Shown: positions 1-64,000 of the stretch, piece by piece | Layout: each line of letters opens with the position of its first letter | How positions within the stretch are numbered: position 1 is the first letter of the stretch | Assembly: GCA_038844925.1 (NCBI GenBank) | Contig: JAWBQY010000005.1 | Location: forward strand, 6,325 to 70,324 | From: Sulfolobales archaeon | GTDB taxonomy: Archaea; Thermoproteota; Thermoprotei_A; Sulfolobales; NBVN01 | Direction of reading: 5' to 3' | Length of the DNA stretch: 64,000 nt | Translations under genes and position numbers: made by a program | The notes under the pieces: generated by a model | Told to the model about the DNA's origin: nothing | The model's input: the letters and a program-made list of their open reading frames with translations, nothing else | Databases searched by the model: none

Positions 1-17
1 TTACTGACTATGAGGTA

Positions 18-581
18 ATGCTCCTTAGCTTCACACCATTATCTGACGCGGTTAAGGCTAGGGTCCGCGATGACTTACTCATCACTGTTTTAACTCCTGA
101 CCTCCTACAACAACACATACTAATTGGGTTAGCCGTTAGTGAGTTCTTAAATAGGTCTGGCGTTAGGGGCTATAGGCTATGGTATGAGTTAACTAACTTA
201 AAGCCCGTGTTAAAGGACTTAATAGCTGGGTATATGAGTAAGTTATTAGAGGTAAGAGAGTTTGCTAAAGAACCCTTCATCATTTCCTCCACACCAAGTA
301 TGTTAGGCCCAGCTGAATACGTAGCATACCATTATAATTCGCCAGTGCCCCGCTACTTAATAACGCTATACAATGTTAAACACTATGTTAGGTATGTAAA
401 GAAAGTACTACTAATATCAACAGATGTTGAGGAGTTCTCCGTTAAGGAGGTAAGAAACCTCAAACTAAGTAATATCGCAGACGTATGTGAGTTAAGAGTT
501 AAGACAGACCCCCTCACAGCACCTATCTACGGGTTAATACTCCTAACAGCTTTGAATAAGCTCGGCGATCTAAATGTTTGA
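18..581 (+). CDS. hypothetical protein (frame stays open to the window edge, so possibly 5'-truncated)
   Basis: 187-aa ORF. Its stop overlaps the start of the next gene (AATGTTTGA, 574-581), suggesting operon coupling. No motif recognised. Confidence 0.35.
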   Translation: MLLSFTPLSDAVKARVRDDLLITVLTPDLLQQHILIGLAVSEFLNRSGVRGYRLWYELTNLKPVLKDLIAGYMSKLLEVREFAKEPFIISSTPSMLGPAEYVAYHYNSPVPRYLITLYNVKHYVRYVKKVLLISTDVEEFSVKEVRNLKLSNIADVCELRVKTDPLTAPIYGLILLTALNKLGDLNV

Positions 582-1320
582 AGACTGCCTTAAGGGTAAG
601 ACCGTAGTGATTACGGGGGCCAGCGGCCTCATAGGGAGTGCGATTGCCGCTAAATTAGGGGGCGAGGGAGCTAGACTAATACTACACTACAATAAATCCG
701 AAGAAAGTGCTGTAAGACTAGCTAACGAGTTGAGGGTAAAGACGTATGTAGACCTGGTTAGATACGACTTCAGCAGGCTTGACAACGTGTTAGACTTCAT
801 AAAATATTTAAAAACGAGGTACGATGTAATAGACGTCTTAATAAATAGTGCTGGGGTCTACGACGACACCCCACTACAGGCTGTAGATGTAGACTTAATC
901 AATAAGGTATTAAACGTAAATTTAATTTCATCCATGTTAATCTCTAAGGAGATAGGTACTTCAATGTTTTACAGTCGTGGAGGCATTATAGTAAACTTAA
1001 TATGCCTAACACCTCTGAGGGGTCAGAAAGTATATGAATGTCTTAAACCATCACTACCCTACATTATATCTAAGGCAGGCCTCATACAGTTAACTAAGTA
1101 CTTAGCAAGTGAGCTAGCCCCTAAGGTTAGGGTGGTAGGCATAGCACCAGGCTGGGTTGGAAGTAGGAAGTTAACACCTCAATTAGTTAAGTGTGTGGAG
1201 GACTCCGTCCCGGCAAAGAGGGCGGCAGAACCTGAAGAAATTGCTGACCTAGTAAGGTACTTAATATGTAGTGGGACCTACATTAACGGCACAGTAGTAG
1301 AGTTTTCTGGAGGCCTTTAA
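574..1320 (+). CDS. short-chain dehydrogenase/reductase (SDR) family oxidoreductase
   Basis: N-terminal TGASGLIGSAIA (TGxxxGxG dinucleotide-binding motif) and YIISK (YxxxK catalytic motif). The ~250 aa length is typical of classical SDRs. Confidence 0.85.
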   Translation: MFEDCLKGKTVVITGASGLIGSAIAAKLGGEGARLILHYNKSEESAVRLANELRVKTYVDLVRYDFSRLDNVLDFIKYLKTRYDVIDVLINSAGVYDDTPLQAVDVDLINKVLNVNLISSMLISKEIGTSMFYSRGGIIVNLICLTPLRGQKVYECLKPSLPYIISKAGLIQLTKYLASELAPKVRVVGIAPGWVGSRKLTPQLVKCVEDSVPAKRAAEPEEIADLVRYLICSGTYINGTVVEFSGGL

Positions 1321-1368
1321 ACAATTCTAGAAGCCAAGTATTGACTAAATACTAGCAATTAGTCCTCA

Positions 1369-1419
1369 TCAGACGCGGGTTCATAAATCACGTACTTCAT
1401 ACCTTGTAAGCTTCATCAT
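1369..1419 (-). ncRNA. candidate C/D-box sRNA (2'-O-methylation guide)
   Basis: Minus strand 1419->1369 reads ATGATGA(C)-AGCTTACAAGGT(12)-ATGA(D')-AGTAC(5)-GTGATTT(C')-ATGAACCCGCGT(12)-CTGA(D). C and D boxes are perfect and both guides are exactly 12 nt. It is intergenic, and D'/C' are degenerate. Confidence 0.45.
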
Positions 1420-1482
1420 CAAGATACATAGGCGTATTCATAAGTTATAAATTTAGTAGAGGTTTAATTCTCGGATGGTTAG

Positions 1483-2235
1483 GTGGGCTTCGAACTAGTA
1501 AGTGGTGTTGACGTAGTTAACGAGCTACCAGTAATTTACTTAAGGAAGTATAGGATGGTATTATTAGCTGATACCCACATAGGTTTTGAGGAAGAGATGG
1601 CTGAGAAGGGGGTTTACATACCGCGCTTTCAGAAAAAGAAGTTAATGAACATACTTGAGGAGGTCTTCAACTCAGTTGATGTTAAGGTCCTAACAATTGT
1701 TGGCGATTTTAAGCATAAGTTTAACGAGTTGGGTAGAATAGAGAGAATAGAGTTAAATGAGGTAATAAAGTATGTGTTAAGCAGGGTTGAGGAGTTCATA
1801 GTTGTTAGAGGTAACCACGATAACTACCTCTCAGTACTTACCCGTAAGTACAACTTCACACTAACTGACAAGTTGAGTATTGGTGACTTTCTAATAGTCC
1901 ACGGCCATAATAAATTACCGGAAGACGTCCATGCGAAATACGTAGTCATAGGGCATGAGCATCCAGCGATTACGTTACGCGACTCCTTAGGAAGTATTGG
2001 TAGATTTCAATGCTTCTTAGTCGGTGAGTTATTTAATGGCCTACAACTAATAACATTACCTGCCGTAGGGGCTTACCAGACAGGTAGTAAGGTAACATTA
2101 GATAGGAACACGTACCTATCGCCAATACTTAAGGAGCAGACATCTCTGGAGAATTTAAGACCTGTAGTAGTAGACGAGGAAGTAGGTATTCTAGAGCTAC
2201 CAGCCCTTAAAGACTTATACGACATATCTTACTGA
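1483..2235 (+). CDS. metallophosphoesterase (calcineurin-like, archaeal SbcD/MJ0037-like family)
   Basis: Ordered phosphoesterase motifs are present: LLADTHIG, VGDFKH, RGNHDN, VHGH and IGHEHP. Confidence 0.8.
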   Translation: MGFELVSGVDVVNELPVIYLRKYRMVLLADTHIGFEEEMAEKGVYIPRFQKKKLMNILEEVFNSVDVKVLTIVGDFKHKFNELGRIERIELNEVIKYVLSRVEEFIVVRGNHDNYLSVLTRKYNFTLTDKLSIGDFLIVHGHNKLPEDVHAKYVVIGHEHPAITLRDSLGSIGRFQCFLVGELFNGLQLITLPAVGAYQTGSKVTLDRNTYLSPILKEQTSLENLRPVVVDEEVGILELPALKDLYDISY

Positions 2236-2252
2236 TAGTGAGCATAGTTTAA

Positions 2253-2282
2253 AAACCCTTTTTAAACCTTTTAAAAGGGTTT
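2253..2282. promoter_or_regulatory. perfect 10-bp inverted repeat (AAACCCTTTT-N10-AAAAGGGTTT) between the upstream gene's stop and the tbp start; terminator and/or operator overlapping a TATA-like TTTAAAAA
   Basis: Arms are at 2253-2262 and 2273-2282. TTTAAAAA at 2248-2255 lies about 30 nt before the GTG at 2286, consistent with a leaderless tbp transcript. The T-run follows the stop of the 1483-2235 gene. Confidence 0.3.
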
Positions 2283-2285
2283 GAT

Positions 2286-2846
2286 GTGGGATTAAACCCT
2301 TTAATTAGGATTGAGAATATAGTTGCTACGGTAAGTCTCGAGCAGGAGTTAGATCTAAATTTAATAGGTAGGAACGTGCCGAACATAGAGTACGAACCTG
2401 ACGAGTTTCCAGGTCTTATCATGAGGTTGGAGGGACCTAGACTTACAGCCCTAATATTCAACTCCGGTAAGATGGTTGTCACAGGGGCTAAGAGTACTCA
2501 AGAATTAATTAAGGGGTTTAAAAAGATAATAAAGACCTTAACCAAGTATGGAATAATAATCATCGGTAAACCTAAGATTCAGATCCAAAACATAGTTGCA
2601 TCAGCTAATCTCAACGCCGAGGTCAACTTAGAGAAAGCGGCATACCTTCTTAAAAACACGATGTATGAGCCGGAGCAATTTCCAGGACTAATCCACAGGA
2701 TGGATGACCCTAGAGTAGTACTACTGATCTTTAGTAGTGGGAAAATGGTGATAACCGGAGCTAAGAGTGAGGAGGAGGTCTACAGAGCTGTTAACAACAT
2801 CTACGAGAACTTAAAGGAAATCTCCTGCATTAGGGAGATTACATAA
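2286..2846 (+). CDS. tbp: TATA-box binding protein
   Basis: The protein has the two-fold internal repeat typical of TBP. Repeat 1 reads [16 protein letters not shown]...[14 protein letters not shown]...[15 protein letters not shown]. Repeat 2 reads [10 protein letters not shown]...[14 protein letters not shown]...[15 protein letters not shown]. Confidence 0.95.
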
Positions 2847-2859
2847 TTTTTAATTTATA

Positions 2860-2911
2860 TCAGAGTGAGTTGTGGTCTTCACCGAATCTCTAAGGCTGCC
2901 CACCTCATCAT
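2860..2911 (-). ncRNA. candidate C/D-box sRNA (2'-O-methylation guide)
   Basis: Minus strand 2911->2860 reads ATGATGA(C)-GGTGGGCAGCCT(12)-TAGA(D')-GATTCG(6)-GTGAAGA(C')-CCACAACTCACT(12)-CTGA(D). C and D boxes are perfect, both spacers are exactly 12 nt, and C' matches 6/7. It is intergenic. Confidence 0.45.
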
Positions 2912-3091
2912 CTACTACTTTAATTCCTTTATCAAACGTTTAAAGTTTTTGATGACATCCCCCACATCGGAAAGCCTCATCCCCAAGGGTGGAGGGGGTC
3001 AAATCCTTAAAAGCTCAGTACTTCGTAGAGGGTTTTCCCTGAGGAAGGTTAGCTATAAAATATTAGACTACCTTACTTTAATGGTGTCTTA

Positions 3092-4147
3092 GTGGTTGGT
3101 GGGGTATCCGTAGGTATTATTAGTTGGGGGGCTTACATCCCTAGGTTTAGGATTAAAGTATCAGATATTGCTAGGTTATGGGGTTTTGATCAGCTATTAG
3201 TTAAGTCATTAAATATTGAGGAGAAGGCCGTAGCTAACGTAGATGAGGACGCAACTACTATGGGTTGGTATGCAGCTCGTTCAGCCATTATGAGGGCAGG
3301 TATAAATGTAGGTGAGTTGGGAGCTATTTTCCTTGGAACTGAGTCTAAGCCCTATGCAGTCAAACCAAGCGCAACTATAATAGGTGATGCGTTAGGACTG
3401 CCTAACAAGAAATTAGCATCTGATATGGAGTTTGCTTGCAGAGCTGCTGGTGAGGGGATTAGAATTTCAATAGGTTTAGTGTCCAGCGGTATGATTAAGT
3501 ACTCCTTAGTAGTTGGTTCTGATACTGCTCAAGCTAATCCTGGAGACGTCTTAGAGCTTACCGCAGCTTCAGGGGCTGCTGCCTACATCATAGGTCCTAA
3601 GGATGAAGGTGTTGCATACTTTGAGGGCTCGTATACGTATACGAGTGATACCCCAGACTTTTGGAGGAGGGATGGATCGCCGTACCCACTTCACGGTGAG
3701 GTATTTACTGATGAGCCAGCTTACTTCAACCACATAGTCAATTCTGTAAAAGGCTTGATGAGTGAGCTAGGTCTTAGACCTGAAGACTTCGACTACGCAA
3801 TATTCCACCAACCAAATGGTAGGTTCCCACTAAGAGTGGGGGCTGAGTTAGGATTCCCGAAAGATAAAATACTTCCAGGACTGGTGAACCCTTGGATTGG
3901 TAATACGTATAATGCTTCAGCATTATTAGGCTTAGCTAAGGTTTTAGAGGAGGCTAAACCTGGGCAGAGGATATTACTAGCAACGTTTGGGAGTGGGGCA
4001 GGCAGCGACTCATTCAGCATCGTAACTACTGATAAGTTGTTAACTAGGGTTAACAACGCGTTAAAGGTTACTGACATGCTAAACAATAAGATATACATTG
4101 GATATGATGCTTATGCGAAGTATAGAAAATTGTTGGAGAGGATATGA
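3092..4147 (+). CDS. hydroxymethylglutaryl-CoA synthase (archaeal type)
   Basis: WGAYIPRFRI N-terminus plus GTESKPYAVKP, DMEFACRAAG (catalytic Cys), FHQPNG and GNTYNAS. It is first in the HMGCS/thiolase/DUF35 gene order. Confidence 0.9.
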   Translation: MVGGVSVGIISWGAYIPRFRIKVSDIARLWGFDQLLVKSLNIEEKAVANVDEDATTMGWYAARSAIMRAGINVGELGAIFLGTESKPYAVKPSATIIGDALGLPNKKLASDMEFACRAAGEGIRISIGLVSSGMIKYSLVVGSDTAQANPGDVLELTAASGAAAYIIGPKDEGVAYFEGSYTYTSDTPDFWRRDGSPYPLHGEVFTDEPAYFNHIVNSVKGLMSELGLRPEDFDYAIFHQPNGRFPLRVGAELGFPKDKILPGLVNPWIGNTYNASALLGLAKVLEEAKPGQRILLATFGSGAGSDSFSIVTTDKLLTRVNNALKVTDMLNNKIYIGYDAYAKYRKLLERI

Positions 4148-5289
4148 GCATGGCCTGTAGGAAGGTGTACATCGCATCAGCATCTATGATTAGGGTTAGC
4201 AGGTATTTCACTAAATCATATAAGGAGTTAGCATTCGATGTTGTGGATGAAATCTCTAGGAATTTAAGCAATGACGGTTTAAACAACATAGACTACGTTA
4301 TAGTGTCAAACGTATTTAGCGATTCAATGCTAGATCAACTTGACATCTCCACAATTTTAACTCAGGAGTTAGGCCTCACACCTAAGCCTGCATTAAGAAT
4401 TGAAACCGGTGAGTCAAGCGGTTTAGCAGCTATTGCGCATGCCTACGCCCTAATTAAGTCTGGACTAGCCTCATCAGTCCTCGTCATAGGCGTTGAAAAG
4501 AGTAGTGAATATCCAACCACCGCCATTAATAAACATCTAACTAAATTACTTGACTATGAGGTTGAATCCATATATGATTTCGCGTTAGTTAACGAAGCAG
4601 CCTTCCTCATGAAGGAATATATGGAGAGATACAGGTATAGCAGGGAGGACTTAAGCAGTTGGTCTGTAAAAATGCACAGCAATGCTGTTAGGAACCCCTA
4701 CGCTCAGTTAAAATTCACTGTAACTAAAGAGCAAGTAGTTAATAGTCAAGTACTCTCCGACCCGTTAAGACTGCTTGATTCGTTTCCAATAGGTGATGGA
4801 GCAGCGGCTATACTACTCACAAGTAATGATGGCTTAATATCAAATAGCGACTACGTCGAGATTGAGGCAGTATTCCAGGCAACCGCACTACCGCTTAACT
4901 TAAGAGATAACATACTCGAATTACCGGCTACTAAACTCCTCTTCAGTAGGTTAGTAAAGGAATGTAAAGTAGATATTAATGATGCTGTTTTAGAAATACA
5001 CGACTCATACAGCATACTTGGATACCTAATAATCGAAGAGTTAGGACTGGTTAGGAGGGGTAAAGCTCCTGAAGTCATCAACGACTTAAATAATGTAAAC
5101 TTAAGCGGTGGATTGAAGGCAAGGGGGCACCCTATCGGCGCTACAGGCGTCTACCAAGTCGCAGAAATATTTAAAATTCTGACAGAAGGGTTAGGCGATG
5201 TTAGACGTAACGTTACGTGGGGGTTAGCACACAGTATGTCAGCCTTAGACTTAAATTCAGCAGTAGTAGTTGTTAGGAGGTGTAGGTAG
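4144..5289 (+). CDS. thiolase-family protein (archaeal acetyl-CoA acetyltransferase paralogue) lacking the nucleophilic Cys
   Basis: Thiolase-like motifs VIGVEK, DPLRLLDSFPIGDGAAA, HDSYS and GGLKARGHPIGATGV are present. The active-site loop reads IETGESSGLAA where the paralogue at 46045-47205 has VEAACGSGGAA. There is a 4-nt overlap with the HMGCS gene. Confidence 0.8.
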   Translation: MSMACRKVYIASASMIRVSRYFTKSYKELAFDVVDEISRNLSNDGLNNIDYVIVSNVFSDSMLDQLDISTILTQELGLTPKPALRIETGESSGLAAIAHAYALIKSGLASSVLVIGVEKSSEYPTTAINKHLTKLLDYEVESIYDFALVNEAAFLMKEYMERYRYSREDLSSWSVKMHSNAVRNPYAQLKFTVTKEQVVNSQVLSDPLRLLDSFPIGDGAAAILLTSNDGLISNSDYVEIEAVFQATALPLNLRDNILELPATKLLFSRLVKECKVDINDAVLEIHDSYSILGYLIIEELGLVRRGKAPEVINDLNNVNLSGGLKARGHPIGATGVYQVAEIFKILTEGLGDVRRNVTWGLAHSMSALDLNSAVVVVRRCR

Positions 5290-5705
5290 TGAAGCTATCA
5301 ATACCTAGGTTTTGGAGGAGGAGATTTGACTACTACTCTATTAGGATTACCGAGTGCTTAGAATGTGGTAGGAAGTCATACCCCAGGAGACCTATATGCC
5401 CGTACTGCAAGTCACGTAATGTTAGGACTACGAACTCAGTAGGACTCGGTGAAGTAGTAAGCTATACCATCAGCTATTACAGAATTGAGGGAAGTGAGGA
5501 AAACCTACCGAAGATCATAGCTTTAATAAGATTGGACGAGGGACCCATAGTCATTGGTGAGGTAGTAGATGTAAGCCAATCTGAAGTGCGTCAAGGCTTA
5601 AGAGTTGAGGCAGTTTTAAGGAGGTTGAAGTCTGAAGACCCCAGCGGGCTGATATACTACGGACTTAAGTTCAGACCACTAATAACCAACTCAGCCGTCG
5701 GCTAG
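5289..5705 (+). CDS. DUF35 OB-fold / zinc-ribbon protein (thiolase-HMGCS complex subunit)
   Basis: The zinc ribbon CLECG...CPYCKS is followed by an OB-fold-like C-terminus. Its start overlaps the thiolase stop (TAGTGA). Confidence 0.85.
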   Translation: MKLSIPRFWRRRFDYYSIRITECLECGRKSYPRRPICPYCKSRNVRTTNSVGLGEVVSYTISYYRIEGSEENLPKIIALIRLDEGPIVIGEVVDVSQSEVRQGLRVEAVLRRLKSEDPSGLIYYGLKFRPLITNSAVG

Positions 5706-6084
5706 GCCTTTTCCCTCCTTAAAACAGCCGTAATTACGACCTCTAAACCCGTATTTGAAACCACTACGACATGTTATTTACTTCATGTTGGAAGTCTGCC
5801 GCCATTCATGATTAGAGAGTTTTGGCAGCTGTTTTCTTTAAGTTTTTGTAGGTCTTTCTAGGCTTTCAAAACTTTGACATAATAGGAGTACGGCTCGTAG
5901 AACTTATAAATCCATGAGCTTCCAAACGTTTCAGTAATACCGAGTTCCCGAAGACCTACGGCAGTCCGGGGGAGGAGTTCGGGGGAACCGTGATGAACAA
6001 TCCTGAGGAAGCCTACAAAACCTTGGGATGGGGGAGCGAGTGCGTACCTCAGCTTTAACCATCATTCACCTCTCGAAGTAGTTG

Positions 6085-7782
6085 TTAAGTTGGAGCAGCG
6101 GATCGTTTTAAGTACCTATGTATTTCGTAAACTGTCGTGAGGACTATTGCAATACTTATAATTATTGCAGATAATTCGTAGATAGATTCCAGTACTTCTA
6201 ATCTTATTATAGTCTCAAACACTATGATTATCTGGAAGGTAGTTGCCAGCCCGCCTATGACTATATCTAGCAGTCTTGACACGAGCTCTCTTAAACTCCT
6301 TATACTGCGTAAGGCTGAGGTTAGTACGATCCTATAAATCTTCCTAAGAGTTAATGCAAGTGCTACTGAAATCACAATCATACTAACCACGCCAATAATA
6401 ACGTCCACATAGCTCGGAAGCCCTAAAGGTCTAATAAGGTCTACTGAAATTGTATTTAAATATGAAACTGCTAGAAGGACTATTGAGAACTTGACTATAG
6501 GTGATAGGAGAGCTACTGTAAATTCTACACGCTTCACGTACCTTTCAGAAAGCGTCTCAAATAGTACTACTACTTTACGTGGAATGGCGGACTCTATTCT
6601 ATCAAGCATCTTTAACCCATTAGGGAAGGCGAGGCTAAAGAATATCAATGACACTACGACGGATATTACCGATACTGAGACCATATCCCTAGCTACTACC
6701 CCTGTCGTAGCCAGCGAGTCCGTTAGTATTATACCCATCTCACTAAGCGGCGATAGAAGTAGAGCTAAAATTATGCTGTTCCTCAGACCTACACCTGAGA
6801 GCCCGCATCCTAGAAATATTCCGACCATTCTGGCTGCCGTAGCAGTTAAACCTATGAGGAGTCCTAAACCAATTATTAAGGGTTCAGCAACACCTGTAGT
6901 TATGTCTAGATACAACTGTAGGCCTAAGCTCGTGAAGTAGAGGAGTAGACCTACATCTCTAGGACCTTTAAGTAGGTCAGAGATGTCGGACACGCTGTGG
7001 AAGTAGGCAAAAACAACACCACCTATGAAGGCACCGAAGAGTTCTGGTAGACCGACGAACCTAGCGAGTGTGGCGAACAGTATGGCTATGGTGATCGAGA
7101 GGAAGAACTTACTTTCCTTCTCCTGTGCGAGAGGGCTCGTTAGGATTGGTTTAAGTACGAACCTTGAAGCTAATACGAAGAGGGATGCTGTTGCTACCAA
7201 GCCGAGAATTAGCCAAAGCGCTTCTGCAGGATGGACTAATACGAAGCCCATAGACATGAACACGGTAAATAACATAAACTGAACGAAGTCCTCAAGACTA
7301 GTCTGAACTACTGCATTAGTAGCTAATCCTTCTAGGAAGCCCTGCGAGGAAGTAGGACCTTTAGACCTAATGGTAGCGATTGCTGCGGTAGAACTGTTAA
7401 TCATCATCATGAAGATCGCTAACCTACTGAGCGTGTCCATGTCAAACAGCAAGGCAATAACACTGCTTAGAAGCCATATAGTAACGTATGACAGAATCTC
7501 CACGGCTAATGCCTTATTAACAGCCTTTGAGAGCTTCTTAAACTCTAATGACGCACTAACTTCAAAGACGAAGAGTATGAGGCCGAACCACTTCAATGGA
7601 TCTATAAACTTAGTTGCCTCGACCACATCCACACTTAAGTGAGTCATCAGGAAGGCTGCAACAAACCCACCAGCAATATATCCTGAGACTTCTGGCATAT
7701 TAACCCTACGCATAATTAAGGCAAATACCACACCAAGAGAGAGTAGTACAAGCGTTACGAGTGCATACATAGTAAACACCAC
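6085..7782 (-). CDS. cation:proton antiporter (CPA2/Kef-like) membrane protein with extra C-terminal TM region
   Basis: About 14 hydrophobic segments. The N-terminal RRVNMPEVSGYIAGGFV resembles the conserved first helix of Na+/H+ exchanger family proteins. Confidence 0.7.
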   Translation of the reverse strand: MVFTMYALVTLVLLSLGVVFALIMRRVNMPEVSGYIAGGFVAAFLMTHLSVDVVEATKFIDPLKWFGLILFVFEVSASLEFKKLSKAVNKALAVEILSYVTIWLLSSVIALLFDMDTLSRLAIFMMMINSSTAAIATIRSKGPTSSQGFLEGLATNAVVQTSLEDFVQFMLFTVFMSMGFVLVHPAEALWLILGLVATASLFVLASRFVLKPILTSPLAQEKESKFFLSITIAILFATLARFVGLPELFGAFIGGVVFAYFHSVSDISDLLKGPRDVGLLLYFTSLGLQLYLDITTGVAEPLIIGLGLLIGLTATAARMVGIFLGCGLSGVGLRNSIILALLLSPLSEMGIILTDSLATTGVVARDMVSVSVISVVVSLIFFSLAFPNGLKMLDRIESAIPRKVVVLFETLSERYVKRVEFTVALLSPIVKFSIVLLAVSYLNTISVDLIRPLGLPSYVDVIIGVVSMIVISVALALTLRKIYRIVLTSALRSIRSLRELVSRLLDIVIGGLATTFQIIIVFETIIRLEVLESIYELSAIIISIAIVLTTVYEIHRYLKRSAAPT

Positions 7783-8175
7783 TCAACGCTCTCATTATAC
7801 GGTTGCCTACGTAGGCCTTCACACCTATATGCAAACCAATAACCTACTGCAAACTGCATGAGATACCAGTAAATTCTGTTTAACATAATTTAATACTAAC
7901 TCGTTCTATAAATACCCTCAGCAAGCATGATGGACAACCACGCGGTAATTTTAAATCCATGGCAAGCAAATCCTAACTTAAGCAGTAATGAGAGTTGAGT
8001 GAGAACTAGCTAATGTTGATGACAACGAGAGGATATCAACGCATGGAGGGCTGAGAGCAATAAGTAGTACTGACTACTACGAAGCTTAAATTCTTAAAAG
8101 TTATTCCCAATTCTAGGGAAGTTAATCTTATCTTATTTACTGCTTAAGTAGATTTAATTAGTGAGGTTGGTGTGA

Positions 8176-9387
8176 TTGGGCATTGATGATATGTTTAAGA
8201 GAATTGTTGAGAGGAGTTTAACGTCTAAGATATTTAATGATAGGGAAGTTTTAAGGCCGGATTACATACCTAATGAATTGCCGCATAGGGATGAGCAGAT
8301 AAGTAAGATAAGTTCTATACTAGCTCCTATCTTCAGAGGTGAGAGGCCAAGTAATATATTCATCTACGGGTTGACTGGGACCGGGAAAACAGCAGTTGTT
8401 AAATACGTCTTAATGAAGTTTGAAGAATATACTAATAAGTTTGGGAGGTCTTTTAAGTACAGCTATATTAACTGCAGGTATGATGACACTACGTATAGGG
8501 TCTTAGCTAGGTTGGCCGACTCTGTAGGTATTAAGATACCGTTTACGGGGCTTTCAACTTCAGAGGTTTTCAGAAGGATTGTGTTAGCCTTAGATGGTAT
8601 GGGGGTACCGTTGGTTGTGATCTTAGATGAGGTTGACTCGCTTGTGAAGAAATGCGGTGATGAACTACTTTACAGGTTGACTAGAGTTAACGAAGAGCTT
8701 AAGAAAGGGAAGGTAACAATAGTTGGTATAACTAACGATGTTAACTTTATTGAGAGGTTGGACCCCAGGGTTAAGTCAAGCCTCGGCGAGGAGGAGGTTA
8801 TCTTCCCACCATATGACGCACTCCAGCTCGAAGACATACTCTCACGTAGGGCTGTTAAAGCCTTCAGACCCGAGGTACTTGATGAAGGCGTTATTTCACT
8901 ATGCGCGTCGATAGCTGCTAAAGAACATGGAGATGCTAGGAGGGCTTTAGACCTGTTAAGAGTTGCTGGTGAGATAGCTGAGAGGAAGGGGGATGGCAAG
9001 GTTACTAAGGAGCATGTACTAATGGCTAGGACGGAAATAGAGAGAGATAGAGTTGCTGAAGTTATTAAGACCTTACCACTACATAGTAAGTTAGTACTAC
9101 TCTCACTAACCATAGACGGCGGTGATAGTAGAACTACTGGAGACGTCTACAACATATATAGAGAATTATGTAGGAATTTAAGCGTAGACCCAGTCACGCA
9201 GAGGAGGGTTAGCGACATAATTAGTGAGTTAGACATGCTTGGAATAATAAACGCTAAAGTGGTTAATAGGGGTAGGTATGGGAAGACGAGGATTATAAGC
9301 CTCAATGTAGACTTAAATACCTTAATTAAGGTGTTGAAGGAGGAAGGAAGGCTTGAAAACATTATTAAGAACTTTCGGAGTAGATGA
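8176..9387 (+). CDS. cdc6: Orc1/Cdc6 replication initiator
   Basis: The LRPDYIPNELPHRDEQ N-terminal signature is present, along with Walker A GLTGTGKT and Walker B VVILDEVD. AAA+ lid motifs (GDARRALDLLR) and a C-terminal winged helix are also present. Confidence 0.95.
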   Translation: MGIDDMFKRIVERSLTSKIFNDREVLRPDYIPNELPHRDEQISKISSILAPIFRGERPSNIFIYGLTGTGKTAVVKYVLMKFEEYTNKFGRSFKYSYINCRYDDTTYRVLARLADSVGIKIPFTGLSTSEVFRRIVLALDGMGVPLVVILDEVDSLVKKCGDELLYRLTRVNEELKKGKVTIVGITNDVNFIERLDPRVKSSLGEEEVIFPPYDALQLEDILSRRAVKAFRPEVLDEGVISLCASIAAKEHGDARRALDLLRVAGEIAERKGDGKVTKEHVLMARTEIERDRVAEVIKTLPLHSKLVLLSLTIDGGDSRTTGDVYNIYRELCRNLSVDPVTQRRVSDIISELDMLGIINAKVVNRGRYGKTRIISLNVDLNTLIKVLKEEGRLENIIKNFRSR

Positions 9388-9943
9388 TGGGTACTTCCCA
9401 CCGACTTATAAAAAATCCGATAGGAAGACCCTACTAGTTGCAACCTCATGTGAAGGTTTAAACCTAGTAGCCGTTAGGCTAACTACGATAACAGTTGACG
9501 GCTTAGATGGGACTGAAGCAGTGCTCAGATGCGTTAAATCTCTAGGCGATACACACTCAGCCATATTTCTCGACGGAGTCACATACGCAGGTTTTAACGT
9601 CGTAGACTCAGAAACTATCTACCGTGAGACCTCAACACCCGTAATAATCGTGTTCAAACATAGTTTAAACCTTAAATTAATTAAGGAAGCACTCATGAGG
9701 AACTTCAATGATTGGCTAGAGAGGTATGAGGTCATAGAGAGGGGCTACCGAAACGCATCTGAAGTCATAACACCTAAAGGCCCCCTACTCATATCATGTG
9801 TAGGTACTACTCATGCTAATGCGCTTAACATCTTATTAAGCCTTCAGAACATTAACCAATACCCGGAACCACTTAGAATTGCTGATATGATAGCATCAGG
9901 ACTTACTAGAAATCCATACATATTAAACATCATCAATCAGTAA
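9353..9943 (+). CDS. DUF99 / UPF0215 family protein (endonuclease-V-like fold)
   Basis: The N-terminal FGVDDGYF motif and ~190 aa size are typical of archaeal UPF0215. It overlaps the cdc6 3' end by 35 nt. Confidence 0.7.
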   Translation: MKTLLRTFGVDDGYFPPTYKKSDRKTLLVATSCEGLNLVAVRLTTITVDGLDGTEAVLRCVKSLGDTHSAIFLDGVTYAGFNVVDSETIYRETSTPVIIVFKHSLNLKLIKEALMRNFNDWLERYEVIERGYRNASEVITPKGPLLISCVGTTHANALNILLSLQNINQYPEPLRIADMIASGLTRNPYILNIINQ

Positions 9944-9944
9944 C

Positions 9945-11300
9945 TCAACATCTCCCTCTAATCACTTTAAGCATCTCTAATAACTTATGATTGAACTCAT
10001 AATCAACTACCCCTCCATCAACATCAACTTTAAACTTAACAATGCCGTCCATTATAATTGATAATATGACTTCAGGTATGTCCTTAGATAGGTAAGCCCT
10101 CCTCATTACGGGGAGAACTACGCAGAGGTTCTCTACGTTAATACCGAAATTATCTAGCCTCTTATTAAACTCTTCTCGTCCTCTAACACCTTCAAGTACA
10201 TAGAGGCTGCGTGCTAAGCCAACCAAATCACCTAAAGTAACCTTCTTATAAGTACTTGAAGAAGACTTCAACATGACTGATTCGTAGAAGATACTGTAAA
10301 CCCATGACTCCTCAAAATCACTAATATTAGGATGTTGTAGTCCTAAGGTATGACCTACTTCATGGATTATTAAGTCAGCATTCCTCAAACTTAAGAAGAT
10401 GTATCTCCCAATGGTAAGAGCTAGTAATACCTCCCCATTAAATTCAACTGGTTTTGGAATTTCAATAATTACTATTACATCATCGTTAAACAATCCTTTT
10501 AAAGAGTTCAAAATGCTATGAACATCTTCTAATACCATCCTATCACTCTCAGTGATTAGGAAGGTATTATTGAAATGCGGGCTATTTACAAATATTATGG
10601 AAGTATCATAGTTAAATACTAATTCTAGAATAGATTTCCAAACATCGAATGCCTCTATATAGGAGTTAGGTAATGACCCACTGGGCACTACATAATAGGA
10701 GTATGCACACTTACCTAAATCGCAGCCTAAGTCCTCATAGGTTAGGACCGCAGCTCTCAGCTTAATCACACCATTTGATAAGTATTTTACCGCAGGGATT
10801 ATGTCGCCTTCGTAGTAGTTTACTAGGCAGAATTTACTGTAGTTAAATACTCCTAAATCTTTCTCCAGTTTTAGTGTTTGAATATCTCCATTACGGGTAG
10901 TTATATTAACCACAGCTATCCTACTAACTTTATTGTTTGTTAAATCTACTTCATCAATTATTAAGCCTCTAAAGTACTTACTACCTAATATCAGGTCTGG
11001 AGGTTCGGAGCGATCTTCGTAGATGATTTTCGAAACGCATATTAAGCCGTTACATACCCTCGCAATCTTCGACTCATTTATTAAAGTATCACACCATACG
11101 TCCAACATCACAGTCTGATGATCGCAAATGTCGAAACCCACAGCCTTCTTACTATACATGCCTAATAATTTAGTAGTTAATAACCCACCTGAAAGTATGT
11201 AAGTAGATAGCATAATAACTATGAGTGCTACTATCAGTAGTAGTGCTGGTGAGGAAGTCCTAACTATTATGAGGTTTCCCTTTACCAACTTTAGCAACAA
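9945..11300 (-). CDS. membrane-anchored metzincin-like zinc metalloprotease (unclassified)
   Basis: The N-terminal TM anchor (ALLLIVALIVIMLSTYIL) is followed by an extracytoplasmic region with paired Cys. It carries the extended zinc motif HEVGHTLGLQH (HExxHxxGxxH). Confidence 0.6.
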   Translation of the reverse strand: MLLKLVKGNLIIVRTSSPALLLIVALIVIMLSTYILSGGLLTTKLLGMYSKKAVGFDICDHQTVMLDVWCDTLINESKIARVCNGLICVSKIIYEDRSEPPDLILGSKYFRGLIIDEVDLTNNKVSRIAVVNITTRNGDIQTLKLEKDLGVFNYSKFCLVNYYEGDIIPAVKYLSNGVIKLRAAVLTYEDLGCDLGKCAYSYYVVPSGSLPNSYIEAFDVWKSILELVFNYDTSIIFVNSPHFNNTFLITESDRMVLEDVHSILNSLKGLFNDDVIVIIEIPKPVEFNGEVLLALTIGRYIFLSLRNADLIIHEVGHTLGLQHPNISDFEESWVYSIFYESVMLKSSSSTYKKVTLGDLVGLARSLYVLEGVRGREEFNKRLDNFGINVENLCVVLPVMRRAYLSKDIPEVILSIIMDGIVKFKVDVDGGVVDYEFNHKLLEMLKVIRGRC

Positions 11301-11381
11301 AGTTATTAAAGATATGGAGAGTTGGAAAATCGTCAGCCTACCGCTATGATCGAGAGGGCTTAAAGTTAAGGATGTTTGAGT

Positions 11382-12269
11382 CTAAATCCTACATAAATTA
11401 TGTGTTCTTAGCATGCAGACATCGCATTTACCCTTCTTACATAAAGTTTTTACATGTACGTAGACGACTGTCTGCATGTAGCCTAAAGCACTTCCGAAGA
11501 CCTCCTTTAAATACCCTACAATGCAATTATGTTTGCAGTTCCTACACTCATACTTCAAACATAACTTCTTAATTGGTTGACCTACGTTTAATCCCAATAC
11601 TTTGTTAGTAAAGTAAGTTAGGTGGGTATCTGCTGGGGCTATATCAGTGCACCGCATCGCATGTAGTAGGTATGCGTAAACTATCTTAGGGCCTACTCCC
11701 CTAACCTCTAATAAGGAATTTCTAACTGCATCGACATCACCTCTAATGACGTAAGGTCTAACATTATACATGTAATTCCTTAGAGCAGTATTTAACTCCT
11801 TCGTTTGAGGTGATTTAAACATCTCAGAAACGTTAATGTTTAATATTTCATCTACATTATCTACTATGCTAAAGATCTTATCTATCCAGGATAGAACGTT
11901 GCTATGGTAGGACGTCCTCTTAGATAGAAATGTTGCTATGAATATGTAGTCGAAGTCTTTACTAGCCGTAGAGAGTCCGACCCCCCTCCACTGCATGATT
12001 AAGTAGTAGTATACATCGTTAAATTTAGGGTCTACATGACTTATTAGATTTAAGGGGTCTTCTACAATCCCGCAGAGCTCCTTCACATAGTTTAAGTCGT
12101 AGTCACTGTGACGTACTTTGACACCATTTAAATAATCCTCGAACGCCAACCCTCTGTACAGACCTAACCTCTTCACGTAAGTATTACCTACACTTTTAAG
12201 TAATGAGAGTGTGAATGATGGATATAGCGTTAGCTTGAGTGAGTATCCATCCCAAGCCCTGAGGATCAT
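11382..12269 (-). CDS. HhH-GPD superfamily DNA glycosylase-like protein with Cys-rich C-terminus
   Basis: The helix-hairpin-helix LLEVRGVGPKIVYAYLL is followed by APADTHL (catalytic Asp region). C-terminal clusters are CLKYECRNCKHNC and CKKGKCDVCMLRTHNLC. Confidence 0.6.
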   Translation of the reverse strand: MILRAWDGYSLKLTLYPSFTLSLLKSVGNTYVKRLGLYRGLAFEDYLNGVKVRHSDYDLNYVKELCGIVEDPLNLISHVDPKFNDVYYYLIMQWRGVGLSTASKDFDYIFIATFLSKRTSYHSNVLSWIDKIFSIVDNVDEILNINVSEMFKSPQTKELNTALRNYMYNVRPYVIRGDVDAVRNSLLEVRGVGPKIVYAYLLHAMRCTDIAPADTHLTYFTNKVLGLNVGQPIKKLCLKYECRNCKHNCIVGYLKEVFGSALGYMQTVVYVHVKTLCKKGKCDVCMLRTHNLCRI

Positions 12270-12318
12270 TACGGGCTAACTCCAAGTAGAGCTTAATTAC
12301 CAATCGTATTAAATAATT

Positions 12319-13047
12319 TCATGAAGTATTAGACCCCTCACTCCTAACCCTTACTCCATCGCCTAAGACCCAGTAAGAACCATCGTCCCTTATTTCAAGT
12401 TTCCATATCCCCGTCTCATGTTTAACCCTCTCTACGATTTCAGTTAATGCTGGAATTACATCACGCCTACTAACACCTGCCACAATAACGTAGAAGACCT
12501 CATCTCCCTGCCTATAACTACCCACCCTATGTAAGACCTTAACGGCTTTAATCCTATCATTCTTAGCTACTACCTCCTGTAAGATCCTATTTAAAGCTCT
12601 TAGCGTGAATTCCTCATTAGATTCGTATACCAGCTCACGAACCTTCACACCGTTAACCACCCCCTTAACAAAGCCTACATAAATAGCTATAGCTCCAGAA
12701 GTCTCAATCCCGTTAACAGTCTTAACCTCCCTAATCAATTCATCAAGTGATACGTTATCATCCTTACGTAGGAGTCTAACCTCTATAGAACCACCTGAGG
12801 ACGGCGGCATTAAGTCTACAACATCACCTTCTTTTAAAGCTGTCTTCAAATCCGCATCTGATATTGGGTGGGAATTACGTAGGACTATATAGGCACCAGA
12901 GTCTATAAAACTCCCAAGTTTTGGGTACTTCCTAGCTAATTCATTAAGTAATTCCTTTAAGGATGTATCATCACGTAGGGATAGTATCTCCTCGGAACGT
13001 CTTACCAGCTCTCTGAATAACGCATAATACCTTACCTTAATGTTCAA
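12319..13047 (-). CDS. fused molybdopterin synthase: MoaD (sulfur carrier) - MoaE (catalytic subunit)
   Basis: Residues 1-86 are ThiS/MoaD-like and end in PPSSGG. The rest carries MoaE motifs (GAIAIYVGFVKG, LVYES, VLHRVGSYRQGDEV, GIWKLE). Confidence 0.85.
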   Translation of the reverse strand: MNIKVRYYALFRELVRRSEEILSLRDDTSLKELLNELARKYPKLGSFIDSGAYIVLRNSHPISDADLKTALKEGDVVDLMPPSSGGSIEVRLLRKDDNVSLDELIREVKTVNGIETSGAIAIYVGFVKGVVNGVKVRELVYESNEEFTLRALNRILQEVVAKNDRIKAVKVLHRVGSYRQGDEVFYVIVAGVSRRDVIPALTEIVERVKHETGIWKLEIRDDGSYWVLGDGVRVRSEGSNTS

Positions 13048-13083
13048 ACTGTCTCAACCTCCTAAATAACCACTTACTAGTAA

Positions 13084-13773
13084 TTATTCCGCCTTTAAAA
13101 CTTCACTTAAATACCTAGCATAACAGAACATTGACAAATACTTTAAAGTCCTCTCAACAGCTTCCTTAACCAGTAGATGAGGAACACCTGGAGCACCATA
13201 TGCAACTACTAATACGCTCTGAGTGTTTAAGTTCACTAAGGCTGTCTTTGAGTCCCTATGGGGATATAGGTGTAGGATGGAGTTCGAGTCAGCGAGAACT
13301 ATTTCACATCCCTTCAACTCCCTCACATTATCATCAATGTCTACAATCTTCTCACCAGGTTTAGAATACCGAAGTTCTAATGGCCCCCTAACCCTACTCA
13401 AATCAAACACACTGATAGGTATTAAAGTCTCTAAACTAGCTATATTGCAGGCATCAACAACGTTGTTTATGTGGGGGAAGGAACCACTTTTAAGCACCCT
13501 CCTCAGTAAGGCCTCACTACTCACTCTAGTCTTAGTGGGGTCTATCCCCAACCTCCACATAATATCCCTATAAGACCTAATTGTAGGTACGTCCTTAACC
13601 CTCTCAACGTTATAATAACTTAATAAGCTACTGACTAACTTCCTACAGTACTCCCTTACATCAACTCTACCCTTCTCTACAACGACCCCTCCTGCAAAAC
13701 CGTAGTAGGAGGAGATACCTAATAACTTAACCTCACGACTCACTATGAACTCTATACCCATACATACCAACAC
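13084..13773 (-). CDS. free-standing B3/B4 (PheT-like tRNA-binding/editing) domain protein
   Basis: LGIDPTKTRVSSEALLRRVLKSGSFPHINNVVDACNIASLETLIPISVFDL matches the B3/B4 domain pattern found in PheRS beta subunits. Confidence 0.65.
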   Translation of the reverse strand: MLVCMGIEFIVSREVKLLGISSYYGFAGGVVVEKGRVDVREYCRKLVSSLLSYYNVERVKDVPTIRSYRDIMWRLGIDPTKTRVSSEALLRRVLKSGSFPHINNVVDACNIASLETLIPISVFDLSRVRGPLELRYSKPGEKIVDIDDNVRELKGCEIVLADSNSILHLYPHRDSKTALVNLNTQSVLVVAYGAPGVPHLLVKEAVERTLKYLSMFCYARYLSEVLKAE

Positions 13774-13816
13774 ATTAATAGTCGTAAACTCAAAGTATTA
13801 AATTAATTAACGAAAG

Positions 13817-14707
13817 TTAAATTAAGTTCAAAGCACTAAACACTACTGCTAACACTACAGAAGACGTAGTTATCGATGTGCCTATCAAATGCCTCAAACC
13901 TAACCTCTCATTACTTAACTTCTTAGATATAAGCTGAGTTATTAAAGGACCTACAGAATTTACCAAGGTTGATACGAAGGTACCTACAGATTTAAGCGCG
14001 TATAGAAATACTAGAAAACCACCAACATGTGTGAAGAATCCCGAGGTGAGTAGGTATAGGAAACTCTGTTTTCCTAAGTACTTAAAGTCATGCAAGTGTT
14101 TAAAACCTAATAATGTGAATAGGACAGCTATGAAGAAAGACCTTAAAGAAGCTATTAATACCGCATCAACATTAAAAGTTAGATACCGACTTATAACTGT
14201 TGCCACACCCCAGAGAATTGCAGGTATATAAGCTATTAAGAAGTTAGCTGACACACTCTTAGAGGAACTACCCTCATCCTTCAACGCAACGTAGATGCCT
14301 AGGAGGGCTAGAGGGGTGAAGAAGACTGCGTAAATACCCCTCACCTCATTAAGTATGAGGAATGCTAAGATCTGAGCTATTAATATATACTGGTAAGCTA
14401 TTAATATAGCCCTCCAGCTACCAATCCTTTTAATAGCCTCTATATAGAAGAGATCGCTAACACCTACTAAGATAGCACTTACTAATATCAATACTACGTC
14501 GTAGTAATCTACCGTACATACGAATATCCTAGACACCGTTAGAGGTAGTAATATTAGGAATGCGGCTAACCCCCTAATACCTGTCACAGCAGCTAAACTC
14601 GTATCAGATTTAATCCCCTGCTTAATCGCTATAGGTGCTAAAGACCATGAGATAGTGGCTAAGACCGCTGCCCCAACACCAGTTAACGAGTCACTCATAA
14701 TATTCAC
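13817..14707 (-). CDS. EamA/DMT family transporter
   Basis: About 10 TM helices arranged as two EamA-like halves. Confidence 0.75.
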   Translation of the reverse strand: MNIMSDSLTGVGAAVLATISWSLAPIAIKQGIKSDTSLAAVTGIRGLAAFLILLPLTVSRIFVCTVDYYDVVLILVSAILVGVSDLFYIEAIKRIGSWRAILIAYQYILIAQILAFLILNEVRGIYAVFFTPLALLGIYVALKDEGSSSKSVSANFLIAYIPAILWGVATVISRYLTFNVDAVLIASLRSFFIAVLFTLLGFKHLHDFKYLGKQSFLYLLTSGFFTHVGGFLVFLYALKSVGTFVSTLVNSVGPLITQLISKKLSNERLGLRHLIGTSITTSSVVLAVVFSALNLI

Positions 14708-14741
14708 AAATACGTTAAGTAGTGAATAGGAATATAAGCTA

Positions 14742-15782
14742 TCAGCAAATCCTAGGTACTGGGGAGGATGAAGGCTCTACAAAAGTTAAACCACCTACCT
14801 CAGTTTTAGCAAGAACCCTACCTCTTACCAACTCTGAGAACGGTTTAACAACTTCCCCTATGATTGAGGAATGACTAAGACCTAAACTACGGAGCTTTTC
14901 CACAACCTCATCAGCAACCTCAGGATCTACGGCTAATACTGCAATACCCTCCGAAGCTACGTTAAGTGGTTCTATCCCCAACATATCTAAGAACTTCCTC
15001 ACATGATCTCTTATAGGTATCCTACCCCTCTCAACAACTATTGTGAGTTCCTTACCGACCACCCACTCATTCAGTGTTGAAGCTAAGCCACCCCTCGTAG
15101 GGTCTCTAGCAGCGTGTATATACTCACCATAAGTGTCTAATATGGGTAACAGGTACTTAGATAGTGGTCTAACATCGCTTGATAGACCTTTAACATTATC
15201 AAGCAATCCTAGCTGAGAAGCTATTATAGTAGCCCCATGCTCTGCTATAGGTCCAGTAACGATTACCTTATCCCCAGACCTTATGTTAGTATCAACGATT
15301 AACCTACGTGCTATCCCTATACCAGCCGTAGTTATTATGACTCCATCTAAGGCGTTTTTAGGCATGACCTTAAAATCACCTCCTAATATGGCAACACCTT
15401 CGGATATAGCTGTATTTACTAAAGACTTAACCAAGCTATCTAGTAAGCCTACCTCAATACCGTCTTCAACAACTATGGCATCTACTAAACCTATAGGTCT
15501 AGCCCCCATCATAAGTAAGTCATTAATAGTTCCCGAAGCTGCCAAACTCCCTAAATCACCTCCTGGGAAGACGAGAGGTTTAACAGTATACGAATCTATA
15601 CTTACAACTACGAACTCATCACCAACTTTAATGGCTACCCCATCATCCAACGCCTCAAGACCAACCCCATTTAAAACCCTCTTAAAGCCTTCAGGAACTT
15701 TAGAAACTATTAGCTCGTTAATAATATCCCACATCTCCTTACCCCCACCACCATGGCTTAGCGTCACAATCTTTGGTAACAT
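14742..15782 (-). CDS. hypE: hydrogenase maturation protein HypE (AIR-synthase fold)
   Basis: The N-terminus is LSHGGGGKEM, with PurM-like domains, and the protein ends in the HypE-specific C-terminal PRIC motif. Confidence 0.8.
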   Translation of the reverse strand: MLPKIVTLSHGGGGKEMWDIINELIVSKVPEGFKRVLNGVGLEALDDGVAIKVGDEFVVVSIDSYTVKPLVFPGGDLGSLAASGTINDLLMMGARPIGLVDAIVVEDGIEVGLLDSLVKSLVNTAISEGVAILGGDFKVMPKNALDGVIITTAGIGIARRLIVDTNIRSGDKVIVTGPIAEHGATIIASQLGLLDNVKGLSSDVRPLSKYLLPILDTYGEYIHAARDPTRGGLASTLNEWVVGKELTIVVERGRIPIRDHVRKFLDMLGIEPLNVASEGIAVLAVDPEVADEVVEKLRSLGLSHSSIIGEVVKPFSELVRGRVLAKTEVGGLTFVEPSSSPVPRIC

Positions 15783-15836
15783 CCTTAAACACCTCCTTAC
15801 CTTTTAATTCCTACGAGTTAATTAACGCTACTGGTT

Positions 15837-16952
15837 TTAGTAACGGTCGCTTAATAACCACTCATTACCTACGAATACATTCCTCAACCCTAAATCACGC
15901 ATAATCCTTATAGATTCACGCATATGCGCCTTACTAGTAGTTGGTAAATCAGTTAACATGAAGTCAGGACGGAAGGCTAGGAGGACAACCGGTATCTCAG
16001 TATTTAACGATGCCAGAAACTCCGCAATACTTCTAACCTCTATAAGGTCTACGTAACCTGGAACGAGTAGGATGCTGACCACCAATAACGGTGGTTCCTC
16101 CCTCAGGCTCATGTAGGTAGAAACTAATTTAATGTTTTCCTTAACCCTTTCAACTGCATCAACACCTGTTAGGGCGTGGTATATCTTAGGTGACCAAGCC
16201 TTAAGGTCTATTTTTACAATACCTCCTGACTCAAGTGAAACCTTAGTAACCTCCTCCATGATCTTCGGGTTTAAAGTACCGTTAGTCTCCCAACATATTC
16301 TTAAAATCCTACTACCGCCAACTTTCTTGAGGACTTCCCTAGAAGTCTTCAACGCATGAATTACGTTTGGTGTTGGATCTCCCCCAAAGTAGCAGATGCA
16401 GGTAACCCTACTATTTAAAGCTGCTTTAACTAATTCATCCACACTCATCCTATGCATGAAGAGTAGCGACTCCCTCCTACCCCTCCAGTTCTGACAGTAG
16501 AGGCAATTCAAAGAACATGTTGCATAGAATACTGCAAGATTGTAATACCCTGCCTCACCATCAGGTCTTAACGAGTATTGAGGAAAGCCCCTACCTGTGA
16601 CTGCTGGACATACAGGAAATGCCACACAGTTAGTTGGATGTACATCGTAGTACCAAGACCCGTACGACACGTCGTAAGAACCCAACACGTGTTTGAGACC
16701 TCCTTCATATAGGTAGTTACCACAGTAACCCAATACATCACTACTTAAGTAGCAGTTATTGATGCAGAGACCGCATCTAAATTCCCCAGCCTCGGCTTTA
16801 GTAGGTGACAATCCAAGCACATTCCGAGCCGTTCTATGAGCTCTGACAACACTCTCAGGTAATTGCGGAGCTCTACGTAAGCATTCAGAGCATAAGCCTA
16901 TAACATCACTTACTGTTACAGACTCCCTACCACATAAACCACATCTTCCTAT
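15837..16952 (-). CDS. radical SAM protein (PflA-like activase family) with N-terminal zinc ribbon; start set at non-canonical ATA (ORF track starts at GTG 16820)
   Basis: The CSLNCLYCQNW (CxxxCxxC) motif is present. The frame is open upstream to TAG at 16968-16970 and encodes CGLCG...CSECL. GGAGGTGAT lies immediately upstream. Confidence 0.75.
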   Translation of the reverse strand: MGRCGLCGRESVTVSDVIGLCSECLRRAPQLPESVVRAHRTARNVLGLSPTKAEAGEFRCGLCINNCYLSSDVLGYCGNYLYEGGLKHVLGSYDVSYGSWYYDVHPTNCVAFPVCPAVTGRGFPQYSLRPDGEAGYYNLAVFYATCSLNCLYCQNWRGRRESLLFMHRMSVDELVKAALNSRVTCICYFGGDPTPNVIHALKTSREVLKKVGGSRILRICWETNGTLNPKIMEEVTKVSLESGGIVKIDLKAWSPKIYHALTGVDAVERVKENIKLVSTYMSLREEPPLLVVSILLVPGYVDLIEVRSIAEFLASLNTEIPVVLLAFRPDFMLTDLPTTSKAHMRESIRIMRDLGLRNVFVGNEWLLSDRY

Positions 16953-16956
16953 GATA

Positions 16957-18801
16957 TCACCTCCAAACTAACGCCCTACCGATATCGTAGTGGCCTAAGA
17001 GAGGTTCTGAAGTCTTAAATAATACGTACCCCGACCTAATGGTCGGACTTCTAAGCAGGCCTACCCTATCTGGGGCTAATAACATATAGCTTAAGTACTC
17101 CTTAGGTGTGTCAACAAGTTCTAGGAAGCTCTTCTCACTTCTGAAGATGACTTTAGTATTAGTTAGCTGAGTTATAATTTTATGCACGTCCTTCGGTGAA
17201 TGAGTGGAGAATATGAAGCCCAACCCCCTAGCCCTACCCAACCTAGCAATCATAGATATGAAGTCTGCAAGCATGTCAACCTCCTCATATGAAGTCCCCT
17301 CAGATGGGAAGAATCTATGCGCCTCATCTAAAACCACTATTGCTGGCCTATCCGTACTTCCTGAATGTGCACCCCTCTTCCAGGCGTATAAAGACCTAAG
17401 ATACTCATACGCTATTAAGTTAGCTATGAAGGTACTTGACCCTCTGGCCATCGGATAATCTAAGTCTAGGATTACTGGCCACCTACACTCCTTGACCAAC
17501 ACATCTATCGGTGGGATCCCCAGGTAATTACCATCAACCACTACGTCAACATCGTCAGAACTTGCTAAGAAGTTAAAAACCCTCTCTATATTCTCTAGAG
17601 TCGACTTATGTAACTTCATGACCTCGGAAATGCTCTTCTTAAGCTGTATAAACCTCATATACAGTGATGTAAAGCTATTGATACCTCCTGCCTGATCTTC
17701 TAGGTAATTTATTATGTTCCTTAAGTAAAGCCTTGCCTGACGTGAGAATAGAGGTAGTGAGTCTAAGTGGTCCTTCATCCTCACATAACTTAATGAAATA
17801 GGTATGACCTCGATGTTGACTTTAAATGTATCTGAAGTTAATGTAGCAATGACCGACTTAATAATGCCGAGATCCCTACCCTCCAACGATAATTTATAGT
17901 CAAGTTGAGTGTTATGGAATAATGATAAAGTCCTGCTAAACCTATCCCTTATGTACGCATTGGAAAATTCTACTATGCTACGGTATAACCTCCTCCTAAG
18001 AGGTACTAGGTAGGTCACCCATTTAGGATACTTGCTTAGTAGGTCGTCCAACCCATTTATAAGTATTTCAGAGTCCTTCGGCACTTTATTAGGCGGTAAA
18101 GCTATTTGAGTGTAATCTCCAGTAGCATCAATTATTGATATGAAGATATCCTCCCAACTACTTAACATACTGAAGACTAAGTTCTTAATAAAGGTCGTCT
18201 TACCAGCACCTGTAGTCCCCAATACTAATAGGTGTTTGAAGAACTCATATCTCGGTATTTTAATGGGTACTAAACTGCTAGGAGTTAGTGATTGAGGAGA
18301 TGTTAAAGAACCTACTACAACACCATCGGTTGGTAAGCCAGTAACCACCTGTACTAGTGAGGGGTTCGTAGGTATGGCTACTGGTGATTGAGGTTCTACA
18401 GGCGTTGCTACAGGTAATCCATCCTCAGTTAGAAGGGGTTCTGCCTCCACTAATGTATAAGTCATTAAACCCTCAACTCTGTAATCTAAACCAAGACTTA
18501 ATGGGGTCTCAACCTCAGAAGCTGCATCAGTCCTCGCAACACTCCTAACCCTCAACCCAACATACTTTAAACTCTTTAAATCAACAGCTATTAAGTAGTC
18601 CCCAATACCTATAGTTAGTCCTTCGCCGAAGTAGACATACGGATCTACCTCAACAACTACTCTAACCTCACCATCAGACACTTTAGAAGGACTCCTCCTA
18701 CTAACACGTCCTACGACCTTACCTGCATTTGAGATCTTAGCTAAGGCTTCGTAAGACCTTTCCTTAAGCAACTCAATTAATGAATTAAAACCATCACTCA
18801 T
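16957..18801 (-). CDS. HerA-like (DUF87/FtsK-HerA superfamily) ATPase
   Basis: An N-terminal HAS-barrel-like region is followed by a P/S/T-rich linker. Walker A is GTTGAGKTT and Walker B is VVLDEAHRF. It overlaps the upstream NurA-like gene by 8 nt. Confidence 0.85.
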   Translation of the reverse strand: MSDGFNSLIELLKERSYEALAKISNAGKVVGRVSRRSPSKVSDGEVRVVVEVDPYVYFGEGLTIGIGDYLIAVDLKSLKYVGLRVRSVARTDAASEVETPLSLGLDYRVEGLMTYTLVEAEPLLTEDGLPVATPVEPQSPVAIPTNPSLVQVVTGLPTDGVVVGSLTSPQSLTPSSLVPIKIPRYEFFKHLLVLGTTGAGKTTFIKNLVFSMLSSWEDIFISIIDATGDYTQIALPPNKVPKDSEILINGLDDLLSKYPKWVTYLVPLRRRLYRSIVEFSNAYIRDRFSRTLSLFHNTQLDYKLSLEGRDLGIIKSVIATLTSDTFKVNIEVIPISLSYVRMKDHLDSLPLFSRQARLYLRNIINYLEDQAGGINSFTSLYMRFIQLKKSISEVMKLHKSTLENIERVFNFLASSDDVDVVVDGNYLGIPPIDVLVKECRWPVILDLDYPMARGSSTFIANLIAYEYLRSLYAWKRGAHSGSTDRPAIVVLDEAHRFFPSEGTSYEEVDMLADFISMIARLGRARGLGFIFSTHSPKDVHKIITQLTNTKVIFRSEKSFLELVDTPKEYLSYMLLAPDRVGLLRSPTIRSGYVLFKTSEPLLGHYDIGRALVWR

Positions 18802-19870
18802 ATTCTAAAGCCTCGTAAGGTATTGAAACACCCCTCATTATGAGCATGTTGACGAAGATCTTAGTCATCTTGCTGAGCACGCCTTTACTATATGAGTCAG
18901 CTATGCTTAACCTATAAGGTATGTCTAAGCCGTAGTCGTAAGCCTCAAATACTATGTGGGAGAGCACATCATCCATGAAATCATACGGCATATCATCAAA
19001 TACTTCCTTAAGCACTTCAATACGGAATACTGAGTAAGTATTATAGATTGAGGACTTAGGCACTGCAACGTATGTGAAGTATCTTGCAGGTCCCTCACCA
19101 CGTCGGTATAAATATATGGGCGTTCTAATAGGTTTAGACCTCACATTCATATCCTTAATTAAAGCCTCAACGAATTCCACATCAGAAACACCACTAGAAA
19201 TCGATGGCGGTATGTAATAAGAATTCCTAACCCTCTTAACTATATTTACTGGAAGTAAACCGTACCTATATGCTTCCCTAATTAACTTAGTCCTACACTC
19301 ATTAAGCCTAGATAACTCATCATTCCAACGGCATACCATCTTAGGGTGGTGTAAGGGGTAGTAGATGGGGCCGTCAATCATTAATATGGTATTAGGTTGA
19401 AGTATTTCTAAAGACTTACTAATCATGTAGGACTCTAGGTTTATCCTAACGTCATGAGATATAGCACCTAATGGGAGGTTAGGATCGTCAGCATATCTTA
19501 AGTTAAGCATTATGTAAGAGTCTGTAACTCCGGCCATCCTACTACCTAGTAAGGTTCCAGCAAATGGCGCCTCAGTAACGGATGTCATAACATCGGGGTA
19601 TACTGTAATTTTTGACGCACATATAACGCCTACTGATAATGCGACCTCATTGTTATTTGTCATAATGTTAGATGAGGCTGCATCAACAGCACCACTTACT
19701 AAAGGTCTTGAAGGTCTACTAATAACTTTAGGTTTATCTAAAACCTCAACGTCTTGAGATACTTCCAAAGTAGTGAGTCTTACAGTAGCTCTACTAAAGT
19801 TAGAGTTATTAGTTATACTGTCCGCAAGTTCGTTCAGCAACTGTAGTAGCATTCGGTGCTCCAGGCCCAA
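18794..19870 (-). CDS. NurA-like nuclease
   Basis: NurA-type motif order is present: GAVDAASS near the N-terminus, ILMIDGPIY in the middle, and IPYRLSIADSYSK near the C-terminus. It is translationally coupled to the HerA-like gene. Confidence 0.65.
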   Translation of the reverse strand: MGLEHRMLLQLLNELADSITNNSNFSRATVRLTTLEVSQDVEVLDKPKVISRPSRPLVSGAVDAASSNIMTNNNEVALSVGVICASKITVYPDVMTSVTEAPFAGTLLGSRMAGVTDSYIMLNLRYADDPNLPLGAISHDVRINLESYMISKSLEILQPNTILMIDGPIYYPLHHPKMVCRWNDELSRLNECRTKLIREAYRYGLLPVNIVKRVRNSYYIPPSISSGVSDVEFVEALIKDMNVRSKPIRTPIYLYRRGEGPARYFTYVAVPKSSIYNTYSVFRIEVLKEVFDDMPYDFMDDVLSHIVFEAYDYGLDIPYRLSIADSYSKGVLSKMTKIFVNMLIMRGVSIPYEALEYE

Positions 19871-19989
19871 ATAACTAACTGCGTAGATACTTTAAATGCG
19901 TATCTCATCTCAAGAGGTCGCTGATAATGCTTTAATTTCCAGCTAACTTATATTCCTCAGTAATAATCAAGTAACACTACGTGGTATAG

Positions 19990-21486
19990 ATGGAGGAACA
20001 TCATAGGAAGTTCAGTATTAGTGGTATAGTAAGAGGTGGTTTCTGGCTTTACTTTGGTAGTATTATCGATAACTTCGCAGGCTTCATATACTGGATGCTC
20101 GTCTCTGTACTAGTAGGACCTACTGCCATAGGCATTGCGAGTGCTATCTCAAGCCTTTCCGGACTAATATTAAGTTTCTTAGGCTTCGGTATAGGTACAG
20201 GAGTTGTTAGATTCTTCGGTATGTGCTTAGGGAGTAATGATAGAGAAGGACTTAAGACATATTTCTGGACCTCCTATATATTCAACCTGTTAATACATGT
20301 AGTAGTTGGATTATTGATCACTTCATTAGGTGTTTATGGATATGAGTTCGGCGGGATCTCAGGCAGCATGCTTATTTTCACTTCACTAATGGTCATAGCC
20401 GGCTTAAACTCCGTACCTACATCTCTAATAACTTCTATGCTTAAGACTGAAATCATCTTTACCTCCATAGTGTTGAGCATATTCTTCAGATTCGCCATCG
20501 GGATTACGTTGGTACTGTATTACGGGTTAGGATGGGTAGGTGCGGTTATTGGAAATCTAGTCCAACTCTACGTTAGGTTAATAATAATTAACCTACGGAC
20601 TATGAAGGAAGTGCCGATCAGACCGTGCTTCTCTTTTAAAGCACTTAAAGAAGTACTAACTGCTGGAATGCCTTCATGGCTACCAGGCCTCATATCGTCT
20701 GCTGGTAGTTTATTAGGCGTTCTCTCAGTCTACACGATCTCAGGTGCTTTAGAAACAGGCTATTACTACGTGTCATCAGCCATAGCGAATGTGATCTTAA
20801 TGGTTAGTGCTAGTATCCTATCACTTACGTTTCCAGTCCTTAGCGGTATGAAGGATGGAAGGAAGAGGACTTTATCACAGGTTATGAGGGTAAGTATAGC
20901 CCTCATAGCCCCTCCCGCAATATACGTAATGTTTTACTCTTGGGTACCGCTTTCATTACTCGGTAGTGAGTACCTTAACTCAGCCCCTATACTGACTACC
21001 CTACTAATCTCTTCCATCCCCTTAGCAATTACTTCAGGTATAGGAAGTCTAGTATATGCCTACGGGAAGTATCTATTGGTTTTAATGATTAACATGGCTA
21101 TCAGCGTAGTTAGGCTAATACTCTACTACATCTTAGTTCCAGATTATGGAGGGTTGGGCAGTGCGGTTGCCTTCACCATAGGTAGTTACGTAGGGTTCTT
21201 AACTACGTTACACATTATTAAATCCATTAAATTTAACGTAGAGTGGGGCTCACTAGCTAAGACTACTGCTATACCATTAGCTTTGAGTGCAGCCTGCTTC
21301 CTCCTAAACATCCACTGGTTAATATCACTTATAATAGTAGCTTCCTCATATATCGCCTACTTGAAATTCAGGATTATTAGTAGGGATGAGTTGAAGGAGG
21401 TCGTAAAAGCCTTACATATGGAGGCATTAGCTATTAAGATCTACAGCAGGTACGGCGATATAATTAATAGAATATTGGGTTATTAA
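19990..21486 (+). CDS. MOP-superfamily (Wzx/polysaccharide biosynthesis) flippase
   Basis: About 14 TM helices and ~500 aa, matching the typical oligosaccharide flippase architecture. Confidence 0.7.
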   Translation: MEEHHRKFSISGIVRGGFWLYFGSIIDNFAGFIYWMLVSVLVGPTAIGIASAISSLSGLILSFLGFGIGTGVVRFFGMCLGSNDREGLKTYFWTSYIFNLLIHVVVGLLITSLGVYGYEFGGISGSMLIFTSLMVIAGLNSVPTSLITSMLKTEIIFTSIVLSIFFRFAIGITLVLYYGLGWVGAVIGNLVQLYVRLIIINLRTMKEVPIRPCFSFKALKEVLTAGMPSWLPGLISSAGSLLGVLSVYTISGALETGYYYVSSAIANVILMVSASILSLTFPVLSGMKDGRKRTLSQVMRVSIALIAPPAIYVMFYSWVPLSLLGSEYLNSAPILTTLLISSIPLAITSGIGSLVYAYGKYLLVLMINMAISVVRLILYYILVPDYGGLGSAVAFTIGSYVGFLTTLHIIKSIKFNVEWGSLAKTTAIPLALSAACFLLNIHWLISLIIVASSYIAYLKFRIISRDELKEVVKALHMEALAIKIYSRYGDIINRILGY

Positions 21487-21511
21487 ATACAGCTGATATA
21501 GAGTTCTAATT

Positions 21512-22909
21512 CTAACCAACTATTGTTAACTCTCTATCTCTAAATAAGACGACTGCTAACGCTACAGTAGAAGTTGCTAGGGAGGTTAGAGCAGTAGATG
21601 TTACCATCTTCGACGCGTCGTAGTAACCTACTACACTAATCCTAAATTCGTAGGTAATGCTATCACCAAATCTGTAGGTATTAGTCATGATGGACACTAT
21701 CACCGTTTTAAAACTCCCGTAAGCTTCTTTTAAGACTCCGTTATCATCGTAGTTAAGTCTTAAACTCTCTATGTATGTTGGGACGTTGACTACTGAGTCC
21801 CCCACCCTCAACTTAGAAGTCGTATTTAGGTTGATTAGCTCAAGTGATGACGATGATGCTGACTTATTGATCATTAAGTCAAGACCGACTAATCTGTTAA
21901 TTAGTATTCTAGTGTAGGTATTAGTTATGGTCTGCACTTCAACGTTATTATTAACTACTGTGAATACTATGCTATCATTCAACTCAGCTATGCCGACAGC
22001 CCTACCACTCACACCAGCAACGTATATAGTTAGTTGACTAACATCGCTAGCAATGACTGCTGAACCAGCTATTAGGGATGCTATTAAGGCTGAGAGGAGT
22101 AATTTAGATGTCCTCCCTAAGCCCCTTACAGCTTCTACCTCTCTAAATATAATGTTAAATATATGTCCATAACTACGCCAACCCCTAAGTAGTTCAAGTC
22201 TTTCCTTCCTAACGAGGATTGGTAGTAATGCGATCCCGGCTACAAAACCGCCGGCATGTGCGAAAAACGCTACAGCTGCACCTAACCTTGAATATCCGTA
22301 TATTACTTGAGTAGCAAACCAGAAGATAAGCCAATACGATGCTCTAACAGTAAAGCAGACTGGGAATATGAAGAAGAACCAACAAGCACTTAATGAAGTA
22401 CCTGGGTAGAACATCAAATATGCTGCTAAGACCCCGCTAATAGCTCCGGAAGCACCTAAGGCTGGAATCATTAAGGCGTAAGGCCCTTGAATGTAGCTGA
22501 AAGCTGTATGGAATACTGTAGCTAGTATACCTGATATAAAGTAAAGTATTACAAATCTTAAAGATCCCAAGGAATTCTCCACACCCCTACCAAATATGTA
22601 GAGGAAGTACATATTGAAGAATATATGCAGTATATCACCGTGGAGGAACATAGATGTAAAGACTCGGTAAATGTTTGTAGGGTCTTCAACTAATAAGATA
22701 GGGATGTAACTACCTACCTCAACCCAATAACCTCCTATAGACATAAACATATTACTTAATGATGATATTATATAAACCGCTACGTTAGCCAGTATTAATG
22801 CTACTGTAGCTTTAGGATATCCGAATTCGTAGCCTTCGGGGAGAGTCCCCGTAGGGAGGCCGAATAAATACCTACTTAAATTCCCTAATTTTATAGTAGC
22901 TCCACCCAC
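21512..22909 (-). CDS. rhomboid intramembrane serine protease with ~230-aa C-terminal extracytoplasmic domain and terminal TM
   Basis: The rhomboid motifs are FLHGDILHIFFNMYF (HxxxN), GASGAISGVLAAY (GxSG) and FFAHAGGFVAG. The C-terminal beta-rich domain ends in a TM helix. Confidence 0.85.
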   Translation of the reverse strand: MGGATIKLGNLSRYLFGLPTGTLPEGYEFGYPKATVALILANVAVYIISSLSNMFMSIGGYWVEVGSYIPILLVEDPTNIYRVFTSMFLHGDILHIFFNMYFLYIFGRGVENSLGSLRFVILYFISGILATVFHTAFSYIQGPYALMIPALGASGAISGVLAAYLMFYPGTSLSACWFFFIFPVCFTVRASYWLIFWFATQVIYGYSRLGAAVAFFAHAGGFVAGIALLPILVRKERLELLRGWRSYGHIFNIIFREVEAVRGLGRTSKLLLSALIASLIAGSAVIASDVSQLTIYVAGVSGRAVGIAELNDSIVFTVVNNNVEVQTITNTYTRILINRLVGLDLMINKSASSSSLELINLNTTSKLRVGDSVVNVPTYIESLRLNYDDNGVLKEAYGSFKTVIVSIMTNTYRFGDSITYEFRISVVGYYDASKMVTSTALTSLATSTVALAVVLFRDRELTIVG

Positions 22910-23049
22910 TAATTTTATGTTATGTGCCTTAAATATGCTAGTATGTGATGTATTTCTCTAAGTATCTATTATTTTCTTTAAGTTATAACTAATTATAACT
23001 AAACGTTAAATTAAAAACCCTAAATTAAAGACCTACCACGGTGTGAGTA

Positions 23050-23520
23050 GTGAGCGATAATGAGTATTTATGGCTGCTATACGCTTTAGGTGCATTCATC
23101 ATGTTTGGCGTAACGAATTTCCTACTTAAGCTAGCTAGTATTAAGGGAGTACCCTCAATAGAAGGTACTGCTGTGCTTTGGATTTCCACGGGATTAGTTG
23201 GCTTGATAGCATTTCTCTTAATTCTTACTAGCGGTTCCATCAACCCACTAGTAAATCCCAGTATATCTAAATTAGATTTTAAGTACTTTACAATACCAGT
23301 AGTGGCTGGTATCACATTAGCTGTAGGGATGTACTTCCTTAAAGCTGCCGTAGCTACGGGTAAGGCGGGTCCTGCAACAGCTATAAGTGCTTCTAACGCT
23401 GCATTAGTAGCCATACTGACCTGGCTAATTCTTAATGAAAAACTTACGTTGAGTGAGGTATTAGGAATGATTGTTTACATTATCGCAATAATGTTTCTCA
23501 CATTAAAACCGTTAGGATGA
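23050..23520 (+). CDS. small EamA-like (half-size DMT) membrane protein
   Basis: It has 4-5 TM helices. It is preferred over the antisense ORF at 23025-23414, which has no coherent hydrophobic periodicity. Confidence 0.6.
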   Translation: MSDNEYLWLLYALGAFIMFGVTNFLLKLASIKGVPSIEGTAVLWISTGLVGLIAFLLILTSGSINPLVNPSISKLDFKYFTIPVVAGITLAVGMYFLKAAVATGKAGPATAISASNAALVAILTWLILNEKLTLSEVLGMIVYIIAIMFLTLKPLG

Positions 23521-23557
23521 CTTGTAGAACTACTATCAAATCACTTAAAACTACAGC

Positions 23558-24490
23558 TTACTCCTTTTTACTAATTCCCTCAAGCACTTCCCTACCTAGT
23601 GGAGTTACCTTAATGTAAGTCTTCCCACCAACGTCTGTCGTGGTTATCAGTTTAAGATGACTTAACTTCCTAATACGTCGCCAGGCTACAGACTTACTTA
23701 AACCTAATTCACGGGCCAAGCCAGATATGGTTAACTCCTTAGTAGACACCACTCTAAGTATTTCAATATCCCTTTCATCAATTTCAGACTTTAAAGTCCT
23801 AACATCATATTCCAGTAATTCTACTTCCTCCCCAGCACTAGGCTTGCGGCGTCTAAGTAAGTAGTAAATCACTCCTGCTAGGGAAGCACCAAGTAATAAT
23901 GGGATGGGATACCAGGGTGGAGGGAATGCTACCGCAGTAGCGTTAACTATGGGTGACGTTGTATTCCCGATAAACGTTAATGGGATGTAGGATATCAGAT
24001 AGGTACCACCTCTACTATACGTTAAAGTTATAGCTGTATCCGTAAAGGAAACATCAGCTGAACCGTTAAGATATAGCAATGCTGAAGACTTGGGGAGTAG
24101 TACCTTTGAAGGACCACCGGGGCTGATGACAACATCGATATACGCCTCTCTTATAGTAGCAGCCCTCGCTACGTAATTAACAATTACCTTTTCAGAATTA
24201 CCTATATTATAGATTATGACTATATCGCCGTCAACTAATTCAGCTGGGAGTAATTCATTGAACTCATTAACAGCAACTATACTTTCCTCAATTATCGAGT
24301 CCTCAACCTTTACATAGATAATACCCTCCTCCCTAACACCATCTATAAAAACACTTACATATGCATAACCCTCCGAACCTAACCTATATAAATACTCAGT
24401 CCTAGACGTATTAACTTCAGCATGTAGAGCGGGCTGTAGTAATAGTGTGATGGTGAGAATAGTCAACATGATCTTTAGCTTCCATATCAT
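23558..24490 (-). CDS. membrane-tethered winged-helix transcription regulator
   Basis: Signal/anchor (ILTITLLLQPALHA), a ~190-aa outside domain with N-x-S/T sequons, and a TM helix (IPLLLGASLAGVIYYLL) followed by RRRK. The cytoplasmic wHTH reads ISGLARELGLSKSVAWRRIRKL. Confidence 0.65.
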   Translation of the reverse strand: MIWKLKIMLTILTITLLLQPALHAEVNTSRTEYLYRLGSEGYAYVSVFIDGVREEGIIYVKVEDSIIEESIVAVNEFNELLPAELVDGDIVIIYNIGNSEKVIVNYVARAATIREAYIDVVISPGGPSKVLLPKSSALLYLNGSADVSFTDTAITLTYSRGGTYLISYIPLTFIGNTTSPIVNATAVAFPPPWYPIPLLLGASLAGVIYYLLRRRKPSAGEEVELLEYDVRTLKSEIDERDIEILRVVSTKELTISGLARELGLSKSVAWRRIRKLSHLKLITTTDVGGKTYIKVTPLGREVLEGISKKE

Positions 24491-24713
24491 TTAACTCCTA
24501 TAAAAGGAGTTTAATACATCTTAATATGCTCTACTGCTTAATTAGCTTCTTAACACTCCAAGCTTATATAATCCATCCATAATTAAGTACTTCAAATTCG
24601 CAGGGCTTCATCACACCGTTATTCAGAGTCGGAAGTTCATAACATCTAATAAATATTACCTTGTAAGATTTAAAAATCTATTTTAGTTTACGATTTTCTT
24701 TCTTCAATAGCTG

Positions 24714-24860
24714 TTACTTAGCCTTTACAAATACGTATACTGGTGTACCGCATGTTGGACATGATCCTTTTAACGCCTTCCTACCGTTCTTTAGGGTAAC
24801 TTCTTGGGGGTTTTTAATCTCAACCTTCTTCCTACACTTTACACAGAACCCAACTGCCAT
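24714..24860 (-). CDS. small zinc-ribbon protein (DUF5679-like), 48 aa, below the ORF-track cutoff
   Basis: Hand translation gives MAVGFCVKCRKKVEIKNPQEVTLKNGRKALKGSCPTCGTPVYVFVKAK, with CxxC...CxxC. A TATAAATA lies ~20-30 nt upstream on the minus strand. Confidence 0.6.
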   Translation of the reverse strand: MAVGFCVKCRKKVEIKNPQEVTLKNGRKALKGSCPTCGTPVYVFVKAK

Positions 24861-25097
24861 ATATTATGCACCCATGTATCTATTTATAGGTAGGGGTAAA
24901 TAAAGCTAGCGTACATGAATTCGTGGGACGAATTCGTGAAAACTACATCAAGCGTATTACCTAATAATTACTTCATGTCTTAAGCAACTACCCAGTCCTG
25001 AAGACCTCCTACCACATGGGTGGTGGGAGACCCTCCAGTCTTATGGGTCATACTTACGACCTCTTAATTTAATAAGTCTGTTTGTAAGTCATTTCAT

Positions 25098-26354
25098 GTG
25101 GTTTGGATGGACTTCAAGGTGAAGGACTTAGGTCTCGCTTCGAAGGGTAAGACACAGATCGAGTGGGCTGAAACCCGTATGCCTGTACTTAAAATTATTA
25201 GGGAGGAATTCTCCAAGAGTAAACCACTTAAAGGTATTAGGATTTCAGCCGTTCTCCATGTGACTAAGGAAACAGCAGTATTAGTTAAGACCTTAGTAGA
25301 AGGTGGTGCTGAAGTGTGGTTAGCTGGCAGCAATCCACTCTCAACTCAGGATGACGTAGCTGCAGCCTTAGCGGAGGAGGGAGTGCACGTCTATGCTTGG
25401 AGAGGTGAGACGAGAGAGGAGTATTACTGGTGTATTGAGAAAGTATCCGAAGTAGGTCCTCAAATCGTGGTTGATGATGGGGCAGACCTGCACGCATATT
25501 TACATTCTAAGGGTCTGACTTCTAAGGTGATGGGCGGTACTGAGGAAACAACTACTGGTGTTTACAGGCTTCGAATGTTAGAGAAGGAGGGCAGATTGGG
25601 GTATCCGGTGATAGCTGTAAACGACTCCTACACTAAGTACTTATTTGACAATAGATATGGTACTGGGCAGTCAACAATTGACGGGATACTCAGAGCTACG
25701 AACATACTAATAGCGGGAAAACTAGCTGTTGTCGCCGGCTATGGATGGGTTGGGAGAGGAATAGCCAGTAGGTTGCGTGGGATGGGTGCTAGAGTAATAA
25801 TTACTGAGGTAAATGCTGTGAGGGCTTTAGAGGCGGTGATGGACGGATTTGAGGTAATGCCTATGGATAAGGCGTGCGAGGTTGGAGACATATTCGTAAC
25901 AGCGACAGGGAATATTAACGTAGTTAGAATGGAACATATTAATAAGATGAAGGATGGAGCGATCCTAGCCAATGCAGGACACTTTAATGTTGAGATAGAC
26001 GTAAAATCCTTAGAGAATTCTGCAAAACAGCGGAGGGTTATTAGGGATAATCTAGTTGAATACCTCTTAAGTAATGGGAGGAGGGTCTACCTACTAGCTG
26101 AGGGGAGGTTAGTCAACCTGGTAGCCGCTGAGGGACATCCGAGTGAGGTCATGGACCTAAGCTTCTCAAACCAAGCATACGCTATTAAATACTTAGTCGA
26201 GAGGTATGGAAAGTTAGCCAACTCTGTGTATAAGTTACCGGATGAGATTGACGAGGCTATTGCTAGATTAAAGTTGATGAGTATGGGAATCTCAATAGAC
26301 GTGTTGAGTGAGGAGCAAAGAAAGTATTTAAGTAGTTGGGAGCTTGGTACTTAA
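25098..26354 (+). CDS. ahcY: adenosylhomocysteinase
   Basis: [16 protein letters not shown], the NAD-binding [12 protein letters not shown] and GHFNVEID are present, and the length is typical. The true start may be the ATG at 25107. Confidence 0.95.
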
Positions 26355-26589
26355 TTAAAAATGTAGAAGAAGTTGAGCATTAGGTGGCTTAAGCCTAACA
26401 TCATTTTAAAATTTTTCAACGCAGATCTTTAAACACTCACCAGAACAGATATAGAATTCCTCTCCATACCTATCGTAACATAAATCTATGCATTTATCTT
26501 CGCAAGACATCAGTAGCGACGTGGCAATACAGATCACCACAGAATAGTATGACGTTCACTTTCTTTTAAACTTTTCGTTATTAATTGTA

Positions 26590-26817
26590 GTGGTGGTGTG
26601 TTTGGAAACTAGTAACGAGTTAGTAATAGGTGACTTACAGAATATCTGGTTTGAATATGATAGGCAAAACGACATACTCTACATAAACTTCGGTTACGAT
26701 GTTGAAGATGCGGACGAATCCATACTTACTGAGAGTAATGTGATTGTGAGAATTAAAGCGGGTAGGGTAGTTAGCCTCACAGTCTTCGACTTCAGTAAGA
26801 GGGTTGGCTTAGAGTAG
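26590..26817 (+). CDS. DUF2283 family small protein
   Basis: The YDRQNDILYINFG...GRVVSLTVFDF pattern is present. Its stop overlaps the next start (TAGTG). Confidence 0.55.
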   Translation: MVVCLETSNELVIGDLQNIWFEYDRQNDILYINFGYDVEDADESILTESNVIVRIKAGRVVSLTVFDFSKRVGLE

Positions 26818-27365
26818 TGATAGCGTTGCTCTTAGTATTTTACGGTAAAGGTAAAGGAAAGACTACAGCTGCTTTAGGGACGTTACTCAGATTTTTAGGA
26901 TATGGTGGGAGGGCCTTAGTAATGCAGTTTATGAAGTCAGGTAATAGCGGTGAATATAGGCTTTATAGAAAGTTATCTGAGTGCGGGTTGAACGTAAAGT
27001 GGTTCTGCTTAGGGACTGACGAATTAGTAAATCCTAACGACCTAGGCAGTGAGGCCGCTTCAGTAAATATTGCTAAGGGGTTGGGATTTCTACTCTACGA
27101 ATACCCCAAACTCGTTAAGGAATTTCAGCCAAGCCTCACAGTATTTGACGAGTTAGGTTTAGCAGTACATATGGGTCTAATTCCTGCAGACCTAGCTCTA
27201 AATATCTTAAGTAGTTTTACAGGAAGCAGTGAATTACATGCGATAGTGACTGGTAGGTACGTACCTAAATACTTAAGAGATATAGCTGATTTAGTTACTA
27301 ACTGCCGTGAAGAAAAACATTACTTTAGAAAAGGCTACGTAAATCTTGAAGGTCTTGATGTCTAA
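26817..27365 (+). CDS. cob(I)yrinic acid a,c-diamide adenosyltransferase (CobA/BtuR-type)
   Basis: The P-loop YGKGKGKTTAALG is followed by MQFMK and FDELG motifs. Length is ~180 aa. Confidence 0.8.
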   Translation: MIALLLVFYGKGKGKTTAALGTLLRFLGYGGRALVMQFMKSGNSGEYRLYRKLSECGLNVKWFCLGTDELVNPNDLGSEAASVNIAKGLGFLLYEYPKLVKEFQPSLTVFDELGLAVHMGLIPADLALNILSSFTGSSELHAIVTGRYVPKYLRDIADLVTNCREEKHYFRKGYVNLEGLDV

Positions 27366-28102
27366 GACTTACCGGACTGACTCTCTAACTCATTTACTAG
27401 TTTAGATAGTTCTTCAATTCTCTCCCTAACCTTTTTAAGTATGTCTTCACTAGCTTTAATACCTTTCTTAATGAAGAATGAGAGAGCTTCAGACCTACTC
27501 CTAAACACTCCTACATTTACTAATAGGTCAATGATCTTTAAATCATGTTCTGAAACCCTAACAGACACTACTGTTGAAACATCCTTAACAATACCTTTCT
27601 CAACCTCAGCTCTAACTTCATTAAACGCCTCTGCTAAAGTCTTAGATAAGTTACTTAAAGTTGAGGTAGTAACCTTAAATATGTCGGAAAGTGGAGGGAC
27701 TAACATGGGGAGTCCGGTCCTACCACCCTTAAAATACTCCCTAGCCTCATCTAACTTCTCTAGTAGTTCATCAAACATGTAGCTAACCTCATCCTCAAAT
27801 TCCTCAACCCTCTCAATAATTAACTCCCTAGCATCCTTTGAGAGCTCCTTAGAACTCCTCCTAATCTCTCTTAACTGAGCTCTTAAATTACGAATAAGTC
27901 CTCTAATTTCCTTCCTCAACTTTAGAATAGAGGCGTTAAATGCTAGCACGTCTCCCTTAACCTTAGCTTCATTAATAACGTTCTCCAACTCATTACTTAT
28001 TCTTTTAAACTCGCTTTCAGCATATCTTACTAACTCATCTAACTTCCTACTAATCTCATCTAAACTCATATTACCACCAAGTATTCTTAACAGTTTCACC
28101 AT
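27362..28102 (-). CDS. coiled-coil protein with C-terminal ribbon-helix-helix (CopG-like) DNA-binding domain
   Basis: There are about 130 aa of heptad-rich E/K/R/L sequence. The RHH pattern is VVSVRVSEHDLKIIDLLVNVGVFRSRSEALSFFIKKGI. The real start may be the ATG at 28069. Confidence 0.55.
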   Translation of the reverse strand: MVKLLRILGGNMSLDEISRKLDELVRYAESEFKRISNELENVINEAKVKGDVLAFNASILKLRKEIRGLIRNLRAQLREIRRSSKELSKDARELIIERVEEFEDEVSYMFDELLEKLDEAREYFKGGRTGLPMLVPPLSDIFKVTTSTLSNLSKTLAEAFNEVRAEVEKGIVKDVSTVVSVRVSEHDLKIIDLLVNVGVFRSRSEALSFFIKKGIKASEDILKKVRERIEELSKLVNELESQSGKS

Positions 28103-28107
28103 TTATA

Positions 28108-28141
28108 AATATTACATATAATAAATTCAATATTACATATA
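28108..28141. promoter_or_regulatory. two exact 13-bp direct repeats (AATATTACATATA) spaced 21 bp apart; candidate operator
   Basis: The copies are at 28108-28120 and 28129-28141, adjacent to the TTTATAAAT element of the RHH gene in a divergent intergenic region. Confidence 0.35.
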
Positions 28142-28206
28142 TTTGGTTAGAATAACTTAGAGAAAATACTTATACAACCCTCTAAGTATATGCTAACGGT
28201 TAATAC

Positions 28207-29223
28207 ATGATGACACCTGGGAAACTCCGCCCTGAGATCTTACGTAAATACGTATTTAGTAGGGTAGGTGTGGTTGACCCATGCGTTCTAGTAGGTCCTT
28301 CAATAGGTGAGGACGCAGCAGTAATAGATTTAGGTAATGGTAATGTATTAGTAGTTCATGTAGATCCCATATCAGGGGCTGTCGAATATTTAGGTTGGTT
28401 AGCAGTTCACATACCCTCAAATGATGTAGCTGTTTCTGGAGCGAGGCCTCGATGGCTACTACCGGTATTATACTTACCTGAAAAATCCGACATAGAATTA
28501 GTGGATAGGATTACAGAGCAGATGGACTTAGCTGCTAGAGAGATAAACGCTATGATTGTTGGAGGTCATAGTGAATTTACGCCAGGTATTAGAAGACCTC
28601 TAATATCTATGACCTCAATCGGCACGACCTCTATGGATAGATACGTCGTAAGTAGTGGTGCTAAGCCTGGAGATGTTGTATTAATGACTAAGACTGCAGG
28701 AATTGAGGGAACCGCGATCTTAGCATCCGACTTCAGTGACCTACTACTGGAGCGTGGCATTAGTAAAGAATTAATAAGTAGGGCGCGTAGTATGATTAAG
28801 AATGTTAGCGTAGTTAAGGACGCATTAATACTTTCTGAAAGTAGGTTACCTACTTCAATGCACGACCCGACGGAGGGAGGAATACTTGGAGGTGTTTTAG
28901 AAGTGGCTTACGCTTCCAACACGTCAATAGTAATTTACGAGGAGTCTATACCGATAGCTGAGGAGACTGAGGCCTTCTGCAATGCGTTAAGGTTAGACCC
29001 GTTGAAAATCCTAAGTTCAGGTACCCTCATAGCAACAATACCGGCTAACAAGATGGGGGAGGCCCTCAGCAGGTTAAGAAGTGCTGGAATAACTTCATCA
29101 GTAATTGGTGAAGTCCTCGAACGTCGCGATTACTTAGTTAAATTAATTAGAAAGGGGGGTGAAGTAATTACTTTCAACGATGTTTACGTAAGCGATGAAG
29201 TAATGAAATTATGGGAGCTATAA
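28207..29223 (+). CDS. AIR synthase-related (PurM/HypE/ThiL fold) protein
   Basis: IGEDAAVIDLG...VHVDPISG and NDVAVSGARP motifs are present. It lacks the HypE C-terminal PRIC. Confidence 0.7.
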   Translation: MMTPGKLRPEILRKYVFSRVGVVDPCVLVGPSIGEDAAVIDLGNGNVLVVHVDPISGAVEYLGWLAVHIPSNDVAVSGARPRWLLPVLYLPEKSDIELVDRITEQMDLAAREINAMIVGGHSEFTPGIRRPLISMTSIGTTSMDRYVVSSGAKPGDVVLMTKTAGIEGTAILASDFSDLLLERGISKELISRARSMIKNVSVVKDALILSESRLPTSMHDPTEGGILGGVLEVAYASNTSIVIYEESIPIAEETEAFCNALRLDPLKILSSGTLIATIPANKMGEALSRLRSAGITSSVIGEVLERRDYLVKLIRKGGEVITFNDVYVSDEVMKLWEL

Positions 29224-29334
29224 TTAGTAATACGTTAAATTAGCTCTAATCCATAAATTGCAGATACTATCGATTAATCAACGGAGTATCACATCACTGC
29301 ATGGTAGTTAAGTTTTTAAGCAGTTTCTAACCAA

Positions 29335-30618
29335 TTGTTAAGGTGGTCGTTATTAATACTACCGATACCTGAATTAGGTCAGGTAGATACCGTATTTACG
29401 ATTAGATCGTCTCAAGCTAAAATAGGCATTGGTGCATCAAAAGAACTTGGATACGACCTAAAAAAGATGAAGGTCTCGAAAACACTACTTATATGTGGTA
29501 AGAACACCTACGAAAAGACAAGTATTGTTAAAGATATTGTGAGGGTCGTTGAGTCAGAAGGTATTGAGGTAAATGTCTGGAACGGTGTTGAACCAGAACC
29601 AACCTTAGAGTCCATTGAGGAAGGAATTAAATATGCGAGTGAGTTTGAATTTGATGCTTTAATAGCTGTCGGCGGTGGGAGCTCGATAGATACTGCAAAG
29701 CTGATAAACCTCTACACAACTTACCCAACTAATAACATCTTAGACTACGTACCGCCGCCAGTAGGTAATGGTAAGCCAATCCCAGGAGGTTTAAAACCGC
29801 TTATAGCAATACCGACAACAGCTGGTAGTGGTAGTGAGACAACACCTACAGCAGTTTTCACGATCACTAAAAATGGGTTGAAATTTGGATTAACGCATGA
29901 GTACCTACTACCAGCCCTAGCTGTAGTAGACCCCCTCAACACTATCACCATGTCACAGGTAACTACTGCTTCTACAGGGTTGGACGCGTTAATGCATGCT
30001 ATTGAGGCCTATACATCTAGGCCGTATAATACTAGACCTAAACCACCTAGGAGTGATTTAAGACCTGTTTACGTCGGTTCTAACCCAGTAACTGATAGCA
30101 TTGCCGAGAAGTCAATAGAACTTATTGGGAAGTACTTAAGGAGGGCTTACCACAACGGCCAAGACCTAGAAGCTAGGTTTGGTATGTCATTAGCATCCTA
30201 CATGGCCGGCATAGCTTTAGGCAATGCGGGTACACACATATCACATGCTATATCATTAGTGTTGGGTGGGATTACAGACGCACCACACGGCATATGCGCT
30301 GCTATTACCGCTCCAGCATTATTAGAAGTATTAATTGATGTGGTTCCTGAGAAGTTAGCTAGGATTGCCCTCCTCCTAGGCTATAATGACGAGGTAAGTA
30401 TGAAGAAGTTAGCAATGAAGTCAGTTGAAGCTGTTAAAGACCTCCTTCTAGGGCTTGACTGTCCGAACGGGTTGGAAGACCTTGGGATTAAGGAGTCAGA
30501 CATCCCTCAAATAGCTGAGAAGACCTTACTAATGCGTAGACTGCTTAATCAAAGTCCCGTAGAGGTTAGTAAAAAGCTTATAGAGAGAATATTGATGAAG
30601 TCACTTAGGATATGGTAA
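29335..30618 (+). CDS. iron-containing (group III) alcohol dehydrogenase
   Basis: GGGSSIDTAK and PTTAGSGSE are present, along with His-rich metal-site segments (DALMHAIEAY, GTHISHAIS). The exact start is uncertain. Confidence 0.85.
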   Translation: MLRWSLLILPIPELGQVDTVFTIRSSQAKIGIGASKELGYDLKKMKVSKTLLICGKNTYEKTSIVKDIVRVVESEGIEVNVWNGVEPEPTLESIEEGIKYASEFEFDALIAVGGGSSIDTAKLINLYTTYPTNNILDYVPPPVGNGKPIPGGLKPLIAIPTTAGSGSETTPTAVFTITKNGLKFGLTHEYLLPALAVVDPLNTITMSQVTTASTGLDALMHAIEAYTSRPYNTRPKPPRSDLRPVYVGSNPVTDSIAEKSIELIGKYLRRAYHNGQDLEARFGMSLASYMAGIALGNAGTHISHAISLVLGGITDAPHGICAAITAPALLEVLIDVVPEKLARIALLLGYNDEVSMKKLAMKSVEAVKDLLLGLDCPNGLEDLGIKESDIPQIAEKTLLMRRLLNQSPVEVSKKLIERILMKSLRIW

Positions 30619-30670
30619 GATAGATTCAAAAATTAATTAAAATATAAACATAACCTTTTAAACCAAAGTT

Positions 30671-31429
30671 TTAGGGCCCTATGGATATACCACCATCAAT
30701 ATTTATGACTTGACCGGTTATGTAGTTAGAATCGTCGGATGCTAGGAATAGCACTAACTTAGCTACTTCTTCAGGTTTACCCAACCTACCTAAAGGTATC
30801 TTCTGGATAAATCCTCTCTTAACTTCTTCAGGCCATGGTGCAGTCATAGGAGTTTCTATAACTCCTGGTGCGACAGCATTGACTAATATGTTGTACTTAG
30901 CTAATCTTCTAGCTAAGGCCTTAGTTAAACATATGATGCCTGCTTTAGAAACCGCGTAATCTATTCCGGCAAATATACCGCCTACCTGGCCAGCAAGTGA
31001 GGCCATATTAATTATTTTACCGAAGCCCTGCTCCTTCATATACTTAACGACCTCCTTAGAGAACATTACAGCGGAAGTTAAGTTAACCTTCATAACCCTA
31101 TCCCAGCGTTCCTCAGTTATCTCATCAAGAGATGCTGATGAGAATATACCGGCATTATTCACTAAGATGTCTATCCTACCATACTTACGTATTACCTCAT
31201 CCACAGCCTTCCGTACATCCTCAACCCTAGATACGTCAGCTTTTATCGGTGTTACTTCACCATACTTACTTAACTCTTCGTACGTCTTGGCTAACTCGTC
31301 CTCAGCAATATCTATGATGACTACTTTAGCACCTTCCTTAATAAATTCTGTAGCGATGGCCTTACCTATACCTCGAGCACCACCTGTTATAATGGCGATA
31401 CGACCCTGGAGTTTCAAGGTAAACACCAC
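30671..31429 (-). CDS. SDR family oxidoreductase (FabG-like)
   Basis: ITGGARGIGKAIA, NNAG and YAVSKAG (YxxxK) are present. I trimmed the start to GTG 31429 because a TTTTATTAG element lies ~30 nt upstream; the longer ORF-track start at 31510 adds a non-homologous leader. Confidence 0.85.
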   Translation of the reverse strand: MVFTLKLQGRIAIITGGARGIGKAIATEFIKEGAKVVIIDIAEDELAKTYEELSKYGEVTPIKADVSRVEDVRKAVDEVIRKYGRIDILVNNAGIFSSASLDEITEERWDRVMKVNLTSAVMFSKEVVKYMKEQGFGKIINMASLAGQVGGIFAGIDYAVSKAGIICLTKALARRLAKYNILVNAVAPGVIETPMTAPWPEEVKRGFIQKIPLGRLGKPEEVAKLVLFLASDDSNYITGQVINIDGGISIGP

Positions 31430-31523
31430 GAAGATCGTCGTATTAGAACTAATAAAACTTCTAAGAGGTAAATTCAGAGCTGTTTGTAAAGATTTTAAAT
31501 GCCACACCAACTTGGTTCTAGGG

Positions 31524-32501
31524 ATGTGTTTGAGTTTAAGCTCGTTGAAAAAAGAATTACTCCTTGATATGTATTATAAGATGGTCTTAGTGAGAAGGTT
31601 TGAAGAGAAGGTAGTAGAGCTTTATAGGGCTGGTGAGATTCCTGGAATAGCTCATGGGTATATAGGTGAGGAAGCTGTTGCAGTAGGTGTGTGTTCAGCC
31701 CTTAGAAGGGATGACTACATATTAAGTACTCATAGAGGGCACGGTCATAGCTTAGCTAAAGGCATAGACCCTAAGTATTTAATGGCTGAACTCTACGGTA
31801 AGAAAACAGGTGTTTGTAAGGGTATAGGAGGTTCTATGCATAGCACAGAGCCGGATGTTGGTGTGATATTTTCCTCAGCAATCGTTGGTGGTAACATACC
31901 TATAGCAGTAGGTGTTGCACTAGCGTTTAAGATGCGTAAGGAGGATAGGGTTGTAGTTTCATTCTTCGGCGATGGTGCTACTAATACCGGTGCATTTCAC
32001 GAAGCACTTAACCTAGCATCTATTTGGAAGTTACCTATAATCTTCGTATGTGAGAATAACTTCTACGCAATATCAACGCATGTCAGCAAGTCTGTAGCAG
32101 CTAAGGAAATAGTTGATAGAGCCATAGCTTATAACATGCCGGGTGTTGTAGTTGACGGCAATGATGTATTAGCAGTATATGACGTTACTTTAAAAGCTGT
32201 TGAGAGGGCTAGGAGGGGGGAAGGTCCCACATTAATTGAGGCTAGAACCTATAGATGGCTCGACCATGGAATGTACTACTTAGGTAAGTACAGACCTGAT
32301 GAGGAGGTCATGATGTGGAAGCAGAGATGTCCTATAAAGCTTCTAAAGGAGAGGTTGTTAAAGGAGGGAATAGCTACTGAGTTAGAGTTAAGTAAGTTAG
32401 AGGAGAGGGTAGCACTTGAGATTGATGAGGCGGTCAGGTTTGCTAGGGAGAGTGAGGAACCCGATTTAGACTTCGTCAAGCAATTCGTATATGTGAGGTG
32501 A
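31524..32501 (+). CDS. 2-oxoacid dehydrogenase E1 component alpha subunit (TPP-dependent)
   Basis: MVLVRRFEEKV, GEEAVAVG, HRGHGH, the GDGATNTG TPP motif and CENNFYAIST are present. I set the start at ATG 31524, since the ORF-track extension runs antisense through the SDR gene. Confidence 0.9.
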   Translation: MCLSLSSLKKELLLDMYYKMVLVRRFEEKVVELYRAGEIPGIAHGYIGEEAVAVGVCSALRRDDYILSTHRGHGHSLAKGIDPKYLMAELYGKKTGVCKGIGGSMHSTEPDVGVIFSSAIVGGNIPIAVGVALAFKMRKEDRVVVSFFGDGATNTGAFHEALNLASIWKLPIIFVCENNFYAISTHVSKSVAAKEIVDRAIAYNMPGVVVDGNDVLAVYDVTLKAVERARRGEGPTLIEARTYRWLDHGMYYLGKYRPDEEVMMWKQRCPIKLLKERLLKEGIATELELSKLEERVALEIDEAVRFARESEEPDLDFVKQFVYVR

Positions 32502-32508
32502 GGGTTGG

Positions 32509-33498
32509 TTGGCTGTTCGCGAAATAACATATGCTGAGGCGATAAGAGAAGCATTAAGAGAGGAGATGTTAAGAGATGAGAGAGTCTTCCTAATGGGTGA
32601 GGATATAGGGTTAATCGGCGGTGTTTTTAAAGTTACCCAAGGGCTTTATGAGGAATTCGGACCTGAGAGAGTGAGGGACACACCCATATCGGAGACAGCT
32701 ATAGTGGGGGCTGCTATAGGGGCTGCTATAGCTGGAATGAGGCCTATCGCAGAGATAATGTATATGGACTTCCTAATGTGTGCTGGGGATCAAGTAATTA
32801 ATCACTTACCTAAGATTAGGTTTATGAGTGGGGGAAAGCTTAAAGTACCAGCCGTTATTAGAACTCAGTACGGACTCTACAGATATGCAGCAGCCCAACA
32901 CTCGCAGTTCTACCCAGCATTTCTGATGAACATCCCTGGAGTATATGTTGAAGTACCTTCAACGCCCTACGATGCTAAGGGGTTACTTAAATCAGCCATA
33001 AGGGATGAAAATCCAGACATATTCATAGAGTGTGCCGCTCTATACAGGTTGAGAGGCCCTGTACCGGATTACGAGTACACCATACCTTTAGGTCAGGCAG
33101 ACATTAAGAGGGAGGGTAAGGACGTCACAGTATTCGCTATTTCATACATGGTTCACGTAGCACTCTCAGCAGCTAAGAAATTAGAGAGTGAGGGGATAAG
33201 TGTTGAGGTTGTAGACCCCAGAACCCTTAACCCCTTTGATAAGAAGACATTAGTAGAGTCTATTAAGAAGACCGGACGTTTAGTAGTGATTGAGGCAGAC
33301 CATAAGACAGCGGGTGTTGGTGCTGAAGTATTAGCAATAGCTATGGAGGAGGCTTACGACTATCTTAAGGCACCAGCAGTTAGGTTAGCTGCTGAGGATA
33401 TACCACCACCATTCTCACCTAAGGCGTACAACGCGTCTCTACCTAATGAAGAGAAGTTAATAAATACTATAAAGAGACTGCTTAAACATAGCAGGTAA
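32509..33498 (+). CDS. 2-oxoacid dehydrogenase E1 component beta subunit
   Basis: ITYAEAIREALREEM, GEDIG, RVRDTPISE and the C-terminal transketolase-like domain (VVDPRTLNPFD) are present. Confidence 0.9.
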   Translation: MAVREITYAEAIREALREEMLRDERVFLMGEDIGLIGGVFKVTQGLYEEFGPERVRDTPISETAIVGAAIGAAIAGMRPIAEIMYMDFLMCAGDQVINHLPKIRFMSGGKLKVPAVIRTQYGLYRYAAAQHSQFYPAFLMNIPGVYVEVPSTPYDAKGLLKSAIRDENPDIFIECAALYRLRGPVPDYEYTIPLGQADIKREGKDVTVFAISYMVHVALSAAKKLESEGISVEVVDPRTLNPFDKKTLVESIKKTGRLVVIEADHKTAGVGAEVLAIAMEEAYDYLKAPAVRLAAEDIPPPFSPKAYNASLPNEEKLINTIKRLLKHSR

Positions 33499-33523
33499 TC
33501 ACTATAAAAAGTAGATCCCTATA

Positions 33524-33772
33524 ATGGTAGTGGGTGTGAACTTGGTTGAAGTAATAATGCCTAGAATGGACCCTGAAATGAGGGAGGGGAGGATAGTTGA
33601 ATGGTTGAAGAATGAGGGGGATTTTGTTAGGGAAGGAGAAGTAATTGCGAGAATTGAAGCTGAGAAAGTAGTCTTTGACTTAGAAGCACCTAAGTCAGGA
33701 GTGATTAAGAAATTACTTGCGAATGTAGGTGATGTCATCCCAGTCGGGAAGGCTATAGCTATAATTGAATAG
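33524..33772 (+). CDS. free-standing lipoyl-domain protein (E2 N-terminal domain only)
   Basis: MPRMDPEMREGRIVEWLKNEGDFVREGEVIARIEAEKVVFDLEAPKSGVI is a lipoyl-attachment fold with the lysine in EAEKV. The ORF stops right after the domain. Confidence 0.8.
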   Translation: MVVGVNLVEVIMPRMDPEMREGRIVEWLKNEGDFVREGEVIARIEAEKVVFDLEAPKSGVIKKLLANVGDVIPVGKAIAIIE

Positions 33773-33794
33773 GTAGGTTATGAGGAGTTAATTA

Positions 33795-34508
33795 ATGAAA
33801 GTAATTAAGACTTTATCGCTTAGATCGTGGCCTAGGGCAACGATAGCAGAGAGACTCTCAAAAAGTTATAGGGAGGGGGTCCACGTAACACTTCACGGCG
33901 AGTACGACGTAGGCCGCTTAAAAGAGTTGAAGGAGAGGTTAGAGCCCGTGATTATGGAGAAGTATAACACACGTCTAACTTATACCTCATTACTGGTAAA
34001 AATAGTTTCACACGTCATTAACAATCATCAAATATTTAACTCAATCATAGATGGTGATGAGGTTAAGGTTATAGAGGATGTAAACATATGCGTAGCTGTT
34101 CAGAGCAGTAAGTTAGGCTTAGTTACACCGGTAATTAAGAACGCCAACCTAAAGAAGTTAGGTGAGATCGCATTACAGCTTAACGAATTGGTAAGTAGGG
34201 CTCGAGAGGGGAAGTTAAGCATTAAGGACCTCATGGAGGGTACTTTCACAATATCTAATGTAGGTGTCTTAGGTTCTGTAGACGCGTTCACTCAGATAAT
34301 CAACCCGCCACAGGTAGCTATCCTCGGAGTAGGTAGGATAGTAGATAAACCAGTAGTTATTAATAATGAGATAAGGATCAGACCTACATGTACTTTCAGC
34401 CTCACATTCGACCATAGAGTAATTGACGGCTACCATGGTGCGGAATTTCTAGCTACTTTAAAAGAATTTCTTGAAAAACCTGAGATGGTGATTAAAGAAG
34501 ACGTCTAA
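33795..34508 (+). CDS. 2-oxoacid dehydrogenase E2 acyltransferase catalytic domain (no lipoyl or subunit-binding domain)
   Basis: FTISNVGVLG and the catalytic DHRVIDG are present. The N-terminus starts directly at the catalytic-core region, and an in-frame TAA sits 2 codons upstream of the ATG. Confidence 0.85.
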   Translation: MKVIKTLSLRSWPRATIAERLSKSYREGVHVTLHGEYDVGRLKELKERLEPVIMEKYNTRLTYTSLLVKIVSHVINNHQIFNSIIDGDEVKVIEDVNICVAVQSSKLGLVTPVIKNANLKKLGEIALQLNELVSRAREGKLSIKDLMEGTFTISNVGVLGSVDAFTQIINPPQVAILGVGRIVDKPVVINNEIRIRPTCTFSLTFDHRVIDGYHGAEFLATLKEFLEKPEMVIKEDV

Positions 34509-34546
34509 GTTGGAGAGTGCCTTAGAATTATTTAGAGGGGGTACCT

Positions 34547-35899
34547 ATTAAGGTAGTTGTAATTGGTTCAGGACCTGCCGGCTACGTAGCAGCTATAAGG
34601 GCTGCGCAATTAGGTGGTGAGGTTACTGTCGTAGAGAAAGACTCTATCGGCGGTGTTTGCGTTAATAGGGGTTGCATACCGACTAAAGCTCTTTCCTCTA
34701 TAACGTCTACTATAAAGAAGTTAAGACAGCTTAAGAAGAAGGGCATATTAAATGAGGATTTAAGCATTAATGTTGAGAAGGTCTTCGCTAACAGAGACGT
34801 CATTGTGGGTAGGTTGACAAAAGGTGTTGAGTACTTGCTGAGAAAGTCTAACGTACAGTTAGTACGTGGAGAGGCAAGAATAGTTAGCAAGGAATTCGTC
34901 GATGTTGGGGGAGTTAAGCTCCGATATGATAAACTAATAATAGCTACTGGGTCCCTACCTGCGCAGCTGAAGATACCTGGGATAGAGTACGTTAATGCCG
35001 TAAGCGGTGACAACTTTATCACCATGAATGAAGTCCCTCAGAGACTTCTAATAGTTGGAGGTGGTCCTATCGGAGTGGAGTTAGCACAGATCTACCGTAC
35101 CTTAGGAAGTGATGTAAGTGTCGTTGAAATCATGCCACACATACTGCCGAACTTAGATAGTGAGGTAGCACTAACATTGCAGAAAATACTCTCTAGGGAG
35201 GGGGTCCGAATATACACTAATACTTCTGTTCATAGATTTGAGAAGACTTCAGATGGTGTTGAGGCATATCTCTCCAATAACGTTAGGCTAGCCGCTGATA
35301 CGGTAGTCCTAGCAGTCGGTAGGAGGCCGAACACTGTTAATTTAGGGGTTGAGGTACTAGGAGTTGAGTTGGGTAAGAGGGGGGAAATACTGACCAATGA
35401 TTGTATGATGACTAACGTACCCAACGTATACGCAGCTGGCGATGTCGTTGGTAGAAACTTCCTAGCATATACAGCTTTTGAGGAGGGGGTGGTAGCTGCT
35501 GAGAATGCTTTAGGACTTAATTCGAAGGTTAACTACTCAGCAATCCCGATAGCGATATTTACAGATCCAGAAGTTGCGAGCGTTGGGATGAGTGAGGATG
35601 AGGCTAGGAAATTGGGTGACGTACTCGTAGGTAAGTTCCCACTAGTAGCTAATGGTAGAGCGCTTACTTTAGACTCCTATGAGGGCTTCATCAAAATCGT
35701 AGCTAATAAGAAGGGGAAGCTCCTAGGAATGCACATGGTAGGACCTGAAGCCTCAGAACTAATCCACATAGCATCATTAGTTTTAAGTAGGAACGGTGAT
35801 GTTGCAGAACTTTTAAACACCCTATACGTACATCCAACAATTTCTGAGGGGATTAAGGAAGCCGCACTAGCTATACTTAAAAAACCTATACACATCTAA
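34547..35899 (+). CDS. lpdA: dihydrolipoamide dehydrogenase (E3); start set at in-frame ATT (ORF track starts at GTG 34805)
   Basis: The same frame upstream of 34805 encodes KVVVIGSGPAGYVAAIRAAQLG and the redox disulfide GGVCVNRGCIPTK. The in-frame TAG is at 34523-34525. The C-terminus carries the HPTISE motif. Confidence 0.85.
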   Translation: MKVVVIGSGPAGYVAAIRAAQLGGEVTVVEKDSIGGVCVNRGCIPTKALSSITSTIKKLRQLKKKGILNEDLSINVEKVFANRDVIVGRLTKGVEYLLRKSNVQLVRGEARIVSKEFVDVGGVKLRYDKLIIATGSLPAQLKIPGIEYVNAVSGDNFITMNEVPQRLLIVGGGPIGVELAQIYRTLGSDVSVVEIMPHILPNLDSEVALTLQKILSREGVRIYTNTSVHRFEKTSDGVEAYLSNNVRLAADTVVLAVGRRPNTVNLGVEVLGVELGKRGEILTNDCMMTNVPNVYAAGDVVGRNFLAYTAFEEGVVAAENALGLNSKVNYSAIPIAIFTDPEVASVGMSEDEARKLGDVLVGKFPLVANGRALTLDSYEGFIKIVANKKGKLLGMHMVGPEASELIHIASLVLSRNGDVAELLNTLYVHPTISEGIKEAALAILKKPIHI

Positions 35900-35936
35900 C
35901 TTTTTAACATCCCTACGAAGAATATCATGGTAAGCA

Positions 35937-37280
35937 ATGAGGGTGAAAGCACTTATACTTAATAAGTTTGACCTAACTATGAGGGAGGGCATCCACCTAG
36001 ATGTAGAGTTATGTAAGTTATTTGAAGCTGAGTGCTACCCTATAATCACCGGAATTGTTAGGGAGGGTAATACCCTACTTAACGTAAAGGTTGAGGAGGT
36101 AATCAAGCAGCTTAAGACGTTAGACCTAAGTAAACTCAACACCCTTAAACTCAATGCTAGTATCGATCCTTCAATCATTAACTACATCTACGAACATGGA
36201 AGTACGTTAGAGGTTAAGGTCCTCACCCTAAATGGACGACCATCTGAATACTTAACTAAAGAATATTTAAGACAATTAAGTGTTAATAAGTTAGTCAATA
36301 TGTCAGATATCTTATTCATCACGTCTACCGAAGCTCAACAACTATCTAAGATGTTAAGTATTCCATTAGAATCTCTTCACGACCTCATTAAATCTTTATC
36401 AGATATGTTAAACATTAAAGGTGTTGGACTATTAAACCATGAGATAGGACATAACCTCTTCGTAAATATAATCTACCATGATGAAACATACCTCGAGCTT
36501 AGGAAGCAGGTAGAACTTCCTAAGGACTTAGTAGCTACTTATACTGCCTTAGGCTTGGCTCGTAAGATGAGGTTGGAGGACGTGGTTAAGAATGCTTTAG
36601 AATTTGCTGAGAGGTCGGTAGAGTATGGATTAAGGTGTGGGGAACATATCATGCCGGATGTGTATTGGTATTCAACAATGCTTGCTGAGAAGTTTAAAGT
36701 TCTTAGTGAGCTAGCCAGTACAGTTAACTTAATAGAGGAGAACTCCCATTTAATAGTAGACTTAATACCTGAGGTTCAGATGAATTTAGCTTACTCACTA
36801 CCTAAGCGGTTTGTAAGAGGTTTAAGTGATATTGCCGCCATCCCGGGTAGGATCGTTAGAGTAGGTAACATGGTTAAGGCTGCCTCATCGCCTGAGTTCG
36901 GCGCTTCTAAACACTTAGCTAGGGCTTTAATGAAGGTCATGGAGTACAACCCTAAGATCAGGTCGATAGCTAATATAAGGTTTGACGACTTAATACTTAA
37001 AGCTATTGAGAGGTTAGGGTATACGGTCTCATTCTACGATAGGGCCTTGGAGCCCCAGGAGGTTAAGAGGGTTGAAGGAGCTACCATTCCCTGGGGCGTT
37101 GAAGAAGCTATTAAGAGGGTTGGTTACGTACCAGATGTAATCTACCATAAAGGTGATTACGGTAAGGAGGCTATGATAACAGTCCTTGGTGAAACTCCTG
37201 CTGAAGTAGTTAGTAAGCTATTAAGCATTGGGAGAACTTTAAAGGAGTTGAAGTCATGTTTAAATAGTGAGTCAGCTTAG
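35937..37280 (+). CDS. ThiDN-like protein: divergent ribokinase-fold (ThiD-like) N-domain fused to ThiN thiamine-phosphate synthase domain
   Basis: The C-terminal half matches the ThiN pattern (IPEVQMNLAYSLP...AIPGRIVRVG...FGASKHLA...). The N-terminal half has ThiD-like topology, but the GSDxxGGAG and GTGC motifs are not recognisable. Confidence 0.6.
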   Translation: MRVKALILNKFDLTMREGIHLDVELCKLFEAECYPIITGIVREGNTLLNVKVEEVIKQLKTLDLSKLNTLKLNASIDPSIINYIYEHGSTLEVKVLTLNGRPSEYLTKEYLRQLSVNKLVNMSDILFITSTEAQQLSKMLSIPLESLHDLIKSLSDMLNIKGVGLLNHEIGHNLFVNIIYHDETYLELRKQVELPKDLVATYTALGLARKMRLEDVVKNALEFAERSVEYGLRCGEHIMPDVYWYSTMLAEKFKVLSELASTVNLIEENSHLIVDLIPEVQMNLAYSLPKRFVRGLSDIAAIPGRIVRVGNMVKAASSPEFGASKHLARALMKVMEYNPKIRSIANIRFDDLILKAIERLGYTVSFYDRALEPQEVKRVEGATIPWGVEEAIKRVGYVPDVIYHKGDYGKEAMITVLGETPAEVVSKLLSIGRTLKELKSCLNSESA

Positions 37281-37313
37281 GGTATAAAGCTTAGATTTTA
37301 AAGGTATATCTTA

Positions 37314-38606
37314 ATGAGTTCCTCTAAAAAGTACTGCCTAGTCATACCATATGCAGAGGATAACAAATATAGCATTCATGTGTTAATAGCTGCTATTGAG
37401 GCCAACAAGATAGATATAGATATATACTTAACTAGGATGGGTGACTTCAATAAGGTGGTTAATTTCCTCTTAACAAGTTATGATAAGGTTATCGTAGGCA
37501 TTTCACTTATGACCACACAGCTACCTGAGATGTTACCATTTCTAGAAAGTTTAAAGGAGTTGAAGGACTCCCTTAATGGGAGATTGCTCTTAGTTGGAGG
37601 AGGACCCCATGTAAGTGGGGACCCCTTAGGTTCTCTGAAGCGTTTAGGATTTGACTTCGTATTTATTGGCGAGGCTGAGAAATCATTCACAGAATTTCTT
37701 AGTAAGTTATTAGAAGGCCTTGATTTCAAGGACGTAAAGGGCATAGCGTATATAGAGGATGATAAAGTATTAATTAAGTATGATGATCATGTGGTAAATC
37801 TTAATGAGTTTCCTCCAATATCACTTAAGTATGGGCTATTCAACCCTATAGAAGTGAGTAGGGGGTGTCCTTATGCATGTAAGTACTGCCAGGTGAGCTA
37901 TATCTTTGGCAGGTTAATGAGGCATAGATCATTGGATATAGTATTAAGGTATTGTAGAGAGTTAATTAAGAGGGGTATCAACGACTTAAGGTTTATCTCA
38001 CCTAATATACTCGCATATGGGGGTAGCGGTACTAAGGTGAACTTCAACGCATTAGCAGAGTTTGTTGAAGGTATTAAAAAATTGAAGGATTTAGGGGGTA
38101 GGCCATACCTAGGTTCATTCCCTAGTGAGATGAGACCTGACTTCATAGAGCCGGATACCATTAAATTAATTAAAGACGTAGTAAGTAATAGGAAGGTATC
38201 TATAGGTGTTCAATCAGGGTCTGATAGAGTTCTTAAGGAGTTAAATAGGGGTCATACAGTTGAAGACGCGTTAAATGCTATTAATTTATTAAGGAGTTAT
38301 GGCTTCGTAGTTGATGCTGACTTAATAGTAGGGTTGCCTAATGAAGACTTAGCAGATTCTCTTAAAACGTTAGAACTAATTCAAAAACTCATCGATTTAG
38401 GGGGTGTTAGGATACACCTCCACCACTATATACCACTACCCGGAACACCGCTGGCTAAATACGGGTTAAGACCTATACCCGAAGTGGTTAGAAGTAAGTT
38501 AATGAGGCTTTTAGGGAAGGGAGTTGTTTTCGGTAATTGGCTTAGGCAGGAGGTATTAGCATATAAGATTCAGGAGTTAAGGATGGGTGGGGTGATACTA
38601 AATTAA
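37314..38606 (+). CDS. B12-binding domain / radical SAM domain protein
   Basis: The N-terminal Rossmann-like B12-binding region contains VGGGPHVSGDP. The radical SAM motif is RGCPYACKYCQV (CxxxCxxC). Confidence 0.85.
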   Translation: MSSSKKYCLVIPYAEDNKYSIHVLIAAIEANKIDIDIYLTRMGDFNKVVNFLLTSYDKVIVGISLMTTQLPEMLPFLESLKELKDSLNGRLLLVGGGPHVSGDPLGSLKRLGFDFVFIGEAEKSFTEFLSKLLEGLDFKDVKGIAYIEDDKVLIKYDDHVVNLNEFPPISLKYGLFNPIEVSRGCPYACKYCQVSYIFGRLMRHRSLDIVLRYCRELIKRGINDLRFISPNILAYGGSGTKVNFNALAEFVEGIKKLKDLGGRPYLGSFPSEMRPDFIEPDTIKLIKDVVSNRKVSIGVQSGSDRVLKELNRGHTVEDALNAINLLRSYGFVVDADLIVGLPNEDLADSLKTLELIQKLIDLGGVRIHLHHYIPLPGTPLAKYGLRPIPEVVRSKLMRLLGKGVVFGNWLRQEVLAYKIQELRMGGVILN

Positions 38607-38660
38607 CATGCTATTCAAACCTCATCTTAACTTATTTAAGAATCCCTTAGGTGCGGTAAG

Positions 38661-39371
38661 TTGGAGTTAATTGGAGACCTCCACATCCACTCAATAGTTA
38701 GCGATGGCTCCCTACATCCGTCAGAGGTCGTTAAAATATCTAGAAATAGGTCAATAAGCATTATCTCGATAACAGACCATAACACGTTTCTAGGTAGTAT
38801 GATTGCCAGTAGGTACGTGGATAGGAGGTATCAACTACTCATCTACGGCGCTGAAGTAAGGACATACTTAGGTGATGTCCTCGTACTCTGCCCCCAACCA
38901 ATAGCAATAACGTCTAACTTATCTGAGATTGTTGACTTATGCAACGATAATAACTGCCTTCTAATTCCTGCACATCCGTACGATGTCTTAAGGCTAGGTA
39001 TTAGAGGAAACATCTCTACGGACTTATGGGATGCTATTGAAGTATTCAATAGCTCAAGCGATTTGATCTCAAACCTCATTACCTACATCTTAACCAGAAA
39101 TACTGACATACCATTACTATCTAATTCAGATGCTCATGTAGGGGAACTTATCGGGAGTTCCTACAATATTATCAGTATTGACCACTACAGCGTAGATGAT
39201 GTCTTAGAATCTATTAGGAAGGGGAGGGTAGTGCCAATCATGAAGTACTCCTTAAGAGGGAGTATTAGTAGGGTTTCTTGGGGCTTAAAAAGGTATTTAA
39301 ATGGCTATAAATTTATAGATATTAAACATCTTAACGAAGAATTTAGGGCTAGTATGTCATATCAAAGTTGA
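38661..39371 (+). CDS. PHP-domain metal-dependent phosphoesterase
   Basis: GDLHIHSIVSDGS, ISITDHN, PAHP and NSDAH are present in the order typical of PHP domains. Confidence 0.8.
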   Translation: MELIGDLHIHSIVSDGSLHPSEVVKISRNRSISIISITDHNTFLGSMIASRYVDRRYQLLIYGAEVRTYLGDVLVLCPQPIAITSNLSEIVDLCNDNNCLLIPAHPYDVLRLGIRGNISTDLWDAIEVFNSSSDLISNLITYILTRNTDIPLLSNSDAHVGELIGSSYNIISIDHYSVDDVLESIRKGRVVPIMKYSLRGSISRVSWGLKRYLNGYKFIDIKHLNEEFRASMSYQS

Positions 39372-39416
39372 ATGCGATGCTGTTTAAGTCTAATTATAAT
39401 AGTAGGTGATGACCGC

Positions 39417-41531
39417 ATGAACTACGACTTCGCACATGTGGAGGAGTTTAACATACCTAAGACCGTCTTAGAGGGTATTAAATCTAAGGGTATTAAATAC
39501 TTCACACCCCCTCAGGCAGATGCCTTACGTGCCGGACTACTTAAGTGGAGGAATTTACTAGTTGTAGCACCAACGGCTAGTGGGAAAACACTGATAGGTG
39601 AGTTAGCAGTAGTTAACGCTGCGTTAAATGGGGGTATAGGTATATACACAACACCGCTTAAGGCGTTAGCCTCCGAGAAATTTGAGGAATTTAAGTTCTG
39701 GGAGAGTTACGGATTTAAGGTAGGTATATCTACTGGGGATTACGACGAGTCTGGGGAATACCTTAAGAAGTATGATATACTAATTACCACTTATGAGAGG
39801 TTAGACTCTATTTTAAGACATAGGCCTACATGGCTTAGTAGGGTTAGAACTTTAGTAGTTGATGAACTCCATAACGTCGGGGATAGTGATAGAGGACCTA
39901 TACTAGAGCTAATATGCGCTAGAGTCCTCACACTTGGCGCGCAGATCGTTGGTTTAAGTGCTACTATAGGGAATCCGGAATCTATAGCTAAGTGGTTAAA
40001 CGCAGAGTTAGTTGTAAGTGATTGGAGGCCTGTAAAACTTATTGAAGGTTTTTACGATAGGAGGAGGAATGTAATAGAATTTAATGATGGTAGGTTAGAA
40101 GTAGTTAATAATGACTTAATAACTCATTGCGTTAGGCAAGCCCTAGATGAGGATTATCAATTACTGATATTCAAGCAGTCTAGGAAGCAGGCAGAAACGA
40201 CTGCTTATAAGTTAGTAGAATTGGTTAAGAATTCTTTAAAAGCAGATCCAACCCCCCTAATAGACATGATTAAGTCTGAATCCCCATCACGTAGTGAGGT
40301 TGAATCCCTAACAAAGCTCATATGCTGTGGTGTTTCATACCACCACGCAGGTCTTTCACCAATAGCTAGGAGAGTTATTGAGGAGGGATTTAGGAAGGGT
40401 TTGATCAGAGTTGTTATCGCGACTCCGACCTTAGCTGCTGGTATTAACGTCCCAGCCCGTAGGGTGTTAATATATACTAGGAGGTTTGAAGAAGGCTTTA
40501 TGAAGCCTATATCAATTATGGAGTATAAGCAGATGGGTGGTAGGGCTGGTAGGCCTCAATTCGACCCATACGGTGAGGTTGTAATAGCAGATGTTGCTAC
40601 GGCTGCTGAGGGTAGGAAGTATATTTATGGGAAGGTGGAGGAGGTTACATCAGCCCTCACTACTATGAGGTCTTTAAGGATTCACCTACTAGCTTCTATA
40701 GCTGCTGGATATGTAAGGAATGAAAAAGAGTTAGATAGATTTTTCAGTAAGACACTGGCCTTTAACTCTCCAGTATTTGTTGTTAGTAGGTCCAGCATAC
40801 ATAGGGTTATTGATGAATTAGCTTCTATGGGGATGTTGAAGTTAGAGGGTAAGGACTACATACCTACTGAGTTGGGTATAACTGTCTCAAACCTCTATGT
40901 AGACCCCCTAACAGCTAGAATAATCATTAAGTATTTAAGCTACGTAGATGACGTTAAAGACCTCTACTACCTTCACCTAATATCCATCACACCCGACTTT
41001 AACAGAGTTAGGATTACAGGTTACAGCAGGTTAGAAGAGGATGCACTCTCACTATCCGACCTAGGTTTAATACCCGATATAAATGTTGTGAAGGAAGTTA
41101 ACTACAACGATTGGTTGAGGGGGTTTAAAATAGCTTTAATCCTTAACGACTGGATTAATGAGCTCGACGAGGATTCTATAATAAGGAAGTATGATATAGG
41201 GTTAGGCGACCTTCTAACCATAACAGATACTAGTAGTTGGATAGCCCACGCAGCCAGCGCGATATGCCGTACAGCCCAATTAAAAAGGCATGGAGAGAAA
41301 TTTGAAGTACTATCCAAACGTATTGATGTGGGTGTTAAGGAAGATGTCTTAGAGTTAACTCAACTGAAGGGCGTTGGAAGGGTAAGAGCTAGGATACTAC
41401 TGGAGAGCGGATTCAGAACTTTAGAGGACTTAGCTAAGGCTGATCCCTCACGACTAGCTAGATTACCTACCTTCGGTGAGAAATTAGCTTACGACCTAAT
41501 AGCTCAGGCTAAGGAATTAATTAGAAGGTGA
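39417..41531 (+). CDS. hel308: Hel308/Hjm-type Ski2-like DNA helicase
   Basis: Walker A APTASGKT, the VVDELH box, SATIGN and the QMGGRAGRP motif VI are present, plus a C-terminal HhH-like domain. The start ATG at 39417 is preceded by GGTGAT. Confidence 0.9.
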   Translation: MNYDFAHVEEFNIPKTVLEGIKSKGIKYFTPPQADALRAGLLKWRNLLVVAPTASGKTLIGELAVVNAALNGGIGIYTTPLKALASEKFEEFKFWESYGFKVGISTGDYDESGEYLKKYDILITTYERLDSILRHRPTWLSRVRTLVVDELHNVGDSDRGPILELICARVLTLGAQIVGLSATIGNPESIAKWLNAELVVSDWRPVKLIEGFYDRRRNVIEFNDGRLEVVNNDLITHCVRQALDEDYQLLIFKQSRKQAETTAYKLVELVKNSLKADPTPLIDMIKSESPSRSEVESLTKLICCGVSYHHAGLSPIARRVIEEGFRKGLIRVVIATPTLAAGINVPARRVLIYTRRFEEGFMKPISIMEYKQMGGRAGRPQFDPYGEVVIADVATAAEGRKYIYGKVEEVTSALTTMRSLRIHLLASIAAGYVRNEKELDRFFSKTLAFNSPVFVVSRSSIHRVIDELASMGMLKLEGKDYIPTELGITVSNLYVDPLTARIIIKYLSYVDDVKDLYYLHLISITPDFNRVRITGYSRLEEDALSLSDLGLIPDINVVKEVNYNDWLRGFKIALILNDWINELDEDSIIRKYDIGLGDLLTITDTSSWIAHAASAICRTAQLKRHGEKFEVLSKRIDVGVKEDVLELTQLKGVGRVRARILLESGFRTLEDLAKADPSRLARLPTFGEKLAYDLIAQAKELIRR

Positions 41532-43187
41532 GGTTCGAAGGACTTCAGAGTTAATTAGTGAGAGAATAGCTGAAATGTCTAATTCCATCACAGCTACAGG
41601 CATCGTAATCTCTAAGTAATTAAGTATTCTCGGATGTATTTCCCCGACCACTCCAATCGTTAAATCGCCTACGACGACCTCACCGCACCTACCGCTAATC
41701 ATCATAGGGTTCACACACTTTCTTAACGAGTACTTCACCCCTAATACGTACATTAACGACTTCAGTACTACTAACATATCTGTTAGTGTTACATCCTCAG
41801 CAGAAGCTACTACTCCAACCTTCCTGAGACTGCTAGCTAGGTTGTTACTTAGGTTGACTACATCCCCTACCTCAAATAGTCTAATGTTTTTAGAGTATGG
41901 TAGGTTGGTCTTAACAGACTGAAGTAGTGATGGTATTAAAGAACTCCTAACAGCTGAGTATGCCTTCATTTTAGGGTTTTCAAGTACTACGTAATTATTA
42001 ATTCCTAAAACTTCTAGGAATTCGGAATCAGTTAGCATGAAGTTTACGACCTCACTATACCCTAACCCGATCATCAAGTCTTTAACGAGTTTTGAAAGTC
42101 TTTCCAGAGGGTGTATACCTCCGGGATGTGTTGGTGGGATTAAATCACTGGTTATTCTCTCATAACCGTATGCAATCGCTACTTCTTCAATTAAATCAAC
42201 CTCCTGCATTACATCAATCCTATAGGGGGGTACTGAAACGAAGAAGGCCTCACCACTCACTGACCTTACGTTAAAGCCTGAAGTCTTCAAGCATTTCACT
42301 ACTTCATCCTGAGTTAATTCAATACCTACTAATCTCCTTATATTACTTAGTCTTAATTCAACTACCTTTGGATGGTATCTAGGACTCCATATAATGTTAC
42401 TTCCATCGACTACCTTAACCTTAAACACCTCTACATTCTCTCCCCTCTCAACTAAGGCACCTATGACTAAATTCATAATCCTAAACATTAGCTCTAATTC
42501 AGTACCGGTAATATCTATGAAGACTTCTTTAGTATTTGGTGTTATCCTAGTATACTCGCTATTGATTATAGGGGGCATTGAGAGAACTGTACCGGTAGAA
42601 TCTATTAAGAGTGGGTACTCACCCTCCCTAACTAAGTGTTTATACTTAACACCCTTATCAACAGTATTAAGTATCTCCTTAATACTCATCAAGTATTCAT
42701 AACCTAATGGTTTGAATGTAAACTCGCTTACAGCTTTATAGTATATCGGTGGTTTCACCTGGCTGAAGTCGTGGATGCCAATAGCGACTAATGCTCTATC
42801 ACCACAGTAGCTGAAATGTATTTTCTCCTGAAGCTGAAATAACTGCGATATACTCTCATCATCTAGGTTTAAACCCTTGACAACAGCCCCTAACACGTAC
42901 GGTCTGTAAGAAGGTTTATTAGAAGTGATTACCTCTACTTCTGAGTCCTTAATCGGTAATTCTTTAAACCCCTCCTCACGCCCTACAAGGTTTCTTAACG
43001 CTCTTCCCAAACCCTCAGCTGAGAAGAGGTCTGGCCTATCGTACGAGGCTTCGTAAATTAGTTTATCACCCCTAACTTCTACGAGCTCGCATTTAAGCTT
43101 GGCTAAGTATTTTTCAAGTTCTTCATAACTAATATACGTCTTAGCTATACGTTCGACATCTGATATTTTGACCTCAACTGTAGGCAT
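41517..43187 (-). CDS. pheT: phenylalanine--tRNA ligase beta subunit
   Basis: The archaeal PheT N-terminus MPTVEVKISDVERI, B3/B4 and B5 regions are present. The ~550 aa gene lies immediately downstream of pheS. Confidence 0.9.
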   Translation of the reverse strand: MPTVEVKISDVERIAKTYISYEELEKYLAKLKCELVEVRGDKLIYEASYDRPDLFSAEGLGRALRNLVGREEGFKELPIKDSEVEVITSNKPSYRPYVLGAVVKGLNLDDESISQLFQLQEKIHFSYCGDRALVAIGIHDFSQVKPPIYYKAVSEFTFKPLGYEYLMSIKEILNTVDKGVKYKHLVREGEYPLLIDSTGTVLSMPPIINSEYTRITPNTKEVFIDITGTELELMFRIMNLVIGALVERGENVEVFKVKVVDGSNIIWSPRYHPKVVELRLSNIRRLVGIELTQDEVVKCLKTSGFNVRSVSGEAFFVSVPPYRIDVMQEVDLIEEVAIAYGYERITSDLIPPTHPGGIHPLERLSKLVKDLMIGLGYSEVVNFMLTDSEFLEVLGINNYVVLENPKMKAYSAVRSSLIPSLLQSVKTNLPYSKNIRLFEVGDVVNLSNNLASSLRKVGVVASAEDVTLTDMLVVLKSLMYVLGVKYSLRKCVNPMMISGRCGEVVVGDLTIGVVGEIHPRILNYLEITMPVAVMELDISAILSLINSEVLRTSPSN

Positions 43188-43189
43188 GG

Positions 43190-44743
43190 CTAACCACTCA
43201 ACATGGTCTTAGGTATTCTCAGCTTTCTAATTACGTCTAAGGAATTAGTGTATAAGTCCCTTATATCATCTACGTCCAAGACCATCATAGCTATCCTATC
43301 AATACCTATCCCCCAAGCAGCTACGTTACAGCTAACCACGTTAAGAGGTCTTAAAACCTCAGGTCTGAACATCCCGCCGGGGAAGACTTCAATCCACCCT
43401 AACTTTGGGTGTTTTACATATCCCTCAACGCTAGGCTCTGTGAATGGGAAGTATGCAGGTTTAAATAAAACTTCACCTAAACCTAAACGTTTGGCGAATT
43501 CCTTAAAGAAGCCTAGTAAGTGCTTAAAGGCTACATACCTACCAACTATTATACCCTCAAGTTGGTGAAACTCCATGAGGTGTGTCGGGTCCGGCGTGTC
43601 CGGTCTGAACACCCTATCCAACGAGAAGCACCTATACTCACCCTCACCCCTCTCATATATAGTACGCATAGAAACAGACGTCGTATGAGTCCGGAGTATT
43701 AGTCTTAAAGCCTTACTCGGATCCCACTTACATCCCCACCCAGTAGAATTAGCTATTCCTCCACTTTCGTGGACATCCCTAACCTTATCTAACACTCCAG
43801 CATCCACTACGGATTGCGGTGGAGGGACGTTTTTAATGAAGTACACATCCGTCGTAGATCGAGCTGGATGGTATTGAGGTAGGTAAAGTATGTCAAAGTT
43901 CCAGAACTCTAACTCAACATGAGGTCCCCTCATCTCCTCAAACCCCATTGAAACTACAACCTCTCTAACATGGTTTAAAAACTCTGCATATGGGTGCTTC
44001 CTACTGGGATGTATGAGTGGTACCTCAACACTTAGGTCGAATTCCTTAAATTCAACTTCCCTCCAACCACCGCTTGATATTAAATCAGGTGTTAATACCG
44101 TAACTACTTCCTTAGTAATAATTAAACCTTCTCTAAGTGCGTTTAACGCTGTGTTAGTGAGTTCTACCTTTAAATCCCTAACCTCGCTTACGTCTATAAA
44201 ACCCCTCCTCCTAACACTCATTAAGTTATCATCTAAGCGTTCTACTACTAATCCATTGGTCAACATCTTTAGGAATGAGGTTAGATCATCTAAATACTTC
44301 CTAAACACACCTACCTTAACCTCATCTAATAAGACCTCCACATAATTCCTACTAGTACTTACTATACCGTACTTCTTCAGAATTCCTAAGGCAGCTGAGA
44401 ATTCCTCACTCTCTAAGTTTGAGGTTGCTGCCAGTTCATCTATCCTTAATTTCCTAACCCCTCTTAATGAAAGATCGATTACTATGTTAAGCAACTTAGA
44501 CTCTGGTAAACCCTCTCTTAAGTACTTAACTCCTAACTCGCTTAGCTTGATGAGGTACTTTATAGATCTGTGTATTTTTATGAGGCCCTTCATCTCAAGT
44601 TCGGCAAGATCCCTCATAATGTCTTGAGCGTTGATACCCATACTCCTAGCCAACTCTTCAACATCTACAAGCGTAACTTTCCTATTAGCATACTCCTTCA
44701 AAGTATTAACTATGAAGTACTGCTTATTATTCAGCCTATACAT
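43190..44743 (-). CDS. pheS: phenylalanine--tRNA ligase alpha subunit
   Basis: N-terminal repeated wHTH modules are followed by the class II core (HPARSTTDVYF, FRPDT...HLMEFHQLEG, GIGIDRIAM). Confidence 0.9.
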   Translation of the reverse strand: MYRLNNKQYFIVNTLKEYANRKVTLVDVEELARSMGINAQDIMRDLAELEMKGLIKIHRSIKYLIKLSELGVKYLREGLPESKLLNIVIDLSLRGVRKLRIDELAATSNLESEEFSAALGILKKYGIVSTSRNYVEVLLDEVKVGVFRKYLDDLTSFLKMLTNGLVVERLDDNLMSVRRRGFIDVSEVRDLKVELTNTALNALREGLIITKEVVTVLTPDLISSGGWREVEFKEFDLSVEVPLIHPSRKHPYAEFLNHVREVVVSMGFEEMRGPHVELEFWNFDILYLPQYHPARSTTDVYFIKNVPPPQSVVDAGVLDKVRDVHESGGIANSTGWGCKWDPSKALRLILRTHTTSVSMRTIYERGEGEYRCFSLDRVFRPDTPDPTHLMEFHQLEGIIVGRYVAFKHLLGFFKEFAKRLGLGEVLFKPAYFPFTEPSVEGYVKHPKLGWIEVFPGGMFRPEVLRPLNVVSCNVAAWGIGIDRIAMMVLDVDDIRDLYTNSLDVIRKLRIPKTMLSG

Positions 44744-44827
44744 TTAGTCCTCCGTAAATCGTACTACGGAAAAAGATATTTAAGTATAAAGTAATTTTTA
44801 AATTAATGGCGTATCAACCCTTCAAGG

Positions 44828-45652
44828 ATGTTTGCTATGGATTTAAGCCTTATGATGATAGCGCTCTCATGCATGGGTGATGAATTAATTTACCTACTCA
44901 TAACCTCCATACTAGTAATAATGCGTAGGGATTTAGGTATTAAGATATTGACCACATTACTAATCACTATGTACTTAAATCAAACACTTAAGTTCTGGTT
45001 TAATATTCCTAGGCCTGCAGACCACTTAACCGCTCTACATTCCCTGCCACCACTTATTAAGTTATTAGTTGGTGGTGAGGGGCCTTCATTCCCAAGCGGT
45101 CATGCTCAAATATCATCTACTTTCTGGACTTCACTAACTTTAAACGTCCCCAGTAAGACTACTGCTACAACTATGGTAGTACTACCAATACTAATTGCTT
45201 ATTCTAGAATTGCTCTAGGGGTGCATACTCCCTTAGATGTTGTTGTAGCACTAATCATAGGTTATTCAATACCGTTAATAACAAACCTTACAGATGTAAC
45301 GCTTAAGAAATGCGGAAGTAGGTACGAGGTCCCCATAAAATTATCCCTACTTACATCTCTACTTATATTCTCAGTAGTGGTAGGCTACCCTAAACTAGCG
45401 TTGATTGCTGGGTTAATGGTTGCTGGAGTGATAGCCCATAAACTTACATTAGATAGTGGTAGGAGTTTTACTAAACGTCTCGGGACTTCAGCGCTTTCAT
45501 TAGTTACGTTGGCTTCGGGATATGCCCTACTGGACTTCATAGGGGGTTTAGATAATGCTGTTGTGGAGTTCGCAGTAGCGTTAGTTATAGGTATTACTGC
45601 CTACATAGTAATACCAGTCAAACTCAACGTCTTCAAGATTAGATGGCGTTAA
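44828..45652 (+). CDS. PAP2-family lipid phosphate phosphatase
   Basis: The three PAP2 motifs are KFWFNIPRP, PSGH and SRIALGVHTPLDV. It is a multi-TM protein. Confidence 0.8.
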   Translation: MFAMDLSLMMIALSCMGDELIYLLITSILVIMRRDLGIKILTTLLITMYLNQTLKFWFNIPRPADHLTALHSLPPLIKLLVGGEGPSFPSGHAQISSTFWTSLTLNVPSKTTATTMVVLPILIAYSRIALGVHTPLDVVVALIIGYSIPLITNLTDVTLKKCGSRYEVPIKLSLLTSLLIFSVVVGYPKLALIAGLMVAGVIAHKLTLDSGRSFTKRLGTSALSLVTLASGYALLDFIGGLDNAVVEFAVALVIGITAYIVIPVKLNVFKIRWR

Positions 45653-46038
45653 CTTCCCTTAGGTTTGAATTTAACTATGTAGGGTACGTAGCCATCTAAG
45701 GTCATTGCCGACCTCCTAATAGTGGCTTCTACCTCCATACCTATGTAGACCTCTTCAGGCTTTACGTTAGTTAGCTGTGTTAGCACTTTACCATTACTTG
45801 TTTCAATAAGCGCTATAACTAAAGGTGACATGTTTTCAAAACCCTCTATAGGTACGTTAACAACCGTATATGAGAGAATCCTCCCTGAGTTGCCTAAAGC
45901 TGTTTTCTCAACATTCCTTGAGGAGCACTTAGGGCATGCAGCCTTAGGTGGGTAGCACGTGTATCCGCAGTCCAAACATCTAATACCTACTAGGTCTAGG
46001 AGGACGTCCTTTAACCTCCATAATCTCTGAAACGACAT
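45649..46038 (-). CDS. DUF35 OB-fold / zinc-ribbon protein (second copy)
   Basis: A CLDCG...CPKCSS zinc ribbon plus an OB-like C-terminus. It is last in the second triad. Confidence 0.8.
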   Translation of the reverse strand: MSFQRLWRLKDVLLDLVGIRCLDCGYTCYPPKAACPKCSSRNVEKTALGNSGRILSYTVVNVPIEGFENMSPLVIALIETSNGKVLTQLTNVKPEEVYIGMEVEATIRRSAMTLDGYVPYIVKFKPKGS

Positions 46039-46044
46039 ACACTA

Positions 46045-47205
46045 CTACCTCCTTAGTATTATGGTAGTTATATTTGAGCCTACACCGCCGATATTCTGAG
46101 TTAAGCCGACCTCACCGCCAACTTTAACTCCTGGGAAATCCCCTCTTAACTGCATAACGACCTCACATACTTGGTAAACTCCTGTAGCTCCTACTGGATG
46201 ACCTCTAGACTTCAGACCTCCTGACGGGTTTACAGATGGTTTATCACCAGGTTTAAACCTACCCTCAGCAACTAATTTAGCCCCCATGCCCTTAGGTGCA
46301 AAGCCTACGTCTTCAAGTGTTATCACACCGTTTATTGAGTAAGCATCGTGAAGTTCTGCCACATCAACATCCTTAGGGGATAGCTTAGCCATTTTAAATG
46401 CTCTTTCAGCTGATAACCTCGACGCTAAGAATGAATCTAACTCAAATCTAGATGAGATGTCAGTACTGTCTAATGCGTTGCCTATTCCAGCAATTAAAAC
46501 CGGTGTGTCGTTGTACTTCTTTGCGACATCCTCAGAAGCTAGAATTACTGCAGCAGCCCCATCACTCATCGGGCATGAGTCTAGCAGTCTTATAGGGTCA
46601 GCTATTATAGGTGATTTAACGACGTCTTCCGCGGTAATCTTCATTTTCAAATGTGCGTATGGATTGTAGTAACCGTTTTCATGCATTAATATAGGCCATG
46701 CAGACATATCGTCCCTCCCCACATTATACTTATTCATATAGTACCGCATTATCAGCGCGTTAAGACCTGAGAAACTAATTCCGTAAGGTATTTCGAAGTC
46801 AGCGTCTGCCGCGTAGGCAAGTCCGCGTGCTACTTCAGGTGTAGTCCTCTCACTTAATTTCTCGACCCCTACTACAGCTACAACGTTAGCTAATCCTGAG
46901 GATATTAATGCGTATCCAGCAACCAATGCCGCACCGCCTGAGCCGCAGGCAGCCTCTACCTTAAACCCTGAAGTACCTCTTAAACCGCAGTAATCTGCTA
47001 CGAGTGATGCTAAGTTCTCCTGCTCTGCTTGACTGCTTAACATATTACTTACTACTATGAATTCCGGTACAACGTTACTGGCATCATCTATAGCTTTGAA
47101 GAGTGCTTCACCAGCTAAGTCTCTTAGAGGGCGTTCGTAGAACCTACCAACGTTACTCATACCTGAACCAACTACGAATACCTTCCTAAACACTATAGCC
47201 ACCAC
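46045..47205 (-). CDS. thiolase (archaeal acetyl-CoA acetyltransferase type), catalytic Cys present
   Basis: VEAACGSGGAA (nucleophile Cys), VGVEK, DSCPMSDGAAA, HDAYS and GGLKSRGHPVGATGV are present. Confidence 0.85.
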   Translation of the reverse strand: MVAIVFRKVFVVGSGMSNVGRFYERPLRDLAGEALFKAIDDASNVVPEFIVVSNMLSSQAEQENLASLVADYCGLRGTSGFKVEAACGSGGAALVAGYALISSGLANVVAVVGVEKLSERTTPEVARGLAYAADADFEIPYGISFSGLNALIMRYYMNKYNVGRDDMSAWPILMHENGYYNPYAHLKMKITAEDVVKSPIIADPIRLLDSCPMSDGAAAVILASEDVAKKYNDTPVLIAGIGNALDSTDISSRFELDSFLASRLSAERAFKMAKLSPKDVDVAELHDAYSINGVITLEDVGFAPKGMGAKLVAEGRFKPGDKPSVNPSGGLKSRGHPVGATGVYQVCEVVMQLRGDFPGVKVGGEVGLTQNIGGVGSNITTIILRR

Positions 47206-47207
47206 AC

Positions 47208-48119
47208 TTATTGTAACGTAATTACTGAAGTGTTAGTTAAAAGCTTATCTAAATAGTTAACACATCCACGCATTGGACGTAAGTCCTCAACAACTTTAAG
47301 AATTAACGAAGTCGCACAAGTGAAGTTATCATCTAAGTCTAAAAGCAGTATGTGATCGCCTGGTGATGAAATCTCGAGAGACCTAACTAAAGTGAGTAGT
47401 GTATGTGATGTACCGAAGTAACCTATAGTTTTAACATATTTGGAGGGCTCTAATGAAGCATCGCTAATACCTACAGACTTTAAAATCTTAGAACAATATC
47501 TTAAGTCCTTTAGATTCGTAGCTACGTACTTTATTTCCTGAGGCCTAACCCCAGCCCTCTCTAATAAATTCTTCAAGAACTTAGATAGCCTGCCGAGGTA
47601 GAGGTCTGCATGGAAGTCATTTCTAGCAACCTTACTAGGCAGTAGAGGCGGTGAGTTTATTAATGACTCACTTGAAAGTACTTCTACATATCCTTTAGAC
47701 TTACTGAGAACCATTGAAACAGCTGCAGCTGCCTCACTACAGTCCGAAGAAACTACTAGGACATCACCCTCCTCAACTATCTCCTCAGCCAAACTGATTA
47801 GATGGTATAAATCGCTTATATCGTATTTCTTAATATCATTTAGCTTAAGTAGGTCGGCTAGTAATGCTGACTTAACACCGATTGTCCTATCACTTGACAA
47901 GTAAACTAATGCTTTAAAATTACTATAGCCGTTATACCTTAGCACTTGACATGATTCATAACTCATCGTTATTAAATCTTCGTCAGGACCTAATACTGGA
48001 GTTAAACTATTACCATTACGCTTCCTGTACCTTGGTATGTAAGCACACCATGCCGATATGTAGAATCTCATAAACCTTCTCTTAATACTTAGAGATGGGG
48101 TTTTTATGGTTTTCGTCAA
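47208..48119 (-). CDS. HMG-CoA synthase-like protein, apparently catalytically degenerate
   Basis: AWCAYIPRYR aligns with the HMGCS N-terminus. However GTES becomes SSDR, EFACRAAG becomes SDLYHLIS (no Cys), FHQPN becomes YVATN, and GNTYNAS becomes GYFGTSH. It occupies the same gene position as the HMGCS in the first triad. Confidence 0.6.
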   Translation of the reverse strand: MTKTIKTPSLSIKRRFMRFYISAWCAYIPRYRKRNGNSLTPVLGPDEDLITMSYESCQVLRYNGYSNFKALVYLSSDRTIGVKSALLADLLKLNDIKKYDISDLYHLISLAEEIVEEGDVLVVSSDCSEAAAAVSMVLSKSKGYVEVLSSESLINSPPLLPSKVARNDFHADLYLGRLSKFLKNLLERAGVRPQEIKYVATNLKDLRYCSKILKSVGISDASLEPSKYVKTIGYFGTSHTLLTLVRSLEISSPGDHILLLDLDDNFTCATSLILKVVEDLRPMRGCVNYLDKLLTNTSVITLQ

Positions 48120-48197
48120 AAGACTACATATGTTTTAGACATTAATCTAACGCATTTACGTAAATATTACCTTATAAAGTATGTACGTCTAATTTCT

Positions 48198-50597
48198 ATG
48201 GTGGATACCATATATAAGCGTACGTTATTACTTATAATCATTGTTGTTTCACTTACTACACTACTATTAGAGCCATTAATAGTTGAGGGAATGGGTAGTG
48301 GTAAGCTTGATGATGGGGTAAAAAGTAGTTTGCTAGTAAACGGTTTTAGCGAGTTCTTAGTAATTAGTAATGACTTAAGTAAGACTTACAGTCTCATAAG
48401 CTCTAACGCTATCAGAGTGTTTAATGAGTTTGGAATGATCTTAGCTGTAGGTGATTTAACAGTCATCAATAAGTTGATTAGGGAACCCTCAGTTGTTAGG
48501 ATAGTACCTAACTTTAAAGTTAGAATTGAAATAACCAGTAATTTTAAGGTCCTCACACTAGGGGATAGTGAGTTAGAGGAAGCTCTCTACAGTTGGGGGA
48601 GGTCTAGAGTTGGTGGGAAGGTTGTTAGTAAGCTCTACAATATTAGTGGGTCTGATGTCATAGTAGCTGTGTTAGATACTGGTATCTCATTAGATCATGA
48701 GGAGCTGAAGGGGAAGTTAATTACTATTAACCCACTAGATAGAACATATCCGGGTGGTTGGATAGAATTTAATCGTAAGGGGGTGCCTGTATGTTCCACA
48801 CCGAGGGATACGCACTTCCATGGCACGTGGGTCAGTTCTATAATAGCAGGTGAGTTCATAGGTATAGCCCCAAATGTAAAACTCATGCATGGCTTAGTAC
48901 TACACGGTGGTGAGGGAACTGCTGCCCAACTACTGGCAGGTCTTGAATGGGTGTTACAGCCTTACACATGTACGGGAGTTAAGACGCAGATAAAACCTAA
49001 TATAGTCTCCTTAAGCCTAGGTGCTTCAGGTAATTACAGTGATGTCTTCTTAAAGCCTATCTCAAGGCTGATTCAGGAGGATATAATAGTTATCGCTGCC
49101 ATAGGGAATGACGGGCCTGGAACCACTTCAAATCCGGGGAATATTTGGGGTGTGATAGGTGTTGGAGCCACCAATAGAGATGATGAAGTTGCGGACTTTA
49201 GCTCTAGTGAAGTTGTTGAATGGCCCTCACCACCTGATGAGTGGCCGTTTAGGGGTACCTATCCTAAGAACTACGTTAAACCCGACTTCACATCACCAGG
49301 AGTTCTAATACCTGGAGCGTACGTAGTAAGTGGTTACTACGTAATAGCCTCAGGTACTAGTGCGTCAACACCTATTGTAAGTGGTGTTACTGCACTAGTT
49401 TTAGAAGCGTTTAAGACGGTTGGAAGGAAGCCTACAATTAATGACGTATATGAAATACTTAATAAAAGTGCGGATAAAGTATGCGATTTAAGTAGGTGTG
49501 GGTGGGGTATAGTTAATGCTGTTAAGGCGGTTTCTCAAGCCTTAGGTAGGGATTTAAATGAAGTTGAGGTCAAAGTAAACGCTACGGATGTCCAAGTCTT
49601 CGATACCATTTTATTAACATCTAAACATAATTTGAATTACTTCTTAGATGACCTTAAATTAGGGTCGGGAAGTGAAGTAGTAGTCCGCGTCCCAATTAGT
49701 GATATGGGTTACCATACAATCCATGCCGTTAGTGAAGGAGAGTACGGACGTGTGAGGATATTTATTAAACCTAAAGCAGTTATTAGAAGTAAGACAGTTA
49801 CGAGAGGGGAGTACTTAGAATTAACATTACTTGGATTTCCAGGGGCTTCAGATGTTCTCATATACCTAGGCAGTAACCTACTTACATATAAGCCACTAAA
49901 TTTACTAGGCTATGAGTCTCTGAAACTCTCACTACCTTACATTAGTTCGGGAAGTCATGAGTTATTAATAATGAATTTTGAGGGCCCGATAATTATTAAG
50001 GATGAAGTATATGTACGTGAAGAGCTTCCAGGTAAGACTAGCTTTACATTAATAGCTTTATCACCACCCTCACAACATACTAACTCAACTGTAGATGTCT
50101 ACATAATATCCTTAATTAACGGAACAGTTAGGGAGCCACGTAAGCTCTACTATCAATTCTTAAGTAGTCAGCCAATGGTGGTTTCAGACATGAGTAGAAT
50201 TGCTGAAGGTATTTACAGGCTCTCATATACGGCGACTTCTTCAGGTGTCTACGTAATTTTATTCAGAGGTGAGGTTGAGGTTGATGGATACGTCATTAAC
50301 GCTACAGCTGTAGCGGTAACTAACATAACACTACCAGATGTTGACTTAAGATCAGTAATTACTAATACGACACTTAAGATTCAAAACCTAACATCTAATC
50401 TTAGTGCCCTAGATTTTGAAGTGCAAATGCTTAGGTCTGAATTAGAAAACTTGAATTCCACTCTTAATCAATTAAATTACACTATATCTACAACCTTAAA
50501 TGAGGTTCTTAAGCTAAGGACTATGATAATTGTGGTAATTCTAGTATTATTCCTTACTAACTTAATTGTAATTAAGCATTTAAAAAGACATGATTAA
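48198..50597 (+). CDS. S8 subtilisin-like serine protease with long C-terminal extension, coiled-coil stalk and C-terminal TM anchor
   Basis: The N-terminus has a signal/anchor. The catalytic triad motifs are VAVLDTGI (D), HFHGTWVSS (H) and SGTSASTPIVSG (S). A sequon-rich heptad region (NLTSNLSALDFEVQMLRSELENLNSTLNQLN) precedes the TM helix. Confidence 0.85.
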   Translation: MVDTIYKRTLLLIIIVVSLTTLLLEPLIVEGMGSGKLDDGVKSSLLVNGFSEFLVISNDLSKTYSLISSNAIRVFNEFGMILAVGDLTVINKLIREPSVVRIVPNFKVRIEITSNFKVLTLGDSELEEALYSWGRSRVGGKVVSKLYNISGSDVIVAVLDTGISLDHEELKGKLITINPLDRTYPGGWIEFNRKGVPVCSTPRDTHFHGTWVSSIIAGEFIGIAPNVKLMHGLVLHGGEGTAAQLLAGLEWVLQPYTCTGVKTQIKPNIVSLSLGASGNYSDVFLKPISRLIQEDIIVIAAIGNDGPGTTSNPGNIWGVIGVGATNRDDEVADFSSSEVVEWPSPPDEWPFRGTYPKNYVKPDFTSPGVLIPGAYVVSGYYVIASGTSASTPIVSGVTALVLEAFKTVGRKPTINDVYEILNKSADKVCDLSRCGWGIVNAVKAVSQALGRDLNEVEVKVNATDVQVFDTILLTSKHNLNYFLDDLKLGSGSEVVVRVPISDMGYHTIHAVSEGEYGRVRIFIKPKAVIRSKTVTRGEYLELTLLGFPGASDVLIYLGSNLLTYKPLNLLGYESLKLSLPYISSGSHELLIMNFEGPIIIKDEVYVREELPGKTSFTLIALSPPSQHTNSTVDVYIISLINGTVREPRKLYYQFLSSQPMVVSDMSRIAEGIYRLSYTATSSGVYVILFRGEVEVDGYVINATAVAVTNITLPDVDLRSVITNTTLKIQNLTSNLSALDFEVQMLRSELENLNSTLNQLNYTISTTLNEVLKLRTMIIVVILVLFLTNLIVIKHLKRHD

Positions 50598-50624
50598 TTA
50601 AATACTAGCTATGGGTCTGGAATA

Positions 50625-51632
50625 ATGAAGATCTCTAAAGACATGCTGCCGGTAGTGTTAATAATCATTACCATATATGCGGCTCTCTTATACATAGCTT
50701 TAAATTTAAATTTAGATGACGTATCCCCAATGCTATTTACATCTAATTTGAATTACTTAATACCTACAGTATTCTTCCGCGTATTTGCACTCCTACTTCA
50801 TTCTTTCTCGTGGTACTTCCTAATTAAGGTTTTACACAGTAATGTATCGGCCGTTAGGGTCTTAGGCATTACGTTAGCAGCTATACTTACAGAAGTAATC
50901 TTACCGATTGGCGGTGTTACAGAAGTTGCTAAAGTTTTACTAGCTTCACAGTTTTTGAACATAGCTCCCGACGCAGTAATATCAGCTCTCCTACTTCATA
51001 GGCTACTGCTTAGCGTGATTACTGCTGTAGTTACGATTATAGCTATAAACATTATTGAGGTCCCCCTAAGTATTTCATTAACTATTCTATCATCTATAGT
51101 GGGATTATTAGTTTTAAATGCTGTAATGCTTCTCCTACCGTCTTCTCAAATGTTTAAGAAAGTTGTCGGAAAGTTCGTAGTGAGGTTTAACATCTCAATT
51201 CAAGACCCTTCAGCTAAGTATAGAGAGTCTATGAGGAAGGTGCTTAGTAGTGGGAGGCTAGCACTCATACTTACGTCACTTACTATACTAGCAGAGAAAT
51301 TTAGCAACGGAGTATATGGGATATACTTATGTAGGTTAATGTCAACTGATATAAATATCTTTACATCTTTAATAGTCTTCGACTCAATATACGTTATCAT
51401 ATGGTTACTACCAGTAGTAACTCCTGGAAATATAGGTGTTTTCGAGACAGTACAGATAATGATATTTAAGCTTCTAGGAACGTCGCTTAAATCTGCTACC
51501 TTAATAGCTCTACTTAATAGAGCTATCACGTTGATTACTGAGCTACCTTTAATGCTACTCTCAACTACTTATCTAGGAATACGTGCTAGGCAGTTGATAA
51601 GGACTTTAAGTTCCTCCCGCTCTAAAGGATGA
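50625..51632 (+). CDS. polytopic membrane protein (flippase-like / UPF0104-like, tentative)
   Basis: About 8 TM helices. The family assignment is by overall resemblance only. Confidence 0.45.
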   Translation: MKISKDMLPVVLIIITIYAALLYIALNLNLDDVSPMLFTSNLNYLIPTVFFRVFALLLHSFSWYFLIKVLHSNVSAVRVLGITLAAILTEVILPIGGVTEVAKVLLASQFLNIAPDAVISALLLHRLLLSVITAVVTIIAINIIEVPLSISLTILSSIVGLLVLNAVMLLLPSSQMFKKVVGKFVVRFNISIQDPSAKYRESMRKVLSSGRLALILTSLTILAEKFSNGVYGIYLCRLMSTDINIFTSLIVFDSIYVIIWLLPVVTPGNIGVFETVQIMIFKLLGTSLKSATLIALLNRAITLITELPLMLLSTTYLGIRARQLIRTLSSSRSKG

Positions 51633-51634
51633 TG

Positions 51635-51660
51635 TTTTCCAGCTGTAAGGTTGGGGAAAA
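51635..51660. terminator. possible bidirectional terminator between convergent genes (T-tracts on both strands flanking an imperfect hairpin)
   Basis: TTTTCC (51635-51640) pairs with GGAAAA (51655-51660). This places an oligo-T run directly after each convergent gene's stop. Confidence 0.25.
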
Positions 51661-51687
51661 ATACGTATTGGTTTAGAAGATTACTAC

Positions 51688-52191
51688 CTACTTCCACCTA
51701 CATATTTCTATTAAGTTGTTAGGCCATGGAGCTAGAGTGAATTTCTTAATCCACTCATCATCTATCCTAACGTTTTTCAGTATACTAATTATCTCATTAA
51801 TTAGTTTTTGACTGACCCTACCTTCAGCAACTGCTGGGCAGTCCATATCTAAGTATAAAACCTTCTCATTTGTTTTGAAGTCGTAGTACAGAAGTACAGG
51901 CCATACCCTACAGTCAAATGGACGTCTTTCATAGTTCAGGCAGAGTCCTTCAGGACTTAAGAATGGGCAGGCGCGTCCTCCATGCGCTCCTAAACACTTA
52001 ACAGGTCCTAGGGGGGTTTCTAAAGTGAAGTACTTACCTTCATACTCTCCTTCCTCCTCAGGAAGTAAGACCGCGTAGAACCTCCTACAGCAGTTAAGAG
52101 TACAGTTCCTACAAATGTCACCGAAATCTACGAATTTAAAGTACTCGGCCACCTTGGTCAAGTGATTGACCTGCCTTGATATATCTATCAT
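51688..52191 (-). CDS. YkgJ/UPF0153-type cysteine-cluster (zinc/iron-chelating) protein
   Basis: The CRNCTLNCCRRF cluster is followed by further conserved Cys (CPFLSPEGLCLNYERRPFDCRVWP). Confidence 0.7.
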   Translation of the reverse strand: MIDISRQVNHLTKVAEYFKFVDFGDICRNCTLNCCRRFYAVLLPEEEGEYEGKYFTLETPLGPVKCLGAHGGRACPFLSPEGLCLNYERRPFDCRVWPVLLYYDFKTNEKVLYLDMDCPAVAEGRVSQKLINEIISILKNVRIDDEWIKKFTLAPWPNNLIEICRWK

Positions 52192-52345
52192 AATTAGATT
52201 TAAAAGTTTAACTAATCAATAGACCTCATAAAACTTAAGGAAGAGGGATTTTAGATCCCACCTAGAGTTCCCCTACCTCCTAACATATAAAGATTTTAAG
52301 AAAATATTATTAGGCTCTGTAGGAACTTTTTAGAGGTATGGCCTC

Positions 52346-52678
52346 ATGGAGCTAATAGATATTAATGAGTTTGCTCGGGTAGACCTGCGTGTAGGGCTTG
52401 TAAAACATGCTGAACGAGTTCCCGGATCTAAGAAATTAATTAAAATCATTGTTGATATTGGAAGTGAGGAGAGGCAAATATTAGCTGGGCTTGCAGAGTT
52501 CTACGACCCTAAGGAATTAGTAGGTAAGTACGTTATCGTCGTAGCTAATTTAAAGCCTAAGAAAATGATGGGGTTAGAGTCTAATGGTATGATACTTGCT
52601 GCTGGTTGCGGCCCTGAAGACACCCCAGTAATCCTTACGACACTAAAGCCTGTAGCACCTGGCACTAAGGTCTGTTAA
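52346..52678 (+). CDS. tRNA-binding domain protein (Trbp111/CsaA-like)
   Basis: FARVDLRVGLV...AERVPGSKKLIKIIVDIG is an OB-fold tRNA-binding domain pattern. Length is ~110 aa. Confidence 0.8.
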   Translation: MELIDINEFARVDLRVGLVKHAERVPGSKKLIKIIVDIGSEERQILAGLAEFYDPKELVGKYVIVVANLKPKKMMGLESNGMILAAGCGPEDTPVILTTLKPVAPGTKVC

Positions 52679-53495
52679 TTAGTGGGTGGGGCTTCGGCGG
52701 TAACGGAATTATAAATCTTTTATGTTCTGTCATCTTAATCCTTTGGAGGACGCCTGCCACAATATTTAACGGTACGCCTATCTTACTAGCAACTACTTCT
52801 GGGGCGAGTCCCAGGTCTATTAGGTGGTAGAGTACCTTATCTATTACGTCGTATTCAGCACCTAACTCATCCTTAGCTGTATGTCCTACCCACAATCCGG
52901 GACTGCTGGGTTTCCACGCTATTTCTTCAGGAATTCCTAAGTATTCTGCTAGGAGTCTAACCTGTGTTTTATAGAGGTTTATTAGTGGGTAGATATCTGC
53001 TGCGCCGTCACCCCACTTAGTGAAGAATCCTAGTAGGTACTCACTACGGTTGCTAGTCCCTAAAACTAGTAGGTTATAGGCATTTGCGAAGTAGTAAAGT
53101 AGTACCATCCTACTCCTAGCTTTTACATTCCCCTTAGCTAGTTTAGGAGCATCCTCATATGATGAACCCACGGCTCTGAGAAAAACATCTACTATACTAG
53201 TTATATCGATGTGTTTGACGTTTTCCAACCCTAATACCTCAGTAACTAAGACAGCGTCTCTAACATCCTTACTACTACTTTCCCTATCAGGTAGTATTAA
53301 GGAGTAAACGCGCTTACTACCTAATGCCCTAACCGCTAAGGCCGCCGCGCAGGCAGAGTCAACCCCACCACTCACACCTAATATGACGCCCTTAACACCT
53401 AAACTCTCTACATATGTTTGAATGTATCTGATTAAATCCTCTGAAGTTCTTTTGAGGTTGAGCTGCAGGTATGGTGGGACCTCATACTTCGGCAT
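52665..53495 (-). CDS. nadE: NH3-dependent NAD+ synthetase
   Basis: The PP-loop GVSGGVDSA is present and the ~275 aa length fits. LGTSNRSE and the KxxVR region are typical of NadE. Confidence 0.9.
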   Translation of the reverse strand: MPKYEVPPYLQLNLKRTSEDLIRYIQTYVESLGVKGVILGVSGGVDSACAAALAVRALGSKRVYSLILPDRESSSKDVRDAVLVTEVLGLENVKHIDITSIVDVFLRAVGSSYEDAPKLAKGNVKARSRMVLLYYFANAYNLLVLGTSNRSEYLLGFFTKWGDGAADIYPLINLYKTQVRLLAEYLGIPEEIAWKPSSPGLWVGHTAKDELGAEYDVIDKVLYHLIDLGLAPEVVASKIGVPLNIVAGVLQRIKMTEHKRFIIPLPPKPHPLINRP

Positions 53496-53505
53496 ATTAA
53501 ATTAC

Positions 53506-54963
53506 CTAAACATCTAAGTACATGTAAAACTCTATAGGTGTTGGGTAGGAATAAGACTTAACGCATTCATCCCTCTTAAGTTCGATATAAATCTCTATTA
53601 ACTCCTTGGAGAACGCGTACCTTAAGAATTCGTTATCTGATTCGAGTTCGTCTAACGCTTCCCACAACGTCCTAGGTAATTCCCTTATGCCTAAGGACTT
53701 CCTCCTCTCAACACTCATATGATATACGTTCTCATCTACGGGGTCTCCAGGATCTATCTTCTTCTTAATACCGTCTAAACCAGCTGCTAGTATAGCAGAT
53801 ATTGCTAGGTATGGATTTGATGATGGGTCCGGAGGCCTGTACTCTATCCTCTTACCATTATTATCACCTCTATGGTATAGTGGTACTCTTACCGCTGCAC
53901 TTCTATTAGACCTACTCCACACTAAGTATATAGGTGCTTCAAATCCGGGTACCAACCTCTTATAACTATTCGTAGTTGGTGATACTATAGCTGCTAAAGC
54001 TCTAGAATGCTCTAACAACCCACCAATGAAGTACCTACCGGTCTGACTTAACTCTGCGTAACTATCATTAGGGTCGTAGAAGACGTTAACTCCACCACCA
54101 TTCCATAGGCTTTGATGTACATGCATTCCCGACCCGTTATCACCGTAAATAGGTTTAGGCATGAATGTAGCTATAACGCCGTGTTTAGCTGCTACGTTCT
54201 TAACAACGTACTTAATAGTTTGTACCTTATCAGCCACATCTGTTGGCGTACTATACTTGAAGTTTATTTCTACTTGACCTGAAGCCGCTACCTCATGATG
54301 ATGTGCCTCAACATATATGCCGAAATACTTAGCTAATATGTCCGCAGCCTCCTCCCTTACGTTTAAATTCTTATCTACTGGTTCTACTGCGTAGTAACTA
54401 TCCTTCAACCTAGTGAAGTAGCCGTTTCCATAACTCCAAGGCGACTCCTTAGAATACACCCTATAACTTAAACCTGCGTAAGGTGTTAGAACATCAACAT
54501 CTACCTTATCGAATATGAAGAACTCTAACTCACATGAGACGTAAGCATTAAAACCTTCATTTTTCAGGGCCTCCTCAATCCTCTCCGCAACATACCTAGG
54601 GTCCTTAGAGAGTCTATTCCCTCCAAAGCCTGCATAAACCTTAGAAAGAAACCTAATAACTGAATTCCTCCACGGTATTTTCCCGAAGGTACTAACTACT
54701 GGTACTAAAACCATATCACTTTCATAAATCTCTGAGAATCCTTTAGCGCTACTACCGTCTAACTTACCGAAACCTACCTCGAAAGACTTTTCACTAAATT
54801 CCTGAGTGTTTATTGTGACGTGGTGTAACCCACCTAATAAATCAGTAAACTGTAGGTCTACCCAGTTGACTTTCTCCCTCTGCATATAGTCTAACACGTC
54901 CTTAGCACTCCACCTCCTTACATTGTTCCAAAAATCATTTTCAATACCAACCACTTTTAGCAC
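53506..54963 (-). CDS. glnA: glutamine synthetase (type I)
   Basis: VDLQFTDLLG, FMPKPIYGDNGSGMHVHQSLW, NSYKRLVPGFEAP and SNRSAAVRVP are present. Confidence 0.95.
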   Translation of the reverse strand: MLKVVGIENDFWNNVRRWSAKDVLDYMQREKVNWVDLQFTDLLGGLHHVTINTQEFSEKSFEVGFGKLDGSSAKGFSEIYESDMVLVPVVSTFGKIPWRNSVIRFLSKVYAGFGGNRLSKDPRYVAERIEEALKNEGFNAYVSCELEFFIFDKVDVDVLTPYAGLSYRVYSKESPWSYGNGYFTRLKDSYYAVEPVDKNLNVREEAADILAKYFGIYVEAHHHEVAASGQVEINFKYSTPTDVADKVQTIKYVVKNVAAKHGVIATFMPKPIYGDNGSGMHVHQSLWNGGGVNVFYDPNDSYAELSQTGRYFIGGLLEHSRALAAIVSPTTNSYKRLVPGFEAPIYLVWSRSNRSAAVRVPLYHRGDNNGKRIEYRPPDPSSNPYLAISAILAAGLDGIKKKIDPGDPVDENVYHMSVERRKSLGIRELPRTLWEALDELESDNEFLRYAFSKELIEIYIELKRDECVKSYSYPTPIEFYMYLDV

Positions 54964-55138
54964 CTACTTACTTGATTTTAAAACAAAATTTAAGATTGAT
55001 TATCAAGAACTCAAGACATTGTACTATTGGTCCATAACCCCTCTACAATAAAGATTGAATCGTTATATGTGGTTAGAGTTATTAGGGGAGAACATTGTGA
55101 GTTGGTATCTGGGAGGGGTGCTAACTTTAAATAAGGGT

Positions 55139-57919
55139 TTAAGGTTTTGGATTATCCTTATATTTAATTGCGGCATGAGCTGCTGCTAACCTAGCAACAA
55201 CTACTCTATAAGGTGATGCACTCACGTAGTCGAGACCTATCCTATGTAGTATTTCAATAGACCTCGGATCACCACCATGTTCACCGCAGATACCTACCTC
55301 TAATTGCTTATTCGCTGACTTGCCTAACTTAGTTCCTATCTCAATTAGCTTTGCAACTCCCTTATCATCTAAAGTTTCGAATGGGTTGTACGTCAGTACA
55401 CCTGCTTCTATGTACTGCGGTAGGAACTTACCTTCAATATCATCCCTACTGAAGCTGAAGGTCGCTTGTGTTAGATCGTTCGTACCGTAGCTGAAGAAGT
55501 CTACTTCTTTAGCAATCTCATCAGCGGTTAGACATGCCCTAACGGTTTCAATCATTGTGCCGATCTTCAATTTATCAGATAGCTTGACCCCGTATCTTGA
55601 TTCAACATCCTTAATTGCTGGGAGGATGGCTTTCTCTTTAACGTATCTTATTTCAGAGGCTAAAGCTACTTGAGGTATCATTATCTCTAACATCGGGTTC
55701 TTCCCCTCCTTAATTAATTCAGCAGCTGCTTCAACCATAGACTTAGTTAGGTAGTAGTAGAATTCTGGATATGTAACTCCTACCCTAACACCTCTATGAC
55801 CCATCATAGGGTTATGCTCTTTAAGCTTTACAACTCTATTGTACAGCCATTCTAACTCCTTAACTGCCTCCTCATTAGCTCCCTTAATCTTTAACTCATA
55901 TAACTCCTTCAGTATTTCCTCAGGAGCTGGTAGGAATTCATGGAGTGGTGGGTCGATGAGCCTTATAATCACTGGTAAGCCATCCATAATTTCTAGAATT
56001 TCCTTAAAGTCCTTCTTAATCATCTCAGCTAATGGTTCTAAATACTTAACCCTACCCTCAACGTCTTCAGCAAGTATTACCTTCCTAAGAAGTTCTAATC
56101 TTTCAGGCTTTCTGAACATCCTCTCAATACGTAGTAGGCCTATACCCTCAGCACCGAACTTCCTAGCTATCATAGCGTCTTCGGGGACGTCAGCATTAGC
56201 CCTAACACCTAACTTCCTTACCTCATCAGCCCAGCTGAGGAGTATGTTTACCTCATTTATTAATTCCGGCTCGACCGTAGGCACCTTACCAAGGTATACG
56301 TCCCCTGAGGTCCCATCAATAGTGATCCAATCACCTTCCTTAACAACTACGTCGCCGACTCTAAACTCCTTGAGGTCGTAGTTTATGGAGATCGCCTCAG
56401 CACCTACTACTGCTGACTTACCAATCGCTCTAGCAACAACTGCTGCGTGACTAGTCATACCACCCCTACTTGTCAATATGCCTACAGCAGCGTAGAATCC
56501 GTGGACGTCATCTGGCTTGGTCTCAATTCTAACTAAGATGACCTTCTTACCATTTCGAGCCCACTCAACTGCGACGTCTGGGTGGAAGACTACTTGACCG
56601 CTTACAGCACCTGGTGATGCTCCCAAACCCTTAGCTATCGGTTTTCCTTTATACTTAGGGTCTATCCTCGGATATAGGAGTGATATTATATGTTCAGGCT
56701 TGACCTTCAGTAATGCCTCCTCCTTAGTTAGTATGCCATCCATTACTAAGTCAACAGCTGTCTTAACCCTTGCTAAGGGCGTCATCTTAGCATCTCTATT
56801 CTGTAGGAAGTACAGCTTACCTCTCTCAATAGTAAATTCTATATCCTGAACATCTTTATTCAACCTCTCTAAGATCTTACCTGCTTTAATTAGTTCGTCA
56901 TATACGTGGGGCATTAACTCCTTAAGCTTCTCTAAAGGCATGGGGGTTCTAATACCTGCAACTACGTCCTCACCCTGAGCATTTGGTAGGAACTCACCGT
57001 ACGGTCTGTTCTCACCGTTAGCAACATCCCTAGTGAATAGGACCCCCGTACCTGAATCCCAACCCATATTACCGAATACCATTGCAACGATGTTAACTGC
57101 TGTGCAGTCAGCTTCTTCCTTACTTATCTTATTAGCCATCCTGTAGAATATAGCTCTAGGATTCATCCAAGACCTAAATACTGCTTTAATAGCTAATTCG
57201 AGCTGCGTCCAAGGATCTTGCGGGAACTCACCCCACTCCTTCTTTATAACTTCTTTAAACTTCTCAACAACTTCTTTAAGACCTTCTACAGGGAGTTCCA
57301 CATCGTACTTCACACCGTACTTACTCTTAACTTCTTTGAATACCTCATCAAATAATTCCTCCTTAATACCTAATACTATCCTACCAAACATCTGTAGGAA
57401 CCTTCTATACGCGTCATAAGCGAACCACTCATTATTAGTTAATTTAGCAAGACCTCTAACGACTACGTCATTAAGTCCTAAGTTTAAGACTGTATCCATC
57501 ATTCCAGGCATAGATACTGCCGCTCCAGACCTTACAGAGACGAGTAGTGGGTTATTAGGGTCTCCGAACTTCTTACCACTTACCTCCTCTAACTTCCTAA
57601 TGTATTCCCTTACCTGATCCATCAGCCCCTCAGGAATTGGCAGACTGTCAACGATCCTCCATATCTCACTAATCAACCTATCCCTAACCTCTGGTGGTGG
57701 CCCCTTCTCCAACTCCACTACTAACTTCTCAATAGCCTCCTCACCATAGCTGTAGAAGTCCCTACAGGCTTCAGTAGTTATGGTAAACCCCGGCGGGACT
57801 GGAAGCCCTAGCTGAACCATTTGAGCTAGGCTAGCTCCCTTACCCCCTAATAACTTCTTATTCCTCCAATCACCTTCCTCAAAACTGAAAACATACTTCT
57901 TAACCATCTCAGAGCCCAT
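55139..57919 (-). CDS. ppdK: pyruvate, phosphate dikinase
   Basis: LLGGKGASLAQM, the phosphohistidine loop SRGGMTSHAAVVAR and the C-terminal GICGEHGGDP are present. Length is ~920 aa. Confidence 0.95.
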   Translation of the reverse strand: MGSEMVKKYVFSFEEGDWRNKKLLGGKGASLAQMVQLGLPVPPGFTITTEACRDFYSYGEEAIEKLVVELEKGPPPEVRDRLISEIWRIVDSLPIPEGLMDQVREYIRKLEEVSGKKFGDPNNPLLVSVRSGAAVSMPGMMDTVLNLGLNDVVVRGLAKLTNNEWFAYDAYRRFLQMFGRIVLGIKEELFDEVFKEVKSKYGVKYDVELPVEGLKEVVEKFKEVIKKEWGEFPQDPWTQLELAIKAVFRSWMNPRAIFYRMANKISKEEADCTAVNIVAMVFGNMGWDSGTGVLFTRDVANGENRPYGEFLPNAQGEDVVAGIRTPMPLEKLKELMPHVYDELIKAGKILERLNKDVQDIEFTIERGKLYFLQNRDAKMTPLARVKTAVDLVMDGILTKEEALLKVKPEHIISLLYPRIDPKYKGKPIAKGLGASPGAVSGQVVFHPDVAVEWARNGKKVILVRIETKPDDVHGFYAAVGILTSRGGMTSHAAVVARAIGKSAVVGAEAISINYDLKEFRVGDVVVKEGDWITIDGTSGDVYLGKVPTVEPELINEVNILLSWADEVRKLGVRANADVPEDAMIARKFGAEGIGLLRIERMFRKPERLELLRKVILAEDVEGRVKYLEPLAEMIKKDFKEILEIMDGLPVIIRLIDPPLHEFLPAPEEILKELYELKIKGANEEAVKELEWLYNRVVKLKEHNPMMGHRGVRVGVTYPEFYYYLTKSMVEAAAELIKEGKNPMLEIMIPQVALASEIRYVKEKAILPAIKDVESRYGVKLSDKLKIGTMIETVRACLTADEIAKEVDFFSYGTNDLTQATFSFSRDDIEGKFLPQYIEAGVLTYNPFETLDDKGVAKLIEIGTKLGKSANKQLEVGICGEHGGDPRSIEILHRIGLDYVSASPYRVVVARLAAAHAAIKYKDNPKP

Positions 57920-57985
57920 AAGCTTTGAACGTTAGAGCTAATAAATATTACTTTAAGAATTATAATTAAGTAGCTAAGATTTAAG

Positions 57986-59392
57986 CTACTCAACAATTAC
58001 GCGGACTTTAATTCTGACCTCCCCCCGCAACCACTTAATAATGTTTAAGAGCATATCATACCATATCCTCATCAACTCTTTGAAGTTCTTATCAAACGTA
58101 ATCCAAAACAGTTGAATCATTAAAGAAGTGTAAATCAGAGGTGTTAGTTGAACCATGTAGAAACTGTACTGAGTTCTACTACCTATAATCCATATGAAGA
58201 CGTACATCATGAAGATACTCCACGTATAGGTTAAAGTTATACCTCCATCAGGTAACTTCCTCAACGCAGGTAGGATTAGGAGGGTTAACGCAGTAGCGAT
58301 TAAGTAGATAGCGTTGTTACCCCTAGCAATTAGATCTGCTACTAACTCCCCGTTAACGTATTCGTAGTGAAGTATAAATGGGTTTAAACCAACTAACCAC
58401 TCCCAAGGAGCTGAGGTAGGGGGACCTGATAGGGTTTTCACACTTAAGTGCCATCTAACAGCATTTTCAACTGCTTCATACCACCACTGCTGAAAGCCTA
58501 GAGTGGAGATTAGGGGTGTTGAGGAGAGGATAAGCATAAGTGCTGGGATGCAGACAACGTATAAGATTGCCTTAAAGGGTTCCATCCTCTTAAACATGTA
58601 GTACGTGAGGGCTGGCAGTGCGAAGAGGCCTGTATACTTAGAAATAAATGCTAGTCCTAATACGGCTACGGCAGCATAAACCCTCTGCTTAACTATTAAG
58701 TAGAGTGTTAGAACTGTAAATAAAGATGTGAAGATGTCTAACATTGCTACAATACTTAAAGACCTAAATAACGTGTCTAAAGATGTGATTAAAACTGCTA
58801 CAACCCCTAAATAATTACCTACGGCACCTCCTACAACTGACTTAACAATTAAGTAAACAATCATCAGTATGGCACATGAAGCTATTATTGAGGGTAGCCG
58901 CCAGCATATAGGTCTATCACCGCATACAGCTATTGACGTGGCTATGAAGTACTTAACAAGTGGTGGGTGTTCAGTATTTAAGTAATCTGTAATCCTACTT
59001 GAGTCGGGGTATCTATAGCCGGGAATTACACTTATAACGTTTGGCATTCCTGATAATCTCTGAATTATGTCTAACTCTCTAACCTCTGCGTAAATTATGT
59101 TCACATTCCTGTAGTCCTGCTTAACTACTCTACCACTAGCTAGTATCTCATTAATGACTCCCTCAGTACCTAAGTAACTACTAACTAATACGTTAATCCC
59201 TAATAGACCATCATCACTTACGTATAAGGGTTGGCCCTTAAACACCTTAACAATTATGTTTCGAGCACTACTCACATACCAACACTCATCTGATATGTAG
59301 TCATTCACTCTTAACGCATAATTATAAACGTAGTAGAAGTGAAATGCTATTATAACTAAGACCGCTATACTAGGAAGTGTGGACGTCAACAC
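57986..59392 (-). CDS. GT39/PMT-like (ArnT-type) membrane glycosyltransferase
   Basis: A polytopic membrane protein with the EHPPLVKYFIA loop motif characteristic of dolichyl/undecaprenyl-phosphate-sugar dependent glycosyltransferases. Confidence 0.7.
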   Translation of the reverse strand: MLTSTLPSIAVLVIIAFHFYYVYNYALRVNDYISDECWYVSSARNIIVKVFKGQPLYVSDDGLLGINVLVSSYLGTEGVINEILASGRVVKQDYRNVNIIYAEVRELDIIQRLSGMPNVISVIPGYRYPDSSRITDYLNTEHPPLVKYFIATSIAVCGDRPICWRLPSIIASCAILMIVYLIVKSVVGGAVGNYLGVVAVLITSLDTLFRSLSIVAMLDIFTSLFTVLTLYLIVKQRVYAAVAVLGLAFISKYTGLFALPALTYYMFKRMEPFKAILYVVCIPALMLILSSTPLISTLGFQQWWYEAVENAVRWHLSVKTLSGPPTSAPWEWLVGLNPFILHYEYVNGELVADLIARGNNAIYLIATALTLLILPALRKLPDGGITLTYTWSIFMMYVFIWIIGSRTQYSFYMVQLTPLIYTSLMIQLFWITFDKNFKELMRIWYDMLLNIIKWLRGEVRIKVRVIVE

Positions 59393-59508
59393 CTTCTTAA
59401 AACATGTATTAATAGTTAAACCCCGATAGAGAGTTGAGAACCCTCCTAATAATACTTACTCTAAGTCTAAAAGATTTAACATTTACATCAAACCTAATAA
59501 TATGATAG

Positions 59509-60813
59509 GTGGTCTGTATTAGGGAGAGATTAGCAGGCTTTAAAGTTTTTGATAAAGTTGATGAAGCTATTAACAAACTGTTAAAGCATGTTAGTATTAG
59601 CTTAGATGTCATTGAAGTCCCGCTTACAGAGTCTTTAAATTACATATGTGCTGAAAATGTTAATGCATTAAACGACATACCACCATTTGATAGAAGTGCT
59701 GTCGACGGATATGCGGTGAAGTCGTCAGCCACGACTAGTGCCTCACCCCATAATCCAGTATACTTCGAATTGCTAGGAACTATAGAAGCCGGCGATGATG
59801 TATCGAAATTAAAGCCCGTCAATCCTGGTGAAACTTACTTAATATTTACTGGGGGTCAACTACCTCAGGGGGCTGATGCTGTAGTACCGGTTGAACATGC
59901 AGTATGTGAGGGTCGTAGGGTTAGGATAATGAGGTCCGTACATCCCTACGCTAACGTATCCAGAGCGGGGGAGGACTTCAGAAAAGGTGATGTGATCATT
60001 ACGAGAGGGACGCGGATAATGCCATGGCATATTGCAGCACTAGCCTCTGCAAACATAACTAAGGTTAAAGTGTATAGAAAGATGAAGGTCTCTATAATAA
60101 ATACTGGGAATGAGTTAGTAGAGTTAGGGGATGAGGTAACTCATGGACGAATAATAAACTCTACCGGATTATTAGTTGAGGCCTACCTCAAATATCATAA
60201 CATCACGCCGGTAAGGTTTGGCATACTGCCAGACGATGTGGAAGCAATTAAAAACGCTTTAACTAAGGCTTTGGAGCTCTCAGACGCTGTGATTATTACT
60301 GGAGGTACTTCAGTCGGTGGTAGGGACTTAGTCCCAGAAGCTGTTGAGTCTTTAGAAGGGGCTGTGAGGATATTCCACGGCGTTGCTATGAGGCCTGGGA
60401 GAACAGCCGGTGCTTATGTAGTGAGGGGTAAGCCTATCTTCCTATTCTCCGGACTACCAGTCGCATGCCTTATCTCATTAGAGGTCTTCCTTAAACCACT
60501 CATAAACTACGTGACTGGGGGTGAAGACCTACCAAGACCTGAGGTTTCCGGGATCATGGTTAGAAGATTAGCAAACGACGTCGGCTTTAGATCCTTCTAC
60601 AGAGTTAAGGTATGCTATTCCGATGATGGGAGATATTACGTTGAACCACTAAGACTTACCGGCTCTGGAGTACTCTCAACCTTAATTAAAGGTAACGGCA
60701 TCCTAGTAATTCCAGAAAACGTTGAAGGGATTGAAGCAGGTGAGGAAGTGAAGGTAATTGTTGTAAACCCCATACCTAAATGCGGGGACTTTCAACCTTC
60801 TTTTGACTCATAA
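59509..60813 (+). CDS. moeA: molybdopterin molybdenumtransferase MoeA
   Basis: PPFDRSAVDGYAV, TGGQLPQGADAVV and ITGGTSVGGRDL are present. Length is ~430 aa. Confidence 0.9.
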   Translation: MVCIRERLAGFKVFDKVDEAINKLLKHVSISLDVIEVPLTESLNYICAENVNALNDIPPFDRSAVDGYAVKSSATTSASPHNPVYFELLGTIEAGDDVSKLKPVNPGETYLIFTGGQLPQGADAVVPVEHAVCEGRRVRIMRSVHPYANVSRAGEDFRKGDVIITRGTRIMPWHIAALASANITKVKVYRKMKVSIINTGNELVELGDEVTHGRIINSTGLLVEAYLKYHNITPVRFGILPDDVEAIKNALTKALELSDAVIITGGTSVGGRDLVPEAVESLEGAVRIFHGVAMRPGRTAGAYVVRGKPIFLFSGLPVACLISLEVFLKPLINYVTGGEDLPRPEVSGIMVRRLANDVGFRSFYRVKVCYSDDGRYYVEPLRLTGSGVLSTLIKGNGILVIPENVEGIEAGEEVKVIVVNPIPKCGDFQPSFDS

Positions 60814-61092
60814 CCTCTTGACGTAGCTATTATACATCCTTCAACCTTTAAGCACTTTAAACCTCCCACACATACTTCAGCTTCATGAGTGCTCCGTGAG
60901 GTTAGTCCTTCATAAATAATTTAGTGGGGTTTGCAGTAGAGGTGGTTAAAGATAATAACGTATGCTTTAGATGGAGGAGGTCAAGTTAATGAAGTTGAGG
61001 ATTGAGCAGATAACTAGTACTACCAGTAATGGGTCTAGGTCTGCAACTAACGTTTTTAATAATTTAAAATTTCTTAAGATGCTTAGCAATAT

Positions 61093-61884
61093 GTGGGATG
61101 CGGTTTGAAGGTCTTAGTATCTAATGATGATAGCTATCTGAGTCCGGGTCTCTACCTTATCTACGAGTCTATTAAAGACATCTGCAATGAGGTGTTAGTA
61201 ATATCTACTCAGTATCCTAAATCTGCGACAGGTCGTGAGATAACTTTTAATAAGCCTTTAAGGCTCTATAAGACTAAGTACTTAGGGTATGAGGTCTTCG
61301 TAACGGATGGTAGTCCTATTGATGCTTTACACTTAGCTGTCGAGATATTAGGATTTAAGCCTGACTTACTTATATCAGGTGTTAATGTTGGGGAGAACCT
61401 CTCACTACAGCACATATTTTACAGCGGTACTGTTGGATTGGCGATAGAGGCTGCCTTAATGGGCATACCGGCAGTAGCTATCTCAGCAGATGTTTATGAG
61501 TTTTCAGATTTTAATGACCCCCGCCTCCAGGAAATAGTCTTAAAATTTCTGAAAAATCTTCTCATGAATATCGAGAGGTTGGGCTTCCCGGAAGGGGTTG
61601 ACGTACTTACAGTAAACATACCTAGAGCTGACTCCTTCAACAATTGTTATAAGGTTGTTAGAGCAGCTAGGCTTAGGTGGAGGGCTAGGTATAAGATAGA
61701 TAGGGATGTGAGGGGACATCTCTGCTATTGGTTGCAGAGTGAGCCTGGGGTCTCTGAGGTAGATACCGACGTATACTTCTTCGAGAATAAGAAGTGTATA
61801 ACTATAACACCAATTACTGTTGACTTAAACGCGAAGCCTGAGACTATGAGGCAAGTAGAAAAGTTAGTCGGACATCCGGTTTAA
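61093..61884 (+). CDS. surE: 5'/3'-nucleotidase SurE
   Basis: VLVSNDDS at the N-terminus, SGVNVGENL and YSGTVG are present. The true start may be the TTG at 61105. Confidence 0.85.
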   Translation: MGCGLKVLVSNDDSYLSPGLYLIYESIKDICNEVLVISTQYPKSATGREITFNKPLRLYKTKYLGYEVFVTDGSPIDALHLAVEILGFKPDLLISGVNVGENLSLQHIFYSGTVGLAIEAALMGIPAVAISADVYEFSDFNDPRLQEIVLKFLKNLLMNIERLGFPEGVDVLTVNIPRADSFNNCYKVVRAARLRWRARYKIDRDVRGHLCYWLQSEPGVSEVDTDVYFFENKKCITITPITVDLNAKPETMRQVEKLVGHPV

Positions 61885-61906
61885 GTAGGTGGTTCAGACA
61901 TCAAAA

Positions 61907-62461
61907 TTACTGCTCAAGCATGTACGTTCGGTGGACTCTGTAGCCCAACCTTATTAGTAGGTCATAGCATTTATAGCAGTATTTAAATTCCTTAAAATCT
62001 GTGTCATATATGCTGTTACTAAATGCCATCACACACCGCCTATTACTACAGTGTCTTAATCCTAGGACATGGCCTACCTCATGTAAAACCTCTTTCTTAA
62101 TCCTTGACACATATTTAGTCCCTACTAACTCGTTAGAATCTCTTAACCTTTTTAGAAATACTAAGGCAACACCTTCCTTAGGATCTGCTATACCGAAGAT
62201 GAAGTTAAGGCCAGGTACGTAGGCATCCAAGTCTGCTACTCCGACCAATATTGATGTACTAGTTGTTCTCAGCCTGCTTGACCAATTAAGGAGTTTTAAC
62301 CCATCATACTGCCTTCTATAGACGTTCTCAAATTCTTGTGGTGCATGTACGTAGGGTAGTACTACTACGCTAGCTTCAAAAACATCTACTAGTAAGTTCT
62401 TAACGACCTCGACTAAGCTATGAGTACGTAGTTCTATGGGTAAGACTTCAAAGATCATCAA
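61907..62461 (-). CDS. amzA: archaemetzincin
   Basis: HEVGHVLGLRHC is followed by CVM...YCYKC, the second (Cys4) zinc site. Length is ~180 aa. Confidence 0.85.
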   Translation of the reverse strand: MMIFEVLPIELRTHSLVEVVKNLLVDVFEASVVVLPYVHAPQEFENVYRRQYDGLKLLNWSSRLRTTSTSILVGVADLDAYVPGLNFIFGIADPKEGVALVFLKRLRDSNELVGTKYVSRIKKEVLHEVGHVLGLRHCSNRRCVMAFSNSIYDTDFKEFKYCYKCYDLLIRLGYRVHRTYMLEQ

Positions 62462-62521
62462 GCCCTTCCTCTACTCTTAAAAAACTTAAAAAACGTAATT
62501 AAAATAAAGTGAGCGGTTTTC

Positions 62522-63676
62522 CTAACTACCGTATACTTTAGACCTTCCTAGAAGTGCCTTACGTATTAAATTCTTAACTATTTCCTCATTAACTGGTGAG
62601 GGGTTATTCCCTATATTCCTCTTATACCCCATAGTATCACTGGCTATGGCGTCTAACTCCTCTTCCTTAAAACCTACTTCAGCAATGCTGTCAGGTATTC
62701 CGACAGCGTCTGTAAGCCTACATAACATCTTTATGAATCCCTCAATAGATGATGTGTTAGTAACTCTTAGGAGTATGTTTAACTTCCCTTCATCTATGTA
62801 TTTAAGATTATATTCAAGTATGAAGGGCATTAATAACGCGTTAGCTAGTCCGTGCTGTACGTTATGATGCGTTGTTAAGTAGTAGCCCGCGCCATGTATT
62901 AAGGTGGTGCCTGCATCGTTTATAGCCATACCCCCTAGAGTAGCTGCTATGTGTAACTTACCCTTAGCCTCTTCATCTCCTTCATAAGCTTTAGGTAGAT
63001 ACCTCATTATGTAGTCTATCGCTATTAGAGCTACACCATCTGATATGGGGGTTGACGCTTTCGACGTATATGCCTCAATAGCATGTGATAATGCGTCTAG
63101 AGATGTCCAAGCAAGTAATTTCTTAGGTAATTTCTTAAGGACTTCTGGGTCTACTATAGCCACCTTAGGTAGGACTGAGGGTCCAGCCATGGTCATCTTC
63201 TTCTTAGTGCTTAAGTCAGTTATTATGGCATATCTAGTGACTTCAGCACCGGTACCGCATGTCGTAGGTATTGCTATGACTGGAATCGTCGGACCCTCAA
63301 CTATTTTAGGGAAGAAGTAGTCGCTGGCCTTACCGCCTAAGGATGTTAGAACTGAGATCGCCTTCCCAGCATCCATAGCGCTACCACCGCCAAACGCCAC
63401 TATCGCATCAACACCTTCCTCCTTAGAGATCTTAGCCCCCTTCTCACATGTCTCAATACTCGGGTTTTCCTCAACCTCATTGAATAGTATGTAGTTAATA
63501 CCTACTGAGTTTAGAGATTTTGAAATGATGTCTAAGTACCCAGTAACTTCTAGTAAGTTACCAGTAGTTACTAAGAGTACCTTAGAACCACCTAACTTCT
63601 TAACTTCCTCTCCAACCCTACTTACCGTACCCTTCCCAAATACTACCTTAGTATGTAGGTAGTGTGTGAACTCTAT
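62522..63676 (-). CDS. iron-containing alcohol dehydrogenase (second paralogue); start set at in-frame ATA (ORF track starts at GTG 63400)
   Basis: The same frame upstream of 63400 encodes EFTHYLHTKVVFGKGTVSRVGEEVKKLGGSKVLLVTT...AFGGGSAMDAGK. The in-frame TGA is at 63683-63685. The resulting 385 codons match family length. Confidence 0.8.
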   Translation of the reverse strand: MEFTHYLHTKVVFGKGTVSRVGEEVKKLGGSKVLLVTTGNLLEVTGYLDIISKSLNSVGINYILFNEVEENPSIETCEKGAKISKEEGVDAIVAFGGGSAMDAGKAISVLTSLGGKASDYFFPKIVEGPTIPVIAIPTTCGTGAEVTRYAIITDLSTKKKMTMAGPSVLPKVAIVDPEVLKKLPKKLLAWTSLDALSHAIEAYTSKASTPISDGVALIAIDYIMRYLPKAYEGDEEAKGKLHIAATLGGMAINDAGTTLIHGAGYYLTTHHNVQHGLANALLMPFILEYNLKYIDEGKLNILLRVTNTSSIEGFIKMLCRLTDAVGIPDSIAEVGFKEEELDAIASDTMGYKRNIGNNPSPVNEEIVKNLIRKALLGRSKVYGS

Positions 63677-63889
63677 CTGAACTCACCGTGAACCTATTGT
63701 AACATGACTTAATAAGCTCTAAAGAGCTCAGACGGAGGATTATAAGCTTGTTCAACTATTTGGCTTTCGTAGCAGACCTCTACCATCTGTGATGGTAATT
63801 CTTAATGACTCTACGAGTAGTAGGTGGGTTGGAGGGAAAATTCATATCTAGGATGTCAAAATAACTTAATGGTAAGTACTGACAACTAC

Positions 63890-64000
63890 CTACTTAATGA
63901 AGTTTACTAACGTCCCTATATTTTCTACTTCCTCCTCAATTACATCGCCGGGCTTTAGGCCTTCAGGAGGGCCTGCTGGGGGGCTGCCGAATGAGATAAC
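63890..64000 (-). CDS. fumarylacetoacetate hydrolase (FAH) family protein, C-terminal 36 codons only (gene continues beyond window)
   Basis: Hand translation gives VISFGSPPAGPPEGLKPGDVIEEEVENIGTLVNFIK-stop, resembling the FAH-family C-terminus (GTPxGVG...LxPGDxVxxEIExIGxLxN). Confidence 0.5.
   Translation of the reverse strand, partial: VISFGSPPAGPPEGLKPGDVIEEEVENIGTLVNFIK

Follow-up and report, generated by a model that had tools for sequence, protein, structure and literature searches.

Every working thiolase carries a reactive cysteine. In archaea, the literature views the complex of thiolase, HMG-CoA synthase (HMGCS) and a DUF35 protein as a general means of driving the unfavourable thiolase reaction forward, its acetoacetyl-CoA being channelled into HMG-CoA synthesis. 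For the archaeal complex from Methanothermococcus, described in 2018, the account given in PMC12960953, citing Vogeli 2018, is that the thiolase alone is insoluble and the HMGS alone inactive. Two further kinds of assembly depart from this plan. The Friedel-Crafts acyltransferases PhlACB (Pseudomonas) and MucABC (Streptococcus) keep a dead HMGS-like subunit beside a live thiolase-like subunit (PMC6392133, PMC12960953), and the steroid aldolases Ltp2-ChsH2(DUF35) and Sal-Shy, together with the SCP2-thiolase-like protein of T. brucei, use a thiolase fold that lacks the nucleophilic Cys; these Cys-less aldolases work with a DUF35 domain (PMC12329534). For a Cys-less thiolase in an archaeal mevalonate operon, we found no description in the literature searched, a body that did not include Vogeli et al. 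2018.

The window, a 64,000-nucleotide stretch from a Sulfolobales archaeon, contains at positions 3092-5705 three genes (operon A) that a preliminary description had read as an HMGCS/thiolase/DUF35 operon, a reading with which the coordinates, gene order and Pfam domains agree. All three lie on the + strand, with overlapping starts and stops at 4144-4147 and 5289. The first (3092-4147) encodes a 351-residue HMGCS, HMGCS A, which matches the M. thermolithotrophicus HMGCS chain 6esq_I with E = 4.6e-117 and whose hallmark residues the preliminary description had pointed out; its catalytic tetrad of E84, C116, H239 and N271 is intact, and these positions are invariant in all 78 of the 78 HMGCS sequences aligned, HMGCS A included. 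The third (5289-5705) encodes DUF35 A, a predicted scaffold subunit of 138 residues in which a zinc ribbon (zf-ChsH2, PF12172) and an OB fold (OB_ChsH2_C, PF01796) score above the gathering threshold, as they do in the second DUF35 protein of the window; the CxxC...CxxC pattern of four Cys expected of a rubredoxin-like zinc ribbon is visible in the DUF35 alignment. In its three-gene order, full HMGCS tetrad and two-domain DUF35 protein, the operon thus resembles that of Methanothermococcus. A TATA-like box, TATAAAAT (3054-3061, + strand), read by eye some 31-38 nt 5' of the GTG start of HMGCS A, is a possible promoter.

The middle gene (4144-5289, + strand) differs from its Methanothermococcus counterpart where catalysis would begin. 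Its 381-residue product, thiolase A, is covered over its full length by the Pfam families Thiolase_N and Thiolase_C_1 (E = 2.4e-17 and 1.6e-11), and its AlphaFold model (pLDDT 95.8) finds its best Foldseek match in 6et9_C, the thiolase subunit of the Methanothermococcus complex (TM 0.92, rmsd 1.9 A). The nucleophilic Cys of the CxS motif, which sits at a strand-helix elbow, is absent. Three separate phmmer alignments to solved thiolases pair RIETGESSGLAA of thiolase A with KIEAACASGGAA (7yvy), RVEAACASGSLA (6esq_A) and RVDNTSGSGGSA (4yzo), and in MAFFT alignments, one with 122 and one with 225 homologues, the residue of thiolase A that falls in the column of the Cys is Glu90. The Glu90 codon, GAG, occupies 4411-4413 (+ strand), which corresponds to the elbow between strand 83-86 and helix 89-105 in the DSSP assignment of the model. 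The preliminary description had the Cys replaced by Glu/Ser; the loss and the Glu stand, and the Ser (Ser91) is the next residue. It had also counted only three Cys, none near the site, which is correct (residues 5, 274 and 380), and had seen that the GHP histidine loop survives. Both histidines are in fact retained, H329 in G328-H329-P and H286 in the HDxF loop; these loops are named archaeal thiolase motifs (PMC12960953). The Phe of HDxF is a Tyr here (HDSY), as it is in the second thiolase of the window (HDAY), and the C-terminal Gly-Gly loop also differs from the Methanothermococcus thiolase. Since Glu90 stands in place of Cys85 of that protein, the first half-reaction, formation of the acetyl-enzyme, cannot occur as described. 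Judged by its sequence, thiolase A is inactive as a Cys thiolase, unable to run a Cys-dependent Claisen condensation; that it is inactive altogether we infer from the mechanism.

The missing cysteine is not an artefact of sequencing or assembly, nor is the gene a decaying pseudogene; nothing speaks in favour of either, and we regard the chance as negligible. GAG differs from TGT and TGC at all three positions, so that a base-calling error is not credible. The identical protein is encoded on 5 contigs from independent assemblies, with close variants on at least 17 contigs, the reading frame is unbroken in homologues down to 40 % identity, the fold is modelled with the confidence given above, and dN/dS is 0.075.

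The same substitution is common in related genomes. The nucleophile column of the best 120 homologues of thiolase A contains 85 Glu, 27 Cys, 4 Gln and 3 Asp, and recurrence in 85 of 120 is far beyond chance. Across 80 species loci anchored on HMGCS, the order HMGCS-thiolase-DUF35 is found in 56, and the thiolase adjoining HMGCS has Glu in 40, Cys in 11, Asp in 9 and Gly in 1; a further 12 have no thiolase gene, HMGCS being followed directly by DUF35. Acidilobus saccharovorans encodes HMGCS, a Glu-type thiolase, DUF35 and HMG-CoA reductase in one string, and Pyrodictium abyssi has the same string with a Cys thiolase. Asp at this position arose independently in two Chloroflexi, and Ala, Tyr and Gly variants also exist. 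On these alignments and loci, the Cys-less thiolase characterizes a large part of the Thermoproteota and is not specific to this genome.

In 84 Glu-type proteins the pocket around the lost nucleophile is nearly invariant: Gly89 is invariant, and Ser92, H178, H286-D287 and the NxSGGLKxRGHPxGATGxYQ block are conserved at 90-100 %. Second-shell positions have changed, with Ala to Gly before the Glu (100 %) and Gly to Leu after the Ser-Gly (85 %), and further coordinated changes affect N149, which has become Ala in 94 %, and A288, which has become Ser in 95 %. In place of the C-terminal Gly-Gly loop, which does not vary among Cys thiolases, these proteins read Ser/Asn-Gly/Ala. The strict Gly-Glu-x-Ser-Gly together with both His loops in most members indicates that the pocket is still under selection, and the coordinated changes would fit a selected new role for the site. 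Certain sub-lineages have nonetheless lost the HDxF histidine (YDTY, TDTF, TDQF, FDSY) or the GHP histidine (GNP, GNS, GFP, GYP).

The closest precedent for thiolase A is an unpublished structure, that of ST0096, a 'thiolase-like protein' from Sulfolobus (Sulfurisphaera) tokodaii (PDB 4YZO), for which the literature searched yielded no paper and no published function. It is the second-best PDB sequence match to thiolase A (E = 1.7e-51), superimposes on the model with a Foldseek TM of 0.83-0.91, and also lacks the Cys, with Ser in the nucleophile column of its loop where thiolase A has Glu. A related Acidianus protein, P0099, has Asp at the site and falls inside the Cys-less clade. The Cys-less group of the steroid aldolases and the T. 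brucei protein is structurally similar to thiolase A (TM 0.81-0.86 by Foldseek), with a far lower sequence match (6ok1, E = 5e-6); thiolase A, for its part, is encoded in a mevalonate operon, as opposed to a steroid cluster. Their Tyr lies in a YDHF, YDCY or YDCF motif (PMC12329534) that in thiolase A reads HDSY, with His286 in its place; lacking the catalytic Tyr of YD[HC][FY], thiolase A was rejected as an aldolase of the Ltp2/Sal type.

The preliminary description contrasted the active-site loop of thiolase A with that of a paralogue at 46045-47205, and this paralogue indeed has its Cys, at position 87. It overlooked that the surrounding locus, 45649-48119 on the - strand (operon B), is a mirror-image three-gene operon with a catalytically dead HMGCS-like member. 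Thiolase B (46045-47205, - strand; 386 residues) is a canonical archaeal thiolase by Pfam and alignment, with Cys87, HDAY and GHP, and its presumed partner, DUF35 B (45649-46038, - strand; 129 residues), is likewise recognized by Pfam. Thiolase B shares 88.6 % identity with its orthologue in locus L087 and 55-62 % with the Cys thiolases of the Pyrodictium and Hyperthermus operons.

The remaining gene (47208-48119, - strand) is a 303-codon reading frame. Translation probably begins at the ATG at 48071 instead, for a product of 287 residues; orthologues measure 286-289. The product of this gene, an HMGCS relic, reaches threshold with no Pfam family, returns almost nothing from a word-indexed protein search, and even in an exhaustive profile search has only 24 matches at E <= 1e-3 among 1.84 billion representative proteins. 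BLASTP nevertheless aligns it with HMGCS A (22 % identity, E = 4e-8), and hhalign of the relic family against the 78 HMGCS sequences establishes full-length homology (99.6 % probability, E = 1.8e-23, 285 columns). None of the four catalytic residues survives: E84 is Ser, the segment with C116 is deleted, H239 is Asn and N271 is Tyr. AlphaFold models the relic poorly (pLDDT 53.7, from the 8 sequences available), and the best Foldseek match of that model, 6esq_I, is weak (TM 0.35); we take the model as consistent with the profile result and not as support. The order relic-Cys thiolase-DUF35 recurs in loci L087, L004-L006 and L088-L093. The short upstream ORFs (~255 aa) of the L004-L006 type match the relic family of the window (97.2 % probability, E = 3.5e-11), and their homology to HMGCS follows from this link, single-sequence hhalign against HMGCS being weak (47 %, 0.7 % and 11 % probability); the L005 ORF taken alone gives no support for relic homology. 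More distant relatives (L094-L102, L114) lack the relic and retain thiolase-DUF35. A second genome has both operons together on a single contig, CAZXJO010000003.1 (L007 for operon A, L087 for operon B).

Operon B resembles PhlACB and MucABC in combining a tetrad-less HMGS-like protein, a Cys thiolase-like protein and a DUF35 bridge, and PhlA-type proteins are the best PDB sequence matches of the relic. The likeness has limits. The relic is much more reduced (~250-300 aa) and much faster evolving than the HMGS-like subunits of those enzymes, and thiolase B retains the archaeal HDx[FY] loop that PhlC and MucB are without, so that the HDxF loss and remodelled acceptor pocket of PhlACB and MucABC are not found in operon B. 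Its 55-62 % identity to ordinary archaeal acetoacetyl-CoA thiolases gives no sign of a new acceptor specificity. An analogue of the role we propose for operon B may be the Saci_1121/Saci_1120 ketothiolase-DUF35 pair of Sulfolobus acidocaldarius, in which the Cys thiolase Saci_1121 depends on the DUF35 protein for both solubility and activity and catalyses condensation efficiently (10.1101/2024.07.05.601840). The relic-free pairs of L094-L102 have the same two-gene layout; operon B differs by the additional relic. Operon A, with a live HMGS and a dead thiolase, is the converse of PhlACB and MucABC, and no counterpart to it has been described. The full tetrad of HMGCS A led us to reject a PhlACB-type acyltransferase for operon A.

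Evolutionary rates set the dead partners apart from their live neighbours. Between this window and CAZXJO010000003.1, dN is 0.069 for HMGCS A and 0.061 for thiolase B, as against 0.163 for thiolase A and 0.154 for the relic, roughly 2.4 times the live enzymes. With dN/dS of 0.075 (thiolase A) and 0.125 (relic), about 0.1, both dead partners are still under purifying selection. The DUF35 proteins belong to separate clades, with 31-40 % identity between them and ~40 % identity of each to the Pyrodictium DUF35; DUF35 A is 56 % identical to the A-type DUF35 of Zestosphaera and 36 % to DUF35 B, which in turn is 52-53 % identical to the B-type proteins of L004 and L005. Neighbour-joining recovers the Cys-less clade as monophyletic with 53 % bootstrap and joins it to the operonic thiolases of Pyrodictiaceae with 48 %, values too low to establish a single loss of the Cys or one duplication of the entire operon.

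The explanation we favour, and consider probable, is that the window contains two half-dead HMGCS-thiolase-DUF35 operons, which lost activity reciprocally after duplication and retained the dead subunits as structural partners. The preliminary description had already taken thiolase A for a scaffold or pseudoenzyme, and the comparative evidence points the same way: the protein lacks the nucleophile yet keeps the fold and gene order of a complex-forming thiolase, the histidines erode in relatives, the gene is lost from 12 loci, and the same genome encodes a conserved Cys thiolase that has a separate DUF35. It is the dead HMGCS-like member of operon B that makes the story reciprocal. Operon A would then make an HMG-CoA synthase complex whose thiolase subunit is non-condensing; this subunit may persist because, without DUF35 and a partner of thiolase fold, HMGCS could neither assemble nor form the shared CoA site, a dependence for which the Methanothermococcus complex is the known example. 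The working acetoacetyl-CoA thiolase, encoded elsewhere than in the Methanothermococcus arrangement, would come from operon B through Cys87 and the DUF35 of that operon, and the shrunken relic would likewise persist in a structural capacity. Acetoacetyl-CoA would travel through solution to reach complex A from complex B, and the thiolase and HMGCS reactions would be uncoupled, which is the situation in bacteria and eukaryotes.

Separate complexes are not the only arrangement that two such operons allow. Their products could co-assemble into one mixed particle, for instance with DUF35 as the bridge between dimers of HMGCS A and dimers of thiolase B; channelling of acetoacetyl-CoA would be preserved there and the dead subunits would act as spacers in a larger hetero-complex. 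In the known complex each enzyme forms homodimers, which four DUF35 link together, a geometry that permits dimer mixing (PMC6392133, PMC12960953); operons A and B occur in the same genomes, and loci without the operon A thiolase keep HMGCS-DUF35, as if another thiolase could dock. We think this unlikely, because each operon has its own DUF35, from clades so long separated that separate partner specificities are suggested, and because the dead partner of each live enzyme is itself under purifying selection.

That same selection (dN/dS 0.075 for thiolase A) could instead mean that Glu90 is catalytic and that thiolase A is a re-engineered enzyme still adding chemistry to HMG-CoA formation. Glu90 might act as a carboxylate nucleophile through an acyl-glutamyl anhydride, as in class I CoA-transferases, as a general base, or as a mimic of acetyl-cysteine that activates the second substrate, as in the Cys-to-Gln 'KSQ' ketosynthases. 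Cys-replaced sites have precedent in KSQ and chain-length-factor domains, and the PDB also has a FabH C112Q structure. The near-absolute Gly-Glu-x-Ser-Gly and His loops, the coordinated second-shell changes, and replacements that are nearly always Glu, Asp or Gln, with the independent Asp of Chloroflexi, look non-random and would suit such a role. We nevertheless consider it quite unlikely: both His are lost in several sub-lineages that have Glu or Asp, Ser (in ST0096), Ala, Tyr and Gly also occur at the position, the gene is deleted in 12 species loci where HMGCS-DUF35 stays, and the genome also encodes a fully canonical thiolase. We know of no thiolase-fold enzyme with a carboxylate nucleophile. 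The altered Gly-Gly loop tells against catalysis as well, as this loop provides an oxyanion-hole amide in PhlC (PMC6392133). A conserved pocket without its nucleophile might also belong to a regulatory or hand-over subunit that, with no catalysis of its own, takes up acetyl- or acetoacetyl-CoA by the acyl-pantetheine arm, either to offer it to HMGCS or to gauge the level of CoA esters, and all three subunits do build the shared CoA site of the archaeal complex (PMC6392133, describing 6ESQ). Sequence data cannot separate this from the scaffold model; we consider it very unlikely, in that gene loss in Desulfurococcaceae-type loci indicates that HMGCS can dispense with thiolase A in some lineages.

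If two reciprocally half-dead complexes are the correct reading, the channelling model would fail for a large block of the Thermoproteota, including Acidilobus, Aeropyrum, Caldisphaera, Zestosphaera and probably Sulfolobaceae; in these lineages the 'thiolase' of the operon would not be the catalyst, and acetoacetyl-CoA for membrane lipids would come from another operon. Were Glu90 catalytic after all, entry into the mevalonate pathway would in much of the Thermoproteota run via a carboxylate-using thiolase-fold subunit, a chemistry not known in any thiolase. On the half-dead reading, the loci would offer an unusually clean natural series for pseudoenzyme retention in multi-subunit complexes, with an intact complex at one end, the two reciprocally half-dead ones in the middle, and at the other end the loss of one or the other dead partner; the orphan ST0096 structure would gain a biological context. 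Annotation and metabolic models would need correcting accordingly, the dead subunits being labelled at present as 'thiolase family protein' and 'hypothetical protein'.

The genes at 3092–5705 on the plus strand, assigned in the preliminary description to the archaeal HMG-CoA synthase (HMGCS)/thiolase/DUF35 system, form a tightly packed operon (operon A) in which every start codon overlaps the preceding stop. It consists of HMGCS A (3092–4147, 351 aa), an archaeal HMG-CoA synthase; thiolase A (4144–5289, 381 aa), with Pfam domains Thiolase_N and Thiolase_C_1; and DUF35 A (5289–5705, 138 aa), a zinc ribbon plus OB fold. Gene order and Pfam domains agree with the assignment, as does the match of HMGCS A over its whole length to 6esq_I, the HMGCS chain of the Methanothermococcus thermolithotrophicus complex (E = 4.6e-117). 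HMGCS A retains the catalytic tetrad E84/C116/H239/N271, which is invariant in 78 of 78 aligned HMGCS sequences. By gene order, fold and HMGCS sequence operon A is a member of this system, but thiolase A fails the defining feature of a thiolase. The surroundings of the operon (TBP, SDR, Na+/H+ exchanger) show no obvious conservation in the loci compared, and HMG-CoA reductase is not adjacent in the window, unlike in Acidilobus and Pyrodictium.

Among solved structures, thiolase A is closest to the Pyrococcus furiosus thiolase (7YVY, E = 1.9e-52), followed by ST0096, a 'thiolase-like protein' from Sulfolobus tokodaii (4YZO, E = 1.7e-51), and the Methanothermococcus complex thiolase (6ESQ, E = 3.1e-44). 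All three alignments place RIETG-E-SSGLAA of thiolase A opposite KIEAA-C-ASGGAA or RVEAA-C-ASGSLA, and MAFFT alignments of 122 and 225 homologues likewise put Glu90 in the cysteine column. Its codon, GAG (4411–4413), lies three substitutions from a cysteine codon, and the only cysteines in the protein are residues 5, 274 and 380. Of the other published thiolase motifs (CxS, HDxF, GHx; PMC12960953), thiolase A keeps the Ser of CxS, the HDxF loop (as HDSY) and the GHx histidine. An AlphaFold model built with 64 homologues (pLDDT 95.8, pTM 0.94) positions Glu90 at the nucleophile elbow, at the start of helix 89–105 and right after strand 83–86; its top structural match is an archaeal-complex thiolase subunit (6et9_C; TM 0.92, rmsd 1.9 Å). 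Together, the alignments, codon, motifs and model bear out in every detail the earlier observation of a thiolase that has lost its nucleophilic cysteine, has just three others and retains its histidine loop.

The substitution recurs in orthologues. Several genomes of uncultured 'Sulfolobales archaeon', assembled independently, encode a protein identical to thiolase A. At the nucleophile position, the 120 best homologues of thiolase A have Glu in 85 cases, Cys in 27, Gln in 4, Asp in 3, and Ala and Tyr in 1 each. To guard against bias, we anchored a survey on HMGCS and classified the gene 3′ of it in 80 loci from GTDB species genomes. A thiolase directly follows HMGCS with Glu at the site in 40 loci, Cys in 11, Asp in four and Gly in one; five further loci carry an Asp thiolase elsewhere, and one a partial thiolase elsewhere that is missing the site region. 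HMGCS is followed directly by DUF35, with no thiolase gene, in 12 loci, by a contig end in four and by another gene in two. Cys occurs in Pyrodictiaceae, euryarchaea, Micrarchaeota and most Chloroflexi; Glu in Acidilobaceae, Caldisphaera, Aeropyrum, Thermodiscus, Zestosphaera, Hestiella, Tiamatella and many Desulfurococcales/Sulfolobales MAGs; and Asp in Caldivirga and Thermocladium, among others. Acidilobus saccharovorans has the string HMGCS-thiolase(Glu)-DUF35-HMG-CoA reductase, and Pyrodictium abyssi has the same string but with a Cys thiolase. Cysteine loss in the operonic thiolase is a lineage-wide trait.

The Cys-bearing paralogue at 46045–47205, named in the preliminary description and here termed thiolase B (Cys87, HDAY, GHP), proved to be the second of three genes in another operon, on the minus strand, that had escaped notice (operon B, 45649–48119). 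It is followed by DUF35 B (45649–46038) and preceded by an ORF at 47208–48119, at its longest 303 aa from a TTG at 48119, that has no Pfam hit. This ORF is 22 % identical to HMGCS A (BLASTP, E = 4e-8), and its top PDB sequence matches are PhlA-type proteins. A profile of its eight-member family matches the 78-sequence HMGCS profile over 285 columns (99.6 % probability, E = 1.8e-23), with Ser at E84, the C116 segment deleted, an invariant Asn at H239 and Tyr at N271. From this profile evidence, we identify the first ORF of operon B as a decayed HMGCS (hereafter, the relic). Since its orthologues (286–289 aa) begin at the equivalent of Met17, 16 codons downstream, its true start is probably the ATG at 48071, yielding a product of 287 aa rather than the annotated 303 aa. 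Searched exhaustively with the profile of the relic family, a set of 1.84 billion representative proteins gave only 24 matches at E ≤ 1e-3, a handful of 228–288 aa relatives followed by true HMGCS and HMGCS-DUF35 fusions; the family evolves very fast.

The order relic-Cys thiolase-DUF35 is also found in a sister genome (locus L087) and on six metagenome contigs (L088–L093). It recurs with a 252–257 aa upstream ORF in Zestosphaera and two other lineages (L004–L006), and these short ORFs match the window's relic family with 97.2 % probability (E = 3.5e-11). Loci of more distantly related thiolase B proteins have lost the relic and keep thiolase-DUF35 pairs (L094–L102, L114). Operon B often adjoins phenylalanyl-tRNA synthetase genes, in the window as elsewhere; its surroundings (41517–51632), with PheRS alpha and beta, a PAP2 phosphatase, an S8 subtilase and an LPG_synthase_TM protein, are syntenic with L087 and with the distantly related L004 and L005.

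We compared evolutionary rates between the window and one genome carrying both operons on a single contig (CAZXJO010000003.1, loci L007 and L087). In operon A, HMGCS A is 87.7 % identical (dN 0.069, dN/dS 0.036), thiolase A 74.1 % (0.163, 0.075) and DUF35 A 78.5 % (0.145, 0.124); in operon B, the relic is 75.2 % identical (0.154, 0.125), thiolase B 88.6 % (0.061, 0.044) and DUF35 B 89.9 % (0.062, 0.046). Thiolase A and the relic evolve about 2.4 times faster than their neighbours with intact active sites; dS is saturated, making the dN/dS ratios rough, and despite this both are clearly still constrained. Thiolase B shares 55–62 % identity with the Cys thiolases in the operons of Pyrodictium, Hyperthermus and Ignisphaera and only 34 % with thiolase A. 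DUF35 A and DUF35 B types fall in separate clades, each about 40 % identical to Pyrodictium DUF35. A neighbour-joining tree places the Cys-less proteins beside the Pyrodictiaceae operonic thiolases, with the thiolase B clade outside. Bootstrap values are 100 % for the thiolase B clade, 96 % for the Pyrodictiaceae operonic clade, 53 % for monophyly of the Cys-less clade and 48 % for its grouping with Pyrodictiaceae; a Cys-less clade sister to thiolase B was never recovered in the neighbour-joining bootstrap. The positional argument, that thiolase A occupies the ancestral slot beside HMGCS, is strong.

In the archaeal complex, all three subunits form a shared CoA site (PMC6392133; PMC12960953), and the thiolase alone is insoluble and HMGCS alone inactive (PMC12960953, citing Vogeli 2018). 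PhlACB and MucABC keep a dead HMGS-like subunit (PMC6392133, PMC12960953) because its live thiolase-like partner functions only within the complete assembly. Operon B shares their architecture, although its thiolase is of the ordinary archaeal type. We propose that the three-gene operon was duplicated, that copy A would have kept HMGCS activity and lost thiolase activity and copy B the reverse, and that the dead subunits would persist as partners whose shape the live neighbours require. Acetoacetyl-CoA from complex B would then diffuse to complex A; in bacteria and eukaryotes, it reaches HMG-CoA synthase by diffusion. The comparative series supports this reciprocal loss, running from Pyrodictium, whose operon is intact, through the window, Zestosphaera and Acidilobales, with two half-dead operons, to loci that have shed the dead partner: in operon A for Thermogladius and in operon B for L094–L102. 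The substitutions, homologies, gene orders, distribution and rates fit the scaffold or pseudoenzyme suggested in the preliminary description, for which inactivity and a scaffold role are what we infer.

Motif decay on the A side extends beyond the cysteine. HDxF is replaced by YDTY in the operonic thiolase of Zestosphaera and by TDTF or TDQF in Tiamatella-like genomes, GHP gives way to GNP, GNS or GFP in several sub-lineages, and one Geothermarchaeota protein has lost all motifs (Gly at the site, FDSY, GYP). The YDTY Glu-type proteins come from Zestosphaera and Zestomicrobium (L002:5998–7137, L015, L016, L017). The Sal, Ltp2 and SLP aldolases use a Tyr at the first motif position as catalytic base (YDCY, YDHF, YDCF; PMC12329534), and YDTY could be coincidence or a hint of new function in that sub-lineage. 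In the 12 thiolase-less loci (L019, L020, L025, L030–L034, L036, L048, L066 and L067), from Thermogladius, including two complete genomes, Staphylothermus and other Desulfurococcaceae, the HMGCS stop abuts the DUF35 start with no gap, indicating clean deletion of the thiolase gene; HMG-CoA reductase comes next in some.

Might Glu90 itself do chemistry? Conservation of at least 93 % across 130 Cys thiolases holds for 113 positions. Of these, 56, including H178, H286-D287 and the whole NxSGGLKxRGHPxGATGxYQ block, remain conserved in 84 Glu proteins; by this measure, the pocket of the Glu-type proteins is not drifting. Neighbouring substitutions have also become fixed: the residue before the Glu is Gly rather than Ala in 100 % of these proteins, and the one after Ser-Gly is Leu rather than Gly in 85 %; Ala replaces N149 in 94 %, Ser replaces A288 in 95 %, and the C-terminal Gly-Gly loop has become Ser/Asn-Gly/Ala. 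The cysteine is, moreover, nearly always replaced by Glu, Asp or Gln. All this would suit a catalytic Glu90, yet we think such a role unlikely because the catalytic histidines decay in several sub-lineages, Ser, Ala, Tyr and Gly are also seen in place of the Glu, and 12 species loci do without the gene. Alternatively, and compatibly with the scaffold model, the carboxylate and Leu may plug the pocket or fix its state, sparing the shared CoA arm unproductive trapping.

Two Chloroflexi thiolases, L075:7026–8204 (Brevefilum, Anaerolineae), directly 3′ of HMGCS, and L086:7719–8894 (Chloroflexia), about 0.7 kb downstream, have Asp for Cys ('VEAADASGG') and keep HDA[TF] and GH[PT] motifs. In the tree they lie apart from the Cys-less clade of archaea, suggesting that their Cys was exchanged for an acidic residue independently. 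In a separate thiolase-like group, 38–39 % identical to thiolase B, Pro takes the place of the nucleophile ('ENGPASG' or 'ENGPAAG'). The ORFs of this group, on metagenome contigs L109, L112, L113, L115 and L116 (at about 3001–4167 or equivalent), are each followed by an overlapping DUF35 gene, with no HMGCS nearby.

Cys-less thiolase folds that work with DUF35 are known from the Ltp2 and Sal aldolases (PMC12329534), whose catalytic Tyr is absent from thiolase A. The closest public-database entry to thiolase A, ST0096 (4YZO), has Ser at the site, and our literature search found no paper on it. A full-text literature search, with Vogeli 2018 outside it, found no account of a mevalonate operon in archaea with a Cys-less thiolase, or of a true thiolase accompanied by an HMGCS relic. 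The arrangement is of interest for archaeal lipid biosynthesis, thiolase enzymology and pseudoenzyme evolution.

Elsewhere in the window, a 2-oxoacid dehydrogenase gene set (31167–35899) comprises E1 alpha (31167–32501), E1 beta (32509–33498), E2 (33795–34508), whose ORF covers only the catalytic domain, and E3 (34805–35899), whose match begins at Pfam profile position 62; either their start codons may be wrongly assigned, or the N-terminal portions of E2 and E3 (the lipoyl domain and the beginning of the FAD-binding region) may be encoded in other frames. Genes unrelated to the thiolase finding include a HerA-NurA pair (16957–19870) and Orc1/Cdc6 (8176–9387), preceded by a 390-nt intergenic gap (region 7783–9387) that may mark a replication origin.

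What the first reader, a model, noticed from the sequence alone, without database searches (positions are those of the whole stretch)
34523..34807. E3 (lpd) FAD-binding N-terminus is encoded upstream of any canonical start codon: probable AUU initiation
The first ATG/GTG/TTG in the lpd frame is GTG at 34805. The same frame is open from just after TAG 34523-34525. It encodes an essential and highly conserved N-terminus: KVVVIGSGPAGYVAAIRAAQLGGEVTVVEKDSIGGVCVNRGCIPTK, containing the GxGxxG FAD motif and the redox-active disulfide. None of the 93 codons between that stop and 34805 is ATG, GTG or TTG. ATT at 34547 would give the family-typical M-K-V-V-V-I-G start and is preceded by the purine-rich SD-like GAGGGGGT. 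Two other genes in this window show the same pattern (16950 and 63676), so non-canonical AUA/AUU/AUC initiation may be used recurrently in this organism.
Basis: partly seen in the sequence, partly recalled or inferred. Interest (0 to 1): 0.6.

Follow-up and report, generated by a model that had tools for sequence, protein, structure and literature searches.

The report
lpd gene starting at ATT codon
An intact dihydrolipoyl dehydrogenase gene of an uncultured hot-spring archaeon has ATT where three related species have the ATG start codon. It is most likely translated from that rare start, as are two other genes nearby, so gene finders that allow only ATG, GTG or TTG cut off its essential first 86 residues.

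Summary
The lpd frame is open from 34526. It has no ATG/GTG/TTG before GTG 34805. From ATT 34547 it encodes a complete E3, with GSGPAG, the CVNRGC disulfide and HPTISE.

ATT is not an error. It is present in five further assemblies, in contigs of three more DNA runs, and in a strain about 0.4% divergent. Orthologues at 92, 80 and 78% identity have ATG at exactly this codon. A 73% orthologue has ATA after GAGGTGGT.

The start-less N-terminus is under the same purifying selection as the rest of the gene (dN/dS 0.11 versus 0.08). I found no nonsynonymous change there on this lineage.

- The radical-SAM gene starts at ATA, conserved in three species (ATG in a fourth).
- The Fe-ADH gene has ATA here, ACG in two species and ATG in one.

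All sit 3-5 nt behind a GAGGTGAT-like Shine-Dalgarno site. That makes about 3 of 57 genes in the window.

The best explanation is Shine-Dalgarno-directed initiation at near-cognate codons. No direct translation data exist.

The parts
34523..34525 (+). In-frame TAG that bounds the lpd frame upstream
34535..34542 (+). Shine-Dalgarno-like GAGGGGGT, 4 nt upstream of ATT. Compared with the 92% relative (GAGGG--T) it carries two extra G.
   Evidence: The window's canonical-start genes use a (T)GAGGTGAT-like SD at similar spacing.
34547..34549 (+). ATT, the proposed initiation codon of lpd. It is homologous to ATG in L081, L082 and L084.
34547..35899 (+). lpd / E3 dihydrolipoyl dehydrogenase coding sequence (450 aa plus stop)
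34565..34582 (+). GSGPAG (GxGxxG FAD-binding motif), upstream of the first canonical start
34658..34675 (+). CVNRGC redox-active disulfide (Cys38, Cys43), upstream of the first canonical start
   Evidence: invariant columns C38 and C43
34805..34807 (+). First in-frame canonical start (GTG). It would give a 364-aa protein lacking the FAD motif and the disulfide, as some gene callers predict (P0007).
34510..34551 (+). 13-codon out-of-frame mini-ORF, TTG to TAA. Its stop overlaps the ATT (T-ATT-AA). The TAA was created by the same G-to-T change and is not conserved in relatives.
   Evidence: direct reading
31167..32501 (+). E1 alpha (E1_dh) of the same operon. The true start is probably downstream of 31167.
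32509..33498 (+). E1 beta
33524..33772 (+). Stand-alone lipoyl-domain protein (first half of a split E2)
33795..34508 (+). Stand-alone E2 catalytic (acyltransferase) domain protein. Its stop, TAA 34506-08, lies 38 nt before the ATT.
16950..16952 (-). ATA start of the radical-SAM gene (CDS 15837-16952), 3 nt behind GGAGGTGAT (16964-16956)
63674..63676 (-). ATA start of the Fe-ADH gene (CDS 62522-63676), 6 nt behind GGTGA (63687-63683)

Best explanation
lpd is a functional gene whose translation begins at AUU 34547. The gene sits inside a polycistronic 2-oxoacid dehydrogenase operon. Base-pairing of the upstream GAGGGGGU with the 3' end of 16S rRNA places the small subunit so that AUU lies in the P site. 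Initiator Met-tRNA then pairs with it despite a third-position mismatch, and the protein starts Met-Lys-Val-Val-Val-Ile-Gly. Initiation is probably weaker than at AUG, which may simply lower E3 dosage relative to E1 and E2. The same mechanism serves at least two other genes in the window (AUA) and orthologues in sister species (AUA, ACG). Shown: the sequence facts, the homology of the codon to ATG, its fixation, the selective constraint and the recurrence. Inferred: that AUU is decoded by initiator tRNA, the role of the Shine-Dalgarno site and the dosage effect.
For: - ATT sits exactly where three orthologues (92, 80 and 78% aa identity) have ATG.
- A 73% orthologue has ATA behind TGAGGTGGT, and the full-length 454-aa call for that species (P0010, held by NCBI and JGI) starts its Met at the homologous codon.
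- ATT is present in the window, L086-L089 and runs X1, X5 and X9, from several studies (2017-2024), with no variant at 34549.
- dN/dS for codons 2-86 is 0.106, against 0.084 for the rest.
- Lineage-specific changes are 1 synonymous and 0 nonsynonymous in the N-terminus, and 20 and 7 in the rest.
- Polymorphisms among ATT-carrying strains are 4 synonymous and 1 nonsynonymous.
- The protein from ATT is a complete E3.
- The operon is intact and is transcribed in a 97.7%-identical strain.
- The radical-SAM ATA is conserved in three species at 71-80% aa identity.
- The Fe-ADH start codon is ATA, ACG, ACG or ATG across four species, with the SD and the downstream codons conserved.
- SD spacing of 3-5 nt equals that of the canonical-start genes.
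Against: - There is no peptide or ribosome-profiling evidence.
- The metatranscriptome contigs break just at 34538-34565, so the start codon is not seen in RNA.
- In vitro, Sulfolobus solfataricus aIF1 rejects an AUU mRNA (Hasenohrl et al. 2009, as summarised in PMC4705826; also PMC6237735).
- Reviews list only AUG, GUG and UUG as archaeal starts (PMC7531240).
- The ATG-to-ATT change is young. It is absent from the 92% relative, so lack of decay is weak evidence on its own.
- The SD here (GAGGGGGT) is an imperfect match to the consensus, and the organism's 16S 3' end was not available.
Confidence: 0.75

Rival explanations
1. Recent loss of function. The ATG-to-ATT mutation silenced lpd in this species, and the reading frame is intact only because too little time has passed for it to decay.
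For: The change is specific to this species; the 92% relative still has ATG. Only 1 polarisable substitution falls in the N-terminal 86 codons, so the selection test has little power there. aIF1 of S. solfataricus discriminates against AUU in vitro.
Against: ATT is fixed across strains and studies. Polymorphism within ATT-carrying strains is mostly synonymous, 4 to 1. The rest of the operon is intact. The SD is retained and even extended. The same kind of codon is conserved for long periods in the radical-SAM gene, and occurs at lpd itself in another species. These points show that such codons are tolerated as starts in this clade.
Confidence: 0.13
2. Translation enters the lpd frame from the small out-of-frame ORF TTG 34510. 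Two routes are possible: a +1 slip on the GGGGG run (34537-34541), or termination at TAA 34549-51 followed by re-initiation on the overlapping AUU.
For: Direct reading shows three things. TTG 34510 lies 1 nt after the E2 stop. Its frame ends at TAA, which overlaps ATT. The G5 run is present only in this species.
Against: No SD precedes TTG 34510. The mini-ORF and the G5 run are absent from L100, L095, L097 and the Fe-ADH loci, which show the same start-less pattern, so this would be a special explanation for one case. The re-initiation version still needs AUU as the start.
Confidence: 0.05
3. Sequencing or assembly error: the true base at 34549 is G.
For: All four runs carry one extra A after 33512 relative to the window, so the window assembly is not identical to the reads everywhere.
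Against: Five further assemblies and contigs from three DNA runs from different studies all read T at 34549.
Confidence: 0.01
4. Only the truncated 364-aa product from GTG 34805 is made, and it has some function.
For: Several gene callers predict it (P0007, on 8 contigs).
Against: It would lack the FAD-binding GxGxxG motif and the redox-active disulfide. The upstream 86 codons are under purifying selection. No SD precedes 34805.
Confidence: 0.02

Closest known systems
AUU start codons of bacterial infC (IF3) and pcnB; the ATT/ATC/ATA/CTG alternative starts of NCBI translation table 11
   Same: An essential, conserved gene begins at a codon one base away from AUG, behind a Shine-Dalgarno site. 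Gene callers restricted to ATG/GTG/TTG truncate it. Only callers that admit the table-11 alternatives can call it: a 450-aa call starting at this ATT exists on NCBI MAG contig L086.
   Different: This is an archaeal (aIF1/aIF2) system, not the bacterial IF3 system. No autoregulatory logic is evident. The codon is not conserved for lpd (relatives have ATG), unlike infC. Sister species also use ACG, which is not in table 11.
Near-cognate (non-AUG) initiation in eukaryotes (CUG, ACG, AUU and others), policed by eIF1
   Same: Archaeal aIF1 and aIF2 are homologues of eIF1 and eIF2. The set of codons seen here (AUU, AUA, ACG) consists of single-mismatch near-cognates.
   Different: Positioning is by SD pairing inside an operon, not by scanning. 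These are the main starts of housekeeping enzymes, not uORFs or alternative isoforms.
Sulfolobus solfataricus in-vitro initiation (Hasenohrl et al. 2009, cited in PMC4705826 and PMC6237735)
   Same: A related crenarchaeal lineage and an SD-led mRNA; AUU versus AUG was tested directly.
   Different: There aIF1 excluded the AUU mRNA from the 30S complex. The genomic evidence here implies that AUU, AUA and ACG are tolerated in vivo in this related clade.
Dihydrolipoyl dehydrogenase E3 of 2-oxoacid dehydrogenase complexes (e.g. Thermus thermophilus 2eq6)
   Same: Full-length alignment, all catalytic motifs present, and an operon with E1 alpha, E1 beta and E2.
   Different: E2 is split into separate lipoyl and catalytic proteins, and the operon continues into ThiN and a B12-binding radical-SAM gene.

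Membership tests
Dihydrolipoyl dehydrogenase (E3, class I pyridine-nucleotide disulfide oxidoreductase) | Pyr_redox_2 plus Pyr_redox_dim domain architecture over the full length | tested here: met
   E 3e-76 and 1.7e-31; 2eq6, residues 3-450 aligned, E 1e-105
Dihydrolipoyl dehydrogenase (E3, class I pyridine-nucleotide disulfide oxidoreductase) | N-terminal GxGxxG FAD motif and redox-active CxxxxC | tested here: met
   GSGPAG at 34565-34582 and CVNRGC at 34658-34675; invariant in 16 homologues
Dihydrolipoyl dehydrogenase (E3, class I pyridine-nucleotide disulfide oxidoreductase) | C-terminal His-Glu catalytic dyad (HPxxSE) | tested here: met
   HPTISE; H429, P430, S433 and E434 invariant
Dihydrolipoyl dehydrogenase (E3, class I pyridine-nucleotide disulfide oxidoreductase) | Genomic association with E1 and E2 components | tested here: met
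   synteny conserved in L081, L082, L084 and L100
Genes with a near-cognate (non-ATG/GTG/TTG) initiation codon | No canonical in-frame start upstream of indispensable residues, with the frame closed by a stop just upstream | tested here: met
Genes with a near-cognate (non-ATG/GTG/TTG) initiation codon | The candidate codon is positionally homologous to the canonical start of orthologues | tested here: met
   ATG in L081, L082/83 and L084/85; ATA in L100
Genes with a near-cognate (non-ATG/GTG/TTG) initiation codon | Ribosome-binding site at functional spacing | tested here: met
   GAGGGGGT plus 4 nt. Canonical genes of the window have a GAGGTGAT-like SD at an equivalent spacing of 4-6 nt. The 16S 3' end of this organism was not available, so the pairing itself is inferred.
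Genes with a near-cognate (non-ATG/GTG/TTG) initiation codon | The base call is real (independent sequence data) | tested here: met
Genes with a near-cognate (non-ATG/GTG/TTG) initiation codon | Protein N-terminus or initiating ribosome mapped to the codon | not testable with these tools
   The organism is uncultured. Only metagenome and metatranscriptome contigs are available, and the RNA contigs do not span the codon.
Pseudogene by start-codon loss | Relaxed selective constraint or further disabling mutations | tested here: not met
   dN/dS 0.106 (N-terminus) and 0.084 (rest). Lineage-specific changes are 21 synonymous and 7 nonsynonymous. There are no frameshifts or stops. Power is limited because the change is recent.
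Pseudogene by start-codon loss | Variant polymorphic or confined to one assembly | tested here: not met
   Fixed in all same-species assemblies and runs examined

The most novel reading that the evidence does not exclude
This hot-spring lineage of the order Sulfolobales (in the GTDB sense, near Zestosphaera) may run translation initiation with relaxed start-codon stringency. Any single-mismatch codon (AUU, AUA, ACG) placed 3-5 nt behind a strong GAGGUGAU-type Shine-Dalgarno site would then serve as a regular start for several percent of genes. Such codons would interconvert freely with AUG over evolutionary time and could be used to set protein dosage. That would imply a difference in aIF1, aIF2 or initiator tRNA from the Sulfolobus solfataricus system, which rejects AUU in vitro. 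It would also make ACG a natural archaeal start codon.
Probability: 0.4. Interest if true: 0.7.

Novelty: new member of a known kind. Interest (0 to 1): 0.45.

Why it matters
Practical consequence: gene callers limited to ATG/GTG/TTG, and ACG-blind table 11, truncate these proteins. Public databases hold a 364-aa lpd lacking its FAD site, Fe-ADH versions of 349 and 374 aa, and radical-SAM versions of 283-327 aa. This distorts metabolic reconstruction of uncultured archaea.

Biological consequence: reviews of archaeal initiation list only AUG, GUG and UUG, and the one crenarchaeal in-vitro test rejected AUU. Comparative evidence that AUU, AUA and ACG are maintained as starts gives a concrete set of natural test cases for start-codon fidelity in the aIF1/aIF2 system, which is the evolutionary sister of the eukaryotic one. 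In one gene the near-cognate codon is kept across species that are only 71% identical.

Tried and rejected
I therefore made no genome-wide count of start-less genes, did not search for a second lpd copy, and could not retrieve the 16S 3' end, aIF1 or the initiator tRNA.
- Sequencing error is rejected.
- I looked in the metatranscriptome X11 for the start codon in RNA. The contigs of the close strain stop at 34537 and resume at 34566. The piece that spans the site belongs to the 78% species, which has ATG, so this was uninformative.
- An SD-anchored scan of all codons was too noisy to give an enrichment statistic. I used it only to derive the SD consensus and spacing.
- Other ORFs with 15 or more start-less leading codons were inspected and have ordinary canonical starts or are shadow ORFs.
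- Rfam found no RNA gene in the window.
They found no paper describing natural AUU, AUA or ACG starts in Crenarchaeota.
- GTG 34517 with read-through of TAG 34523 was considered and dismissed: there is no SD and it is not conserved.

Full report
**What is at the locus**

The window (about 41% G+C) carries a 2-oxoacid dehydrogenase operon. It contains:
- E1 alpha (ORF ending at 32501)
- E1 beta (32509-33498)
- an 82-aa lipoyl-domain protein (33524-33772)
- a 237-aa E2 catalytic-domain protein (33795-34508)
- lpd/E3
- ThiN, then a B12-binding radical-SAM gene

Read directly, the lpd frame is closed by TAG 34523-25. It then runs AAT TAT TTA GAG GGG GTA CCT ATT AAG GTA GTT GTA ATT GGT TCA GGA CCT GCC GGC... 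The stop-to-stop ORF is 34526..35899, and the first ATG/GTG/TTG in frame is GTG 34805.

The 86 codons between ATT 34547 and that GTG encode GSGPAG (34565-82) and the redox-active CVNRGC (34658-75). The translation from ATT matches Pyr_redox_2 from profile position 2. It aligns over residues 3-450 with solved E3 structures (2eq6, E 1e-105).

ATT is the only codon between the stop and Lys-2 that is one base away from ATG. GAGGGGGT lies 4 nt upstream of it.

**Is the T real?**

A 450-aa and a 364-aa version of this protein both exist in the public protein collection (P0002 and P0007). Gene callers therefore already disagree.

Four further same-species loci all read ...GAGGGGGTACCT ATT AAG...:
- NCBI MAG contig L086, where the called gene is the 450-aa protein with Met at ATT
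- three Logan assemblies from other runs (L087-L089)

Twenty public runs hold words of this stretch. Contigs of DNA runs X1, X5 and X9 span 34549 with no difference. X9 is a strain with 11 differences in 2.6 kb. Sequencing error is excluded.

**What do relatives have?**

| Orthologue | aa identity | Codon at the homologous position | Upstream SD-like sequence |
|---|---|---|---|
| L081 | 92% | ATG | GAGGGT |
| L082/L083 | 80% | ATG | AGGTGA |
| L084/L085 | 78% | ATG | TGAGGGAT |
| L100 (JGI metagenome) | 73% | ATA | TGAGGTGGT, then ATT ATA AAT AAA CCT AGA GTT |

Sources are for the ATG species and for L100. In L100 the frame is closed just upstream, and ATA is the codon where the full-length 454-aa call of that species (P0010) has its Met. 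Some callers truncate that protein to 385 aa.

At lpd itself, then, a near-cognate start has arisen in two separate lineages.

**Is the gene decaying?**

- Window versus L081: dN/dS is 0.106 for codons 2-86 and 0.084 for codons 87-450. Versus L082 the values are 0.096 and 0.086.
- Polarised with two outgroups, changes on the window's own branch are 1 synonymous and 0 nonsynonymous in the N-terminal part, and 20 and 7 in the rest.
- Among ATT-carrying strains the polymorphisms are 4 synonymous and 1 nonsynonymous. A 97.7%-identical strain seen in a metatranscriptome differs by 24 synonymous and 7 nonsynonymous changes.
- The other operon genes have the same lengths as in relatives.
- The operon is transcribed in that close strain, but its RNA contigs break at 34538-34565, so the start codon is not seen in RNA.

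There is no sign of relaxation. The ATG-to-ATT change is young, however, so this test alone is weak.

**The two other genes**

A scan of every stop-to-stop ORF in the window found only two other real genes with long conserved N-termini lacking a canonical start.

*Radical-SAM gene* (minus strand; family N-terminus 'MGxCxxCG'). The homologous codon is ATA 16952-16950, 3 nt behind GGAGGTGAT. The same ATA behind GGTGG or GGTGA is present in:
- L095 (80% aa identity)
- L097-L099 (71% identity, three NCBI MAGs, called with Met at ATA)

L096 (80%) has ATG. An ATA kept at a start position across species this divergent is hard to explain unless it functions as a start.

*Fe-ADH gene* (minus strand). 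ATA 63676-74 lies 6 nt behind GGTGA. The orthologous codon is:
- ACG in L090/L091 (89%)
- ACG in L092 (84%; the same MAG contig as L082)
- ATG in L093/L094 (82%)

The SD and the following EFTHYLHTK are conserved throughout. In L090 ACG is the only single-mismatch codon left in the open frame.

Counting about 57 plausible genes, roughly 5% of genes in this window start at a near-cognate codon.

**Mechanism**

Canonical-start genes in the window carry a (T)GAGGTGAT-type SD whose 3' end lies about 4-6 nt from the start. The near-cognate sites have the same motif at 3-5 nt.

The most economical reading is ordinary SD-directed initiation, with initiator Met-tRNA tolerating one mismatch: third position for AUU and AUA, second position for ACG.

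Relative to the 92% relative, the window's leader has two extra G that lengthen the SD-like stretch (GAGGG--T becomes GAGGGGGT). This could be compensatory. That is an inference, because the 16S 3' end could not be retrieved. A weaker start may also tune E3 dosage; this too is inference.

Established knowledge cuts the other way:
- Reviews list only AUG, GUG and UUG for Archaea (PMC7531240).
- In vitro, S. solfataricus aIF1 excludes an AUU mRNA (PMC4705826 and PMC6237735).

My searches found no paper reporting natural AUU, AUA or ACG starts in Crenarchaeota.

**Rivals**

- Recent silencing of lpd remains possible (about 0.13).
- A 13-codon out-of-frame mini-ORF (TTG 34510 to TAA 34549-51, overlapping the ATT) and a G5 run offer a frameshift or re-initiation route. 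Neither feature exists at the other start-less loci, so this is unparsimonious (about 0.05).
- Translation of only the 364-aa product would give a protein without FAD site or disulfide (about 0.02).

**Comparison and novelty**

This works like the rare non-canonical starts of bacteria (infC and pcnB AUU; the table-11 alternatives), and one public gene call already places the start at this ATT. It is therefore a new member of a known kind. It is not a new mechanism.

What is less ordinary is the recurrence. There are three genes in 64 kb. AUG, AUA, AUU and ACG interchange at the same start positions across sister species. ACG, which is not a table-11 start, is among them.

Earlier notes of this scan report similar patterns in Bathyarchaeia, Micrarchaeota, Asgard and other Thermoproteota. 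These are unverified AI notes and not independent evidence. They do suggest that the phenomenon is broader in uncultured Archaea than the literature reflects.

**Limits**

No genome-wide frequency, second-copy check, 16S, aIF1 or tRNAi analysis was possible. No direct translation evidence exists for this uncultured organism.

Noticed in passing
window 33524-33772 and 33795-34508; also L081, L082, L084, L087, L100: E2 of this 2-oxoacid dehydrogenase operon is split into two proteins in different frames: a stand-alone lipoyl-domain protein (68-82 aa) and a stand-alone catalytic-domain protein (about 237 aa). They are separated by about 22 nt and each has its own start. No peripheral subunit-binding domain was detected by Pfam. 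The split is conserved in all relatives examined, so it is not a frameshift error.
   Followed up: partly
L090/L091 and L092 (orthologues of window 62522-63676, minus strand): Fe-ADH orthologues in two sister species have ACG at the start position, behind a GGTGA or GGTGG SD. ACG is not a table-11 start. The NCBI call for one of these species (P0133, 374 aa) appears to start at an internal ATC instead, and another call (P0136, 349 aa) at a later codon.
   Followed up: partly
window 33512: All four runs laid (X11, X1, X5, X9) carry one extra A after 33512, in an A-run in the E1 beta to lipoyl-protein spacer. The window assembly therefore seems to lack one base of this homopolymer. The site is intergenic and has no effect on frames.
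   Followed up: no
window 34510-34551: The G-to-T change that turned ATG into ATT also created a TAA (34549-51). That stop closes a 13-codon TTG-initiated mini-ORF beginning 1 nt after the E2 stop, and it overlaps the ATT (T-ATT-AA). The arrangement is not conserved in relatives and is probably incidental.
   Followed up: partly
window 35937-38606: lpd is followed in the same orientation by a ThiN-domain protein (447 aa) and a B12-binding radical-SAM protein (430 aa). The order is conserved in L081-L087 and L100, which suggests that cofactor-related genes are co-transcribed with the dehydrogenase complex.
   Followed up: no
window 31167-32501: The first canonical start of the E1 alpha frame gives 444 aa, but the E1_dh domain begins only at residue 137. 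The E1 alpha calls in relatives' loci are shorter (at least 318-352 aa, all cut by the locus edge). The real start is therefore probably well downstream of 31167.
   Followed up: no
run X11 (metatranscriptome) on window 33400-36000: RNA contigs from two organisms cover this operon: a strain 97.7% identical to the window, and the 78% species with ATG (L084-like). The complex is therefore expressed in situ in at least two members of the clade.
   Followed up: partly

Follow-up and report, generated by a model that had tools for sequence, protein, structure and literature searches.

The operon of thiolase, HMG-CoA synthase (HMGCS) and DUF35 genes is the entry to archaeal membrane-lipid (isoprenoid) synthesis, and the fused CoA site of the encoded complex is the textbook account of how archaea drive the unfavourable first step. 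The HMGS/ACAT/DUF35 complex is defined by a dodecameric architecture and a CoA chamber at the subunit interface, and channelling inside it is the proposed driver of the endergonic thiolase reaction. The window analysed here (64,000 nt of a Sulfolobales archaeon; GCA_038844925.1, contig JAWBQY010000005.1, positions 6,325–70,324 of the forward strand) carries two such gene triads. The sequence-only reading had reported that triad 2 repeats the gene order of triad 1 with the opposite defect, and that each triad keeps one catalytic and one apparently inactive subunit. Both claims hold at the level of sequence, and the arrangement recurs beyond the present genome.

Triad 2 is a tight minus-strand operon to which the HMGS, ACAT and DUF35 families each contribute one gene, side by side and in the same orientation, in the order H2 (HMGCS-like, 47208–48071), T2 (thiolase, 46045–47205) and D2 (DUF35, 45649–46038). 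The gap between H2 and T2 is 2 nt, and that between T2 and D2 is 6 nt. All three open reading frames described earlier were found in place on this strand. The mechanical ORF call for H2 runs to a TTG at 48119 (303 aa), and seven of seven H2 homologues begin at Met17 of this frame. Because all seven start there, the true start is almost certainly the ATG at 48071, which gives a product of 287 aa. Inspection of the divergent intergenic region 5' of H2 (48072–48197, minus strand) revealed a Shine-Dalgarno-like putative ribosome-binding box, GAAGGT (48079–48074), 2 nt 5' of the ATG, as well as an A-rich box at 48107–48101 and a TTTATAA at 48178–48172, which may belong to a promoter.

With a single sequence as query, H2 appeared weakly HMGCS-like (PRK04262, 39 bits; cut-off 244) and fell below both curated cut-offs for archaeal HMGCS (NCBIfam NF003274, 39.3 against 244; TIGR00748, 19.5 against 353). 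Its identity to H1, the HMGCS of triad 1, is 22% (E 2e-9), and a profile-profile comparison by hhalign aligned H2 with HMGCS from end to end (99.1% probability, E 1.2e-18, 280 columns). The E-C-H-N tetrad of HMGCS (E82/C114/H238/N270 in the archaeal complex) is essential by mutation (PMC12960953), and all four residues are missing from H2: in the hhalign alignment, S75 takes the place of E84 (D77 lies close by), H106 that of C116, N202 that of H239 and Y234 that of N271. This mapping agrees with the earlier claim that H2 has lost its catalytic residues. The residue facing the HMGCS Cys is I, D or H depending on the aligner, but no Cys is available at this place. Around the former active site, deletions that follow the Cys helix and fall within the NPGDVLE loop take out loops that line the HMGCS pocket. 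Judged from these alignments, H2 is an HMGCS-derived protein that would be incapable of HMGCS chemistry.

The AF2 model of H2 (pLDDT 89, pTM 0.90) was built on an alignment that held true HMGCS sequences, which bias it toward the HMGCS fold. Its top PDB matches were PhlA (5m3k_A, E 7e-18) and 6esq_J (TMq 0.82), and the Foldseek probability was 1.0 against PhlA, the 6esq HMGCS, MucA and FabH. The hhalign result and this model, with the bias just described, place H2 in the HMGS/KAS-III fold of the thiolase superfamily. PhlA, the 6ESQ HMGCS subunit and MucA are all HMGS-like subunits of DUF35-bridged complexes.

H2 yields no Pfam domain above threshold and its database copies are all annotated as 'hypothetical', as might be expected if it were a spurious ORF or a pseudogene in decay. 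That explanation is effectively refuted by a reading frame that is intact in every genome examined, by dN/dS values of 0.07–0.22 (0.10 for the pair with the least saturation) and by synteny over deep divergence; the operon-like tight spacing and the confident fold prediction also argue against it. H2 is a functional gene under purifying selection, with a dN that is 2–3.5 times that of T2. The function could in principle be catalysis at a newly acquired site, ligand binding or regulation, with His106, Cys209 and His239 as candidate residues; the close H2 family has a mean column identity of 74% and invariant polar residues that include C25, H106, H170, C209, H239 and C286, and a dN/dS of about 0.1 would suit such a role. 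However, none of the candidate residues is kept by the positional orthologues in other lineages, the broad-family alignment (15 sequences) has no invariant column, the pocket-lining loops are gone, and the length drifts from 287 aa to 246 aa among homologues and on to an unrecognisable 212-aa positional ORF, so that a new function of this kind is improbable. The conservation pattern fits what a scaffold, rather than a catalyst, would be expected to show. Of the three readings offered earlier, retention of the inactive subunits as scaffolds is the best supported, given that H2 combines purifying selection, a broad family with no invariant residue and a PhlA/HMGCS-subunit fold.

T2 had been described as an intact thiolase, and it is a canonical archaeal DUF35-dependent acetoacetyl-CoA thiolase (ACAT). 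The protein contains the EAACGSGG motif, passes the NCBIfam model PRK06064 (NF004720; 430 bits, cut-off 420) and matches the solved ACAT structures 7yvy_A (366 bits) and 6esq_A (247 bits). Cys87 of the CxS motif, His286 of HDAY (an HDxF-type motif with Y in place of F) and His336 of GHP are present in every one of the 79 clade members. T2 shares 57% identity with the thiolase of the Hyperthermus mevalonate operon and, in a neighbour-joining tree (midpoint-rooted, no support values), is nested in a compact, canonical Cys-type clade. This clade includes the Hyperthermus L008 and L016 thiolases, which have a true HMGCS gene upstream and a DUF35 gene followed by HMG-CoA reductase downstream. D2 carries a rubredoxin-like Zn-ribbon at its N-terminus and an OB fold at its C-terminus, both above the Pfam gathering thresholds (PF12172, zf-ChsH2, E 1.5e-8; PF01796, OB_ChsH2_C, E 1.8e-14), with a visible CxxC...CxxC pattern, and is 76–90% identical across six syntenic MAG loci.

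PhlACB (PpATase, 5M3K/5MG5) and MucABC (SmaATase, 9VBO) share with triad 2 the order HMGS-like, thiolase, DUF35, and in both the HMGS-like subunit is non-catalytic and the thiolase subunit catalytic. MucB is inactive on its own. Triad 2 might be a neofunctionalised Friedel-Crafts-type C-acyltransferase that acts on a non-CoA acceptor, as its gene order and composition would allow; PhlA-type chains are also the best, albeit weak, PDB sequence matches of the H2 profile (E 0.009–0.03), and in fold the H2 model comes closest to PhlA. The 6ESQ HMGCS is, however, an equally good fold match (TMq 0.82 vs 0.80), and the window holds no PKS, NRPS or other secondary-metabolite genes near the triads. In PhlC and MucB the HDxF His is gone and the pockets are remodelled for small-molecule acceptors (PMC12960953), whereas T2 keeps the canonical thiolase set with the HDAY His and GHP. 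This makes a Friedel-Crafts role very improbable. The earlier suggestion that triad 2 performs different condensing chemistry is accordingly disfavoured for T2, since T2 nests among mevalonate-operon thiolases and retains the His that is missing from the Friedel-Crafts enzymes.

Triad 1 (3092–5705, plus strand) consists of H1 (3092–4147), T1 (4144–5289) and D1 (5289–5705). H1 is a bona fide archaeal HMGCS: it scores 524 bits against PRK04262 (cut-off 244), 455 against the second archaeal HMGCS family (cut-off 353) and 394 against 6esq_I, and its GTES, EFAC, FHQPN and GNTYN motifs are intact. T1 has the thiolase fold and scores 270 bits against PRK06064, below the cut-off of 420. Where T2 has EAACGSGG, T1 has ETGESSGL, which places a Glu at the nucleophile Cys, and the same was found against the Cys of 7yvy_A. 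Glu occupies this position in 84 of the 93 non-Cys homologues, and HDx(Y/F) and GHP are kept. 'Degeneration', the term used earlier, is therefore the wrong word for T1; the change from Cys to Glu is a conserved replacement, so that T1 is only putatively inactive.

The H2-T2-D2 order is kept in 12 other loci (L001–L006, and L009–L012, L014 and L015); the latter set also shares PheRS and LPG_synthase_TM neighbours. At least three MAGs of the group carry both triads on a single contig, and the two co-occur in more distant lineages as well, including Zestosphaera, which has a separate orthologue for each of the six proteins. Identity to these orthologues is 64% for H1, 64% for T2, 58% for D1, 54% for D2, 42% for T1 and 26% for H2, which has evolved much faster than its partners. 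D1 and D2 are 38% identical to each other (E 2e-25), and D2 is 32% identical to the triad-1 DUF35 of Zestosphaera. The Hyperthermus DUF35 protein is equidistant from D1 and D2 (42% and 41%), and each of the two has its own Zestosphaera orthologue, which argues that the triad was duplicated as a whole. An ancient whole-operon duplication with complementary loss is most likely.

The dead synthase forms a graded series, from 351 aa to 287 aa, to 246–264 aa in related lineages, to an unrecognisable 212-aa upstream ORF that is assigned by position (L015), and to no upstream partner gene beside the thiolase in one Ignisphaera MAG (L017). H2 thus seems dispensable in some relatives and, given L015 and L017, a strict structural need for it is not universal.

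This shortening and disappearance of H2 would also fit a triad 2 that stands outside isoprenoid synthesis, as one of the multiple archaeal ketothiolase (KT)/DUF35 modules for fatty-acid synthesis or for β-oxidation/thiolysis, with H2 as a vestige and with acetoacetyl-CoA supplied by another thiolase or by an unrecognised T1 activity. Acyl-CoA dehydrogenase and ETF alpha/beta genes lie immediately upstream of the orthologous locus L012, a hint at fatty-acid metabolism. S. acidocaldarius has seven KT/DUF35 pairs, of which Saci_1121/1120 is the core that scaffolds a fatty-acid synthase complex, and Sulfolobus KT is soluble and active only if co-expressed with its DUF35 partner (bioRxiv 10.1101/2024.07.05.601840). 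Saci_1121/1120 resembles T2/D2 as a crenarchaeal DUF35-dependent ketothiolase outside a true HMGCS operon, with DUF35 as assembly hub; it differs in having no HMGS-like gene and in recruiting a reductase and a dehydratase. Against a fatty-acid or β-oxidation role, no reductase, dehydratase or β-oxidation genes were found near the triads in the 64-kb window, where both triads are surrounded by housekeeping genes, and the housekeeping synteny (PheRS, LPG_synthase_TM) is kept across lineages. T2 falls among the canonical mevalonate-operon Cys-thiolases and not in a distant KT paralogue group, and it is conserved as strongly as the true HMGCS. Moreover, the thiolase beside HMGCS lacks its nucleophile in the genomes of this clade, so another ACAT is needed. 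The window contains no additional paralogues of the triad genes; more thiolases may be encoded elsewhere in the genome. On balance, a role outside isoprenoid synthesis is unlikely.

The reading we favour, as a probable one, is that triad 2 encodes a DUF35-bridged ACAT complex with a non-catalytic H2, that it arose by whole-operon duplication and complementary loss, and that its product feeds H1. The ancestral HMGCS-thiolase-DUF35 operon would have been duplicated in a Thermoprotei clade whose MAGs are labelled Sulfolobales or Desulfurococcaceae archaeon and which includes Zestosphaera. Triad 1 would then have kept HMGCS catalysis and exchanged its thiolase nucleophile Cys for Glu, and triad 2 would have kept thiolase catalysis and lost the E-C-H-N tetrad. 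In the predicted triad-2 complex, T2 would be the only catalytic subunit, and H2 a pseudoenzyme partner that may act as an assembly platform or complete the chamber that binds CoA where HMGS and ACAT meet. Acetoacetyl-CoA from T2 would most probably be converted by H1 to HMG-CoA for the mevalonate pathway.

The complex of Methanothermococcus thermolithotrophicus (6ESQ/6ET9) is built from the same three families as triad 2: D2 has the same two domains, and the likeness of T2 to 6esq_A and of the H2 model to 6esq_J is given above. Triad 2 evidently descends from a complex of this type. The two enzymes of 6ESQ are both catalytic and channel through a common fused CoA site, whereas H2 has no catalytic residues, and channelling within triad 2 is therefore impossible. 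A split of the two reactions across two complexes, as had been suggested, would be consistent with the evidence. Separate complexes would forfeit channelling, so a mevalonate role for T2 would need free diffusion or mixed assemblies, which counts against the favoured reading. It is possible, and we put it forward tentatively, that, throughout the clade, the channelling complex was subfunctionalised into a pair of paralogous complexes, in each of which one enzyme is live and the other dead. The mevalonate pathway would then be entered in one of three modes: entry without intra-complex channelling; mixed cross-paralogue assemblies, with the dead subunits as adaptors that place T2 beside H1; or new chemistry by the strictly conserved Glu of the triad-1 thiolase.

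If this subfunctionalisation is true, a supposedly near-universal archaeal thiolase/HMGCS channelling complex would be split in a whole Thermoprotei clade. A clade with the two active sites in different paralogous triads would offer a natural test of the need for channelling, and the system would show cleanly how a duplicated multi-subunit enzyme can give rise to reciprocal pseudoenzymes. For annotation, 'hypothetical proteins' of about 250–290 aa upstream of thiolase genes in Thermoprotei MAGs could be labelled as HMGCS-derived pseudo-subunits, and in pathway reconstructions an HMGCS-adjacent thiolase should not be assumed to be an active ACAT.

The closest published parallel is PfACAT/HMGS-DUF35 of Pseudomonas fluorescens (Liao et al., Nat Commun 2026, PMC12960953), a tetrad-less HMGS unit with an intact ACAT that its authors read as an inactive HMGS plus an active thiolase. 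As in PhlACB and MucABC, the HMGS unit lacks the tetrad and catalysis resides in the ACAT subunit. In vitro the enzyme showed thiolysis only, cleaving acetoacetyl-CoA without synthesis (PMC12960953), a point in favour of the fatty-acid or thiolysis role considered above. Triad 2 has the same composition of inactive HMGS and intact ACAT, with a tetrad-less H2 and a T2 that keeps the Cys, the HDxF-type His and GHx; the two systems also share a DUF35 component and the lack of a secondary-metabolite context. PfACAT/HMGS-DUF35 is, however, bacterial, with its HMGS-like and DUF35 parts fused, whereas triad 2 encodes H2 and D2 separately, on either side of T2, and has no such fusion polypeptide. H2 (287 aa) is much more reduced than the bacterial HMGS-like units, and triad 2, unlike the bacterial system, is accompanied by a reciprocal paralogous triad with an active HMGCS. 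The reciprocal degeneration had been thought undescribed; no published description of an archaeal reciprocal triad pair was found in the literature, but the bacterial combination of inactive HMGS and intact ACAT/DUF35 is already published (PMC12960953). In 2026, a stage with an inactive HMGS unit and an active ACAT was put forward as the first step by which bacteria repurposed these complexes, and it would now extend to archaea. Fused HMGS-DUF35 relatives were also observed elsewhere (P0009 and P0018).

The second triad of the window is located on the minus strand, where, as the sequence-only reading had described, open reading frames for an HMGCS-like protein (H2), a thiolase (T2) and a DUF35 protein (D2) are found in that order. 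The H2 frame had been called at 47208-48119 (303 amino acid residues); the frame itself is present, but its start is not that of the gene. Met17 corresponds to the start in all seven homologues and a GAAGGT box is found 5' of its ATG, and the H2 gene was therefore assigned to 47208-48071 (287 aa). T2 (46045-47205) and D2 (45649-46038) follow after gaps of 2 and 6 nt, respectively, a spacing typical of operons. D2 carries the Pfam domains zf-ChsH2 and OB_ChsH2_C. T2 has the canonical nucleophile Cys (EAACGSGG) already pointed out from the sequence, keeps the His of the HDxF motif (as HDAY) and the GHP His, and passes the NCBIfam model PRK06064 with 430 bits (curated cut-off, 420). It matched the solved acetyl-CoA acetyltransferase 7yvy_A with 366 bits and 6esq_A, the thiolase of the Methanothermococcus complex, with 247 bits. 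6esq is the DUF35-bridged HMGCS/thiolase complex of that organism. Within the 64-kb window, no further paralogues of the triad genes were found beyond triads 1 and 2.

The Pfam scan of H2 gave no domain above threshold and a single sub-threshold match, to ACP_syn_III_C, and its score against the archaeal HMGCS profile (39 bits) was also below the cut-off (244). Pairwise BLAST with H1, the HMGCS of triad 1, gave 22% identity (E 2e-9), and when the H2 family was compared with five true HMGCS by profile-profile alignment, a match of 99.1% probability (E 1.2e-18) was obtained over 280 columns. Judged by this alignment, H2 is homologous to HMGCS along its whole length. The catalytic tetrad of H1 (E84, C116, H239 and N271) falls opposite S75, H106, N202 and Y234 of H2 (numbering of the 303-aa frame), which bears out the reported loss of the catalytic residues. 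The corresponding tetrad of an archaeal enzyme, E82/C114/H238/N270, was shown by mutation to be needed for HMG-CoA formation (PMC12960953). H2 has also lost about 17 residues close to the N-terminus, the helix after the catalytic Cys position, the NPGDVLELTAA loop and the C-terminal tail. Several metagenomic HMGS-like proteins have likewise lost the tetrad in part or in whole: P0009 (471 aa) and P0018 (448 aa), both with a fused C-terminal DUF35 domain as in PfHMGS-DUF35, and P0014/P0015 (339-345 aa), of which P0014 keeps the Glu and has lost C, H and N. In sequence, these proteins suggest that HMGS inactivation comes in a range of states.

Against PDB sequences, the H2 profile gave marginal matches of the PhlA type alone (E 0.009-0.03). 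A seven-sequence alignment led to an unusable structural model (pLDDT 42) and was replaced by one of 24 sequences, from which AlphaFold2 produced a model with pLDDT 89 and pTM 0.90, biased in that the alignment included true HMGCS. The best PDB fold match of this model was PhlA (5m3k_A, E 7e-18, TMq 0.80); it also matched 6esq_J, the HMGCS subunit of the Methanothermococcus complex (TMq 0.82), and MucA (9vbo), all of them HMGS-type subunits of DUF35-bridged complexes. That triad 2 forms a PhlACB-like (Friedel-Crafts) acyltransferase is unlikely, because T2 keeps a His that those enzymes have lost, and this reading was down-weighted.

The window is from an uncultured archaeon labelled 'Sulfolobales archaeon', and H2 is 100% identical to a MAG protein under that label. 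A word-seeded search returned eight close relatives of H2 (46-75% identity), every one annotated as hypothetical, and the alignment of this close family has a mean column identity of 74%. The order H2-T2-D2 was also found in six other MAGs. The dN/dS ratio of H2 (Nei-Gojobori) was 0.07-0.22, with dS saturated (>1 or undefined) in most genome pairs; in the sole trustworthy pair, L005-L006, it was 0.10 for H2, 0.10 for T2 and 0.15 for D2. Given these ratios, the shared gene order and the confident fold model, the possibility that H2 is a pseudogene was down-weighted: H2 is a maintained gene and not debris, even though its amino acids change 2-3.5 times faster than those of T2. A new active site in H2 was down-weighted as well. 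The broad family of 15 sequences has no invariant column, which argues against a conserved alternative active site; near-invariance is limited to a Tyr-Glu pair and one Lys.

Triad 1 (3092-5705, plus strand) shows the opposite defect, in agreement with the earlier proposal of two triads that each pair a catalytic with an apparently inactive subunit. H1 is a bona fide HMGCS, with 524 bits against the archaeal HMGCS profile and 394 bits to 6esq_I. In the adjoining thiolase T1 (4144-5289, plus strand), the Glu of ETGESSGL stands opposite the Cys in alignments to T2 and to the solved acetoacetyl-CoA thiolase 7yvy_A. Among the thiolase sequences gathered in two homologue searches, 93 lacked the Cys; 84 of them have Glu at this position (motif G-E-[SA]-S-G), and GHP is retained by 91 and HDx(Y/F) by almost all of them. 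Glu-type thiolases were also found next to true HMGCS in two further lineages (loci L007, 4001-5146, and L013, 4001-5137): in Acidilobus saccharovorans, where HMGCS, Glu-thiolase, DUF35 and HMGR are consecutive, and in Zestosphaera, where the HDxF His is lost too. In these alignments, the conserved replacement of Cys by Glu suggests a function for the Glu and not plain decay; since the Glu is strictly conserved, we only infer that T1 is inactive. The HDxF motif reads HDAY in 69 of 79 T2-clade thiolases and HDAF in 49 of 50 canonical Cys-thiolases, and the T1 clade has the same tendency (HDSY, 54; HDSF, 28). This shift from F to Y may reflect co-adaptation in those lineages where the system is split. 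A solved Cys-less relative is PDB 4yzo_A, a 'putative acyl-CoA acyltransferase' of 373 aa that is apparently uncharacterised; in it, Ser takes the place of the nucleophile (VDNTSGSGG), and its matches to T1 and T2 score 179 and 217 bits, respectively.

When the H2 profile was run exhaustively with HMMER against 1.84 billion representatives, 16 matches were obtained in all, among them the short proteins P0011-13 and P0023 (228-267 aa), likewise without the tetrad. The H2 family evolves too fast for sequence tracing, and positional orthologues were therefore sought via T2, whose orthologues form a gradient of identity from 100% to about 60%. At these loci, an ORF without a Pfam match is followed by a Cys-thiolase and then DUF35, and the PheRS and LPG_synthase_TM neighbours of triad 2 recur at many of them. 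The upstream ORF is 257 aa long in Zestosphaera (L010; T2 identity, 64%), 252 aa in L011 (69%), 254 aa in L012 (65%), 246 aa in L014 (69%) and 264 aa in L009, where the contig ends inside the thiolase gene and gives no T2 identity. At these five of the six loci the ORF is an H2 homologue; that of L011 escaped both BLAST and the A1 profile and was recovered with the broader family HMM (E 2.7e-7). At the sixth, L015 (T2 identity, 62%), the 212-aa ORF has no detectable homology to H2 (E 6.4) and is a positional analogue only. From these comparisons, the triad-2 locus is old and its dead subunit, H2, is eroding. Outside the split clade, the Cys-thiolase follows a true HMGCS (351-354 aa), and DUF35 and then HMG-CoA reductase are found downstream, as in Hyperthermus butylicus (L008) and in L016. 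The thiolase-DUF35 pair of the Ignisphaera MAG L017 (3001-4550) has no upstream HMGS-like gene; a gap of 159 bp (2842-3000) is all that lies between the pair and a radical-SAM gene of divergent orientation. L017 may show pseudo-HMGCS erosion at its final stage, or it may hold an independent ketothiolase (KT)/DUF35 pair.

In several lineages, genes of the T1 and T2 types lie on the same contig (80.5, 146, 206, 349, 498 and 757 kb), as deduced from equal contig sizes and directly confirmed in the window only. Compared with the Zestosphaera triads, which come from two separate MAG assemblies and were assigned to one 757-kb contig by size match, the window proteins are 64% (H1), 64% (T2), 58% (D1, the DUF35 protein of triad 1), 54% (D2), 42% (T1) and 26% (H2) identical. 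The live enzymes H1 and T2 are the slowest, the DUF35 proteins are intermediate and the 'dead' partners H2 and T1 are the fastest. All six are nearer to their own Zestosphaera orthologue than to their paralogue, and the single Hyperthermus DUF35 is equidistant from D1 (42%) and D2 (41%). In a midpoint-rooted NJ tree without support values, T2 and its orthologues lie inside a compact canonical Cys clade and T1 lies among long-branched non-Cys sequences. The simplest history consistent with these distances would be a duplication of the whole triad before the lineages split, followed by complementary loss.

All functional statements on both triads are drawn from sequence, and the analysis covered 64 kb of this genome. 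In solved complexes, DUF35 bridges HMGS-type and thiolase subunits, and the interfacial CoA chamber remains even with an inactive HMGS unit. MucB by itself is catalytically insufficient (PMC12960953), and a Sulfolobus ketothiolase needed its DUF35 partner for both solubility and activity (bioRxiv 10.1101/2024.07.05.601840). By analogy, H2, T2 and D2 would assemble like the known DUF35-bridged complexes, with H2 as a putative architectural subunit and T2 probably interconverting acetyl-CoA and acetoacetyl-CoA. Because T1 has no nucleophile and T2 is orthologous to the thiolase of the mevalonate operon, T2 is the best candidate for the acetoacetyl-CoA source of H1, which it would supply by diffusion between two complexes or in mixed assemblies. 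The main rival to this supply role is a fatty-acid or thiolytic role of triad 2: the Pseudomonas analogue PfACAT/HMGS-DUF35 carries out thiolysis only (PMC12960953), and many KT/DUF35 pairs occur in archaea (bioRxiv 10.1101/2024.07.05.601840). At L012 (1-2709), genes for acyl-CoA dehydrogenase and ETF alpha/beta lie directly upstream of the pseudo-HMGCS/thiolase/DUF35 triad, the one sign that this locus may have a fatty-acid context.

For bacteria, a study of January 2026 already described an HMGS unit without the tetrad alongside an intact ACAT and DUF35; it surveyed 1,030 bacterial loci, included a characterisation of PfACAT/HMGS-DUF35 and calls the archaeal complex near-universally conserved for mevalonate synthesis (PMC12960953). 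The preprint on archaeal fatty-acid synthase reports several KT/DUF35 pairs and mentions no HMGS-like pseudo-subunit (bioRxiv 10.1101/2024.07.05.601840). In the full-text literature searched, the coverage of which was incomplete, no description was found of an archaeal pseudo-HMGCS triad, of a Cys-to-Glu thiolase beside HMGCS or of the reciprocal pairing. The ingredients are known one by one; what seems not to have been described is that the archaeal channelling complex is split reciprocally across a whole clade.

Around triad 2, a gene for a PAP2-superfamily membrane phosphatase (44828-45652, plus strand) converges on D2 with a 4-nt overlap of ends, a possible lipid-phosphate link, and this neighbour is not conserved at the other loci inspected. 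On the other side, a 799-aa subtilase (Peptidase_S8; 48198-50597, plus strand) lies between H2 and the LPG_synthase_TM gene (50625-51632, plus strand). LPG_synthase_TM directly adjoins the pseudo-HMGCS gene, upstream and divergent, in L009-L011, and is upstream and divergent in L015 with one 410-aa gene in between; the protease gene of the window therefore looks like a lineage-specific insertion. Directly upstream of triad 1 is the gene for TATA-binding protein (2286-2846, plus strand). An Orc1/Cdc6 gene (8176-9387, plus strand) is located a few kb downstream, the turning point of the cumulative GC skew is at about 10-20 kb, and a replication origin may lie nearby.
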